Shown here: positions 1-64,000 of the stretch, piece by piece
How positions within the stretch are numbered: the first letter of the stretch is position 1
How the letters are laid out: every line of letters starts with the position of its first letter
Origin: Eledone cirrhosa
Taxonomy: Eukaryota
Length of the DNA stretch: 64,000 bases
Direction of reading: 5' to 3'
NCBI GenBank assembly: GCA_964016885.1
Contig: OZ024741.1
Coordinates: forward strand, 375,348,001 to 375,412,000
The notes under the pieces: model-generated
The model's database searches: none
Told to the model about the DNA's origin: nothing
The model's input: the letters and a program-made list of their open reading frames with translations, nothing else
Made by a program: the position numbers and the translations under genes

Positions 1-215
1 TTCGGTGTGAATTTACCTCAGAACTCAGAGAGCCGGAACAAATACCGCAGTGCATTCTTTCCGACTTTCTAACGACAATGCTAATTCCTCGCCTTTGTTT
101 AATATAACCTTCTTTATTATATAAATAATTAAACCCACAAAATTAAATTATGTTGATTGATTTCTAGCACAGACGCTATAACACAGAAAATTAATTGGAG
201 GAGAATTTTGTGTAA

Positions 216-532
216 GGTCCCGTAACTGATGGAGTCGAATGGGCACCGTAGTGACATACGACGTTTTGGGTTCATTTATAAAACCTGATAGAACCCACTC
301 CTCTCCAGGTCTGAACACTGCAGACTTCTTCCAGATAAGGATAGAAAGTGAGAGAGGAAGTGTAAAAGAAATATGGAGGAAGAATCGTCTCCAGTACTTG
401 ACTGGTACTCTTTTATTGACCACGAAATGATGAAAGACAAAGTTGACCTCAGTGGGATTTGAACTCAGAGAGCAGAAACGAATACCACAAAGCATTCTAC
501 CCGACGTTCTAACGACTCTGCCAATGCGTTGC
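216..532 (-). mobile_element. tRNA-derived SINE, group A long variant (extended 3' tail)
   Basis: Reverse strand has B-box GAGTTCAAATCC, the central motif TTTGYCTTTCATC..GTCRATAAAA..AGTACCAGT, and a tail (GGAAGAARTCTGC..CAGACCTGGAGAGG..GTTACGGGACC) shared with copies at 23519, 24497, 26170, 53500 and 58025. Confidence 0.85.
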
Positions 533-545
533 CTTGGGTGGGAGG

Positions 546-830
546 AGTCTAAGTCTAAAGTCTGTCTTAAGCCAGAAGGCTCATTTAGCCGGTGCTTATC
601 CCGGTTTCATGGCGTGAAGCGACTGAGAGTACAAGACTCCCCCCTGGACAGGACGCCAGTCCATCGCATGATTAAACCCCAGCTGTTGCTGGTACTCATT
701 TTCAGCTGAGTATACTGGAGCAACATGAAATGAAGCGTTTTGCTCAAGAACACAACACGCAACCCAGGAATCGAACCCACGACATTATGATCGTAAGTCG
801 AACACCCTTACCACTAGGCCACGTGCCTCC
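546..830 (-). mobile_element. tRNA-derived SINE, group B (CORE-like), full length
   Basis: Reverse complement closely matches 44100-44385: A-box TGGCCTAGTGG, B-box GGTTCGATTCC, CORE-like TGTGTTCTTGAGCAAAAC, and a (TTAGAC)n tail. Confidence 0.85.
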
Positions 831-2007
831 GCGCAGGTGGGAGGAGTGCAGTTGATTAAATCGACTTCAGTATTTGATTGGTACTTATTTCCTAACCCCG
901 GAACGATGGAAAGCTAAGTTGGATCCACTGAGATTTAAACTCACGGGGAAAGGGCCATATCTAAATAACACAAATTAAAATGACATAATACCTAGTACAT
1001 ATTAAGTCTTACCACTTACAATTATACATCCACAATGAAAGTGCCAAAATTCTAACATTACAGGCATTTGGAGAATGTTGGATTTGTGTAATCGTTAAAA
1101 CGTCGGACAAATTCTTCGGGGTATTTGTTCTGGCTCATTATATTCTGAGTTCGAATCCTGCCGAGGTCAACTTTACTCTTTATCCTTCCAGGTCCGATAA
1201 AATAAAGTACCAACTTCCATTTAATCGACTTTTCCCCTCACTTACGTGTCACACATTTTTCTTTAACATTTCCACGAATAGGTGAAATTTACCAACACGC
1301 TACAATCTTGGATCGTATTCATTAAAAAAAAATGAAAAATCCTTAATACAATATTTAACTAGAATACAGTCGTGTCTTCTATTTAACATTTTAAAAAGAA
1401 AAGCTGTTTCTCACATTCATAAATACATATAAATATATATATATATATATATCTATGCAGATATATATACAACTTAGACTCTTCCGAACGAACAAAAATA
1501 GATTTTTCATTGTGGTGTACAATTAATAATAGGGAAGTCATATTAATAACACTATACAGTTTTGTTTTACGCCATGTCATGTAGTTCTCCGCAATTACTT
1601 ATAAGTACATACGCGGTGAACCTAACGAGAATGTGTTGTATTTATATGGGCGAACGTGAGAGTTAAAGTCATCAGGTTTATACCTCACACGTTTATAATC
1701 AAATATATAAACCACACTGGTTATTCGCATCATTAAATCTATTACAATAACCATCTGCGTTCAAGCTATAGGATAGAACACATTATTAAAAACAAAAACA
1801 GCAATTACGAAACAAACCTAAACAAAACAACAACTCAGATAACAAAACATAAAATACATTGTTCTCAATCGTAAGGTAATATTTTACAATTTACTTAGAA
1901 AATGAAAAAAATAATCCATTTAATCCATTCTTATGAATACCAAGCCATATAATGTGTGCGGGCGAACGTATGCTCGTCTATTACACACACACAAACACAT
2001 ATAACAT

Positions 2008-2183
2008 AATTGTTTCTACTTTTGGCACAAGGCCAGCAATTATTCTAGTGCATTACTGGTACTTTATTTTATCGACCTCGTAAGGATGAAAGGCAAAGCT
2101 AACCTCGGCGGGATTTGAACTCAGACCGTAAAGGGACGTAACTCTATGCTGCAAAGTATGGCGTCCGACCCTCTACCGATTGC
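2008..2183 (-). mobile_element. tRNA-derived SINE, group A short variant
   Basis: Reverse complement of GAGTTCAAATCCCGCCGAGGTTAGCTTTGCCTTTCATCCTTACGAGGTCGATAAAATAAAGTACCAGT..GCTGGCCTTGTGCCAAAAGTAGAAAC. Confidence 0.85.
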
Positions 2184-2215
2184 TCAATATGTTGGTTGGC
2201 TGGTTGGTATCATAT

Positions 2216-2375
2216 CAGACCTGTCAACTCTCCCCGTCCGACGGGGAGATCTCCCAGCCACTTTGTGGTGGGTGAGAGATGTCTTTTGTGAAAATGGGTA
2301 TAGTTTTCATTATGTAAAATCTCTCCATTTTGCCTCGTTTCTCCCCGTTTTGGTTTTTAGGGATTGGTAGGCCTG
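2216..2375. mobile_element. putative hAT-like MITE
   Basis: Imperfect terminal inverted repeats CAGACCTGTCAA / TTGGTAGGCCTG. No clean 8-bp TSD. Confidence 0.4.
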
Positions 2376-2524
2376 TCATGTCTATATAACGTTCTAGGCG
2401 CAGTGAATTCATTTATTTATATTTATATATTTATTTATACATTTTTTAATGTATTTAAATACTGTTACCTTCAGTGGTGAACATATATTTCTAAAATTAC
2501 CTGACATAACAGAGGTAACACTCT

Positions 2525-2564
<40 letters not shown>

Positions 2565-2702
2565 TTTCAGAAGATCCCGTTAAAGCAGCGATTCTTTGCT
2601 TAAACTTTAATCTGTACTTATAATAAATATTTGTACTACGGGCAATATATATATATAATCCTTATCGAGCCCTCTTCGGATTTTAGTCTTCACATTTATT
2701 AT

Positions 2703-2749
<47 letters not shown>

Positions 2750-3270
2750 GGTGAATATGATAAAACGCTATACCTTTCGACGGTCGAAAGCCTCTTGTGA
2801 AAAAGACTCCAATTTGTCGTTGTAACCATGGATGGAATAATATGTTGCAAACTCTGGGTTTTCTTTTAAAATGTGGCGATAGATTCTTTCTTCTGCAGTC
2901 CGTAACTTTTCTTCATCTCCATTCTCTAAAGAGGAAAAAAGAACAGAAACAAGAAATTACTACTTTTCATATGCTGACGGAACTCTTTCTCTCTCTCTCT
3001 CTGGTCTATATAGAAGAGGATTCAACCTATGTGGAATTTTAAGTATTTGTATTAGCAGCATGATTCACACCTACATTGCGCAAAATACACTTTAGATTGT
3101 TTGAATGCGATGATACTCACAGTTATCACATCCGAACGAGCAGACGAGCTTTTGCGTTCACATACATGCACATACATATACACACACATACACTTACACA
3201 CAGGCACAAATACCCCCATGTATATATATACTGTATATATATATATAAATATATATATGTGTGTGTGTGT

Positions 3271-3877
3271 GTCAGGTCACCAGTTGGTGCTACTGGTAAC
3301 ATGTATTCCAGTACAACCTCTCTCATGGTCGGGTCGTTGGAGACTAAACTGGCACCCCCACCAAGGTTTCTTGGTGAGGAGGGTGACTTTGGACATCCTG
3401 CAGGACTAAAAACAAAACATGTCAAAGGGCAAAGGAGGTCTTAAGAGTCAATGGCCATCCAAAATCACCGGGAGAGATGACCCCTTAGCCTTTGTCAAGG
3501 CAGAATTCTAGGAGAAGGAAAACTCTGATATAACACCTGCAACCCTGATGGTATCCAATGATGTTGACTTGTTCTTTTTGGTAAATATCATCTTGGTTAA
3601 GAGAGTGGGACTGGCTTTGTGCAGTGCCTTTGCTCACTATAAAAGCTTCACGGCACAGGCATTGCTTTATATCTGGAGATCTCTCTGCACTTGCCGTCAC
3701 ATGGTACCATGGGCCCAGCATTATGTGTCAATAATTGTCACAAGTGTAGTGTTTGTACCAGAGTTTTCAAGTCGCTGGCTGGACTAAAAAGTCACACTCG
3801 TTCAGCGCATCAGTAGGGGTTCTCCTACATGGATATAAAGTAGTGGCCGTACTCGAAAACGAGTTGGCAGCCACCAT
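3271..3877 (+). mobile_element. ~600-bp non-coding retroelement with RTE-type 3' end (full-length copy)
   Basis: Near-identical to 59727-60332 and to 5'-truncated copies at 12627, 13005, 15569 and 59211. Ends in hairpin GCCGTACTC-GAAAAC-GAGTTGGC followed by AGCCACCAT. No tRNA head and no real ORF. Confidence 0.85.
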
Positions 3878-3899
3878 ATATATATATATAGGAAAAGAG

Positions 3900-4085
3900 T
3901 CAGGACCTCGACGGCTGAGCTCCAGCCGTTTCGACAGCTAGATCCGAAACGGAGCTCAGCCGTCGGGGTCCTGATACGCCTAACGTCGAGTTCTTTTGCT
4001 AATGGCATCAGGGTCTGCTAATTGGAATGACTGGATCAGAAACCCAGAATCCTATTAGTTAAACCATCCAACGTAAACGCTACAC
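3900..4085 (+). mobile_element. Penelope-type terminal-repeat fragment with fold-back and hammerhead 3' half
   Basis: Inverted repeat 3900-3974. The minus strand reads GAAA-CGGC-tggagctca-GCCG-TC, a diverged relative of the 33399/47823/55734 family. Confidence 0.55.
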
Positions 4086-4149
4086 ACCTATACATACATA
4101 TATTCATAAGTACATAGGTACATAAGTACATACGTACATACATACATAC

Positions 4150-4325
4150 ATGATGGCCGCAAACTCATGTTCGAACATTGCGACGGCCTGATAAAATGCT
4201 TCAAAATGTGAGGCACGAATGTGACTCTTTAAACCAGCCAAACACTTGCACCCTCTGGCACATACATGGCAACTGTAGGCCCCTGTGGGACATTCCACTG
4301 CTTGCTTCTGACTGTGTGTTCTCAT
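4150..4325 (-). mobile_element. RTE-clade LINE 3' end with C-terminal C2H2 zinc finger
   Basis: ORF 4104-4325 has CHVCARGCKCLAGLKSHIRASH (C2H2), then 3' hairpin GCAATGTTC-GAACAT-GAGTTTGC, GGCCATCAT and a (GTAT)n tail. Confidence 0.7.
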
Positions 4326-4545
4326 ATAATACTACATACATACATGCATTACATATATGTTCGCAGTTCCTGTATTACACTCTCTAATTACTACAATTAG
4401 TCATTTAGTGACTGGGATTAACTGTTGCGGTAATTATAGCAAGTGACTGCTGGAAGTTGTGTTAATGGTTTTGTTGGTATCAACGCTAGTAGTGAGGGTT
4501 GTGGTGGTGGTTCTGTTGGTTCTGGTGGTATTATTTAATATGTCC

Positions 4546-4770
4546 ATGGTGGTGGATTGGCAGAATCGGTAGAGCATCGGACACCATGCTTTGCAGCATA
4601 AAGTTACAGCCCTTTACGTTTTGAGTTCAAATCTCGCCGAAGTTAACTTTGCCTTTCATCCTTACAGGGTCTATAAAATAAAGCGCCAGTAATGCACTGG
4701 GGTCGATATAATCGACTTTCTCCTCCCCACCAAATTTGCTGGCCTTGTGCCTATAGTAGAAATCATTATT
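4546..4770 (+). mobile_element. tRNA-derived SINE, group A full-length short variant
   Basis: A-box TGGCAGAATCGG, B-box GAGTTCAAATCT, central motif, and 3' GCTGGCCTTGTGCCTATAGTAGAAATCATTATT. Confidence 0.85.
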
Positions 4771-4904
4771 TAATACTAGCAGAAAAATGGCCGAAGGGCG
4801 GTTTTCTGCTAGAATATGTAGTGTGCGTATTGGTTTTATATGCAAATATATATGCTTATAGATATGATATGTAAATTGAAAAGTAAATTGGCAATATCTT
4901 CTTC

Positions 4905-5530
4905 ACCCACTTACTTCTGAGAAGGTCGTGGGGGACAGAGTCTTCCTCAAACACTCTTTCCAGTTAGTCAGTCAGAAGCAAACATCTCTAACTGATCCAG
5001 TTGGATCCCAAAGCGTGACCAGCCAAGCTCATGGATGTTATCCAACTATGTTGCTCAGGGTCTACCTCTGGGTCTCTTGCTGGTTGGTTTTGCCGGTAAA
5101 ATCTGTCCAGCGATTCTTTCCTGAGACATTCTAACCACATGCCCATAGTATCGGAGCCGTGATCTCTCAATCCGGAGAAGTAGCGGCTCTACCAAGAGTG
5201 ACTCTCTGATCTCTGAGCTATGCCTCTTATCCAGTAACGTTACTCCAAAGACCCTTCTGAGGAACCCCATTTCTGCCGTTTGTATTTGAAATTGTATTCT
5301 TTCGGTCTTTACCCAAGATTCATGACCCTCAGTAAGGGTTGGCAGAAATACCAGGAAGACAGCGAGTTTGGCTTTTACACCTACCTCCCTTCTTCTGATT
5401 ACTGAATGCTGAAGCTGGCGCATTACTGCATCAGCTTTTGCAATTCTTGTACTTAATTCAGCCTCCTGCCTTCCATCACACATGATACTTCAACTTCTCC
5501 AGCTGCTTCAGTGGAACTCCATTGACATGT
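4905..5530 (-). mobile_element. RTE-clade (Expander/Rex3-like) LINE, post-RT 3' fragment
   Basis: ORF 5055-5483: PTLTEGHESW..AEMGFLRRVFGVTLLDKRHSSEIRESLLVEPLLLRIERSRLRYYGHVVRM..KRPRGRP, the typical RTE C-terminus. Confidence 0.9.
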
Positions 5531-5676
5531 ATATAAATTTGTGCGACTTCTGTCCATCCGTCCGTCACAAAATGTGTTTGTGTGTTTGTGTGAATGTATG
5601 TGTGTGTAAAAGGAAGGAAGGGGATACACACATATATGTCCCTAACTTAAAAACGGTGACACATACACATATATAT

Positions 5677-5779
<103 letters not shown>

Positions 5780-5844
5780 CACACGTCTCTAATTAAACAA
5801 TGCCGACAAACTCACTCGCGCACATACACACACTGTTCTATTAC

Positions 5845-6275
5845 CACTGAAGAACTTTGGCCCGGGCAAACATCCTCTCAATTTTGAAACCGTCTGGGTT
5901 GTCCAGAATTGATGGGAAATGACCTGACGATCTTACCCTGTGATCCTGGTCAAGAGGCAGGTGCCTTGTCTGGGACATCACAGTTAGTGACTCTTTTGCT
6001 TCTTCCCACATCCTGGATGCAGCAGTAAGAGTGAGAGCCACAGCATCCGCAGCTGAACAGAACAAAATCCTAAAATACCGTGATCTGTTGGCTTACTGCA
6101 TTCTCCAGCCTGTGGCGTTCGAGACGTTTGGGGAAGTCGGGCTACTGACTGCGATGTTCTTATCTTCACTAGCGGCTCGCCTAACAGGTAACAGGTGATG
6201 CTCGTTAAGGCGCTTGGTTGTTCTAGTACCTCAGCGTCAGCTTCACCCGAGGTAATGCTGCGAGTGTACTGGCTT
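5845..6275 (+). mobile_element. CRE-clade LINE, degenerate restriction-like endonuclease fragment
   Basis: Translates with stops to ILKPSGLSRIDGK*PDDLTL*SWSRGRCLVWDITVSDSFA..AEQNKILKY, then AFETFG and RGNAASVL. Confidence 0.8.
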
Positions 6276-6533
6276 GCCTCAAAAATTATTAGAGAGGTTT
6301 CCCAGTGCTCCCCGCGATATTGTTATCTTTTGCTCTGGTAGTAGCTCGTTTGTCCACCCCTTTCGTCTGCCTTTTGTTGTTTGTGGTCCTAGATGTATGT
6401 ATTACCTGATTGTGTGTTGTATGTGGTCCTAGATGTGTGTATTACAGGCTTGTAATGTATGTATATGCACATACGCACACATACGCACACATATAGGCAT
6501 ACACACATACATACACGTCAGCGCGTCATCCCG

Positions 6534-6565
<32 letters not shown>

Positions 6566-6588
6566 GTTTATATATATATATATATATA

Positions 6589-6714
6589 TATATCATAAAT
6601 CATGTCTTTAGAATTATCAGATAAATAAAATATATACCATATATGGTATATATTTTATTTATATGGTATATATTTTATTTATCTGATAATTCTAAAGACA
6701 TGATTTATGATATA
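6589..6714. repeat. long AT-rich palindrome abutting (TA)n
   Basis: TATATCATAAATCATGTCTTTAGAATTATCAGATAAATAAAATATATACCATA and its reverse complement, with a short internal duplication. Confidence 0.85.
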
Positions 6715-6799
6715 TTGCTCTGATTATTTAATTTATTAATTCTTCATAGAGCCACAAAGTGACCGGTTGCAACATATATAACTTTATGTATATGTAAAC

Positions 6800-6875
<76 letters not shown>

Positions 6876-6962
6876 AGAGAGAGAGAGAAAGATACAGAGC
6901 TTAGCGTTGTTTTGAAAATTACCTTTGTTTACAAACAGCGGAAGTTCTATTTCACTATTCAG

Positions 6963-7450
6963 CCTCCATCCGCTTTCCTGTCGCCTTGTTGCCCTCAACA
7001 AGGTCATAAAGCCTGGCTTGGACGCTGCAGGCTTCCCTTCCCAGCTCGAGCCGGTGGGGCTGGACCGAGGGGGACGGCAAAAAGCCAGATGGCATGACCA
7101 TCTTCCCGTTCCGCGGTGGTAAACCCCTCGTCTTCTAGGATGCCACTTGCACCGACACTTTCTACAGCCGCAACCTGGTGCAGTCTGCGACTAACCCAGG
7201 TTCTACTGCACGTCGGGCTGAGGAGGCCAAACTCCTCAAATACCGGTCGATCTCCGACAGGTTTGCGGTTGTACCCCTGGCAGTGGAGACTTCTGGTGTC
7301 CTCGGCCCTAGGGCTACTTCCCTACTCACCGCCATAAGCGGTGAGTTGGCCAGCTGCAGGTGTGAGCCCCGCGAGTTGGAGTGGCTTTTCCAGCGCGTCT
7401 CCCTTGCCGTCCTCCGGGGAAACACCTTCTCCATTCTGTCCACCGGGGCT
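6963..7450 (+). mobile_element. CRE-clade LINE 3' fragment (RLE domain)
   Basis: HPLSCR..ALNKVIKPGLDAAGFPSQLEPVGLDRG, then AEEAKLLKYRSISDRFAVVPLAVETSGVLG..WLFQRVSLAVLRGN (ORF 7178-7549). Confidence 0.9.
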
Positions 7451-7608
7451 AGGAGGGGGGCGGGCGTCGCGTATCATTCCTTATTTAAGTATGATCGACA
7501 TTTTACACAAAGTCGCAGTTTCATCTTCGTAACTTATTCGAACACCTGATTTCCACGTCTTGTTTTATATATATATATATCTGCCACAGTCTCTTTGTAT
7601 CTCTCTCT

Positions 7609-7688
<80 letters not shown>

Positions 7689-7784
7689 GCGATATACCGG
7701 AAGTATTGATATTTGAATCATTTAAAAGAAGTGTCTTGAAATATGCAATAAAATTATTTATGATTAAATGTGTAATACTCATTC

Positions 7785-8039
7785 ATTATCTATTCAAAGT
7801 TCAAATCCCGCCGAGGTTGACTTTGCCTTTCATCCTTACGGGGTCGATAAAATAAAGTACCAGTAATGCACTGGGTAATTGGTGGCCTTGTGCCTAAAGT
7901 AGAAACAATTATCTATTCAAAGTAACTGAGGTTAACTTTGCCTTTCATCCTTACGGGGTCGATAAAATAAAGTACCAGTAATGTACTGAGATAATTGCTG
8001 GCCTTGTGCCAAAAGTAAAAATAATTATCTATTCAAAGT
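7785..8039 (+). mobile_element. two 5'-truncated group A SINEs in tandem, bounded by three copies of a 16-bp direct repeat
   Basis: ATTATCTATTCAAAGT at 7785, 7908 and 8024 separates two SINE 3' halves. Confidence 0.8.
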
Positions 8040-8192
8040 AATCCAAATTATTTTACTAACGGGATTAAAAAATATATTCTGGACGCTGTCCCGCACTCCT
8101 CTGCGACTAACCCAGGTTCTACTGCACGTCGGGCTGAGGAGGCCAAACACCCCAAATACCGCACTCCTCCCTGTATTACATTTTAGATGTCC

Positions 8193-8378
8193 ATGGTGGT
8201 GGATTGGCAGAATCGGTAGAGCGTCGGACACTATGCTTTGAAACACGTTTTGAGTTCAAATCCTGCCGAGGTTAGCTTTGCTTTTCATCTTTACGAGGTC
8301 GATAAAATAAAGCACCAGTAAATCGCCCCCCCCCCCCCAAAAAAAAAAATTGCTGACTTTGTGCTTATTGTAGAAATA
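8193..8378 (+). mobile_element. tRNA-derived SINE, group A
   Basis: A-box and B-box plus the central motif. Further degenerate copies lie at about 8930-9008 and 9018-9180. Confidence 0.8.
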
Positions 8379-8519
8379 CTGGTTTAATATGTCCATATTT
8401 TGAAGACTGTAGATTAGGATGTGAGAAAGATATTGTTGCTATTTCTTTAGGTTGAATAATCACGTAGAAGTAACCTCATAAGCTAATGATGTTACTGTTG
8501 GTAATCGTTGTTCACCATG

Positions 8520-9269
8520 CTGTTGTTGTTGGAGGTGATATTGTTGTTATTGCTGTTGTTGCTGGCGGGGGTTCTTGGTGTTGTTGTTGTTGCTACTGGC
8601 GGGGTTTCTTGGTGGTGGTGCTGTTGTTGTTGGTGGTAGTATTGTTGTTGTTGTTGTTGTTGTTTCTGATGGTGTTCTTGGTGCTGTTGCTGATGACGTT
8701 GCAGGAGGTATTCTTGTTGTTGTTATTGTTATTATTGTTATTGTTGTTTTTGCTGCTGGGGTTACTTGTTGATGTTATTGTTGGTGTTGTTATTGGTGGT
8801 GGTGGTGGTGGTGTAGCTGTTAGTGGTATTCTTATTGATGTTATTGTTGGTGTTGTCAGAGCAGTTGGCAAAGTCATTGGGACGTTGGTCAAATGCATAG
8901 CAGTATTACCTCCACTCTTTTCGACATCAACTGTCCCTTTCATCATTTGGGGTCGATAAATAAAGTCCAATACTAAAAATTGCTGACCTTGTGCCTGAAG
9001 TAGAAATTATTTTTTAGGCAGTGAGTTTGGCAAAATCGGTAGAGCTTCACCAAAACATGTTGCGGCAATTAGTTATGACTCTTTATATCGTCGAGATCGA
9101 TTTGCCTTTCATCCTTCCGGGGTGGATAAAATAAAGTACCAGTTGGTACTTTATTTTACTGGGATTGGTATAATCGACTTAGTTCTGTTGGTGGTGATCA
9201 TGTTGTTGTTGATATTGTTGTTGTTGCTGTTGTTAGTAGTTGTAGTCGTTGTAGTAGTAGTAGTATTAC

Positions 9270-9311
<42 letters not shown>

Positions 9312-9365
9312 AAGTAGTAGTAGTAGTAGAAGTATTAGTAGTAGTAGTAATAGTAGTAGTAGTAA

Positions 9366-9425
<60 letters not shown>

Positions 9426-11320
9426 CGTTATTGTTATTGACCTTTTAGATGTAGTTGGTGTTAATGTTGTTGGTGGTGTCCATATTGATGTTGACACTGT
9501 TGTTGTTGATGGTGGTGGTGGTGTTGATGTTGACACTGTTGTTGTTGTTGTTAGTGGTGTTGATGTTGACACTGTTGTTGTTGTGTTTGCTGTTGTCGTT
9601 GTTATTGTTGCCGTTGGTGTTGTAGTTGTTGGTGTTGTTGTTGTTGGTGTTGTTGTTGTTGGTGTTGTTGTTGTTGCCGTTGGTGTTGTAGTTGTTGGTG
9701 TTGTTGTTGTTGGTGTTGTTGTTGTTGGTGTTGTTGTTGTTGCCGTTGGTGTTGTAGTTGTTGGTGTTGTTGTTGTTGTTGGTGTTGTTGCTGTTGCCGT
9801 TGGTGTTGTTGTTGGTGGTGGTGGTGTTGTTGGTGGTGTTGTTGTTGTTCCTGTTGTTGTTGTTGCCGTTGGTGTTGTAGTTGTTGGTGGTGTTGTTGTT
9901 GTTGGTGTCGTTGCTGTTGCCGTTGGTGTTGTAGTTGTTAGTGTTGTTGTTGTTGTTCCTGTTGTTGTTGTTGTTGTTCCTGTTGTTGTTGTTTTCGTTG
10001 GTGTTGTAGTTGTTGGTGTTGTTGTTGTTGGTGTTGTTGTTGTTGCCGTTGGTGTTGTTGTTGGTGGTGGTGGTGTTGTTGCTGTTGGTGTTGTTGTTGC
10101 CGTTGGTGTTGTTGTTGTTGCCGTTGGTGTTGTAGTTGTTAGTGTTGTTGTTGCCGTTGGTGTTGTTGTTGTTGCCGTTGGTGTTGTAGTTGTTATTGTT
10201 TTGTTGTTGTTGTTGGTGTTGTTGTTGTTGTTGCCGTTGGTGTTGTAGTTGTTGGTGTTGTTGTTGTTGTTGTTGCCGTTGGTGTTGTAGTTGTTAGTGT
10301 TGTTGTTGCCGTTGGTGTTGTTGTTGTTGCCGTTGGTGTTGTAGTTGTTATTGTTTTGTTGTTGTTGTTGGTGTTGTTGTTGTTGTTGCCGTTGGTGTTG
10401 TAGTTGTTAGTGTTGTTGTTGCCGTTGGTGTTGTTGTTGTTGCCGTTGGTGTTGTAGTTGTTATTGTTTTGTTGTTGTTGTTGGTGTTGTTGTTGTTGTT
10501 GCCGTTGGTGTTGTAGTTGTTAATGTTGATGTTGTTGTTGGTGTTGTTGTTGCTGTTGGTGGTGTTGTTGTTGTTCCTGTTATTGTTGTTGCCGTTGGTG
10601 TTGTAGTTGTTGGTGTTGTTGTTGTTGTTGGTGTTGTTGTTGTAGTTGGTGGTGTTGTTGTTGTTCCTGTTGTTGTTGTTGTAGTTGGTGTTGTAGTTGT
10701 TAGTGTTGATGTTGTTGTTACTGTGATGTCGTTGGTTTTGCAGTGTTGTAGTAATGGCGGTGTTTGGGGTATGGGGTGGGTATAATGAAATTAGCGTGTG
10801 GCTGGGTGTGAGGAGTGAACACGTGTTCTTGGAGAGAAGTGAACACGTGATTACCACCCCGGTAATGAATCCGTCATGTACATATTAAAGTTAATTACAA
10901 AGGCGGAAGTACTAGAGGGTGTGGTGATGGTGCTAGTAATGGTGTGGTGTATGGTAGAAATGGTGGTAGTGTTGTTGTTGTTGTTGTTGGTTGTGGTGGT
11001 GATGGTACTGTTTGTGTTGTTGTTGTTTGTGGTGGTGGTAGTGGTGGTGGTTGTGTTGTTGTTGTTGTTGTTGTTGGTTGTTGTTGTTGTTGGTGGTAGT
11101 GGTAGTGGTGGTGATGGTGGTGGTGGTGGTAGAGGTTGTGCTGGTGGTGATAGTGGTAGATGTAGTGGCAGTGTTGGTGATGTTGGTGGTAGTGGTAGTG
11201 GTAGTGGTGGTAGTGGGGTAGTGGTAGTAGAGGCGGTGTTGGTGGTAGTGGTGATGCTGGTGGTGTTGGTGGTAGTGGTGGTGGCGGTGTTAATAGTAGA
11301 AGAGGTGATGGTAGGGAGGT
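8520..11320. repeat. compound trinucleotide array (GTT/GGT/GTA) with higher-order units
   Basis: (GTA)n at 9234-9423, then repeated GCCGTTGGTGTTGTAGTTGTT units at 9600-10700. Confidence 0.9.
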
Positions 11321-11670
11321 GTTGAGAGAGTTGAGGAAAAATTACCCGTACCGAGATGAAGATTTAATAAAGCGAATGGAAAACATGGGACCCACGATGC
11401 CAGTGTGGTATGTGGACGAGTTGGGTGATGGGCTGAATGGGGTGAAAGAGTTGTGTGTAGGGGGTGTTGTATGTGGTGGTGGTAAAGAACGAAGGGTGCT
11501 CTAGGGAAAGAGAAAAAAGGGGAACAAAATATCACCTCTTCTCCATAATCGTCATTTCCAACAACTTAGTGTATATGTGTGAATGTGTCTGGGTGAGTGA
11601 ATGCGTGTGTGTGTATGTATGTGAGCATTTCTGTGTGTGTGTGTGCTTTAACATGTCTATATGTGTGAAG

Positions 11671-11710
<40 letters not shown>

Positions 11711-12457
11711 GTGTATGTGAGCATCTGTGTGTGTGTTTACATGTCTATATGTGAAGGAGTGTGTGTGTGTGTGTGCGTGTGTGTGTCAGTGTAAGTGTGC
11801 ATATGTGTAAGTGAGACTATATGTGTGTGTATGAATGTATATGTATGAATGAGTGTGTATGTGGAGGGAATATATGTGTGTAAGTGTAAGTGTGCATACG
11901 TGTGAGTAACTATGTATGTGTATGTGAATGAGTGTATTTGTGAAGGAGTGTGCATGTGAATGTATGAATGAGTGAGGAAGTGTGCACCTGTGTGAGTGGA
12001 AGTATGTATCTGTGGAGTGAGTATTAGAGAATGTGTGTTTTATGTGTGTCGGGAGCATGTGCATGTATGCATATCTGAAAATGTGTAAGTGTGCATATGT
12101 GTGCGAGTAAGTGTGTATGTGTATGTGTGTAAGTGTGCGTGTGTGTGTGTGCAAGGATGCATGTGTACGTGTGTGTATATATATATATATATATATACAT
12201 ATGTGTATGTGTGTGAGTGTATTCATGTGTGTGTGTGTGTGTGTGTGTGTGTTGAAGGAAGTCTTACTTAAGACGTCGACTTTCAATTGTAAACCCTTCC
12301 AGATTGTTTTGGAAGACGATATTGGGGCTGTGACGGTGGTGGTTGTGGTGGTGGTGGTAGTGGCGGCGGCGGTGGTGGTGGTGGCGGTGTCGATGGAGGC
12401 AAGTTGTTGAAATGTTCTTCAGCGGGGATCATACGATCGTCTCGGAAAATAGGTGGG

Positions 12458-12490
<33 letters not shown>

Positions 12491-12497
12491 GTGGGGG

Positions 12498-12542
<45 letters not shown>

Positions 12543-12626
12543 ATATGTAAAAGGTAAACAGAAATAACAACACTATGTATGTATGTATGTATGTATGTAT
12601 GTATGTATGTATGTATGTATGTATGT

Positions 12627-12994
12627 AGAAGGAAAACTCTGATATAACACCTACAACCCTGATGGTATCCATTGATGTTGACTTGTTCTTCTTTTTGGTA
12701 AATATCATCTTGGTTAAGAGAGTGGGACTGGCTTTGTGCAGTGCCTTTGCTCACTATAAAAGCTTCACGGCACAGGCATTGCTTTATATCTGGAGATCTC
12801 TCTGCACTTGTCGTTACAGGGTACCATGGGCCCAGCACTATGTGTCAATAATTGTCACAAGTGTAGTGTTTGTACCAGAGTTTTCAAGTCGCTGGCTGGA
12901 CTAAAAAGTCACATTCGTTCAGCGCATCGGTAGGAGTTCTCCTACATGGATATAGGGCAGTGGCCGTACTCGAAAACGAGTTGGCAGCCACCAT
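12627..12994 (+). mobile_element. RTE-tailed non-coding retroelement, 5'-truncated, in (TATG)n
   Basis: Matches 3514-3877. (TATG)n on both sides. Confidence 0.85.
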
Positions 12995-13004
12995 GTATGT
13001 ATGT

Positions 13005-13560
13005 ATGGTCGGGTCGTTGGCGACTAAACTGGCAACCCCACCAAGGTTTCTTGATGAGGAGGGTGACTTTGGACATCCTGCAGGACTAAAAACAAAACCT
13101 GTCAAAGGGCAAAGGAGCTCTTAAGAGTCAATGGCCATCCAAAATCACCTGGAGAGATGACCCCTTAGCCTTTGTCAAGGCAGAATTCTAGGAGAAGGAA
13201 AACTCTGATATAACACCTGCAACTCTGATGGTATCCAATGATGTTGACTTGTTCTTCTTTTTGGTAAATATCATCTTGGTTAAGAGAGTGGGACTGGCTT
13301 TGTGCAGTGCCTTTGCTCACTATAAAAGCTTCACGGCACAGGCATTGCTTTATATCTGGAGATCTCTCTGCACTTGTCGTCACATGGTACTATGGGCCCA
13401 GCACTATGTGTCAATAATTGTCACAAGTGTAGTGTTTGTACCAGAGTTTTCAAGTCGCTGGCTGGACTAAGAAGTCACACTCGTTCAACGCATCGGTGGG
13501 GGTTCTCCTACATGGATATAAAGTAGTGGCCGTACTCGAAAACGAGTTGGCAGCCACCAT
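13005..13560 (+). mobile_element. RTE-tailed non-coding retroelement, 5'-truncated, in (TATG)n
   Basis: Matches 3325-3877. Followed by a (GTAT)n tail. Confidence 0.85.
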
Positions 13561-13640
13561 GTATGTATGTATGTATGTATGTATGTATGTATGTATGTAT
13601 GTATGTATGTATGTATGTATGTATGTATGTATGCATGTAT

Positions 13641-14048
13641 GTTCCTCTAGTTTTATAATTTCACACATTTTTTCCAATATAGAGAGTCGGTTTCTAACAT
13701 AGATACAATACTCTCTCATTGGAATTTAATCAACATCAACTAGGTAGATATGTACGCATGTCTGCATGCATGTGTGTGCAGGTATGGATGTTATTGTATG
13801 TGTGGATGTGTATGTTTTGAGTTATATCTGTGCATGTGCATATGCCTTGTATCTAGACATGTGTATACACGGTTATTAGATGCAGAATTTTTGGAATGTT
13901 TTACATATTTTTACTGTTCTATTAATGGATTGTACTTGTAATTTCCTAACTAGTCGTGTTCTTTCTGTTTCTGTGAAGCCCAGCTTCTCAAGATTTGTAC
14001 TGAGGCAGTTATAAATATATGTCAGTGCCCGAATAATCACATGCATAA

Positions 14049-14050
<2 letters not shown>
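13641..14050 (-). mobile_element. R4/Dong-like RLE LINE family 2, 3' end
   Basis: Minus strand encodes NCLSTNLEKLGFTETERTRLVRKLQVQSINRTVKICKTFQKFCI*, paralogous to the family 1 C-terminus. Second copy at 50262-50680. Flanked by (CATA)n. Confidence 0.75.
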
Positions 14051-14079
<29 letters not shown>

Positions 14080-14098
14080 TGTATGTATGTATGTATGT

Positions 14099-14965
14099 TA
14101 TCTCTTTCTCTTAATTTCGAGTATATTTTTTTTGACCGGCCACCTTCCTGGTGGCAAGGTTGTAAAAGAAAAGAAATTGTCATCCCTTGAATCGCAAGAA
14201 TGTTTTGCAAATTTTAAAGGTGCCAGCTATCGCAGCCATTTGTAGACTATGAATTAGGGAGCTGCGATTTTTGTCCGCAAATCCAAGTTCAGTCATACCT
14301 TGGTCCAAGCGGGTTGGTATATAACCCGTAGCTCCAATAATGATGGGTATGAAGCTAAAGTGTATCTTGGATACTGGATTTGTAAACTCCTCATCAATGT
14401 CCTCTTTCTCCTGTATTTTTCTGACAAGGTTTACATCAAGTGGGCAGCTGATCTCCACAACAGAACACGTTTTCAATGTGTGGTCCCAAACAACAATATC
14501 AAGCCGGTTGTGCTTTAATTTGGTGGCAGTTTTTATTTTCAGGTTCCACCAGTATTCCTTAGTGCCATCTGTCTCAATATATTCTTCCTCGTTTGTTGTT
14601 AATTTTGTTTTCCGAAGTGCGTTCCAGATGGTTCTAGCTATCCCATCGTGTCTCATGGGGAGGTAGTAGCGAGATGACATTCTTTCGTAGCTGGCAACAA
14701 TCTGGCTTACATTCTCGATCTTTGTTTTACATAGCCTACATTTATTGTCAGCTGATGGCCCTCCTCTTTTGTGCAGCAGATATTTGGTAGGGAGTTCTTG
14801 TTCCTGTATTGCATAGAGATATCCCTCAAGGTGTGATGTCATAAACTTGTCGGAACTCCATGCCAGGCTTTTTGAGTGGTTTATCCCCTCTATGGTCTGT
14901 GTTTTACGCCTCAAGTATCCATGCACAACTTTATCTGTAAATTGGTCAATTTTTTTAATTTTTTT

Positions 14966-14966
<1 letters not shown>
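14099..14966 (-). mobile_element. R4/Dong-like RLE LINE family 1, 3' ~870 bp
   Basis: ORF 14180-15061 has AIQEQELPT, zinc knuckle CRLCKTKIENVSQIV, RHDGIA, RLDIVVWD..VVEISCP (PD..D/E nuclease) and IPIIIGATG. Both ends lie in (CATA)n. Confidence 0.9.
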
Positions 14967-14997
<31 letters not shown>

Positions 14998-15041
14998 TGT
15001 ATGTATGTATGTATGTATGTATGTATGTATGTATGTATGCT

Positions 15042-15474
15042 ACCAGTACAACCTGTTTCATGGTCGGCCGTCGGTGACTAAACCGGCAACCGCACCAGGC
15101 TTACTTGGTGAGTGGGGTGTTATTTGGATACTCGGCGGGATGAAATACAAGACCCGGCAAAGGGTGGAGGAACTTAGCAGAGTCTACGGCCATCCAGATA
15201 GTACTTTTTTTTTACCTGGGAGTGAAAGGCCCCCAGTTGTTGTCACAACTCTTTCTAGGAGAGAGAAACTCTGAAAAAAAAAAAAAATTCCATGCTCAGA
15301 GAGTGGGATGAGTCGAGTGCAAGGCCTTTCCCCACTTAAAAAAACCTTCAAAGCACCGGCATTGCTCGTTAGGATCTGTTATAGGTTCGTATGGTTGGCC
15401 GTAGTCTAAAGGTGCACTATGTCTATAATCTGACAGGCGATTGCAATACTCTTTGCAGAGTTTGCGGCCATCAT
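15042..15474 (+). mobile_element. diverged relative of the RTE-tailed non-coding retroelement
   Basis: Shares CCAGTACAACCTG..GACTAAAC and CTAGGAGA..AAACTCTGA. 3' end GCAATACTC-TTTGCA-GAGTTTGC-GGCCATCAT(GTAT)n. Confidence 0.75.
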
Positions 15475-15568
15475 GTATGTATGTATGTATGTATGTATGT
15501 ATGTATGTATGTATGTATGTATGTATGTATGTATGTATGTATGTATGTTTGTATGTATGTATGTATGT

Positions 15569-15891
15569 ATGATGTTGACTTGTTCTTCTTTTTGTTAAAT
15601 ATCATCTTGTTTAAGAGAGTGGGACTGGCTTTGTGCAGTGCCTTTGCTCACTATAAAAGCTTCACGGCACAGGCATTGCTTTATATCTGGAGATCTCTCT
15701 GCACTTGTCGTCACATGGTACCATGGGCCCAGCATTATGTGTCAATAATTGTCACAATTGTAGTGTTTGTACCAGAGTTTTCAAGTCGCTGACTGGACTA
15801 AAAAGTCACACTCGTTCAGCGCATCGGTATGGGTTCTCCTACATGAATATAAAGTAGTGGCCGTACTCGAAAACGAGTTGGCAGCCACCAT
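15569..15891 (+). mobile_element. RTE-tailed non-coding retroelement, 5'-truncated, in (TATG)n
   Basis: Matches 3558-3877. Confidence 0.85.
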
Positions 15892-16254
15892 GTATGTATG
15901 TATGCATGTATGTATATAAGCATGCATGCTTGTATGTATGTGTGATAAACTTGTGGGTAGGGTAGTAAAATGTTATTATCGACTTGATGATGTACAGGGT
16001 GAGAGAAGAAAAAATAAGAGCAATTAGTTGCCGAACGCAGGTAGACGGTTGACTTGTAATAGTTCAATAAGGACTCGAGAGAAAATAATATCCAAAACGA
16101 ACATTTTTGGTAACCCCTTAAAATTATAGAGAAATCTTGTAGCAAATTTCGACACATCTGTATTATCTGTGTGTGTGTATGTTTGTATGTATGTGTAGAC
16201 GTATATATGTATGTATGTATGTGTGTGTATATATATATATATGCACATACACCA

Positions 16255-16314
<60 letters not shown>

Positions 16315-16492
16315 TTACATTGAGTCTTGCTTATCTGGAGGTTTATCTGGAGATAAACTGGGACAGAACAGGAAGACGAGTGGTGCTTGTCTAGCATATG
16401 GTTCAATGTTGGTGGCAGAGAAGACGCTTATGTAGGGCGGAATAAGAAGGGGGAGGAAAACACACGTACGCACACGCACACGCGCGCACGTG

Positions 16493-16526
<34 letters not shown>

Positions 16527-17027
16527 ATATATATATATATATTTACATATATAAATATATATGTATGGGCGTGTATGTTTGAGGAAACAGTGTGGCCTTG
16601 CCAGAGTTAAAGAAGGAAATACATACACGCAAACACAATCATTCTACATACGTACATACATACATATATACATATATACACATATACATACACGGACATA
16701 TGTAGCATTTCTAATAAGTAAAATCGACGACCCCAGCAGATGAATGACGTGTGTTATCTGTCTACGCCATGTCAACGAGTTCTGTTGCAGGTGTTGTAAT
16801 GTGGTAAAGATGTCTGGTTTAAAGTAATAAGGAGTGAATAGGGCAACAGTCATGAACAGAAGGCGGTGGAAGCAACGGTGGTTGATTGTGTTTGAGGAGG
16901 AAATGGATGAATGGGAAAGTGGCATCCACATTTCATTCTGTTTCTCTACCTTTCTGTCTGCCTGTGTGTGTGTGATTTCACACTCAAACACACACAAACG
17001 TAAACACACACACACTTATATATATAT

Positions 17028-17112
17028 AAGACCCTCTTCCTGCTATTTCAAGCGTTAACCTAATATTCCTTCCATATACTGTACTGATTGTGTTGTTATT
17101 TCTGTTTACCTT
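17028..17112 (+). mobile_element. Penelope-type terminal-repeat fragment starting at the predicted hammerhead cleavage site
   Basis: AAGACCCTCTTCCTGCTAT..TTCTGTTTACCTT matches 32245-32326. (TA)n on both sides. Confidence 0.75.
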
Positions 17113-17138
17113 ATATATATATATATATATAGACAGAG

Positions 17139-17241
17139 AGAGGGTGTCCCAAAAATTGTATACACACTTTGATTATCTGTACAGGCAATACTTTTTAGAA
17201 TGCTGTTGCAGTGTGTATGTACTTTTGGGGGACACCCAGTG
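17139..17241. mobile_element. Tc1/mariner-type MITE
   Basis: Inverted ends GGGTGTCCCAAAAATTGTATACACACT / AGTGTGTATGTACTTTTGGGGGACACCC, in a TA context. Confidence 0.6.
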
Positions 17242-18791
17242 TATATATATATACATATACATATACATATACATATATAGTAAACATTCTGATACATCGT
17301 ATAAATATAAAAAACAATATCGAAACCGTAATAGACGAGTTACTTGGTATAATGCTCCATTTAATCTACAAATTAAAGATAATATCCCTAAACATTTTTT
17401 TACTATCCTAGAGAAAAACTTCCCGCCAAACCATAAATGCCATCAAATTTTAAATAGATCAACTGTCAAATTTTCCTACTCCACTACCAAAAATATACAA
17501 CAAAATATAAGTGCGTACAACGCATATAAATGTAAAAGAACCCCAGGAATATCCCACCAATACATCAAACCAACCATAATACTAAAATAGACCGCAACAA
17601 ACCACCATCTCCTTCACATATAACAAGTCGAGTAAATTCCACACAAAATTTGACTAACTCCCCTGATTCACGAATGGTTGTAACTGTAGAAACAAAAGAA
17701 ATTGCCCATTAAAGGGAAATTGTCTTATTAATAACATAGTCTATAAATGTAAAATTAGAACTAATGACTCCACTTATTCATATATAGGAGCTACGTCTGA
17801 CCAATTTAAAGTAAGTTTTAATACCCACATACATAGTTTTTAAAATGCCGCATTAGCTAATACAACATCCTTGGCTGAAACAATTAATAATTATAGAAAA
17901 AAGAATATCGATTACAACCTGACCTGGAGTGTGCTCAAAAGGGCCACCCCTTATCAAAATAACAGATATGAACTTTTTGAAATAATGAAATCTAAGGATA
18001 TCCTATTAAATAAGCGACAAGAATTAATTATATCTTGCAATCATAGAATTAGAAGAACCTTCAAATATTATAAGCCTAATTAATATACACCTCACACTTA
18101 TATTTTACATATTATTATAATCAGTTTTTTTAATTTAGTTAACCTATAATTAGTACTTTACTACAGAGAACTTCATAATTTTATTTCCCTCTTACAGCTC
18201 TCTTTTCCTAAAATTAATACCTAAAAGTATACATATAAATTAATTTAATTTCCTGTTATGAATCTAGATTCCTTGTAGTTTATATAAGATTGGTATTTCT
18301 CACTACTACCCTTATCCCAAAATTTTATTTTCTTTCGTTTTTAACAACATTCTTTAATAACATCTAATTCTTATTTATCACATCCATATGAATTAATATA
18401 AATTTATCCCTATAAGTATACCTATCAATTAATTTAATTCTTGTTATAGATCTAAATTCCTTGTGGTTTAAATAAGATTGGTATTTCTTACTAATACCCT
18501 TACCCTAAAATGTTACTCTCCTTCGTTTTTAACATTATTCTTTAATAACATCAAATTTTCGTGTACCCTTCACCGGCTTGACCTCTTTTCATCCCCAAAG
18601 TATTCTTTTCATTCAAAGTATTCTTTCCATTCAAAACATAAGTCTGCATTCCTCTACCCCTAAATTAAATTTCAACTACTACTATTCTATCAACTTGACC
18701 TCTTACTACTTTTCTATTGGTCAATTCAAAACCTGTTCCCAAACAGACCTATTATATTAAATCTTTGTTGTTTTTTTTCAATAAACAAATC

Positions 18792-18925
18792 TCATCATTT
18801 CTGAAGATAGCATATATATGTGAAGGTATGTATACTTCTTCTGATAGTTTGTAATATTTTTACATAGATCTATGATATACATACCAACACACATATATAT
18901 CCTAGAAACGATCGTAAAATGATGA
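18792..18925 (+). ncRNA. type I hammerhead ribozyme with extended stem II
   Basis: Stem I TCATCATTT/AAATGATGA; core CTGAAGA; stem II TAGCATATATATGTG..CACATATATATCCTA and GGTATGTATA/TATACATACC; GAAA; palindromic stem III ACGATCGT; GUA triplet. Confidence 0.85.
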
Positions 18926-19028
18926 ATTTTTTAATATAAGGAACTTGTTCTTTGTTTTTATTCATTGTTTTTAAGGTTGTCTTTTTTCAGGGTATGTCAA
19001 TATTTATTTATAAAACAAATCTGTATTG

Positions 19029-19094
19029 TATTTTATCTGATGAAAGCGCACCATAATTTGCCTTGGTGGCCCTTGAAATATGTATAATAAAATA
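19029..19094 (+). ncRNA. type I hammerhead ribozyme
   Basis: TATTTTAT-CTGATGA-AAG..CACC/GGTG..CTT-GAAA-TATGTA-TA-ATAAAATA. Homologue at 21905. Confidence 0.75.
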
Positions 19095-19128
19095 AATATG
19101 GTTTTATAAATATAGTTTACATTTGTTA

Positions 19129-21088
<1,960 letters not shown>

Positions 21089-21168
21089 GTGCGTGCTTTC
21101 GAGGTTTGTGTACCTAAAAACACTAAACATGCATTGATTAAAAAACTTACCACCGATTGTAGAGTCAA

Positions 21169-21351
21169 AGGATTGGCAGTATCGGTAGAGAGTCGGACAC
21201 CATGCTATGAAGCATAGAGTTACGTCCCTTTGTGATCTGAGTTCAAAACCCGCCAAGGTTAACTTTGCCTTTCATCCTTACGGGGTCGATAAAATAAAGT
21301 ACCAGTATTGTACTGGGTAATTGCTGGCCTTGTGCCAAAAGTAGAAACAAT
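21169..21351 (+). mobile_element. tRNA-derived SINE, group A
   Basis: A-box, B-box, central motif and 3' end all present. Confidence 0.85.
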
Positions 21352-21586
21352 ATATTAGTGAAATTTCACCGTACCTGGCTTCTCAGAAAGCTATTTTGGG
21401 CAACTTTGAAACAGACTCTATTTATTACTGCTCTTAACGTAGGTATAATGTCAGAAATTTAAGGAGAGAGATTTATTAATTACTTATACGTAATTTTAAC
21501 GAGACGGAGGAATGAAAGGTAAAACAAAGCGTATATATTAAAAAGAACGATGAAGTTTCGTTTACATTGGGTGACCCTGAGCCAAT

Positions 21587-21630
<44 letters not shown>

Positions 21631-21726
21631 CAGTTATAATCCTGTAGAAGTCACTTCTATAATTTATAATAAAGATGTCTATACTTTACTAACGTATTGA
21701 ATACCTTTTTTAACATCGGGAATCCG

Positions 21727-21761
<35 letters not shown>

Positions 21762-21904
21762 CCACCACCGCAAGCGTCACCCCATCCCCGCACGGCATTG
21801 ATTCGTTCACATCGACTTCGACTTCCAGCTTCTAACTCTTTCGGTTTGTGTTTCGTTAAGGTATATTCTCCTTGGTTATGTCAAAATTTATAAGACACAC
21901 TTCG

Positions 21905-21966
21905 TATTTTATCTGATGATAGCGTACCAACATTTTTGGTACCCTTGAAATATATATAATAGAATA
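21905..21966 (+). ncRNA. type I hammerhead ribozyme in a solo Penelope-type repeat (about 21760-22010)
   Basis: TATTTTAT-CTGATGA-..GTACCA/TGGTAC..-GAAA-TATATA-TA-ATAGAATA. Flanks are homologous to 18975-19130. Confidence 0.75.
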
Positions 21967-22011
21967 AATATGGTTTTATAAATTTAGTTTTCCATTTATT
22001 TAATATCATTG

Positions 22012-22055
<44 letters not shown>

Positions 22056-22095
22056 TATCCTTTACAGGTTGATGTCACTATTCTGAGACCATTAA

Positions 22096-22288
22096 GGAGG
22101 TGGATTGGCAGTATTGGTAGAGGGTCGGACGCCATGCTTTGACGCATAGAGTTACGCTCCTTGCCATTCTGAGTTCAAATCCCGGCGAGGTTAACTTTGC
22201 CTTTCATCCTTACAGGGCCCATAAAATAAAGTACCAGTAATGTACTGGAATAATTGCTGGCATTGTGCCAAAAGTAGAAACAATTATT
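22096..22288 (+). mobile_element. tRNA-derived SINE, group A
   Basis: Full-length match to the family. Confidence 0.85.
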
Positions 22289-23142
22289 AAGCACCACTAT
22301 TAAGGGCTATTCTCCTTTTTCATATTTATTTTACTGATTTCTGTCATTAGACTGTGGCCATTTTGGAGAAACGATTTAATTTAGTCGATTATATTATCAC
22401 CAGTATTATGTTTTAAGTTTATTATAGTTTTCGTACACTAACACGTGAACACTCTCGTTTTTTCAAATTTTCATCTTGGAGCTACTTCTCTTTGTTATAC
22501 GTTTTTAGCACGCATTACTTTTAATATAGCAGAACATTCAGCTGGATAAATGAGTTGTACTTGTAATTCAATGGGCCAATCTTTTCTTACATTGTGTCAC
22601 GCCGAATTTTCCTGCGAACTACATTAAAACTGCCTGTGTTAGTATTAATTTGCTGAACAGGCAGTTCCGTTGATTATATCAACTGCAGCACCCATCGTGT
22701 GAGACGACGGAGGTCCAACACCAACTTGCTCACCATGTATGTTTGTGGTCTGTTGACTATCAAATTATAAACTGCTTGCTGCCACGTCTGTTTACCATAT
22801 GTTAACTACAGTCAGTTCACGCTCACTGAACAATATTTATATACACTACTATATACTAAAGTGTTCTTTCACTAATCCCCCCCCCCCCCCCCCTGGATTG
22901 CCTTCCTCCCAAGCACCTTCATTGTCCAAAATATTCTCTCAGACTATACATTGCAGTGAACCAATGTGAGAGGGAGACTTGCTAGAAGTAGCAGCTAAAT
23001 TTTCATCAAACCACACTCTCCTGTTTTACGAAAACAAAGAGCACTTTGGATAATATTACTCTAGATATACTGCCTGAAAGAAAGGATTGTCAGGTAACGT
23101 CTTTGATCATTGGCAATTTCGATTAGAGATAACCTGGAGCTA

Positions 23143-23191
<49 letters not shown>

Positions 23192-23518
23192 ACAGCAGCA
23201 GCAACAACAACAACACTAACAATAACACCAACCCTACCACCAGTTCAAAACATTTGCGTTGGGACACACATTTCAAATTTCAAATTTCCCGAATAGTTCT
23301 TAAGTCAACCGCTTTGTTTACACTTTTAGATACAGACATGGTATCTTCTAAAAAGACGGAATTATGAGTCAGCGATTCTTTAACGTAGTGGTTAACTCCC
23401 TTGCTCGACATACCATGAAACGCAGAGTTAAATCGGTTTCCTCGCAGGTACTTTGTCTACTTTCTTTTGACTCCAGGGGGCACTTTACCAAATTTTCTCA
23501 ACTTCTATTTATTTGTGC

Positions 23519-23842
23519 ATGATCCCGTAATTCCGGATGGAGTCGTATGGGCACCATATTGATATACGGCGTCTGTATGGCATTTTAAAATCTGGTGGAA
23601 CCCATCCTTCTCCTGGTTTGAACACAGTAGATTTCTTCCAGAGAAGGATAGACAATGAGAGAATGGAAGTGAGAAAGAGATATAGAGGAAGAATCGACCC
23701 CAGTACTAGATTGGTACTATTTTTTTCGACTTCGAATGAATGAAAAGCAAAGTTGACCCCGGCGCGATTTGAACTTAGAGGGCAGAGAATTGAAATGAAT
23801 ACTGCAAAGAATTCTATCCCACTTTCTAACGACTCTGCCAAT
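23519..23842 (-). mobile_element. tRNA-derived SINE, group A long variant
   Basis: Matches 216-532. Confidence 0.8.
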
Positions 23843-23875
23843 TTTATTTATAGTGATCGACTATTATTATGCTCA

Positions 23876-23993
23876 TTCTGAGTTCAAATCCCGCCGAGGT
23901 TGACTTTGCCTTTCATCCTTACGGGGTCGATAAAATAAAGTACCAGTAATGCACTGGGTATTTGCTGGCCTTGTGCCTAATGTAGAAACAATA
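23876..23993 (+). mobile_element. group A SINE, 5'-truncated
   Basis: Runs from the B-box to the 3' end. Confidence 0.85.
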
Positions 23994-24496
23994 ATGCTCA
24001 TTTGCTTTGCGACGCACACATTTTAAATTTAAACTTTAACCGTTTAGACCTTCTTTGTTTAATCGCACTTCAGTCAACTAAGGAGAAGGTCATGATAGGA
24101 ATGCAGCCTATGATGTTACATTATATAATAAAACAATGAAGTGAAATTGCTTCAACAAAACAACGAAACCATCAAACAGACAGAATATTCTGCTTAACCC
24201 TTTCACTGCCATATATCTAATGAAATATACTGCCATATGTTTCAATGAGTGGTTAGAGAATTGGATTCAAAATCGTGAGGTCGTGATTTCGATTCTCGGA
24301 CCGGGTGATGCGCTATGTTCTTGAGCAAGACACTTTATTTCACGTTGATCCTCCTGCCTGGATTTGCGACCGACAGATAGTCTTAGCAATTAGAAAGACC
24401 AATGGAAACATTGTTTTCTCGGTCCGATTTGAGGAGCTCCACTTCACTCGTTAAGCGAATGAGGTTTGGGATTTTGTCTTGTCAATGTTTCAATTA

Positions 24497-24938
<442 letters not shown>

Positions 24939-24946
24939 ACATATGC

Positions 24947-25790
24947 ATGTTATAGAGTTGTATGTTACACTGTTGCCTGTTACATTATTATATGTTACAG
25001 TTATGTTACAGTTATGTTACAGTATTATGTTACAGCATTATATGTTACAGTGGTTATATGTTACTGCATTATATGCTATAGTGTTATATGTTACAGTATG
25101 TTACAGTTATGTTACAGTATTATATGTTACAGCATTATATGTTACGGCATTATATGTTACAGCATTATATGTTACAGTGGTATATGTTACTGTATTATAT
25201 GTTACTGTATTATATATTACTGTATTATATGTTACAGTATATGTTACAGTTATATGCAGCATTATATGTCACAGTGGTCTATGTTACAGTTTATGTTACC
25301 GTATTATATGTTACAGCATTATATGTTACAGTGGTATTCGTTACTGTATTATTTGTTACAGTATATGTTAAAGTATATGTTACAGTATCATATGTTACAG
25401 TATATGTTACAGTATGTTACAGTATATGTTACAGTATCATATGTTACAGTATTATATGTTACAATGGTATGTTACTGTGATATATGTTACAGTATATGTT
25501 ACAGTATATGTTACAGTATATGTTACAGTATCATATGTTACAGTATATGTTACAGTATCATATGTTACAGTATATGTTACAATGGTATGTTACAGTGTTA
25601 CATGTTACAGTATATGTTACGGTATATGTTACAGTATCATATGTTACAGTATATGTTACAGTATTATATGTTACAATGGTATGTTACAGTGTTATATGTT
25701 ACAGTATATGTTACAGCATATGTTACAGTATACATTACAGTATGTTACAGTATTGTATGTTGCAGCTGTTTACTTTACAGTGTTCTGTAT
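24947..25790. repeat. minisatellite of 10/12/15-bp units with core ATGTTACAGT
   Basis: Dozens of TATATGTTACAG(TAT) variants over about 840 bp. Confidence 0.95.
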
Positions 25791-26169
25791 ATAACCAAAA
25801 TATATTTTAGACTTAAAACTATTTTACCTGCAATTTAGCAGAACTAATTAAGCAACAATACCATTGATTAAACATGATGCTAATTAACTATTTTAAACAT
25901 TTAATGAAGTCTGTTACTTCAATTTTCAGCTCAGCTATTCAATCAATTATTTTCCCGCTTCATTGTATTGTTTTTATAATACAACTAGAGTGTTGCTATA
26001 GAGACGAAATAGTGTGGTTAAAGGCTGCAATAGTGTTGGTACATTGTCACTGTAATTTTTTAAAATTTAATTTTCAATGTTGGAAGGAAAGGCAAGCTTA
26101 TAAATATGCAATTTTGTAAAAATGGAAGGAAAACTTTGGATAATATAGTCTTTAAATATATGGTATGAT

Positions 26170-26481
26170 ATGGTTCCGTAACTCATGATGGAGTCGTAAG
26201 GCGCTGCATTGACATATGGCGTTTCCAGGGCATCCTTTAAACCTGGCTGATCTCATCCCCTCTCCAGGTCTGAATATAGCAGATTTCTTTCAAAGAAGGA
26301 TAGAGAGTGAGAGAATGGAAGTGAGAAAAAGACTCAGAGGAAGAATCTACCCCAGTAATTGACTGGTACTTTTTTTTATTGACCTCGAATGGTTAAAAAG
26401 GCGGGATTTAAACTCAGAAAGCAGAGAGTCGAAACGAATAGCTCAAAGCATTCTATCCGCCGTTTTAACGGCTCTGCCAAT
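26170..26481 (-). mobile_element. tRNA-derived SINE, group A long variant
   Basis: Matches 216-532 with an internal deletion. Confidence 0.8.
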
Positions 26482-27058
26482 CTGGCGCCTATCCTTGAAT
26501 ATATACTGCATGGGAAAACAAATTATGGAATGTTTACGACTGGAAACTCTTTCATCATAGAGCTTTTCCCGATCAGGGCTGACCAAGGGCTAAACAATAA
26601 CAACTATTACAATATAACACCACTAACAATGAATTAACGTAGTATCTCAGACTGTTAGAAATATATCTCACTCAATTCACAACCGTCCACATAAAAAATA
26701 AATAAACAGGAAGTACATATTATATAATGTAGTTGTTGAAATAAATATTGGATGATTATGGCTGGAATGTTTTGATCATATATATGATTGGTCATGGCTA
26801 ACTTTGACTAAGCAGCAAGAACTTCCTTTATCCGAACTCATAAGCCAATAGTTTCTATTTTCTCAACTCTTTTTTTACACGCAGCACATATTAAAACAAA
26901 TAAGAATATTTTGGTGGTCTTTGTGAATAGAAAAGTATTTAAGAAAAATATATGAAAAATTAGCGTCATCACCGAGGAAAGAAATATGTTATTCTCAGAG
27001 CTGCAGGTAAATCGTTGTATAATATATATATATATAATTACAATTTAGCTTCGTTGTG

Positions 27059-27137
<79 letters not shown>

Positions 27138-27302
27138 TTAACAGGAGAAAAGTGAAAATTGAGAGAAACGAAAAAGGAAAATATATATATATATATAAAA
27201 TTACAGTTTAGCTTCAGGCATAGTTGTATACAGATATGTATTAGAATTTCGTATTTCAGAAGAAATACGGTATGTTTGAAATAAACATTTAGAGAGTCGC
27301 AG

Positions 27303-27379
<77 letters not shown>

Positions 27380-27845
27380 GGAGGTGAGTTTTATTGTAGT
27401 ACAATAAAGCAATGCAGATATCGGATAAGTAGCACTCTACAGTTTGTAGGACTGGGGTATAAATAATATATATATACGCACACACACACACAAAATCATT
27501 ATATTTCGAAAAAAATCCAATATTTATATTTTTATTGGCGTTTTCTGAAAATAGACTTATTCCAATTCTTATAATCAAGACTCATATTTTTTCCATTTTG
27601 TAGTGAAATTGTTGGTCCATCTTTTCCTCTATGAAGTTTGATTGGTTAACATACTAATAGTAAGAACAATATGAACAGAGTGGTAGATTTAATCCGTCAC
27701 CCGTTTGAACTCCTTGAACTCCACTACCTGGCGTTTGGATGCATTTAGCGGAACCTACTCTGTTTCAAGCATTGAGACCAGGTCTTCAATTGGGGGAGAC
27801 CCGTCTTTCTCCTTCACACAAGTCTCTCTGTGCCACATACATGCA

Positions 27846-28216
27846 ATACATCAGTAGGATAACACTAACCTGTCTCACGATGGTCTAAACCCAACTAAAA
27901 TTCCCTGTTAGTGGGTGAACAATCCAAAGCTTTGCGAATACTGCTTCACAGTGATAAGAAGAGCCAACATCGAAGGTTAAAAAAACAACGTCGCTGCGAA
28001 TGCTTGGCCGCCACAAGCCAGTTATCTCTGTGGTAACTTTTCTGACATCTTTCGGTGGACGCATAGCTCACCGCTATTTGAAGGACGATGAGTCATGCTT
28101 TCGCGGTCCGTATTCGTATTGAAAATCGAGATCGAGCGAGCTTTTGCCCTTTTGCTCAATGTGTGGTTTCCATCCACGCTGAGCCCGCTTTGGGATACGT
28201 ACGTTACTCTTTGACT
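27846..28216 (-). pseudogene. 28S rRNA pseudogene fragment (3' domain V region)
   Basis: Plus strand is a degenerate antisense of conserved LSU sequence: CTAACCTGTCTCACGA..GTGGGTGAACAATCC..GCTTGGCCGCCACAAGCCAGTTATC..GTGGTAACTTTTCTGAC..GCGAGCTTTTGCCCTT. Confidence 0.92.
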
Positions 28217-28465
28217 GACTGTGGTCCTGAAAAATGTCATGAGCACTACGTTTCCCTCAATGACTAAACAGATATTGAATTGTGAACATAAAATATTTAA
28301 TAGTGCTGACCAATTCAATATTGTTGTACTTGTTTTAATAGATGTTTAATGAGTTTTTCAACAACATTGTTGTAGACTTTTAACACACTTTCTTAATTTA
28401 TATATTCTACAATGCTTCAAGCAAACTACAATACTCTTCTATTTCCTATTATATTAAGATTATAT

Positions 28466-28620
28466 CCAGTACAACCTGCTTCATGGTCGCGAGGTCGGTG
28501 ACTAAAGCGGTTCTCCAACCAGATCTTGGTCTGTAAATAAAATAAGTGGAACTCCAGCAGTACAAAAACAAGGGCTGTTAAAAGGGCAGATGAACTCCTC
28601 AGAGTCAACGGCCATCCACC
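28466..28620 (+). mobile_element. old 5' fragment of the RTE-tailed non-coding retroelement family
   Basis: CCAGTACAACCTGCTTCATGGTC..GGTGACTAAA..AGAGTCAACGGCCATCCA. Confidence 0.6.
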
Positions 28621-29114
28621 ACAACTATGGGTTAAATAACCTCGCTAACCCACGTTTAGCCAAACGTGGTGAATACGGCTACACTCCTGACGTGACCAAA
28701 ACTAAACAGAAAGCGGTGGAATCAGGGAGGGGTTGTATTGGCTACATTTAGACTTTCAGTTTGCATACTCTTTTACTCTTTTACCTGTTTCAGCCATCCG
28801 GCTGAGGCCATGCTGGGGCACCGCCCTTCATAGTTCACATTAAACAAAATATTTTTTACGACGCAGCTACATTTCGTGGCAAGCATTGATTTAAACATTT
28901 CAATTTGCCATCTGCGACATTATGTCTAAATCCCTGCAAATTATTCACCGATGTTGACAATTTAATCGTGAAAATTAATACGAAATTCTTAATTATTTAA
29001 TCCTAATTAATTCTGTTTTTCCTGCAGTTGATGTATGTTTGGTTTTGATTTATTGATTTTGAACTGGAAATGAATTTCAATGTTTTAATAAAACATAAAC
29101 AGCTCCCACTCTCT

Positions 29115-29219
<105 letters not shown>

Positions 29220-29405
29220 CTCTCTCATACGCACACACATACACTGTCATTTTCGGTTGAACTAATAAGAGAGCTACTGAATGTTTTATATTTCTCTATG
29301 GATTCTGTATTTGTCACCAAAAGTCTAACAACGTGTGTCCGATTCTGGTATCACAGCATCTTTGTTCTTGCCTATCCGTTATTTTATCCCATTATTTTAA
29401 CTCAG

Positions 29406-29733
29406 GAGGGCGGTGGATTGGCAGTATCAGTAGAGGGTCGGATGCCATGCTTTGCAACAAATAGTTACGGCCCTTTATGATCTGAGGTCAAATCCCGCTG
29501 AGGTTAACTTTGCTTTTCATCCTTACGGGGTCGATAAAATAAAGTACCAGTAATACACTGGGATAATTGCTGGCCTTATGCCAAAAGTAGAAACAATTAT
29601 TTTAACCCAGGTGAGGGCGGTGGATAGGTACAATTGGTAGAAGGTCGGACAAAAGATTTTGCAGTATTTAGTTACGACTTTCTACGTTCTGAGTTCAAAT
29701 CCCACTGAGGTAATCTTTGCCTTCCATCCTTCC
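29406..29733 (+). mobile_element. two group A SINEs head-to-tail
   Basis: Full copy at 29406-29601, followed by a 5' half at 29613-29733. Confidence 0.8.
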
Positions 29734-29776
29734 ATATATATTGGAAAATGTGTGAGATCCTTGGTACAGTTAGGTG

Positions 29777-30093
29777 TATTTGAAAAAAAGGAAAAGAATG
29801 ACTTCACTTGTAGTTCTAAACAAATTGATTTAATTTTATAATATTTTAATATTATAGTTGGTAGATCTAGTAAATTCTTTGTTAACTTCGGTGGGAAGAT
29901 TCTCAGTTTGACAATCGCCACCCACGAATGCGAGAAAGTTCTCCAGGAAAGTTAACCAGGAATCTTTAAAAATCTTCCCACCGAAGTTAACAAAGAGCTT
30001 ACTAGATCTACCAACTCATAATATTATAATATTATAAAATCAAATCAAATTGTTTAGAACAAGTGAAGTCATTTTTTTCCTTTTTTTCAAATA
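29777..30093. repeat. inverted repeat, ~125-bp arms, ~70-bp spacer
   Basis: TTTGAAAAAAAGGAAAAGAATGACTTCACTTG..GTTAACTTCGGTGGGAAGATT is mirrored at 29971-30093. Confidence 0.9.
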
Positions 30094-30208
<115 letters not shown>

Positions 30209-30279
30209 CCCGGGTTCAATCGAGGCTAACCACAATAAGTAAGGTAATCAATACATAACAGAGTATAAATATTTAATAT

Positions 30280-30474
30280 AGAAATGGCTTCTGCAGGACT
30301 AGAACTGTTTCATTCGAAGGAAATCATCAGGAAAGCCGACTGTCGATGTAATATGGTGGTATTTATACATTTTCTGTAGGTAGATGTATAAATACCACCA
30401 TATCACATTACCAGTCGGCTCTCCTGATGATTTCCTTCGAATGATACAGTTCTAGTCGTGTAGAAGCCATTTCT
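30280..30474. repeat. inverted repeat, ~92-bp arms (fold-back of a microsatellite-flanked element)
   Basis: AGAAATGGCTTCT..GGTATTTATACAT / ATGTATAAATACC..AGAAGCCATTTCT. Contains CTGATGA..GAAAC. Confidence 0.85.
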
Positions 30475-30516
30475 CTCTCTCTCTCTCTCGCTCTCTCTCT
30501 CTATATATATATACCA

Positions 30517-30734
30517 TCAGTAACTAAGCATTATACACCATTGCACCAATGCTAATATTTCGGTCTGGCTACCGATGTGGGATTCTACGTTTGGTATTTC
30601 ACCGTAGTCGGTATCCCTCTGAATCTGAATTGGCAACGCCTTAAGGATATACAACGGTGTGGCAGAGGTTCCAGCCTCGGGCCCGATCACTACTGATCGT
30701 ATCTTGAATTGATCGATCACGGAACACGCGTCAC
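30517..30734 (-). CDS. candidate exon 2 of a minus-strand secreted-protein gene
   Basis: Acceptor TTTGTTCACAG|GT in phase 1 joins in frame to candidate exon 48538-48622. Unique-looking open frame GDACSVIDQFKIRSVVIGPEAGTSATPLYILKA. The 3' boundary is uncertain. Confidence 0.3.
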
Positions 30735-31197
30735 CTGTGAACAAATGTAATTATGCTATATTGAATCTTCGCCCCTTGCTCTTTATTTATTGTGAACGGT
30801 GTATTGACAGTATCGGTGGAGCGTCGGACAACATATTTCATGGCATAGTGTTACGTCCTTTTACCTTCTGAGTTCAAATTCCACCAAGGATAGCTTTGCT
30901 TTTCATCATTACGAGGTCGATAAAATAAAGTACCAGCGTGACTCTTCTTCTTCTTCTTCTTCTTCTTCTTCTTCTTCTTCTTCTTCTTCTTCTTCTTCTT
31001 CTTCTTCTCCCCCTCCTCCTCCTCCTTACTCGATGGGACTGGGGTCATCCTAGGTCACCAATCCCAGAGGCGTTATTCTGTGTAGAGTCGAGGAGTCGTT
31101 ACAGGTTCGGATTTCTTCTGGGTGGGTTGTTGGCCCTCCACAAAACAATTGAATGATAGGGCTGCCATTTTGTTAGCCTTATATCTAAATATGAAGC

Positions 31198-31409
31198 GTG
31201 AATTGGCAGTATCGGTAGAGTGTCGGACGTCATGCTTTGCAGCATAGAGTTACATCCCTTTGCGGACTGAGTTCAATTCCCACCCAGGTTAACTTTGCCT
31301 TTCATCCTTGCAGGGTCGATAAAATAAAGCACCAGTAACGTATTGGGGTCGATTTAATCGACTCCCCCCCCCCCATTACTGGCCCTGTGCCTATACTACA
31401 AATCATTAT
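31198..31409 (+). mobile_element. tRNA-derived SINE, group A
   Basis: Full-length match. Another partial copy lies at 30801-30937. Confidence 0.85.
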
Positions 31410-32102
31410 ATATGTATATATAATATAACACATAGCCGCTCACATATATGTACGCACCAAACCAGCATTAATAAAAACATCAAATTAGCCAGTTTAAGTC
31501 TACCTCATTGAAATGAAATGTCGGGGCTACAGATGTTTTAGAAGACTCAATAATGAGACAAATTAATTAGCAAAACAATTAATTGCAGCCAAACTTGTAG
31601 TTGTTGTTATTGCTATTGTTACTATTCTTCTTCTTCTTCTTCTTCTTCTTCTTCTTCTTCTTCTTCTTCTTCTTCTTCTTCTTCTTCTTCTTTTCTTTTC
31701 TTTATTGGCTGGTGCAACTTATAATAGTATTTGTTTTTTCCTTTATTTTGTTTTACCTTTTTCTATAAACTTTTTCCTATAAATTATTCAGAGCTGTTGC
31801 TGCTACTGCTACTACTACTGCTACTACTGTTGTTGCTGCTGGTGCTATACAGGTAGATATGATAAACCAAATCCGAAGAAAGACCACTCACCTAATTGAC
31901 ATGAAGCCATTCACCAACATACAACTTCAGTCATACTGTCTCCTCTCTATTCTCTACCACTACAACTGTGGCCTTTGTTCTTCGGGATCAGTTGATCTTG
32001 AACCACTTCCGATTCACTCGTTTCTCCTCCTCCCGTTACCCATAATATGTCCACCCGCAAACCCCACACTAACCAAAGCCTCCAGTTGTTCCTACTTAGC
32101 AC

Positions 32103-32154
<52 letters not shown>

Positions 32155-32211
32155 ACATGTTTTCCAATTCCAACCCGCCCGCCCCCTGAATCTATCTTAT
32201 TTCTCATTCTT

Positions 32212-32248
32212 TCTTCTGATGAAGGACTAACGGTCCGAAACGTTAAGA
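32212..32248 (+). ncRNA. minimal type I hammerhead ribozyme in a Penelope-type repeat (32150-32330)
   Basis: TCTT-CTGATGA-A-GGAC-TAACG-GTCC-GAAAC-GTT-AAGA; palindromic ACGT stem III. Confidence 0.85.
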
Positions 32249-32334
32249 CCCTCTTCCTGCTATATTAAGCGTTAACCTAATATATCCCTTCCATATACTG
32301 ATTGTGTTGTTATTTCTGTTTACCTTTTACATAC

Positions 32335-32472
<138 letters not shown>

Positions 32473-32562
32473 ATATACATCAGTCCGGAACTAGCTGTTG
32501 AAACGGCAAGAGCTCAGCTGTCATATCCCGACTATTTATAATATAAATGCATACATACATAT

Positions 32563-33080
32563 ATGATGGCTGCCCCCTCGTTATCGAGTATGGCCATTGC
32601 ACGATATACCATTATTAATAATAATTAATTAATTCTATCGTGCAATGTCTGTGCGTGAAGGTCTTTTTTTAAGTGAGGAAAGACGGTGCACTGAGCCAAT
32701 CCCACTCTCTGAGCGACAGTAGCTATAACCCGAAAAGAAGAACAGATCAACATCATCGGTAACTACTGAGCCGCAGGTTTTATATCGAAGTTATCCCAGT
32801 TTCCTGAGTTGCCTTCTCCTAGAAAAATGCTCTGACAGAGGCTAGGGGTCCTTCACTCCCAGTGATTTAACCGCGTGATCGGGTTTCCAGCCCGACTATT
32901 TCTATGTCCTCGCGCATATACATACACATGCACCCATGTATATATACACATACATATACATACATATGTACATGTGTATATACATATTTACACACAATTT
33001 GATGACCGTTGACTCTTATGAGTTCTTCTGCCCTTTGTCAGGTTATGTTTTTGTCCTGCAGGGTGTCCAAAATCACCATA
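32563..33080 (-). mobile_element. diverged RTE-tailed non-coding retroelement fragments
   Basis: Minus strand has CTAGGAGAAGGCAACTC and 3' end GCCATACTC-GATAAC-GAGGGGGC-AGCCATCAT. The piece at 32998-33078 matches the element's 5' third. Same subfamily at 50696-50868. Confidence 0.7.
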
Positions 33081-33081
33081 C

Positions 33082-33169
<88 letters not shown>

Positions 33170-33253
33170 TTAAACAGAAACAAATAACAAAGCAAATGAT
33201 ACAATACACTGAATAAATATATTAGTTTAACGCTTGAAATAATGGGTAAGGAG

Positions 33254-33289
33254 TCTTAACGTTTCGGACGCAAGTCCTTCACCAGAAGA
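33254..33289 (-). ncRNA. minimal type I hammerhead motif (A6G core)
   Basis: Minus strand TCTT-CTGGTGA-A-GGAC-TTGC-GTCC-GAAAC-GTT-AAGA, within repeat 33165-33375. Confidence 0.65.
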
Positions 33290-33398
33290 TAGATTGAGAA
33301 ATAAAATATGAAATAGAAAGATAGAGTGAGAAAAAAAAGGAACGGATAAAACACACGTGCGTATTCAGTAAGCCATATATATATATATATATATATAC

Positions 33399-33588
33399 GA
33401 AAAAGTATGACCCCGACGGCAGAGCTCTAGCCGTTTTGACGGCTATTTCTGGAGTCCAGAAATAGCTGTCGAAACGACTTGAGCTCTGCCGTCGGGGTCA
33501 TACTTTTCCTATTACCCACTCTACTACCCTAAGTATTGAGTACTCTGGTGCGTTATGGTCCATCTGGTTCCTTACCACAATTCCTTCG

Positions 33589-33591
<3 letters not shown>
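33399..33591 (+). mobile_element. Penelope-type terminal-repeat fragment with 5' fold-back, in (TA)n
   Basis: Palindrome at 33399-33507; body identical in outline to 47862-47997 and 55791-55893. Confidence 0.75.
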
Positions 33592-33638
<47 letters not shown>

Positions 33639-33689
33639 CTGTTCCAGACTATAAACTGTGGACATGCTGGGGCACCGGCATTGTTGCGA

Positions 33690-34125
33690 AGTTTTCTTTA
33701 ACTGATCTTCCTTGGTTGGCTACGGATACATGAGGGAATTTGACACTGCTGCCTCTATTTGTGCTTCCTAGCGAGCTGTGGACAAAATGTCAAGATGCTT
33801 CAGGAAAATATCTACATCCACCCCATGTAGATCGCTCGAATGTTTTAGCACCATATTAAAGAGCTGGGGGCCTTTGAACCTCAAACTATTGTAGCATCTG
33901 GTGCTTATTCTAGACGTGGAGGATAGGATCTTTGGCAATATGCATTGACGTCCTGTTCGGGTGTTGGTCTGGTTCTCAATATCAAAGTTTGGTGCCAGCT
34001 CTTCTCCGATCTCCTATATGTATATCACAATCTATATCTCCCGCCTTCGTCCCAGGGAGCAAAGTCTTAATTGTTTTCAGCCTCTCTCTGTAGCTCATCA
34101 CTTTCACTCTGTAGATCATCACTTT
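33690..34125 (-). mobile_element. old CR1-like LINE 3' fragment
   Basis: Minus strand gives degenerate MSYRERLK.. and LRFKGPQLFNMV..DLHGVDVDIFLKHLD. Confidence 0.6.
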
Positions 34126-34255
34126 CACTGAAGTAATCTTGTTAGTGTAGCATTATTGGCTTGCCTGAGGTATACATACATACTCACACATATTGCGAAC
34201 ATACATGCATACATACATACATTTATATGTACACACACATACACACACACACACA

Positions 34256-34311
<56 letters not shown>

Positions 34312-34368
34312 TAACCTATACATATATATATACATATATATATATGCATTATGTATTATATGTATGCA

Positions 34369-34458
<90 letters not shown>

Positions 34459-34723
34459 TGTGTGTGTGTGTGTGTGCTTTTGAGATACATACATCATATA
34501 TATACATTCCATTCATAAACATCTTCGTGTTATGTATTCTGCTTATACTAGGGGGCTTTTCCACTTCTATATTTAACATTTTTCAATCATGTTCCACTTC
34601 ACCTCCAGTACAAGCTGTGAAAAAGTTCGTATCTCAACACGACCGTACATAAGTCTATTTATACACTGTCTTTATTGCATATAATCAGAAATATACTCAC
34701 ACACACAGATACACACACATCTA

Positions 34724-34775
<52 letters not shown>

Positions 34776-35229
34776 CACACACACACATACACACATACAC
34801 ACACATATATATATATTGTGACTTACGCATGTGCGTTTACTAACTTCTGCGTCACTCGCAAAATTGGTTACAGAGCAAAATTACTTGTTGATAACGTGAT
34901 ATTCCTTGTTCGATCTTTATGCTGAAAGCTTATAGTTTTAAGCAGACAGTATTATTGATTTAGGTGTCATAGAAACTCTACATTTGGATTTTACCACCAA
35001 TTCCATTTGGGTCCAGGTCGGTTTTTATCATTTATTTTGTTTGACCTGTTTAGCTTAATTTGTTTTTGGCTTAGGTGGTCAGTGTCTTCTTAACCACTTT
35101 TTCAGTTTGTATGGCATTTTAACTTATTGTTTAGCTCTAGTCTTTTCAAACTATTAAGCGCTTGCCAGCATTTATACGATTTTGCGTTTCGTTTCGCTTT
35201 TTCTACCAGCCGAAATACGATTCGCGCTG

Positions 35230-35321
<92 letters not shown>

Positions 35322-35459
35322 GTGAGGTTTTTTTTTACAAATTGAAAAATAACAGAGGTGTCCTACACGAGTGAAAGTATAAAGAAAAAGAGATGAAATC
35401 GAAAATGCAACTGGAATCTTATTTTAAAAAAAATACATATATATATATTTCTTTGGTTC

Positions 35460-35495
35460 CTTTACCGGTTTCGCAGTTCTTCTGCTTTTCAAAAG
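35460..35495 (-). ncRNA. minimal type I hammerhead, U3:A8 core variant
   Basis: Minus strand CTT-TTGAAAA-GCAG-AAGAA-CTGC-GAAA-CCGG-TA-AAG. Confidence 0.7.
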
Positions 35496-35560
35496 TAGAG
35501 TTGAGATGGAGGGCCTGTGTTTTTTCTCACATCGATGTGAGAAAAACCATCTCAACTCTA

Positions 35561-35596
35561 CTTTTGAAAAGCAGAAGAACTGCGAAACCGGTAAAG
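35561..35596 (+). ncRNA. minimal type I hammerhead, U3:A8 core variant (inverted copy)
   Basis: CTT-TTGAAAA-GCAG-AAGAA-CTGC-GAAA-CCGG-TA-AAG. Confidence 0.7.
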
Positions 35597-35663
35597 GAAC
35601 CAAATAAATATATATATTTAAAAAAAAAAAAATAAGACTCCAGTTGCATTTTCGATTTCATCT

Positions 35664-35773
<110 letters not shown>

Positions 35774-35839
35774 CAAAGCAAACCATACAATACATTGAAG
35801 AAATATATTAGTTTAACACTTGAAATAATAGGGAAGGAG

Positions 35840-35875
35840 TCTTAACGTTTCGGACACTAGTCCTTCACCAGAAGA
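35840..35875 (-). ncRNA. minimal type I hammerhead motif (A6G core)
   Basis: Minus strand TCTT-CTGGTGA-A-GGAC-TAGT-GTCC-GAAAC-GTT-AAGA, within repeat 35771-35910. Confidence 0.65.
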
Positions 35876-35929
35876 TAGAGTGAGAAATACAAGATGAAAT
35901 AGAAAGATAAAAATATATATATATATATA

Positions 35930-36158
35930 CTAGCAGAATGGCCCGGCGTTGCTCGGGATTTGCTCTAGGGTTCTTATATATTTGATATATATTTATCCTT
36001 ATCGAGCCTCGTGAAATAAATATGTTTGTTTATATTTTGTTATTGTGTATGCAAAAATATCTGTACACGAATATATAATTATATATATATATATATATAT
36101 GGTACAGTGAACTTTTTAAAATTTATTTAAACATTTTTCTTATTTGCTAAACCTTGAT

Positions 36159-36191
<33 letters not shown>

Positions 36192-36465
36192 CAGATTACA
36201 ATTTTACGCAAAGTATCGCTGCTTTCACCCTTAAATCTGGATCTTCTGAAACTAAAATTAAAAAAATCAATCTGTGAATGCAGAAAATGAATCGCTGCTT
36301 TCACCCTTAACGGGATCTTCTGAAACTAAAATAAAAAAAATCAATCTGTGAACGCAGATGTAAATATTTCGAAAAACGTTGCAACCGAAGGAAAACAGGA
36401 AGACGATACTTTGGTTCGTGAAGATGTTCCCTAGCATAAGAATATATATACACACACACTATATA

Positions 36466-36500
<35 letters not shown>

Positions 36501-36783
36501 TGATCGCGTCATAATGACGTAATGCAGACAGTTATTATAAGGGCGCAACGTAATATCTATGTATCCATCTAAAAAGAGAAAGACTAAGAGAGAGAGACAG
36601 AGATTGCTAAATCGCCTAATGCGGTCTGTAGGGCATTGAAAATTTGAATTTTTTTTGCTCAGAACACTCAATAGGACCATAAGTGTAACGTTTGAAAACA
36701 ATCGGTTGGGTGGTTCTCGAGTTTTAGTGATTGTACTGACAGACAGACAGACAAACAGACATTCTCTGTTTTAGTAATATAGA
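35930..36783 (-). mobile_element. non-autonomous Helitron (Lep1-like architecture)
   Basis: Minus strand starts A|TCTATATTACTAAAAC, has (CTGT)n near the 5' end, and ends with GC hairpin CCCGAGCAACGCCGGG then CTAG|T. Internal ~77-bp tandem duplication at 36217-36357. Confidence 0.8.
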
Positions 36784-37021
36784 TAGATAGATATATATAC
36801 ATATACATGTGTTTTTGTGTACATATATATATTGCATGTATACGTGCATATAATACACAACCAATAATCTAATATATATATTTATATTACATACATACAC
36901 ACACAAGCACACACATATACATAAATACACACACACACACACATATATATATTTGCTTACATAAACGCACGCATACACACACCCATACACAACACACACA
37001 TACAAACACACACACACACAC

Positions 37022-37061
<40 letters not shown>

Positions 37062-38635
37062 CATATATATTTACAACACGTCAAAACTACAACATTCCAC
37101 TATCAGATGAGTGTCAGATCATTTAAAGGTCAGGCAGAGCAAGTAAGTCACTTTAAAATAATTATACAGAAGAAAAAAAACGTATAGTCAAGTAATAAAA
37201 GGCATTTGCTATTGCAGAAAGACAAGCGAGTAAATTGTGGTCTGGTCACACAGTTGACCCTCTGGCTCACGTCAGCTATGTTGCATATCTTTCAGTTTAA
37301 TCTATGGCAGATGACACTATTAGGGCAGATTCACTACAGACACAGATGTTGAAACTAACGTACGGAGAACATTCGCTTTTGTTCTAGCGGGTGTCACTGG
37401 TTATCATCCGGGGGAATACTTTTGCCGTCTTGTCCGCGAAGCGCAGCACTTCTACCCTCTGGCCCTATGCACAAAGCCTAATCACTCCTCCTTCACCCCA
37501 TTCTTCGATTTAATTGACTACTCCTCAAAACAATTGTTGGCCTTGTGCCTAAATCAGAAACCATTACTTAGAAATTATAATTTGTCCCGGCTTTTTACGT
37601 TCTGAGTTCAAATCCTACCGAGGTGTTAACTTTGTCTTTCATCCTTACGGGGTCGATAAAATAAAGTACCAGTAACGCACTGGGTTAGATTTTATCGACT
37701 TTCCCCCCTCCCTCAAATTTGCTGGCTTTGTGCCTAAATCAAAAACCAATATTACTGTTGCTGTTGTTATCATTACTGCTGCTGTTATTATTTTCCATCG
37801 CTCTCACAGCCGCCGCCGCTGTCGTTATTGTTGCTGCTGCTGCCGTTGCTGTTATTGCCGCAGGTGATGTTGTTATTGAATTTGTGGTTCTTACTGCTGC
37901 TACTGTTGCTGCTGTTATTTTTTCTAGTTGTTATTGATATAGTTGCTAATGCTGTCGACTGTTGCTATTGTCCTTATCGCAATTATTTGTTTTCAAAGAC
38001 TAACAATCGCACATTTTCATTTCAAAACAGTTTTCATGACTGAAGGCAGAAATGGTGGAGGCGGAAAATATGGAAGAGGGGAGGAGTGGAGGAGAATGGA
38101 AGGAGGAGGAGGGAGGAGTGGGGGATAAAGGGGGCAGGAGCAGAATGTAAAAGATGAGGAGTGAATAAATAGACAGTTGAAGATGGATAAAATTGGAAGA
38201 ATACACAATATTTGGAAATGTGTATATGTGTGTATTTGTGTGTGTGTGTGTGTTTGTGTGTGTGTGTTGGATCTCCGTCAGTTCCAGCCATATGTGTTGC
38301 TCTCAGTTATTCGAACAACAGAACCCATTTGTGAAATTAACGTGAAAGTGGCAGAGCATTCCAAAGGCACGGAGATCCTTATTGTAGTTCTAGGGGTATT
38401 CAGTGACACAGTGTGTGAGAAGGCTGGCCACTGGAATTAGAACTACAGCTGAGTAGACTAGAGAAACGTGAAACAATGTTTTGGTCAGGTACCGCTAGGA
38501 ATTGAACTCACAACCTTACGATCGTGAGCCCCAAACCTGAACCGCTAAGCTATGCGCTTTCACCGGAAGAAGACGATGGAAAACATAGAAGACTATGAAT
38601 GAAGTTGCTGCTGTTGATAAGCCATTAAGTAACCG

Positions 38636-38824
38636 AGGGCGATGGATTGACAGTATCGGTAGAGGGTCGGACGCCATGCTTTGACGCATAGAGTTACGGC
38701 CCTTTCCATTCTGAGTTCAAATCCCGTCGAGGTTAACTTTGCCTTTCATCCTTATGGGTCGATAAAATAAGTACCAGTAATGCACTGGGTAATTGCTGGC
38801 CTTGTGTCAAAAGTAGAAACAATT
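38636..38824 (+). mobile_element. tRNA-derived SINE, group A
   Basis: Full-length match. A truncated copy lies at 37595-37750. Confidence 0.85.
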
Positions 38825-40165
38825 AAATAACCGAGGTGACCTTTGATTAACGACAATCCAGCCCATGACCATCCAGGACCAGTCTGACGTTTTTCAGGTA
38901 TGGTTTACCCCGTTCGTCACTATCCAGTATGTTTTTATACAAGACTAGAGGGTGTCATTTGATGGAAATTCAATTGCTAATTTTTGCAAATCAAGCTATA
39001 ACATATAGACTGTTGGTTTGACAGATAAATAGAAAGTAAAGGAGACGGCAAAGGGGAGGGGGAGTTGAAGAGAGAGTGGGAGAGAGAGAGGGAGAGGGAG
39101 GGGAGTGGGAGAGAGAGTGGGAGAGAGAGGATAAGAGAGAGTAAACGAAGGGTGGCTAAAAGTGTATAGAGAAAAAATGTAGCATAAATATGAGAGAGAG
39201 AGAGAAAAAGAGAGAATGTGAAATGAAGAGAGAGAGAGAGAGGGGGGAGGGCGAGAGACAGAGGAAGAGAGAAAGAGAGTAGAGGGAAAGAGAAAAAGAA
39301 ACTGTAAAATGGAGAGTGGGAAATCAAAGAGTAAAGAAGAGAGAAAAGTGAGAGAGTAAAAAGAAAAGAGAAAACGAAAGGAAACAAGAAGGAACAAATG
39401 TAAATAAAAGTTAAGAAAAGTGTGATTGCCCTAGAGCTCTGTGTTATAAGTCATAGATGTTGCACTGTTATAAGAAACCTGATGGAGATAACGTGCTTAG
39501 TATTGCTACGATTGCACTAAATATTCCCTTTGTTCAATGACCAAACTGTTAACGTGATGGTGGAGCAGCAACCAGCAAGATCGAAAGATAAGTTTCGCTC
39601 TCGCTCTGCCAACAAACTAATTTCGAAATTTAGATACGTCAGCAATATTACTCCCTTTCTTGTGTGTTTTGTTTCATTTTATTTTTCTTCTTATTTTCTT
39701 CTTTTATTTTATTATTGTATCATTTTCTTTTCAGTAAGCAACTTTGTTCAACAAATGAGAAAATATTGCCCTTATCCTTTTGCTGTTGATTAGAAAAACT
39801 GTCGAAGATTAGAGAGGTAGATTGGGAGAGGAGTTGAACGAACCCTGCAGTCTACCTGTTTTAGTAATATCTAAAATAAATATAATCATATGAATTTAGC
39901 ATCTTTTAAAATGACAATCTTCAATTGGTATGATAATATTCAATATTGATCTACTCAGAATAGTTGCATTCAAGCAATTCAGATGTTTCAAGACAAACTT
40001 CATAAAATACTGTAAAAATAACAAAGAAAACAAAACAAACACAAAATACTAAAACCTAAAGTAAAATTTTTACTCTAACTGTATTAATTTACATAATTAC
40101 TCTAAATTAAATTACTCTAATCAGTAATTTTTTTCCAATGCACATTTCCGCCGGGTATATAATAT

Positions 40166-40290
40166 TTGTTTCTACTTTTGGCACAAGGCCAGCAATTATC
40201 CCAGTGCATTACTGGTACTTTATTTTATCGACCCCGTAAGGATGAAAGGCAAAGTTAACCTCAGCGGGATTTGAACTCAGAATGGCAAGG
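40166..40290 (-). mobile_element. group A SINE, 5'-truncated
   Basis: Reverse complement of the B-box-to-3'-end segment. Confidence 0.85.
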
Positions 40291-41149
40291 GTATTTAATA
40301 CTATTAGTTTTTCTGTTACGAACTAAAAAAAAAATTTTAAATTATATATTTCATCTAAACTTTTTTAAAAGCAAACGTATCACTGTGTAATATCTCAGTT
40401 ACTACTATCTATCTATCTATATATCTATCTGTCTATCTATCTATTTACCTACATACCTACCTCCCCACTCTATCTATATCTATACATATATATCTAATTG
40501 CCTGCTTTCATTTAATGTCTGGAAAGATTTTAAATACTACCATTGTTTACTGTCGCACCACATTTGCTATGGTACTTAGAGACTAGAGCCGAATGCTACC
40601 ATTCTATTGTACAGCGATTCGAGACATTTTTCTCTAATAACCAATTTTTTCATTCACTTGTTAATTTGTGTTTGCCTTGAGATATGTTAGTTGAGTTCTT
40701 ATGGAGGGGCCGAAGCATAGAATCTCAACTCCTGGCCATCACGTAAATTTCTGAACCAGTAGCCGTCGGTATTTTGATGACGCGTAGGGATTTCAGTTAC
40801 CACTGTATCTGTACTACTGTGTCGCCTGTCGCATTTACTGTCATAGCCAACACAGACTAGAATCAAATCCTGTCGATTGATTGGTTGTTGATTAGGCGAG
40901 ATCCGCTGATGAAGCCACATGCGCCGATTGTGCATTATTGCATAATAAATGCAGACAATGGATACTGTACACTCTCTTACTGCATTAGGTGTGGCTCTTT
41001 GTCAGACACGATTTTTCGCATCTTGTTTCTGTAACTGAGCTGCAGTCGTGGGTGAAATGAAGACCATGACTAGGAGTCTGGCCTCTTTAATGTTGTCAAG
41101 TGCTCACAGCCCTTTACCGGTCGGGCAATGCGGTAAGTGAAAATTCCAA

Positions 41150-41785
41150 TCAAACGTTCTATAAAGGACTAGTGATGGCAGGAGCGACGATGCTCATGGA
41201 GAGACTTTAGGCGTCGACGAGAAAGAATTCGCTAGTCTGTTCCCGAGAACTTTCGGTCCAGTGATTATAGACATTTTCCAGAAATCCCTGGCTTGGCAGT
41301 GCTACCAGAGAACATTGCCGGTTCGCGATAAACTTTACAGGTACGGAACTGCAGCCAGGCGTTGCTGCCTAGGATGAACGCAGAACGACGAAACCGTTCT
41401 GCACGCACTCCAGTGCCCATGTATTTCTGTCTTGTGGAGTTTTGTCGAATAACTATGGTCGCGTGTAGGACGGCTCTAGTATGTGAATGTAATGAGGATG
41501 ATCCGAATGAATAGACCTACTTGGGGCATGCACCTGTAAACTGGAGAGTTCAGAGAAAAGAGAGGGCACCTTCCTAGGGTGCTCTTGGAGATTAAAGTCG
41601 TTTCAGATCTGTGGTGTTCCTAAATCATACCTGTGCAACTCTCCCTAACCCCTAAAGGGGAATTCTGTTGTTATTTATTGTTGTTTTCTGATTTATCTTT
41701 TTACGCATTTTATGTAAATCCCCACTCTCCCTGTATTTTTTTAATTATCTTTTATGTTTGGTCCCTTGTGGCTAATAAAGAAATA
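41150..41785 (+). mobile_element. L1/Tx1-clade LINE 3' fragment
   Basis: FQKSLAWQCYQRTLPVRDKLYRYG..CLG*TQNDETVLHALQCP (C-terminal zinc knuckle). 3' end CCCTTGTGGCTAATAAAGAAA(TAA)n is also present at 48399-48419 on the minus strand. Confidence 0.75.
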
Positions 41786-42720
41786 ATAATAATGTAATAA
41801 TTATTATTATTATCATTATATTTCGATTTCTTTTCATCTCAAGCAAAATGTGAGTGGGCGATGGTCCATGACAAAGATGAAGATGAAAGAGATAACGAAA
41901 GAGACAGAGGAGAGAGACAGAGAAAGCTGAGGTTGTTGAGAAGAATAGAGAGAGAGAGAGAGGGAGAGAGAGAAAGAGAGAGAGAGAGAAGGGGAGAGAA
42001 CTTTGAACTTGGAGTAATGAAGACGTGGCCATTTTATTTTTCCTCAAGAGGGAAACGCCAGAAAAAGTCTGACAACTCACAGAGTACAAAGAAAATCACA
42101 CACATAGGCTTACATATAGACAGGTAGCAATAGATGCATATAACCTCAACACATACACACTTGCTCACAAAGCATACACACGCACACACACACACACGTA
42201 CACACACACATTCACACACACACACATACACTTGCAGACGACATACAGATTAGTCACAGCATACAGATTACAGTAACACAGTCAATCACAAGAGACACTC
42301 ATAGATACACATAGAAACACACGCACACACACACACACCCATACATATAACCACACACACATACATAGAAACACGCGCGCACACCCACACGTACGTATGA
42401 ACACACACATATACATAGAAACACGCGCACACATACACATACATATGGGCACACACACATACGTAGAAACACGCACACACACACCCATACATTCACACAT
42501 ACATACAAACACGCACACATACATACAAACACGCACACACACATAAACACACGCATATACATACAAACATGCCCCCCCCCCCCCACACACACACACAAAT
42601 ATACAACACACATCAAAGACGAAAGCTAAACACTCATGAAATAAAGACAAGGAACGATAACACAGAAAAATATCCAAGAGGAACAAAAGTAGGAGTAAAT
42701 GAATAAAATGTTGAAAACGC

Positions 42721-43075
42721 ATGACGATGGTGGTGGTGGTAATGGTGGTGATGGTGGTGATAATGGTGGTGGTGGTGGTGGTGGTGGTGGTGGTGATAAT
42801 GGTGGTGATGGTGGTGATAATGGTGATGGTCGTGGTGATGATGGTGGTGTTGGTGTTGGTGTTGGTGGTGTTGGTGGTGATGGTGGTGTTGGTGGTGATA
42901 GTGGTGGTGGTGATGGTGGTGGTGCTGATGATGATGGTCGTGGGGGTGGGGGTGATGATGATGGTGATGATGGTGATGATGATGATGGTGACGCTGATGG
43001 TGATGATGGCGATGGTGATGATGGTGACAATGATGGTGATCATGATAATGATAATGATGGTGATGATGGCGATGG

Positions 43076-43116
<41 letters not shown>
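42721..43116. repeat. compound (GGT)/(GAT) microsatellite
   Basis: Direct reading of the sequence. Confidence 0.9.
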
Positions 43117-43118
<2 letters not shown>

Positions 43119-44099
43119 GAAGAGAGGAAAGTGGCAGAGCACGAGGTAGTGTTGGTGGTAGAAAAGTAGAAGGAGGGGGAATTGAATGTTTGGGAAGACA
43201 GAAATTAGATGTTCGATTATCCAATATTTCTTTAGTATCGAATATCGATGTGTTTGAATAGAACTGATTGTAATTGTTAAACCCCAGCTTCCCAAATTCC
43301 CTGGTCCAGCAGATGTTGTGCTGAGGAAATTATGACTAGGATTTTTATGTTCATGTTCTTCTAATAACTTAATGAAGATTTTCCTAAAATCTGTCTGTAT
43401 GTTGTCAGATCCACATGTTTGGCGAAAACTTATCCTGTTTGTGGATCTGACATCATTTCTAAAATGTTGACAACATCATTTCTAAAATTTTGAAATACAT
43501 GAAAAAATCCGATTAACTTTTGATAATGTTGAGAACATCTTGAATCGCAATTCAGGGTTTATATTTTTCCATGGACATGTGACTTCATATTTATTGAAGA
43601 ACTACAAAAGCCTATCCTGTAAGCAATTCACTTACATTCGGTCTATTTCGACACAGCTAACATTCTCCCAGAAAAATTAACTTTGAGAATAACCTCCTTT
43701 GACCCATAAAACGAAAACCATACCACTACCCACATAAACAAAAATAAATTTAATATATGGTTTCCGGATTTGACTCCCAACAGACCATAGAATTTCATTC
43801 ACCCACATTTCTAACATATATATATACTCACAATTCACACACACACATCGCATAACACTTTACGTCTCATGTTTATCTATGTTTTTGATACGAGATTAAT
43901 CACAACCGATCAAATCACGCATTGTTTTCCAAAGGGGACATTTCTCAACCATACATTTTTTCAAATATTTTGTTAACTGTGGAGAATTTTACAGCACTTT
44001 TCACTACCTCCTAACGTGTTGACAAAGCAAAATTTCGAGTCTTGCTTGCGAAAAATTCAGGTACGATTAAATTTTATGTTACTCTACAAGTGAGTGGTG

Positions 44100-44385
44100 G
44101 CGGCACGTGGCCTAGTGGTAAGGGTGTTGGACTTACGATCATAATGTCGTGGATTCGATTCTTGGGTTGCGTGTTGTGTTCTTGAGCAAAACACTTCATT
44201 TCACATTGCTCCAGTATACTCAGCTGAAAATGAGTACCAGCAATAGCTGGTGGGTTTAACCCTGCGATGAACTGAAGTCCTGTCCCGGGGTGCGTCTTGT
44301 ACTCTCAGTTGCTTCACGTCATGAAACCGGGATAAGCACCGGCCAAATGAGCCTTCTGGCTTAAGACATACTTTAGATTTAGACT
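44100..44385 (+). mobile_element. tRNA-derived SINE, group B (CORE-like), full length
   Basis: A-box, B-box, TGTGTTCTTGAGCAAAACACTT and (TTAGAY) tail. Partial relatives at 24248, 38447 and 57697. Confidence 0.85.
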
Positions 44386-44484
44386 TCGAGTGCTTCGAAT
44401 CGTTTTTGTATGCACTAACGTACACACACACACACACACACAAAGAAAAAATAATCAGAATACAGGGATGAAGATGCCACTGAT

Positions 44485-44542
<58 letters not shown>

Positions 44543-44597
44543 GTTTTTTTAATTTGTTTTGCGAGATTTCTTATCTGAAAACGTTTGTTGAAACAGA

Positions 44598-44678
44598 TAT
44601 TGTTATATTTTGGGAGGGTCATGTTGCCAGGTGCGTGTGTTTTTATTGGCAACATGACCGTCCCAAAGTATAACAATA
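44598..44678. repeat. 32-bp-arm inverted repeat between (TA)n tracts
   Basis: TATTGTTATATTTTGGGAGGGTCATGTTGCCA / TGGCAACATGACCGTCCCAAAGTATAACAATA. Confidence 0.85.
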
Positions 44679-44679
44679 A

Positions 44680-44736
<57 letters not shown>

Positions 44737-44961
44737 CAGCTATCTCAGTAGCCGTATGAGAATGTAAGACACATATTTCTGAATTTTGGTGGGATATAGG
44801 GGCGTTCTGATGCAGCCACTGAGATAGCTGTGACATGATCACTACTTTAAATAATCATAGCAAACACCAAGCGTGTTTATTATACATATACATTTCGTAT
44901 ATGCCTTCATATACACCTCATATCATGAACCACGTCATGTTAGTGCTACTGCTAATTAATT

Positions 44962-45137
44962 ATTTCTACATTTTGGCACAAGGCCAGCAAATTACCCAGT
45001 ACATTACTGGTACTTTATTTTATCGACCCCGTAAGTATGAAAGGCAAAGTAAACCTCGGCGGGATTTGAATTCAGACCGTAAAGAGACGTAACTATGCTG
45101 GAAAACATGGCGTCCGACTCTCTACCGATACTGCCAA
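44962..45137 (-). mobile_element. tRNA-derived SINE, group A
   Basis: Reverse-strand match. Further copies at 45440-45594 (+) and 46030-46135 (-). Confidence 0.85.
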
Positions 45138-45240
45138 TGAAGTTCGCACTATATGCAAATGAGCATTTCCAACCGATCTCTCATGTCTCAAATAGCATAT
45201 TATCTATAAGCTTCTTTTGTCTCAGTACCGATTAAGTAAA

Positions 45241-45283
45241 TCTCACTGATGACGGATAAACATCCAGAAACAAGTGTTTGACA
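45241..45283 (+). ncRNA. type I hammerhead ribozyme motif
   Basis: TCA-CTGATGA-C-GGAT-AAAC-ATCC-A-GAAAC-AAGT-GTT-TGA. Stem III ACAAGTGT is one change from the palindrome ACACGTGT. Downstream sequence recurs inverted at 44737-44790. Confidence 0.65.
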
Positions 45284-45679
45284 TTCTCGTACGGCTACTG
45301 AGTTAGCTGCCACAGCTAAAAATATTCGAAGTGAGACTCATGCACGTTCATTGTGCATAAACATATATATGCTTCAATATACTCCCTTATCGTATGTTAG
45401 AGCTACTGCTAATATATATATATATATTATAGCGTCAGAGGCCATGCTTTACAGCATAGAGCTATAGCCCTTTACATTCTGAGTTCAAATCCCACCGAGG
45501 TTAACTTTGCCTTTCATCCTTACGGAGTCGATAAAATAAAGCACCAGTAATACACTGGAATAATTGCTGGCCTTGTGTCAAAAGTAGAAACAATTGTGTG
45601 TGTGGTGGTGTGTGTGTGTGTGTGTGTATGTGTGTGTGTGTGTGTGTGCGTGTGTGTGTGTGTGGTAAATTTACGGAAG

Positions 45680-46014
45680 AACACCCACCTCGATTTCAGT
45701 GTGAAAAAATGTTTTCTTCCTCGGTATTTTCGTGTGCTATCAACTAATCTAACCTCCAATGTGCCAACAATCGAATTTTTCCCGGAAAACGGTGAAGGGG
45801 GAGGTGGGGTCTGCCGGATGTAAAATTCGTGGAGAATACTCGGAGGAGTGGGAGTGGCGGGAGTGGGAAGTGATCCGAGGAGGGTGGTGACCCATCCCAC
45901 CTATTCCGTTTTCCGTGGAGAAAACCTGATTGCGAACATCATGGAGGTTAGATTATTTGAAAGCACACGAAAAAACAACGAAAAATATTTTTTCCACTGA
46001 AATCAAAGGGGGTT
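45680..46014. mobile_element. fold-back MITE with long imperfect TIRs
   Basis: GATTTCAGTG..TTTTCGTGTGCTATCAACTAATCTAACCTCCA..CGGAAAACGG is mirrored by CCGTTTTCCG..TGGAGGTTAGATTATTTGAAAGCACACGAAAA..CACTGAAATC. Confidence 0.7.
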
Positions 46015-46132
46015 TTATTCTTTAATAACTGTTTCTACTTTTGGCACAAGGCCAGCAATTAACCCAGTGTATTACTGGTACTTTATTTCATCGACCCCGT
46101 AAGGATGAAAGTTAACCACGGCGGGATTTGAA

Positions 46133-46194
<62 letters not shown>

Positions 46195-46412
46195 GAGGTT
46201 ATATTTAATTTGTTGCGATTCAACAAGCTTAAAAATTTGTGTATTTGTATATATATATATACACACACACAAATACACTCGTGCGTAAAGTTACTCTACT
46301 TTTGTGACAATTTTCATCATGCCAATGTCGATATTTTATATTACCAGCGAAGTTGTGTGCTCGATATAATTGCAATTCCTCTCACACAAAATTGCTGCCT
46401 TGTGGGTATGTT

Positions 46413-46432
46413 TAGTAGTAGTAGTAGTAGTG

Positions 46433-46476
<44 letters not shown>

Positions 46477-46534
46477 TGTAGTAGTAGTAGTAGTGGTGGT
46501 GGTGGTGGTGGTGGTGGTGGTGGTGGTAGGAGTG

Positions 46535-46596
<62 letters not shown>

Positions 46597-46660
46597 GGTA
46601 GGAGTGGTGGTGGTGGTGGTAGTAGTAGTAGTAGTAGTGGTGGTGGTGGTGGTAGGAGTG

Positions 46661-46716
<56 letters not shown>

Positions 46717-46759
46717 AGGAGTGGTGGTGGTGGTAGGAGTGGTGGTGGTGGTAGGAGTG

Positions 46760-46792
<33 letters not shown>

Positions 46793-46831
46793 ATAGTAGT
46801 GGTGGTGGTGGTAGGAGTGGTGGTGGTAGTG

Positions 46832-46887
<56 letters not shown>

Positions 46888-46919
46888 GGTGGTGGTAGGA
46901 ATGGTGGTGGTAGTAGTAC

Positions 46920-46968
<49 letters not shown>

Positions 46969-46995
46969 GGTGGTAGTAGTAGTAGTAGTAATATC

Positions 46996-47044
<49 letters not shown>

Positions 47045-47075
47045 ATAGTAGTAGTGGTGGTAGTAGTAGTAGTAA

Positions 47076-47107
<32 letters not shown>

Positions 47108-47130
47108 ATAGTAGTGGTGGTGGTGGTAGG

Positions 47131-47199
<69 letters not shown>

Positions 47200-47254
47200 G
47201 GTGGTGGTAGTAGTAGTAGTAGTAATAGCAGTAGTAGTAGTAGTAATAGTAGTA

Positions 47255-47314
<60 letters not shown>

Positions 47315-47350
47315 ATGGTGGTGGTGGTAGTAGTAATAACAGTAGTAGTA
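46413..47350. repeat. compound (AGT)/(GGT) microsatellite
   Basis: Direct reading; recurring GGTAGGAGT interruptions. Confidence 0.95.
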
Positions 47351-47489
47351 GGACGTCATACGCTAAGAGAATAGAAAACTTGAAAGTAGAAAGCAACTTT
47401 GCTAAATTTGTATATTTACAAGTGGCATATAATATATAACGCATAAATACATGAACACACACACACACATATATGTATGTATGTTTGTT

Positions 47490-47532
<43 letters not shown>

Positions 47533-47596
47533 TTTTATTTATTTATATATATACATATTTATGCATGTATATATGGTTATATATATATATATATAT

Positions 47597-47806
47597 TAGA
47601 AAGTGAGGTTTTTTTTACAAAATGAAAAATAACCGAGGTGTCCTACACGAGTGAAAGTATAAAGAAAAAGAGATGAAATCGAAAATGCAACTGGAGTCTT
47701 ATTTTTTTTAAAAATATATATATTTATTTGGTTCCTTTACCGGTTTCGCAGTTCTTCTGCTTTTCAAAAGGTGAGTTGAGATGGAGGGTCTGTGGTTTTT
47801 CTCACA
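47597..47806 (-). mobile_element. Penelope-type terminal repeat in (TA)n
   Basis: Matches 35316-35531 and has the same 5' endpoint (..TTTTCTCACAT). Confidence 0.8.
47734..47771 (-). ncRNA. minimal type I hammerhead, U3:A8 core variant
   Basis: Minus strand CCTT-TTGAAAA-GCAG-AAGAA-CTGC-GAAA-CCGG-TA-AAGG. Confidence 0.72.
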
Positions 47807-47822
47807 TATATATATATATATA

Positions 47823-47995
47823 TAGGAACAAAGCTCAAGCCGTTTCGACGGCTATTTCTGTCCAGAAATAGCCGTCGAAACGGCTTGAGCTCTGCCGTCA
47901 GTGTCATACTTGTTCCTATTACCCACTCTACTACCCTAAGTATTGAGTACTTTGGTGCGTTATGGTCCATCTGGTTCCTTACCACACTTCCTTCG

Positions 47996-48033
<38 letters not shown>

Positions 48034-48167
48034 CGAAGGAAGTGTGGTAAGGAACCAGGTGGACCATAACGCACAAGAGTACTCGATACTTTGGGTAGTA
48101 GAGTGGGTAATAGGAACAAGTATGACCCCGACGGCAGAGCTCAAGCCGTTTCGACGGCTATTTCTGG
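47823..48167. mobile_element. two copies of a Penelope-type repeat, tail-to-tail around (TA)n
   Basis: 47863-47997 and 48032-48167 are reverse complements. The left copy carries an additional 5' fold-back. Each has GAAA-CGGC-ttgagctct-GCCG-TC. Confidence 0.8.
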
Positions 48168-48226
<59 letters not shown>

Positions 48227-48469
48227 CGGACATAAGAGCATGCGTAAAGACAATTATGTAGAAAAATATATAAATAGTCAGGCATAGAGTTTGACATACA
48301 TACATACATACATATAAACATACATTGCAGACATACATACAGGGAGACATATAGATAGATAGATAGATAGATATGTTTCAGATAGATAGATAGATAGATT
48401 TCTTTATTAGCCACAAGGGCGCAACAAGAAAAGGGGACAATACAAAGACATGCCGGGGATTTTACATAC

Positions 48470-48528
<59 letters not shown>

Positions 48529-48537
48529 TTCTCTTAC

Positions 48538-48622
48538 CCGTGGAAATGAGTTGGATCGGGTTTCCAGATCCAATGATGAACAACGCTGTGGCCAGCATTC
48601 TAAAATTCACCATGCTATCCAT
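48538..48622 (-). CDS. candidate first coding exon (signal-peptide-like) of a minus-strand gene
   Basis: MDSMVNFRMLATALFIIGSGNPIQLIST followed by phase-1 donor G|GTAAGA. Unique, CpG-containing sequence lies upstream (48640-48900). Confidence 0.4.
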
Positions 48623-48966
48623 AGCAATCTAGGTGTCAACGATTCTTCTCCTTCTTCAGCTTGTCCGAACACAAATCGACTCCAGTGTGCGGACGACACG
48701 GAAAGAGCAGACCGTAATGAAACGAGTTTTGTTGCTATGGTGAGAAGAAAGTTCTGAAACTGTAAGCCGAAGCCGAGCAGACGACACATACACACGGTAA
48801 GCAGTGCGCGTGCGCTGTACAGCAAATCGACGTCTGCTTTCCTGCAATATAGACACTGCGTTGAATGTCGGGGCACGGCGGTGGTCAACGTCTCGCTTCT
48901 CTCTGGTGACAAATAATAAAGTAGATGATGCATTTAGAAATAGCTAACACGAACATACATGTAAAT

Positions 48967-49005
<39 letters not shown>

Positions 49006-49250
49006 CTTACACATACACACGTACGTACGTACATACATACATATATACATACATACATACTACATACACATATGTATTTTTATACACACACATATATATT
49101 TACACATACACACATACGCACGTACATACATATATACATACATGCATACATACATATATACATATATTCATATATACATACTACATAGAAATATGTATGT
49201 TTATACACACACACACATATATATATTTATACATATTTATACACACACAC

Positions 49251-49311
<61 letters not shown>

Positions 49312-49893
49312 AATGTAATATAATATAGGTACATGCCAATCCATACATATATGCATACATATAGACAAACATCAATCAATATACTCACACACACATACAT
49401 ACACACGCATACACACAAATACACACCACACACACACACGCACACACAGACACACACACATGTATACATTCACGTGCATACAGATGCATAAACACGCTCT
49501 TTCATGTAGAAATTTATGAAACGCTAGGAATGATCGAGCCTAACAATCATCTGACCCCCCCCCTCTCCCTCCTCTCTCTCTCTCTCTCTTTATTACCCTT
49601 CTCTATCTCTTTGTGTCTTTCTCTCTTGGTAAATATTGTAGGGCTATATACGTATATATACACACACGCACGGATCTATAATATTAAAATAAATCATAAT
49701 TTGATTAATTGGTTAATTAGAATTACACTTACACACACGTATACACACAAACACACACTTGCACACACATACAGACCTCTCTGTATCTCTGTTTCTGTCG
49801 AGATGCATATATGTATGTATGTATGTGTATGTATATGTGTATGTATGGACTGAGCGCTCTTACCCTTGGATATTTCCACCTAACTTTTACTAC

Positions 49894-49956
<63 letters not shown>

Positions 49957-50261
49957 ATATACATATATTATAAAGTGAAATGACAGGAGGCCAAATATGT
50001 TGAATTTCCTTAATTTTTTTATTTCTGTAAACACTATGGACATTTCAGTGGCCAGGTTGCGTAAGAACCCGGTGACCTCATCAGGTGCAAATTGTGTAAT
50101 AGATGTATACCAACGGAATGATGGTAAGCTTTAAGGAAACAAGCAAAGAAAAAACAGAGAGGAAAATATGTGTGCTATATTTTTGACCCAGAGACAGACG
50201 TAGTAGTATGTTTCCACACTGCTAGCCCGTACATACATACATACATGCATACATACATACA

Positions 50262-50680
50262 TGATTACACCTTCAGATTTATGCCTGTGATTATTGGGGC
50301 ACTGGGGTAGTAACTGCCTCAATACAAATCTTGAGAAGCTAGGGTTCAGAGGAACAGAAAGAACACAACTAGTTAGGAAATTACAAGTACAATCCATTAA
50401 TGGAACAGTAAAAATGTGTAAAACTATCCAAAAATTTTGCATCTAATAACTGCATATACACATGTACAGATACAAAGCATATACACATGCACACATACAA
50501 CTCAAAACATACACATCCACACATACAATAACATCCATATCTACACATGCATGCAGACATACATACATATCTACCTAGTTGATGTTGTGTAAATTCCAAT
50601 GAGAGAGTCTTGTGTCTATGTTAGAAACCGACTCTCTCTCTATTGGTAAAACTTTGTGAAATTATAAAACCAGAAGAACA
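50262..50680 (+). mobile_element. R4/Dong-like RLE LINE family 2, 3' end
   Basis: FRFMPVIIGALG..NLEKLGFRGTERTQLVRKLQVQSINGTVKMCKTIQKFCI* plus 3' UTR. (CATA)n on both sides. Reverse complement of 13641-14050. Confidence 0.8.
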
Positions 50681-50695
50681 TACATACATACATAC

Positions 50696-50868
50696 GTGAT
50701 GGCTGCCCCCTCGTTATCGAGTATGGCCATTGCACGATATACCATTATTAATAAGCGTGAAGATATTTTTTAAAGTGAGGAAAGACTGTGCACTGAGCCA
50801 ATCCCACTCTCTGAGCGACAGTAGCTATAACCCGAAAAGAAGAAAAGATTAACATCATCGGTAACTAC
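50696..50868 (-). mobile_element. diverged RTE-tailed non-coding retroelement, 3' part, in (CATA)n
   Basis: Matches 32563-32766. Confidence 0.75.
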
Positions 50869-51214
50869 ATACATACATACATCATAAGCTGCAAATGTTT
50901 AAAATGTATAGGGGTATGTTAAACTCTGATTAAATCATTATCTGATATAAGACTAAAAAGCGAAATGTGAAGATTACATATTTTTTTATAACACAAGAAT
51001 AAGTGACAATTACTCAATTTTAGCATAGAAACTCATATCAAGCTTTAGTTTGAAAATCAAAGGTGTTAGCTTGTGAAAAGGAAAAAATAGTCGTGGCTAT
51101 CTTGCTGATGCGTGTTAAGTGTGTTCTAAGAGAATGGAGAGTGTGAGAAAGATAAGGGAATGATGGTTTGGGGACGGTAAGGTTATATTAAGTGAATTGT
51201 GTGGAGAAATCAGA

Positions 51215-51585
51215 GTTAACCCTTTCGGAATCAGATCCCTCATCTGGGACGCCACATGGTGTGACTCGTTCTCTGCCTCCAACTTAGTCGCTTCGGCCAC
51301 AAATTCCGGTACCATGGCCCGCCTTGCAGAGAAAAGAAAGATAAACAAATACCGGGCATTGTCCGGCTGCTTCCTCTTTGCAACGGTCACCGTCAAGACC
51401 CCAGGCGTACTTTGACTCCGTACTGCCAAGTTCCTCCACAAGATCGGAACGTCGGCGGCCCGTTTGAGGAAGGCACCCCGTTAGGTGGGGTGGCTGTTGC
51501 AGCGGGTGTCGCTGGCCATTGTCCGCGGGAATGCTTTTGCGGGCTTGTCAGCGGGGTGCAGCCCCATCACCGCCGCGCCCTAGGC
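51215..51585 (+). mobile_element. CRE-clade LINE RLE fragment
   Basis: RSLIWDATWCDSFSASNLVASATNSGTMARLAEKRKINKY..VKTPGVL, then WLLQRVSLAIVRGNAFA. Confidence 0.85.
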
Positions 51586-52329
51586 CCAGAGCCCTATCAC
51601 CTATCTCATTCCCCCTCCCCATTCTTCCGTGACACAAGAGCCCTTGCCTTTCCCTTCCTTTTACGTTTTTTTAATATTTTCTGATTTTACATTCCATTCT
51701 TTCTTCTCAATCTAAAGTTTTTTTTCTTTTTCTATTAGATTGTTTTTACTATTACTAACATCAATTTCCTACTGTTTTCTAAATAGATAGAATATTTCCA
51801 ATGAAATCCACAGCTTAGGTTTTTCAAATCATTATGAAAATCAAAGAATTAGTGGAACTCAGTCATATAACTATTCTTAAAGATTCCTAACATTACAAGT
51901 TGGACTTATTTTCTCATCATTACGTCGGTGTTTAAAATATAACTTAACAAACGTTCTTCCACATGATTATGATGGGGGTTTCTTTTAGACAACTATAAAC
52001 ACTTTAAAATAGACTGTGTTAAATCGTAGAACCAGGCTGTTTGTTGTCAAAAGCGTTAAAGTATAAGTGTGAGAATTTAAGGTGATAATATGCAATTTTT
52101 TGTATATGTAATTGTGAAAGTCTGTTGGATAGTTGGAGTCGGTCAGCAAACGTCATCCTTAGTGGAATAAAGAATATATATGTAAAAGCCCGTAATTACT
52201 AGTAGATTCGTAGGGGGCGCCGTAATGACATACAGCATTTCTTGGACATATTTTAAAAATATGGTGAGGCCCATCATTTCTCCAGGCTAGAACACAGTAG
52301 GAGTGTAGAGAGAGAGAGAGAGAGAGAGA

Positions 52330-52443
<114 letters not shown>

Positions 52444-52749
52444 GTGCTATTGGATGGCACTATCCCACTACTTTTTAATGATGCACCTTCAGAAAAAAAT
52501 ATGGTGATATACTCCGGAGTAGAGTTAGTGTGAATTAGAATGCGCGTCGAGAATGTTCTGTAGTTCCCCTCTCCTTCCCTACCAGCACTACACCACTAAA
52601 GTCTGGAGACGGGCCTGCAACAAAGCAATCACGTCATCTCACTATAACTTAATTTCATTCGGTGAAAAAACGATTTGGGGGTTAATTAAGAATTCTACAG
52701 ATATACTTTTATCCTATAATTTTGTTTTACCGATAAGTTTGCAAACCAA

Positions 52750-52968
52750 GGGTGGTGGTTTGGCAGAATTGGTAAAGCGTCGGATAAAATTCCATTGCGG
52801 TATTTATTCTGGCTCTTTACAGTCTGAATTCAAATCCCACTGAGGTCAACTTCGCTTTTCATCATTCCGGAGTCGACAAAATGAAATACCAGTCAAATGC
52901 TGGGGTTGATTTTATCAATGTTGCTATTCCATCAAACATACTAGCTTTATGCCTAAATTAGAAATCAA
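52750..52968 (+). mobile_element. group A SINE (older copy)
   Basis: Degenerate A-box, B-box and central motif. Confidence 0.75.
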
Positions 52969-53053
52969 TAAATTTACAAACCATATCATTCTCGCGTCAT
53001 CTCCTTCTCAAAAATTAACAACCAAGAAATTTTCATCCAATTATATTTTACAC

Positions 53054-53370
53054 CGGGGGCGTGCAACAGGCGGCCCACGGGCCACAATCCGGCCCGCCAG
53101 ATCAGTCAGAGTGGCCCGCGATGACCGGTTTTTAGTTTTTACCTTGTAGGCTTATTTAGAATTTGTTCGTAACCGTAATATAATTTTCTGTTAGTTGATT
53201 ATACTAAAGGGCTTCGCTGATAGGGTTATGTGTGTTATAATTTCCCAGTTCCATGTTATGGAAAGAAGTTGTGGTTTTCATTAGATTACATATTTTTGAC
53301 AGTGACTGGCCCTAATAGTTGTTCCAATGTTCAAAAATAGCCCGCCAACGGAATATGTTGCACACCCCTG
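53054..53370. mobile_element. hAT (Charlie/Buster-type) MITE
   Basis: TIRs CGGGGGCGTGCAAC / GTTGCACACCCCTG, subterminal GGCCC motifs, and 8-bp TSD TTTTACAC / TTCTACAC. Confidence 0.85.
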
Positions 53371-53499
53371 TTCTACACCATCTCATAGGGAGATATGTAA
53401 CTTTGGGGTTAATTCACTTATAGCAAAAATCAATCAATTCCCCTAAATGTTCGTATATTTCAACTACATAGCCTAGTGTAACCGTTAACTAAAGACATT

Positions 53500-53804
53500 A
53501 GGCAGGGAATTGGCAGAGCCATTAAGACATTGGATTGAGTGCTTTGTAGTATTCGTTCTGGCGCTCTGCTCTCTGAGTTCAAATCCCGTTCAGGTAACTT
53601 TGCGTTTCATCCTTTCGAGGTCAATAAAAATAGTAACAGTCTGGTACTAGGGTCAATTTTTCCGCTATATATCTTTCTCACTTTCCCTCTCTCACTCTCT
53701 ATCCTTCTCTGGAAGAAATCTACTATATTCAGACCTGGAGAGGGATGAGCTCCGCCTGGCTTAAAGTGCCCCCACGAACGCATCGGGAGTTACGGGACCA
53801 TATC
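53500..53804 (+). mobile_element. tRNA-derived SINE, group A long variant
   Basis: Matches the reverse complement of 216-532. A short-variant copy lies at 53994-54138 (-). Confidence 0.8.
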
Positions 53805-54361
53805 ACACTACACCAAAGACACAATCACCTTTCTAAACCACTTCACTTCATAGACAATACTAACTTTTAATGATGATGGATCCCCGGAGGAAACACAGTA
53901 AGATTTGGACGCCACTACATAGAGATACTTTAAAGCCTTATACACTACTGCATTAGATTATTCATTTCTCCCTTTTAATGGTTTCTGGTACTTTACTGGT
54001 ACTTTATTTTATCGATTCCGTAAGGATGAAAGGCAAAGCTAACCTCGGCGGGATTTGAACTCAGAGCGTAAAGGGCCATAACTCTACGCCACGAAGCATG
54101 TTGTCCGATGCTCTACCGATACTGCCAATCTACCACCCTGTTCCTTTCTTATAATAGTATACATCAATCAATTAACTACTAATTTAAGTTTACTTATTTC
54201 ATTATAATGAATAAAAAAAGCCTTCATTAATAGAGAAACGCATGCTCCATCCTAACCCGACAAAATAGTTATAGGTAAAACGTATGCATCCCCCTGCAAC
54301 ACACACACACAAGTATATTTATTTACATCACCCTACATATACGTTTAATGAAAGTCACTAC

Positions 54362-54845
54362 ATGGTCGTCGATTTGCTAGAAATAGTAGCCAAATCTCCC
54401 TCAAAGGCAGATTGGACAATGTATTATTTGATAAATAAAAAGACAGGGTGGTCGCTGCTAGAATGCTTTTACCAGGGAAAGCCTGGAGTTTATCCCCAGG
54501 GCAGCTATGATTGCATACCAACATCCCGTATACTTAGGCTCACATACATGCACGCACCAACTCACCCTCACGAATATATATATATACACTCAAACTGAAT
54601 TCTAAACAAGAGCAAACAAAACTTTCCGCAATTTCTCTCACACACAAATAGAACGAACAGAACTTCTACTAAGTCGCTCGACATACTAGAAAAAGCAGCC
54701 AAATCACCCTAACTTTACAATAAGAATTTTCAAGACGTTTATGAAATGTTAGAAAGGGACTAAAATAAGGGCTGGTTGGTCATAGATGGAACGCTTTTGA
54801 TCTAATTATGTTCAGTCATGGCTGGCACGAGGCTAAGCAACAAGA
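54362..54845 (+). repeat. old dispersed repeat family (GCTAGAAATAGYAGCCAAATC motif), two degenerate copies
   Basis: Motif at 54376 and 54685. Relatives near 22980, 26650, 8430 (-) and 38830-39000 (-). Confidence 0.5.
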
Positions 54846-55071
54846 CAACTCTTCAGATATATATACGTAGATGCTACCACATACAAACACAGGATGTAAT
54901 ACATATATCTTCACGCCTCATTGATACCCAGCACCAAATGTTTAGTATCACGTGATCCACTTATTTGAAGAGATTATAGGCGGCCAGGTTCACATTAAAA
55001 CAGAAATCCTGAAATGAACATACCAACTATCTACCAGCTGTTGTCATTTTTACTCTTGTTTTTCTTGGTCG

Positions 55072-55138
<67 letters not shown>

Positions 55139-55733
55139 GCGCACACACACACGCACACACACTCTCACACACACACACTCACACACACGCACACACTCAC
55201 ACACACGCATATACACCTAACGTTTCGGTCGTTACTCATTCATAGACTAAGAGATGGGCGTGAGTAAGGAGTGGAAGAACCATTTACTGGAGGAAAGCCC
55301 ATGCGTGTTTAGTCAGACACAAGAGGTAAATTTAATGTAGTGCTTTCTTAATTAGAAGCTTTCACTGTGAAAAGAATGAAGTGTAACGTGTAAACACTTT
55401 CAACTCCTCCGTACACTGAAATATATAAGAAATTATCCTTATGTGTTTCAGATATATTTATCTCTCATCAGAGGACAAATAGGGAGAAATATCACTATAG
55501 CAATGTTATATATCATACAGGACATAGAAAAGAAATTAGACAGGAATGTCCAGTTTAATTTGCAAGAAATGCACAAGAAGCTTGAGAGAAGAAGCTGAAA
55601 GCGCAGGGCTCACGGTTGGGATTCTATCTCTTCAATTTCCCTATTCTGTGTCTCACCAAACATCGAATACTACCCTGATTTGTGGTCGTCTTGGTCTTCG
55701 CACCGCAGACAGCCCATATATATATATATATAG

Positions 55734-55891
55734 GGAAAAGTATGACCCCGACGGCAGAGCTCAAGCCGTTTCGACGGCTATTTCTGGACTGTCGTCGGGT
55801 CATACTTTTTCCTATCACCCACTCTACTACCCTAAGTATTGAGTACCCTGGTGCGTTATTGTCCATCTGGTTCTTTACCACAATTCCTTCG

Positions 55892-55893
<2 letters not shown>
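55734..55893 (+). mobile_element. Penelope-type terminal-repeat fragment with 5' fold-back, in (TA)n
   Basis: Same family as 33399 and 47823. Confidence 0.75.
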
Positions 55894-55936
<43 letters not shown>

Positions 55937-55954
55937 CATACATGTATATACATA

Positions 55955-56034
<80 letters not shown>

Positions 56035-56104
56035 CACACACACACACACATACACATATATATATATATATATACACATACACACATATATATATATGTA
56101 TATA

Positions 56105-56341
56105 TATATATACTAAAATTCCGTGATTGCTTGCTTGTCTGTAATGTAATACCGCCAAAAGGGCGCATAATGGGAAAATACTTTGAAAGGAAGTTGCCCT
56201 TGAAATGGGAATACAAATGGAATGAAACAAGTTTCGCGTAAATCGGACAACGGGTTCTTGAGATATGGGGTTTTCGGGGTACCTTCATAAATAGAGAGAG
56301 AGAAGGATAGAGAGAAAGAGATATTGGTTTTGAGAGAGTAG

Positions 56342-56393
<52 letters not shown>

Positions 56394-56395
56394 AG

Positions 56396-56442
<47 letters not shown>

Positions 56443-56744
56443 GAGAGGGAGAGAGAGAGAGAACTGGTGGAGTTGTGTATATATATGTGAGTGTCTGTAT
56501 GCCTATGACCAGTGTATAAAGATCACAGACCCCCCCCCCCCACACGCATATATATGTATGTTTTCAAACACACACATTTATATATATACATACACACACT
56601 TATATATATCTGGGCCTTCCAGTTTCAATCACGTTATATACATGTCTGTGTATAGTTTAATTATTTAAACATTATTTTAAGTGAACATGATTTTATAAAA
56701 ACATTTTGAAGTGAACGTGACTCAACGTGTCACGGGTGGTCTAG
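56105..56744 (+). mobile_element. non-autonomous Helitron
   Basis: 5' TATATACTAAAATTCC (TC terminus obscured by TA repeat); 3' hairpin CGTGAC-TCAACGT-GTCACG, then GGTGGT-CTAG|T. Confidence 0.65.
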
Positions 56745-56899
56745 TATATATATAAATATACGAAGAGAGAAAGAGTAAGTGAGAGAGAGAGAGAGAGAGA
56801 AGGAGAAAGGGAGAGAGAGGAGAGAGAGAGATGAGCTGGAATGGACAGCCGGGAGGGAAAAGGCTCAACAGAATTCCCGGTATTCGCACTGCAAACATA

Positions 56900-56959
<60 letters not shown>

Positions 56960-56996
56960 GTATATATATGTACATATATATATATATATATACATG

Positions 56997-57077
<81 letters not shown>

Positions 57078-57095
57078 GTATATTTATATATATAC

Positions 57096-57146
<51 letters not shown>

Positions 57147-58024
57147 CACAGAAAGAGAGGGAGAAAGCGAGAAAGAGAAAACGAGAGAGGGGAGGGGGAG
57201 AGGCGAGAAATGAGCTAGAATGGACAGACGGGGAGGGGGAAGGTTGAATAGAATTTTAAAAGATAAACAGTCAATTTCAAAAATTTAAATAAATAACCAC
57301 ATCAGCTAAAATAAAGAATTTATAAATAACTCGCATCTTCTCAATTCATTCCTTTACAACAGGTGCGCAGGAAGCTTTTTTAAATCAGTGGTGAATTGCA
57401 AGTGCATATGTACTTGCGGGCTCATATTTGTGCTGAGAAAAATAATGAATCTTGCATTATACATACTCGTAGTCGTGCACGCAACCGCATTAAGCAAAAT
57501 TAATTAAAATGTTACACAGCATTAATTAACTAGATAGTTATAATACTTAAAATAGCGAAATACTGGATATGCCTCCAGAGTATAATGTTGTAAATTTAAT
57601 TAATTTTATTAATTTAATTAAACTTTTTACCTTACATCTTAATGAGAAAGTTGTTTCTGCTTAGCTTTGGGAAATAATGATGTTCAGCGGAAACAAAGGC
57701 ACGTGGCTTAGTGGTTAAAGTGTTCAGGTCACGATCATGACGTCATGAGTTCGATTCTTGGACCGTATGGCATGTTGTATATATATATATATTTCATGTT
57801 TCTTTTGACAGAATTTGTGACCAGCAGATAGTAACTGACGATCGGCCCCTTTCCTTTATATGGAACAAACGATGATGTGAGGCGGCAAATGTGATTGATC
57901 TTTAAATGTCGGATAGAATGCTTTGGGGTACTCCTTCTCGCTCTCTGCTATCTTTGAATATCAACTTTGCCTTCCATCCTTTCGATGAAATTTGTGTATT
58001 TTCAGATTTTATACAAATGTCATT

Positions 58025-58323
58025 GGCGGCGAGGTTAAAACGTCAGATAGAGTGATTTGTGACATTCGTTCCAGTTCTCTGCTCCCTGAGTTCAAATCCC
58101 ACCGATGTCAACTTTGCCTTTCATCCTTTCTAGATCGATAAAAAGAAGTACCAGTTACTTACTTGGTTCGACTTTTCCTCTATATATCTTTCTCACTCAC
58201 CCCTCTCTCCTTCTCACAAGAAATTGGCTGTGTTCCGACCTGGAGAAAGAATGGGCTCCACCAGGTTTAACTAGTTCCGAGAACACCATGGTGGTACTAC
58301 AACTCTTTAAGAAGTTACGGAGT
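58025..58323 (+). mobile_element. group A long SINE (degenerate)
   Basis: B-box, central motif and GACCTGGAGA tail. Confidence 0.7.
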
Positions 58324-58636
58324 CATGCAGTGATGATGTAGCTATTCTCAGCGATTTTGCAAAGTTTTTATCAGTAAGTCTGATATGCCAGTGATCACAA
58401 GTATGGCCGAGTGCTTAGTCGGGGAGGGAAAAACTGCGCATAACCCTTTTCAGGGCGCCAGAGACCTGTTTGAAGGAGAGAGGAGGTTATCATCAACCCA
58501 GATATTTGGTCCTAATGCTGGCAACAGAGTGGAATCTATCAATGGCACCCAAGGGCCAGGTGGTGGTGTCAAACCAAGTGACTGATTACGTTTTTTTTTT
58601 AATGCATTTTAATACTTCTGGTATATGCGTACTTAC

Positions 58637-58667
<31 letters not shown>

Positions 58668-58745
58668 TGTATGTATGTATGTATGTATGTATGTATGTAT
58701 GTATGTACGTATGTACGTATGTATGCTTGCATGTATGTATGTATG

Positions 58746-59007
58746 TTTTCTCTTTCTCTTAATTTCGAGTATATTTTTTTGACCGGCCACCTTCCTGGTG
58801 GCAAGGTTGTAAAAGAAAAGAAATTGTCATCCCTTGAATCGCAAGAATGTTTTGCATATTTTGAAGGTGCCAGCTATCGCAGCCATTTGTAGACTATGAA
58901 TTAGGGAGCTGCGCTTTTTGTCCGCAAATCCAAGTTCGGTCATACTTTGGTCCAAGCGGGTTGGTATATAACCCGTAGCACCAATAATGATGGGTATGAA
59001 GCTAAAG
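58746..59007 (-). mobile_element. R4/Dong-like RLE LINE family 1, 3' end
   Basis: Matches 14099-14360. (CATA)n on both sides. Confidence 0.88.
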
Positions 59008-59210
59008 GTGTATGTATGTATATATGTATATATGTATATATGTATGTACGTACGTAAGTATGTATGTATGTATGTATGTATGTATGTATGTATGTATGTA
59101 TGTATGTATGTATGTATGTATGTATGTATGTATGTATGCTTGTATGTATGTATGTATGTATGTATGTATGTATGTATGTATGTATGTATGTATGTATGTA
59201 TGTATGTATG

Positions 59211-59661
59211 GGCAAAGGAGCTCTTAAGAGTCAATGGCCATCCAAAATCATCGGGAGAGATGACCCCTTAGCCTTTGTCAAGGCAGAATTCTAGGAGAAG
59301 GAAAACTCTGTTATAACACCTGCAACCCTGATGGTATCCAATGATGTTGACTTGTTCTTCTTTTTGGTAAATATCATCTTGGTTAAGAGAGTGGGACTGG
59401 CTTTGTGCAGTGCCTTTGCTCACTATAAAAGCTTCACGGCACAGGCATTGCTTTATATCTGGAGATCTCTCTGCACTTGTCGTCATATGGTACCATGGGC
59501 CCAGCACTATGTGTCAATAATTGTCACAAGTGTAGTGTTTGTACCAGAGTTTTCAAGTCGCTGGCTGGACTAAGAAGTCACACTCGTTCAGCGCATCGGT
59601 GGGGGTTCTCCTATATGGATATAAAGTAGTGGCCGTACTCGAAAACGAGTTGGCAGCCACC

Positions 59662-59663
<2 letters not shown>
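59211..59663 (+). mobile_element. RTE-tailed non-coding retroelement, 5'-truncated, in (TATG)n
   Basis: Matches 3428-3877. Confidence 0.85.
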
Positions 59664-59694
<31 letters not shown>

Positions 59695-59726
59695 TGTATG
59701 TATGTATGTATGTATGTATGTATTAT

Positions 59727-60332
59727 GTCAGGTCACCAGTTGGTGCTACTGGTAACATGTATCCCAGTACAACCTGTCTCATGGTTGGGTCGTTGGCGAC
59801 TAAACTGGCAACCCCACCAAGGTTTCTTGGTGAGGAGGGTGACTTTGGACATCCTGCAGGACTAAAAACAAAACCTGTCAAATGGCAAAGGAGCTCTTAA
59901 GACTCAATGTCCATCCAAAATCACTGGGAGAGATTATCCCTTAGCCTTTGTCAAGGCAGAATTCTAGGAGAAGGAAAACTCTGCAACCCTGCAACCCTGA
60001 TGGTATCCAATGATGTTGACTTGTTCTTCTTTTTGGTAAATATCATCTTGGTTAAGAGAGTGGGACTGGCTTTGTGCAGTGCCTTTGCTCACTATAAAAG
60101 CTTCACGGCACAGGCATTGCTTTATATCTGGAGATCTCTCTGCACTTGTCGTCACATAGTACCATGGGCCCAGCACTATGTGTCAATCATTGTCACAAGT
60201 GTAGTGTTTGTACCAGAGTTTTCAAGTCGCTGGCTGGACTAAAAAGTCACACTCGTTCAGCGCATCGGTAGGGGTTCTCCTACATGGATATAAAATAGTG
60301 GCCGTACTCGAAAACGAGTTGGTAGCCACCAT
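59727..60332 (+). mobile_element. RTE-tailed non-coding retroelement, full length, in (TATG)n
   Basis: Same 5' start GTCAGGTCACC as 3271; (GTAT)n tail. Confidence 0.88.
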
Positions 60333-60437
60333 GTATGTATGTATGTATGTATGTATGTATGTATGTATGTACGTATGAATGTATGTATGTATGTACGCAT
60401 GAATGCATGTATGTACGTATGAATGCATGTATGTATG

Positions 60438-60624
60438 TTTCTCTTTCTCTTAATTTCGTGTACATTTTTTACGGCCACCTTCCTGGTGGCAAGGTTATAA
60501 AAGAAAAGAAATTGTCATCCCTTGAATCTCAAGAATGTTTTGCAAATTTTGAAGGTACCAGCTATCGCAGCCATTTGTAGTCTATGAATTAGGGAGCTCC
60601 GTCTTTGTCCACAAATCCAAGTTC
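60438..60624 (-). mobile_element. R4/Dong-like RLE LINE family 1, short 3' end
   Basis: Matches 14099-14290. Lies in (CATA)n. Confidence 0.85.
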
Positions 60625-61927
60625 CTTATATGTGGGTGTGTATGTATGTATGTATGTATGTATGTATGTATGTATGTATGTATGTATGTATGCATGCATG
60701 CATGCATGTATGTATGCATGCATGTATGTATGTATGTATATATGTATACAAGTATTTAGGTGTATGTACATGTAAGTGTTGTGGATGCGTATCTATGTCT
60801 GCGTAAATGTGTATGTATGTATGTATGTATGTATGTATGTATGTATGTATGCAAATATTTAGGTGTATGTACATGTAAGTGTTGTGGATGCGTGTATCTA
60901 TGTCTCTGTAAATGTGTATGTATGTATGTATTTACATCATTACAATATTACAATTCTGTGTCGGTTATCTCTCAACACATCCATCTTTCAGACACATTTC
61001 AAGTAGCACCACGTAGCACCATGTAGCAAAAATGCCGCACCCTTCATAAATAAATTGTTCTTCCGTCTCTGACCCTTTTTTCATTCTAATGAATGCAAAT
61101 CCCTTGGGATCGTTATTTTTAGAAAATGTTTCATTTACAACAAATTGGGGACTCCTGTACATACAACGGGGTTGTGATAGACGTTTCTGGAAGTAATGGA
61201 AGTTATTTCGTTCCTTTGTTTGTTTTAGGTATCCTCGCTGAGGCCAAGCTGGAGCAACGCTTCCACAACTTCTGGCTGTTTGTTTGGCTTTCTTGGAAAC
61301 ATGAGGAATATGAATTAATTAAGGATTAAGATTAGCAAGGAAGAGGTTCTTAGATTACCTAAGGGAATATGATGTTAGTGGTGGGGGTGGTGGCGGCGAT
61401 AGCAAGGATGATAGCGGTGATGGTAGTGATGGTGGGAAAGAGAAAGATAATTGTGATGGTAGTAGTGGTAATTGTGGTGGTAGTGGTTTTGGTAGTGGAG
61501 GTTGAAATGGTGAAAGATAGTGAGAGAAGTGATTCTGGTGTATGATTGATGCGGTAATGATAGTAATGGGGGTTGGGTGGTAGTGGGGTTTAGAGTTAGG
61601 TTTAGGATTGTGACAACGGTAAAAGCGCTAGAGGACGATAATGATGGCAGTATTACTGGTGTCAATGGTAGGGGTGATGGTGCTGTGTGACATAGTAGTG
61701 GGAGAATAGGTTGTAGTGTCAGTGGTGTTCTTCATAATTTTGCAGCTGTTGGTTGATAGTTATGTTCTTGTTGGTGGTGTTGTGTTGTAAACCGAGGTTA
61801 GCCCTGATCCAGCAGTTGTAAGACAGATATATCACGCCTGCTTAACCCAAATAAATGTATATACTTACACGGGGATAGAGAACACCCCCAAATAGAAAAT
61901 ATTAACGGTGAACTATTTAGATTCAAA

Positions 61928-62066
61928 ATGTTGCTGTCGAGAACTCTGGCGTCCTTCGTTCCCGCACTGTTGATTCCTCCGTAAAGTTGGAAAGACGGTG
62001 GCCTGATTGAGGAGGGAATCCCGTGAGGTGGAGTGGCTGTTTCAGCGGGTGTCTCCGGCCATCACC
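61928..62066 (+). mobile_element. CRE-clade LINE remnant
   Basis: VAVENSGVL.. and NPREVEWLFQRVSPAIT. Confidence 0.65.
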
Positions 62067-62104
62067 AGTCTAGAACCCCTATCTTGCTCAGAACATTGAC
62101 CTCC

Positions 62105-62635
62105 TGGAAACTGTTCAGAGACATGCAATCAAGCGACTACCCTCCATCAGGCATCTACCATACTCTGAACGCCTTGCTTCCTTGGGCATGGATACATTGA
62201 AGCTCCGATGTCTGACAACTGACTTGGTAAACTCCCACAAAATTATTAACCATCTTGCCAACAACAACCCTGAGCACCTTTTTGAATTTCATGTGTCTAA
62301 CACACGTGGGCATGCATACAAAATCAGAAAACAGCATAGCTCCCATGACTTTCGTAAACATTTTTTCACATTCAGAGTTGCTGAAGCATGGAACAAACTA
62401 CCTACATCAGTTGTTAGTTGCCGAGACACTGCATCCTTTAAAACCTCCACGCTTCCTGAAATTTGCCAACACTACACCTGATATCCCCACTCCATATACA
62501 CGCACACATGTATATCATAACTCATACACTGTTCACTTTCCTGGCATTATTCTATATACATTATTCTATGTACTATACATATACCTTTGATGAGTTGTAG
62601 TGCACCTGAGCACTGTACATAATAATTACATAATT
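62105..62635 (+). mobile_element. CR1-clade LINE 3' fragment
   Basis: ORF 62182-62481: TRGHAYKIRKQ..RKHFFTFRVAEAWNKLPTSVVSCRDTASFK. Confidence 0.88.
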
Positions 62636-64000
62636 ATGATTTTATTCTCCATGGTAACGCTTGCCGTTTTGTCCACGGGGCGCAGCTGGAGCAGTGTTCA
62701 GACTGGGGTGGTGTAGTGACTGACCCCCCACCCTTCTTTCATTGCTTGATCCTTCTTTCATTTTCTTTTTTCCCTTTTCATTTTCTCTTTTCATCTTCCC
62801 TTTCTGTTCCCTTGAATAGTGTTTTGTTTTTCTTAGATAGTGCTCAATATGTACTTGTATGTTATATTCTTGATGAGGGCGTTGTGTGGTAAACACAAGT
62901 CAGCCCTCATCGAGTGGTCGTTATACAAGTAGTTAGCCGGACGAAAGACGAGGCATGACCCACACATATATCTTTCCAATTATGCTACATCTATTTAACT
63001 GGAGACCATACTGCACACCTCGACATGCAGTTAAGAATTTCTACTGGGTTTAAAATGGCAGTCTGGTCACTTTTGCATTCCCTTTAATATCCAGTCTATT
63101 TTTGTATACCCCGAAATTCTAATGTTGACCACACCGGATGCGGCTATCGTGGAGTTGCTCAGAGCGTGACAGTTGGTGTACGTTTGCACTTTCTGACAAC
63201 GTTTATGCTACCATCGTTCATCTACCGCCCACAAATGCAACCTATACAAAATAACAAACCTGCATTGACTCTATAAATCGATACCCCCAAAACATTTTCC
63301 AGTAGAGTCATTCTTCTCTTGTCTCTTTCAACAGTAAAGGCCCAATCAATACACATATAAAAAAATAATACGCTACCGAAAGCTAAAATCATTACAAATA
63401 ATAGTCTAACTATTAGGTCAATCAACAGGCTTTGGTGCTAGGTGGTAGGGCTATGTTTTAGAACATTCTAGGTGGACATTCTAATATGCAATAATTCTAA
63501 GGCGGAGTTTCGGAGGAGACATCACCGTAAATTTGTCTAAATATGGGGGTACACAATTGAAAAGTAGGAATTGAGGAGGCAGTGCTATCCAATGACATGT
63601 TGATGACGAGCCCGTTCACCAAAACTAAGGATCTCTCCAGGCGATCTAACATTCTCTAGTAATCCTCTTCGGAGCCGAAAAATATTTCGTCCCCCAATAA
63701 CCACCAACCCTTTACAAAACTCAAATGAGATTGAAAATGGAGTTCTGATCTGGTCACATATATGGGGTGGTGTTGCTGCTACACACTCAGACATCTGAAA
63801 ATCGTATAAACTCACTTGCCAACACACATCAACCTCTGAACCATATCTGTGGTGTCTGCACTTTGGCCTTTCTACAGATACTGCAGTGGTCTCAGCTCCT
63901 CGGAGCTGGTTCATCTCACACCATACTCACTCAAGTCCTCTTGAATCTCATGTTTCTTCACATTTCTTTACCAACCATAAGGCCTTGCAATAACCACTCT

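What the first reader, a model, noticed from the sequence alone, without database searches (positions are those of the whole stretch)
12575..15950. (TATG)n nests: an RTE-tailed element may seed the microsatellite that R4/Dong-like elements target, with fixed opposite polarity
Seen: three nests (12575-15950, 50230-50880, 58637-60930) consist of retroelement pieces separated only by TATG/CATA repeats. In every case the ~600-bp element family reads TATG on its sense strand, and both Dong-like families read CATA on theirs. This also holds in the 50.2-kb nest, where everything is reversed. Truncation points differ between nests, so these are independent insertions. Established: RTE elements end in short tandem repeats, and Dong/R4 RLE elements are sequence-specific, some targeting microsatellites. 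Inference: a feed-forward system in which one clade makes landing pads and others colonise them.
Basis: partly seen in the sequence, partly recalled or inferred. Interest (0 to 1): 0.75.

Follow-up and report, generated by a model that had tools for sequence, protein, structure and literature searches.

The report
Opposite-strand retrotransposon nests in TATG repeats
In this likely octopod genome, two unrelated kinds of jumping gene sit inside the same TATG/CATA repeats and face opposite ways, likely because each cuts a different strand of a repeat that was already there; the idea that one kind's tail builds the repeat for the other failed its tests, although one such element does carry other short repeats in its tail region that later elements land in.

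Summary
The three nests are real and arose by independent insertions. D1/D2 are R4/Dong-type elements. Sampled copies sit in (CATA)n with fixed polarity: D1 28/29 at the 3' end and 27/29 at the 5' end, none reversed, against about 2% background. The ~600-bp element is a bipartite RTE derivative.

Seeding by its tail is not supported:
- It has TATG upstream of its 5' end too (44 of 53 copies with a TATG tail).
- Copies in (TA)n have (TA)n tails.
- Only 14/58 Dong copies abut an RTE tail, while 13/58 have the RTE on the side where the tract cannot be its tail.
- 20/32 random TATG tracts hold neither clade.

Both clades most likely colonise pre-existing tracts from opposite strands. Feed-forward does occur in another form: a young RTE LINE carries (TG)n/(TA)n/(TTA)n/TATG-like repeats in its 3' UTR. 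In 8/28 copies this UTR has later insertions, 4 of them (TAA)n-type Dong and none D1/D2.

A (CATA)n target for Dong was not found in the papers searched. This scan has reported both results before on other DNA of this genome (e.g. e1-9925753, e1-9986280). New variant of a known kind.

The parts
12574..12627 (.). (TATG)13 tract upstream of the 5' junction of the first A copy; cannot be its tail
12628..12992 (+). Family A, bipartite non-autonomous RTE derivative, 5'-truncated (242-603 of reference)
13005..13558 (+). Family A copy (54-603); holds the C2H2-finger remnant homologous to the RTE ORF end
13559..13641 (.). (TATG)n tract between the A 3' end and the D2 3' end (tail-to-tail)
13642..14053 (-). 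D2, older R4/Dong-type family: ORF end plus 3' UTR; 87% to the reference copy
14050..14097 (.). (TATG)12 tract between D2 5' end and D1 3' end
14098..14965 (-). D1, young R4/Dong-type family: CCHC + RLE coding end and 3' UTR; full-length copies about 4.25 kb elsewhere
14968..15039 (.). (TATG)18 tract between the D1 5' end and the C 5' end (head-to-head; tail of neither)
15040..15472 (+). Family C, older bipartite RTE derivative
15473..15575 (.). (TATG)n tract
15569..15889 (+). Family A copy (283-603), followed by degenerate TATG to about 15941
50264..50678 (+). D2 copy in nest 2, CATA on both sides
50697..50868 (-). Family B (RTE-derived) 3' fragment in nest 2, TATG on its sense strand on both sides
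58746..59013 (-). D1 copy in nest 3 (3978-4246)
59211..59661 (+). Family A copy (157-603)
59728..60330 (+). Full-length family A copy (reference used)
60440..60624 (-). D1-like copy, 92% to reference
3272..3875 (+). Full-length family A copy outside any TATG tract: (TG)n before, (TA)n after; counter-example to a fixed TATG tail
4148..4300 (-). 3' end of RTE LINE family E (APE+RT+C2H2 in longer copies), followed by TATG on its sense strand
32563..33077 (-). Family B copy, (TG)n at the 5' side and short TATG at the 3' side

Best explanation
R4/Dong-type elements (D1, D2) and RTE-derived elements (A, B, C and their LINEs) both lie inside (TATG/CATA)n tracts with repeat on both sides and in opposite orientation, likely because each clade nicks a different strand of a tract that was already there. 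Dong likely recognises (CATA)n through its N-terminal Myb/SANT-like domain and restriction-like endonuclease, priming on the TATG strand. It likely needs repeat upstream, since its 5' tracts are longer than its 3' tracts. The RTE elements end in CC-AT, with a native tail that looks like (CAT)n. They likely need a primer ending in AT and a T/A nick. On a TATG/CATA duplex only the CATA strand offers both, while (TA)n offers both on either strand; this would explain the TATG polarity and the many copies in (TA)n. Each insertion leaves repeat on both sides, which would regenerate targets and build nests. Shown: junction sequences, polarity, nest geometry, domains. Inferred: nick positions, primer pairing, domain roles, regrowth of tracts.
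For: D1: CATA at 28/29 3' and 27/29 5' junctions, 0 TATG. D2: 25/29 and 19/28, 0 TATG. Background about 2% (top-hit copies, window copies excluded). All 8 Dong 3' ends in a blind 1-Mb sample are CATA. A/B/C: TATG at 53/87 3' and 53/87 5' junctions, CATA at 1 each; 44 of 53 copies with a TATG tail also have TATG within 70 nt of the 5' junction (background 6.6%). 18/87 3' flanks start (AT)5. 3' flanks start ATGT 35, ATAT 32, ATAC 1 of 87 (for B the terminal AT of the reference was counted as flank). All 7 resolved 5' junctions of RTE LINE G lie in TATG/TA. RTE tail directly 3' of Dong in 14/58; RTE head directly 5' of Dong in 13/58. RTE present in the nests of 25/58 Dong, versus 11/32 random tracts (p=0.50) and 9/17 long tracts (p=0.58). 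D1 5' run longer than 3' run (mean 11.2 vs 7.0 units, Wilcoxon p=0.006, n=28). D1 residues 21-85 fold like Myb/SANT-type DNA-binding domains (Z 4.5-5.8).
Against: In the blind sample 4 of 5 Dong-holding tracts also held an RTE element; all five are long tracts. 9 of 53 RTE copies with a TATG tail lack TATG at the mapped 5' junction; several of these are 5' inversions or old copies, but a minority of de novo tails is not excluded. Long tracts carry elements more often than short ones (10/17 vs 2/15, p=0.012), which fits preference but also fits insertion lengthening tracts. Informative target-site duplications were rare (8 of 143 copies, against 1.5-5% for mismatched pairs), so insertion sites cannot be placed to the base. 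The 5'/3' run asymmetry was not seen for D2 (p=0.15). D2 has 9/28 5' junctions without CATA by the script. Top-hit samples favour young copies. No empty orthologous site and no biochemistry were examined.
Confidence: 0.8

Rival explanations
1. One reading: RTE elements create (TATG)n as their 3' tail, and Dong elements colonise those tails.
For: RTE elements do make tail microsatellites in Lepidoptera (PMC2887409). 14/58 Dong copies abut an RTE tail. 4 of 5 Dong tracts in the blind sample also hold RTE. 9/53 TATG-tailed RTE copies lack 5' TATG.
Against: The repeat is bilateral in 44/53, whereas that paper describes RTE-made repeats as one-sided. The tail mirrors the target ((TA)n tails in (TA)n; window 3272-3875). 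44/58 Dong copies have no RTE tail next to them. Head-to-head is as common as tail-to-tail. 20/32 random tracts hold no such element. In nest 1 the D2 copy looks older than the A copy whose 'tail' it abuts (best other-copy match 94% vs 99%).
Confidence: 0.07
2. Mutual amplification: tracts start by slippage, but every insertion of either clade duplicates and splits the tract, and both halves regrow, so insertions raise the number of targets. This is compatible with the best explanation.
For: Nests of up to 7 elements (L295). Long tracts are enriched for elements (10/17 vs 2/15). Single clear duplications of 17-21 bp at D1 (L010, L020) and 12-21 bp at A/B (L043, L181). RTE LINE G demonstrably spreads internal repeats that others enter.
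Against: Duplications are not above the mismatched-pair rate as a class. Enrichment in long tracts is equally explained by preference. D1/D2 were in 0/28 G UTRs.
Confidence: 0.4
3. No targeting: elements insert at random and survive mainly in microsatellite-rich, tolerant DNA.
For: The genome is very rich in purine-pyrimidine repeats (9.2% of windows).
Against: Strict strand polarity, a fixed register at the 3' junction, and over 90% occupancy for D1 against 2% background cannot come from survival alone.
Confidence: 0.02
4. Nests are block duplications or assembly artefacts.
For: Some D1 truncation points recur at different loci (3978 in window 59013, L006 and L024).
Against: Order, truncation and flanks differ between nests, and self-BLAST shows only element-sized matches. 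Recurring breakpoints lie at unrelated loci and start with CATA-like bases of the element, which fits microhomology.
Confidence: 0.01

Closest known systems
Dong / R4 clade (Bombyx Dong, DongAg, DongBg, ostracod Dong1/2)
   Same: Single ORF with RT, CCHC and C-terminal restriction-like endonuclease; N-terminal Myb/SANT-like fold without zinc fingers; inserts in a microsatellite with fixed polarity (PMC7998251, PMC3812793, passages read).
   Different: [quoted passage not shown] A (TAA)n-type Dong in the same genome is only 30% identical to D1 over the 417 aa compared.
Waldo elements (WaldoAg1/2, earwig Waldo)
   Same: Target ACAY repeats, which include ACAT = CATA (PMC3812793, passage). So this repeat is already known as a retrotransposon target.
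   Different: APE-type insect elements (R1 clade, recalled), not RLE-type; no second clade on the opposite strand in the passage read.
RTE elements with 3' microsatellites (lepidopteran RTEs; RTE-related SINEs; bipartite non-autonomous RTEs such as RTESINE, Bov-A)
   Same: APE+RT LINE; bipartite 5'UTR+3'end derivatives (PMC5786205); a 3' repeat proposed to guide cleavage or priming (PMC6007223).
   Different: Lepidopteran RTE sites are described as not sequence-specific and their repeats as one-sided (PMC2887409). Here the repeat is on both sides and the tail changes with the target.
RTE-2_OV of Octopus vulgaris
   Same: RTE with a C2H2 finger whose 3' UTR is mostly microsatellite (PMC9115989, passages), like family G.
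   Different: No target preference, nesting or use of the UTR as a landing site in the passages read. Identity with G was not tested because the sequence was not at hand.

Membership tests
R4/Dong clade (D1, D2) | Single ORF with non-LTR reverse transcriptase | tested here: met
   L154 holds a ~1,170-codon frame with one stop; RVT_1 E=5.7e-25; best PDB sequence hits are R2 proteins
R4/Dong clade (D1, D2) | C-terminal CCHC and PD-(D/E)xK restriction-like endonuclease, no APE | tested here: met
   zf-RVT E=7e-6; CCHC and RPD...EISCP motifs read from the translation (motif identity recalled); no Exo_endo_phos hit
R4/Dong clade (D1, D2) | N-terminal Myb/SANT-like domain without zinc fingers (PMC7998251) | tested here: met
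   Residues 21-85 form three helices at high pLDDT. Top VIA-align rows include Zeste, Sap1, GT-1, TRF1, DMAP1 and RAD-MYB domains, Z 4.5-5.8, a middling level; Foldseek gave no E<=0.001 hit. No zinc-finger hit in the N-terminal 297 aa. D1 only
R4/Dong clade (D1, D2) | Placement in the R4 clade by RT phylogeny with named references | not testable with these tools
   No named R4/Dong reference among the 120 listed homologues; no tree built
R4/Dong clade (D1, D2) | Sequence-specific insertion in a repeat | tested here: met
   CATA at 28/29 and 27/29 D1 junctions
Dong in the strict sense | (TAA)n target | tested here: not met
   D1/D2 flanks are (CATA)n; separate (TAA)n-type families exist in the genome
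RTE clade (E, G) | Single ORF with N-terminal APE and RT | tested here: met
   E: Exo_endo_phos_2 E=9e-6, RVT_1 E=6e-11, C2H2 fingers. G: APE-RT-finger frames read in L273, open frames up to 1,243 aa
RTE clade (E, G) | Placement by RT phylogeny with named RTE references | not tested
   Assigned from domain order and recalled RTE motifs
Bipartite non-autonomous RTE (A, B, C) | 5' part from LINE 5' UTR and 3' part from LINE 3' end, no intact ORF | tested here: met
   A/B/C positions 1-400 match the region ahead of the ORF in L261 (68-84%). The A finger remnant matches the E C-terminus (tblastn E=4e-6). Shared 3' terminus. B shares its 5' region and 42-bp tail with G
RTE as microsatellite generator (PMC2887409) | Repeat on the 3' side only; insertion not sequence-specific | tested here: not met
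   Bilateral in 44/53; 5' junctions in TATG 53/87 against 2.4% background

The most novel reading that the evidence does not exclude
Octopod genomes run a microsatellite-based succession among retrotransposons. A separate R4/Dong lineage has switched its endonuclease and Myb-like domain from (TAA)n to (CATA)n. An RTE lineage has become a strand-selective microsatellite specialist through its CAU RNA end. The active RTE LINE ships a 3'-UTR cassette of (TG)n/(TA)n/(TTA)n/TATG-like repeats that serves as a mobile landing pad for Dong, Tx1-like and its own short derivatives, and after growth of its TATG-like part possibly also for D1/D2.
Probability: 0.45. Interest if true: 0.65.

Novelty: new variant of a known kind. 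Interest (0 to 1): 0.5.

Why it matters
It offers a natural pair for studying how RLE retrotransposons change target: (TAA)n- and (CATA)n-type Dong families, both young and near-intact, in one genome. It shows an RTE lineage, a clade described as unselective, confined to specific repeats with strand choice; this makes the proposed role of the RNA 3' end in site choice directly testable. It also corrects a common reading, that a repeat behind an RTE element was made by it. The UTR-borne pads give cases where the order of insertion is fixed by sequence and one clade spreads targets for another. It explains part of the clustering of the two most active octopus LINE groups (RTE and Dong-R4, PMC13282606 Table 1), if the same holds there.

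Tried and rejected
- Target-site duplication scan: 8 of 143 copies gave informative duplications, not clearly above the 1.5-5% mismatched-pair rate, so it is not used as support.
- Protein search with the 54-aa A remnant against longer proteins: none of 8 candidates scored. The link to RTE came from genome loci instead.
- The RTE-like fragment at window 5055-5489 was considered as A's partner and rejected: its 3' end differs.
- DNA search for family G returned nothing, probably because very common words are skipped; the protein query found it.
- Foldseek gave no hit at E<=0.001 for the D1 N-terminus.
- The short 'mini-B' tails with T-rich 5' flanks first looked like de novo seeding; they proved to be the tail of LINE G, whose UTR is low-complexity.
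- Hand corrections: the 57-bp D2 hit in L134 was treated as low-complexity noise, and the diverged Dong fragment in L128 was counted as part of its nest. Two groups (L116, L143) probably merge two tracts each.
- L323-L325 share flanks and were counted once (30 loci, 28 copies, including the query copy).
- Literature: nine searches found no report of (CATA)n-targeting Dong or of RTE/Dong co-occupancy. Kojima & Fujiwara 2004, Repbase entries and subscription papers were not available, PMC4400214 is not held, and no supplements were read. Repbase or supplementary annotations of octopus Dong-R4 could already record the target.
Full report
Setting. The window is G000:C2:375348001-375412000 of a 3.0-Gb genome. 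A D1 homologue from Argonauta hians is 61% identical, so the animal is probably an octopod; this was not pursued further.

Observation. The three nests exist as described. Masked self-BLAST shows only element-sized matches among them, and order and truncation points differ, so they are independent stacks. The short element is really three related families (A, B, C). The window also holds a full-length A copy at 3272-3875 between (TG)n and (TA)n with no TATG.

What the elements are. D1 is about 4.25 kb in full length (L153 and L154 start at the same base). It has one long frame with RT (E=5.7e-25), CCHC and a C-terminal restriction-like endonuclease motif. Its predicted N-terminal three-helix domain aligns best to Myb/SANT-type DNA-binding domains, at middling Z 4.5-5.8. 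That is the architecture reported for R4/Dong (PMC7998251, passages). No phylogeny with named references was possible. D2 is a second, older family (about 4 kb; copies mostly 85-95% alike, D1 mostly 95-99%). A, B and C are bipartite RTE derivatives. Their first ~400 nt match the region ahead of the ORF of an APE+RT+C2H2 LINE (family E, L261), and their 3' ends match its terminus; A keeps a finger remnant. A younger LINE, family G (40,308 first-look candidates, top copies 97-98% aa identity, open frames to 1,243 aa), shares B's 5' region and 42-bp tail.

Junction test. I took the 30 best genome matches of each family, dropped the window's own copy, and extended 20 long Dong copies upstream. D1 has CATA on its sense strand at 28/29 3' and 27/29 5' junctions. 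D2 has it at 25/29 and 19/28. Neither has TATG at any junction. Background is 1.9% CATA and 2.4% TATG in 600 kb of blind sample. All 8 Dong 3' ends in a 1-Mb blind sample are CATA. A/B/C show TATG at 53/87 3' and 53/87 5' junctions and CATA at one each; most of the rest sit in (TA)n or (TG)n. Nest neighbours are parallel within Dong (29/29) and antiparallel between clades (29/29 and 42/45, the three exceptions being inverted pieces inside RTE copies). Targeting and polarity therefore hold beyond the window.

Seeding test. A tail-made repeat should be one-sided; PMC2887409 (Discussion read) describes lepidopteran RTE repeats this way and RTE sites as not sequence-specific. Here 44 of 53 RTE copies with a TATG tail also have TATG within 70 nt of their 5' junction (background 6.6%). 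Copies in (TA)n have (TA)n tails (18/87 start (AT)5). All 7 resolved 5' junctions of LINE G are in TATG/TA. If Dong used RTE tails, its 3' end should face an RTE 3' end. This holds for 14/58 copies (12 by script plus 2 of family F found by motif), while 13/58 have an RTE 5' end against their own 5' end, where the tract is nobody's tail. RTE elements occur in the nests of 25/58 Dong copies, no more than in random tracts (11/32, p=0.50) or long random tracts (9/17, p=0.58). Twenty of 32 random tracts of at least 4 perfect units carry none of these elements; several grade out of (TA)n, (CA)n or (GA)n. In nest 1 the D2 copy looks older than the A copy next to it. Against my reading: 4 of 5 Dong tracts in the blind sample also hold an RTE; 9/53 TATG-tailed RTE copies lack mapped 5' TATG; and long tracts are enriched for elements (10/17 vs 2/15, p=0.012), which could mean that insertion lengthens them.

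Likely mechanism (inferred). RTE 3' flanks begin with AT in 76/87 copies: ATGT 35, ATAT 32, ATAC 1. The native tail looks like (CAT)n: 6/29 B copies have an extra unit and one F copy about eight. A primer ending in AT that pairs with the RNA end, plus the T/A nick usual for APE endonucleases (recalled), is offered by the CATA strand only. That would give TATG on the element's sense strand and allow either orientation in (TA)n. PMC6007223 (Discussion read) proposes such a role for RTE 3' repeats. Dong would prime on the TATG strand. Its 5' runs are longer than its 3' runs (D1 11.2 vs 7.0 units, p=0.006; not seen for D2), as expected if the protein binds repeat upstream of the cut. Each insertion leaves repeat on both sides, so nests grow. 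Target-site duplications could not be shown as a class.

Where feed-forward is real. The 3' UTR of G (225-460 nt when uninterrupted) is a chain of (TG)n, (TA)n, (TTA)n, degenerate TATG, (TA)n and T/TTA runs ahead of the tail. In L308 the two halves of one G copy enclose a Tx1-like element and a (TAA)n-type Dong, both at the internal (TTA)n, so G came first. Among 28 independent G copies, 8 carry later insertions in this UTR: 4 (TAA)n-type Dong of two families, all antiparallel; 1 Tx1-like (class inferred from its ORF1-like frame); 1 family A in the TATG-like part; and 2 palindromic elements. Both UTR halves are visible in 4 of the 8. None carries D1/D2. In the blind 1 Mb, 1 of 10 (TAA)n-Dong 3' ends lies directly in a G UTR, so G is one source of pads among several.

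Comparison with what is known. Dong elements are reported on (TAA)n in insects, molluscs and cnidarians (PMC7998251, PMC3812793; passages). ACAY repeats are already known targets of APE-type Waldo elements (PMC3812793). RTE and Dong-R4 are noted as active LINEs in Octopus, and RTE-2_OV has a microsatellite 3' UTR (PMC9115989, passages; PMC13282606, first third and passages); no target or nesting is described in what I read. I also read PMC5786205 and PMC4640811 as passages and PMC13295347 as abstract only. Nine searches found no (CATA)n-targeting Dong and no RTE/Dong co-occupancy. Repbase, subscription papers and supplements were not seen.

Earlier notes of this scan, read after my reading was recorded, report the same co-occupancy on other DNA of this genome, and one reports the UTR pad at about one copy in six. 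They are unreviewed and are not counted as evidence.

Verdict. Real and well supported as targeting with opposite polarity; the seeding claim fails for TATG; RTE-borne pads exist for (TAA)n users. New variant of a known kind, interest 0.5.

Noticed in passing
L273:2400-6390; L309-L338; L308: Young RTE LINE (family G) whose 3' UTR is a chain of microsatellites; 8 of 28 copies have later insertions there, 4 by (TAA)n-type Dong.
   Followed up: yes
window 59013; L006; L024 (D1 position 3978) and other D1 5' ends: The same D1 truncation point recurs at unrelated loci, where the element reads CATA-like bases; suggests microhomology-guided 5' joining.
   Followed up: no
L153:2475, L154:2511: Full-length D1 copies start directly behind another D1 3' end, in L154 with only CAT(A) between them; tandem arrays could allow read-through transcription.
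   Followed up: partly
L007, L183, L194, L198, L205, L225, L226, L261, L331, L335, L337: Frequent 5' inversions in RTE-family copies, as from twin priming.
   Followed up: no
window 50475-50570 and 13750-13850; L087:1615-2260: D2 carries a degenerate CATA-like stretch inside its 3' UTR, and B/E a TATG/TG-like stretch inside the 5' region; both could grow into new tracts.
   Followed up: no
L118:9190-9500: A (TATG)26 run inside what looks like a Helitron-type short element (resemblance recalled); a possible third source of tracts.
   Followed up: no
L170 (G000:C4:276780800-276787800): Interstitial (TTAGGG)n-like array followed by (TATG)15 and a truncated G copy.
   Followed up: no
window 5055-5489 (-): Fragment of a different RTE-type LINE with a GAAGA-type 3' end, not tied to TATG.
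   Followed up: partly
window 2000-2180, 21170-21357, 22096-22290, 29406-29614, 38635-38839, 44950-45138 and others: Abundant ~190-bp SINE-like family with more than 15 copies in the window, unrelated to the nests.
   Followed up: no
window 30289-30465, 33410-33579, 35329-35598, 47829-48160: Palindromic (fold-back or MITE-like) elements next to (TA)n runs; similar elements sit in G UTRs.
   Followed up: no
window 24978-25761: Degenerate tandem array of a ~12-15-bp TATGTTACAG-type unit, about 780 bp.
   Followed up: no
window 7139-7549 (+): RLE-type C-terminus (...VVPLAVETSG...LQRVSLAVLRGN-like) from another, older retroelement family.
   Followed up: no
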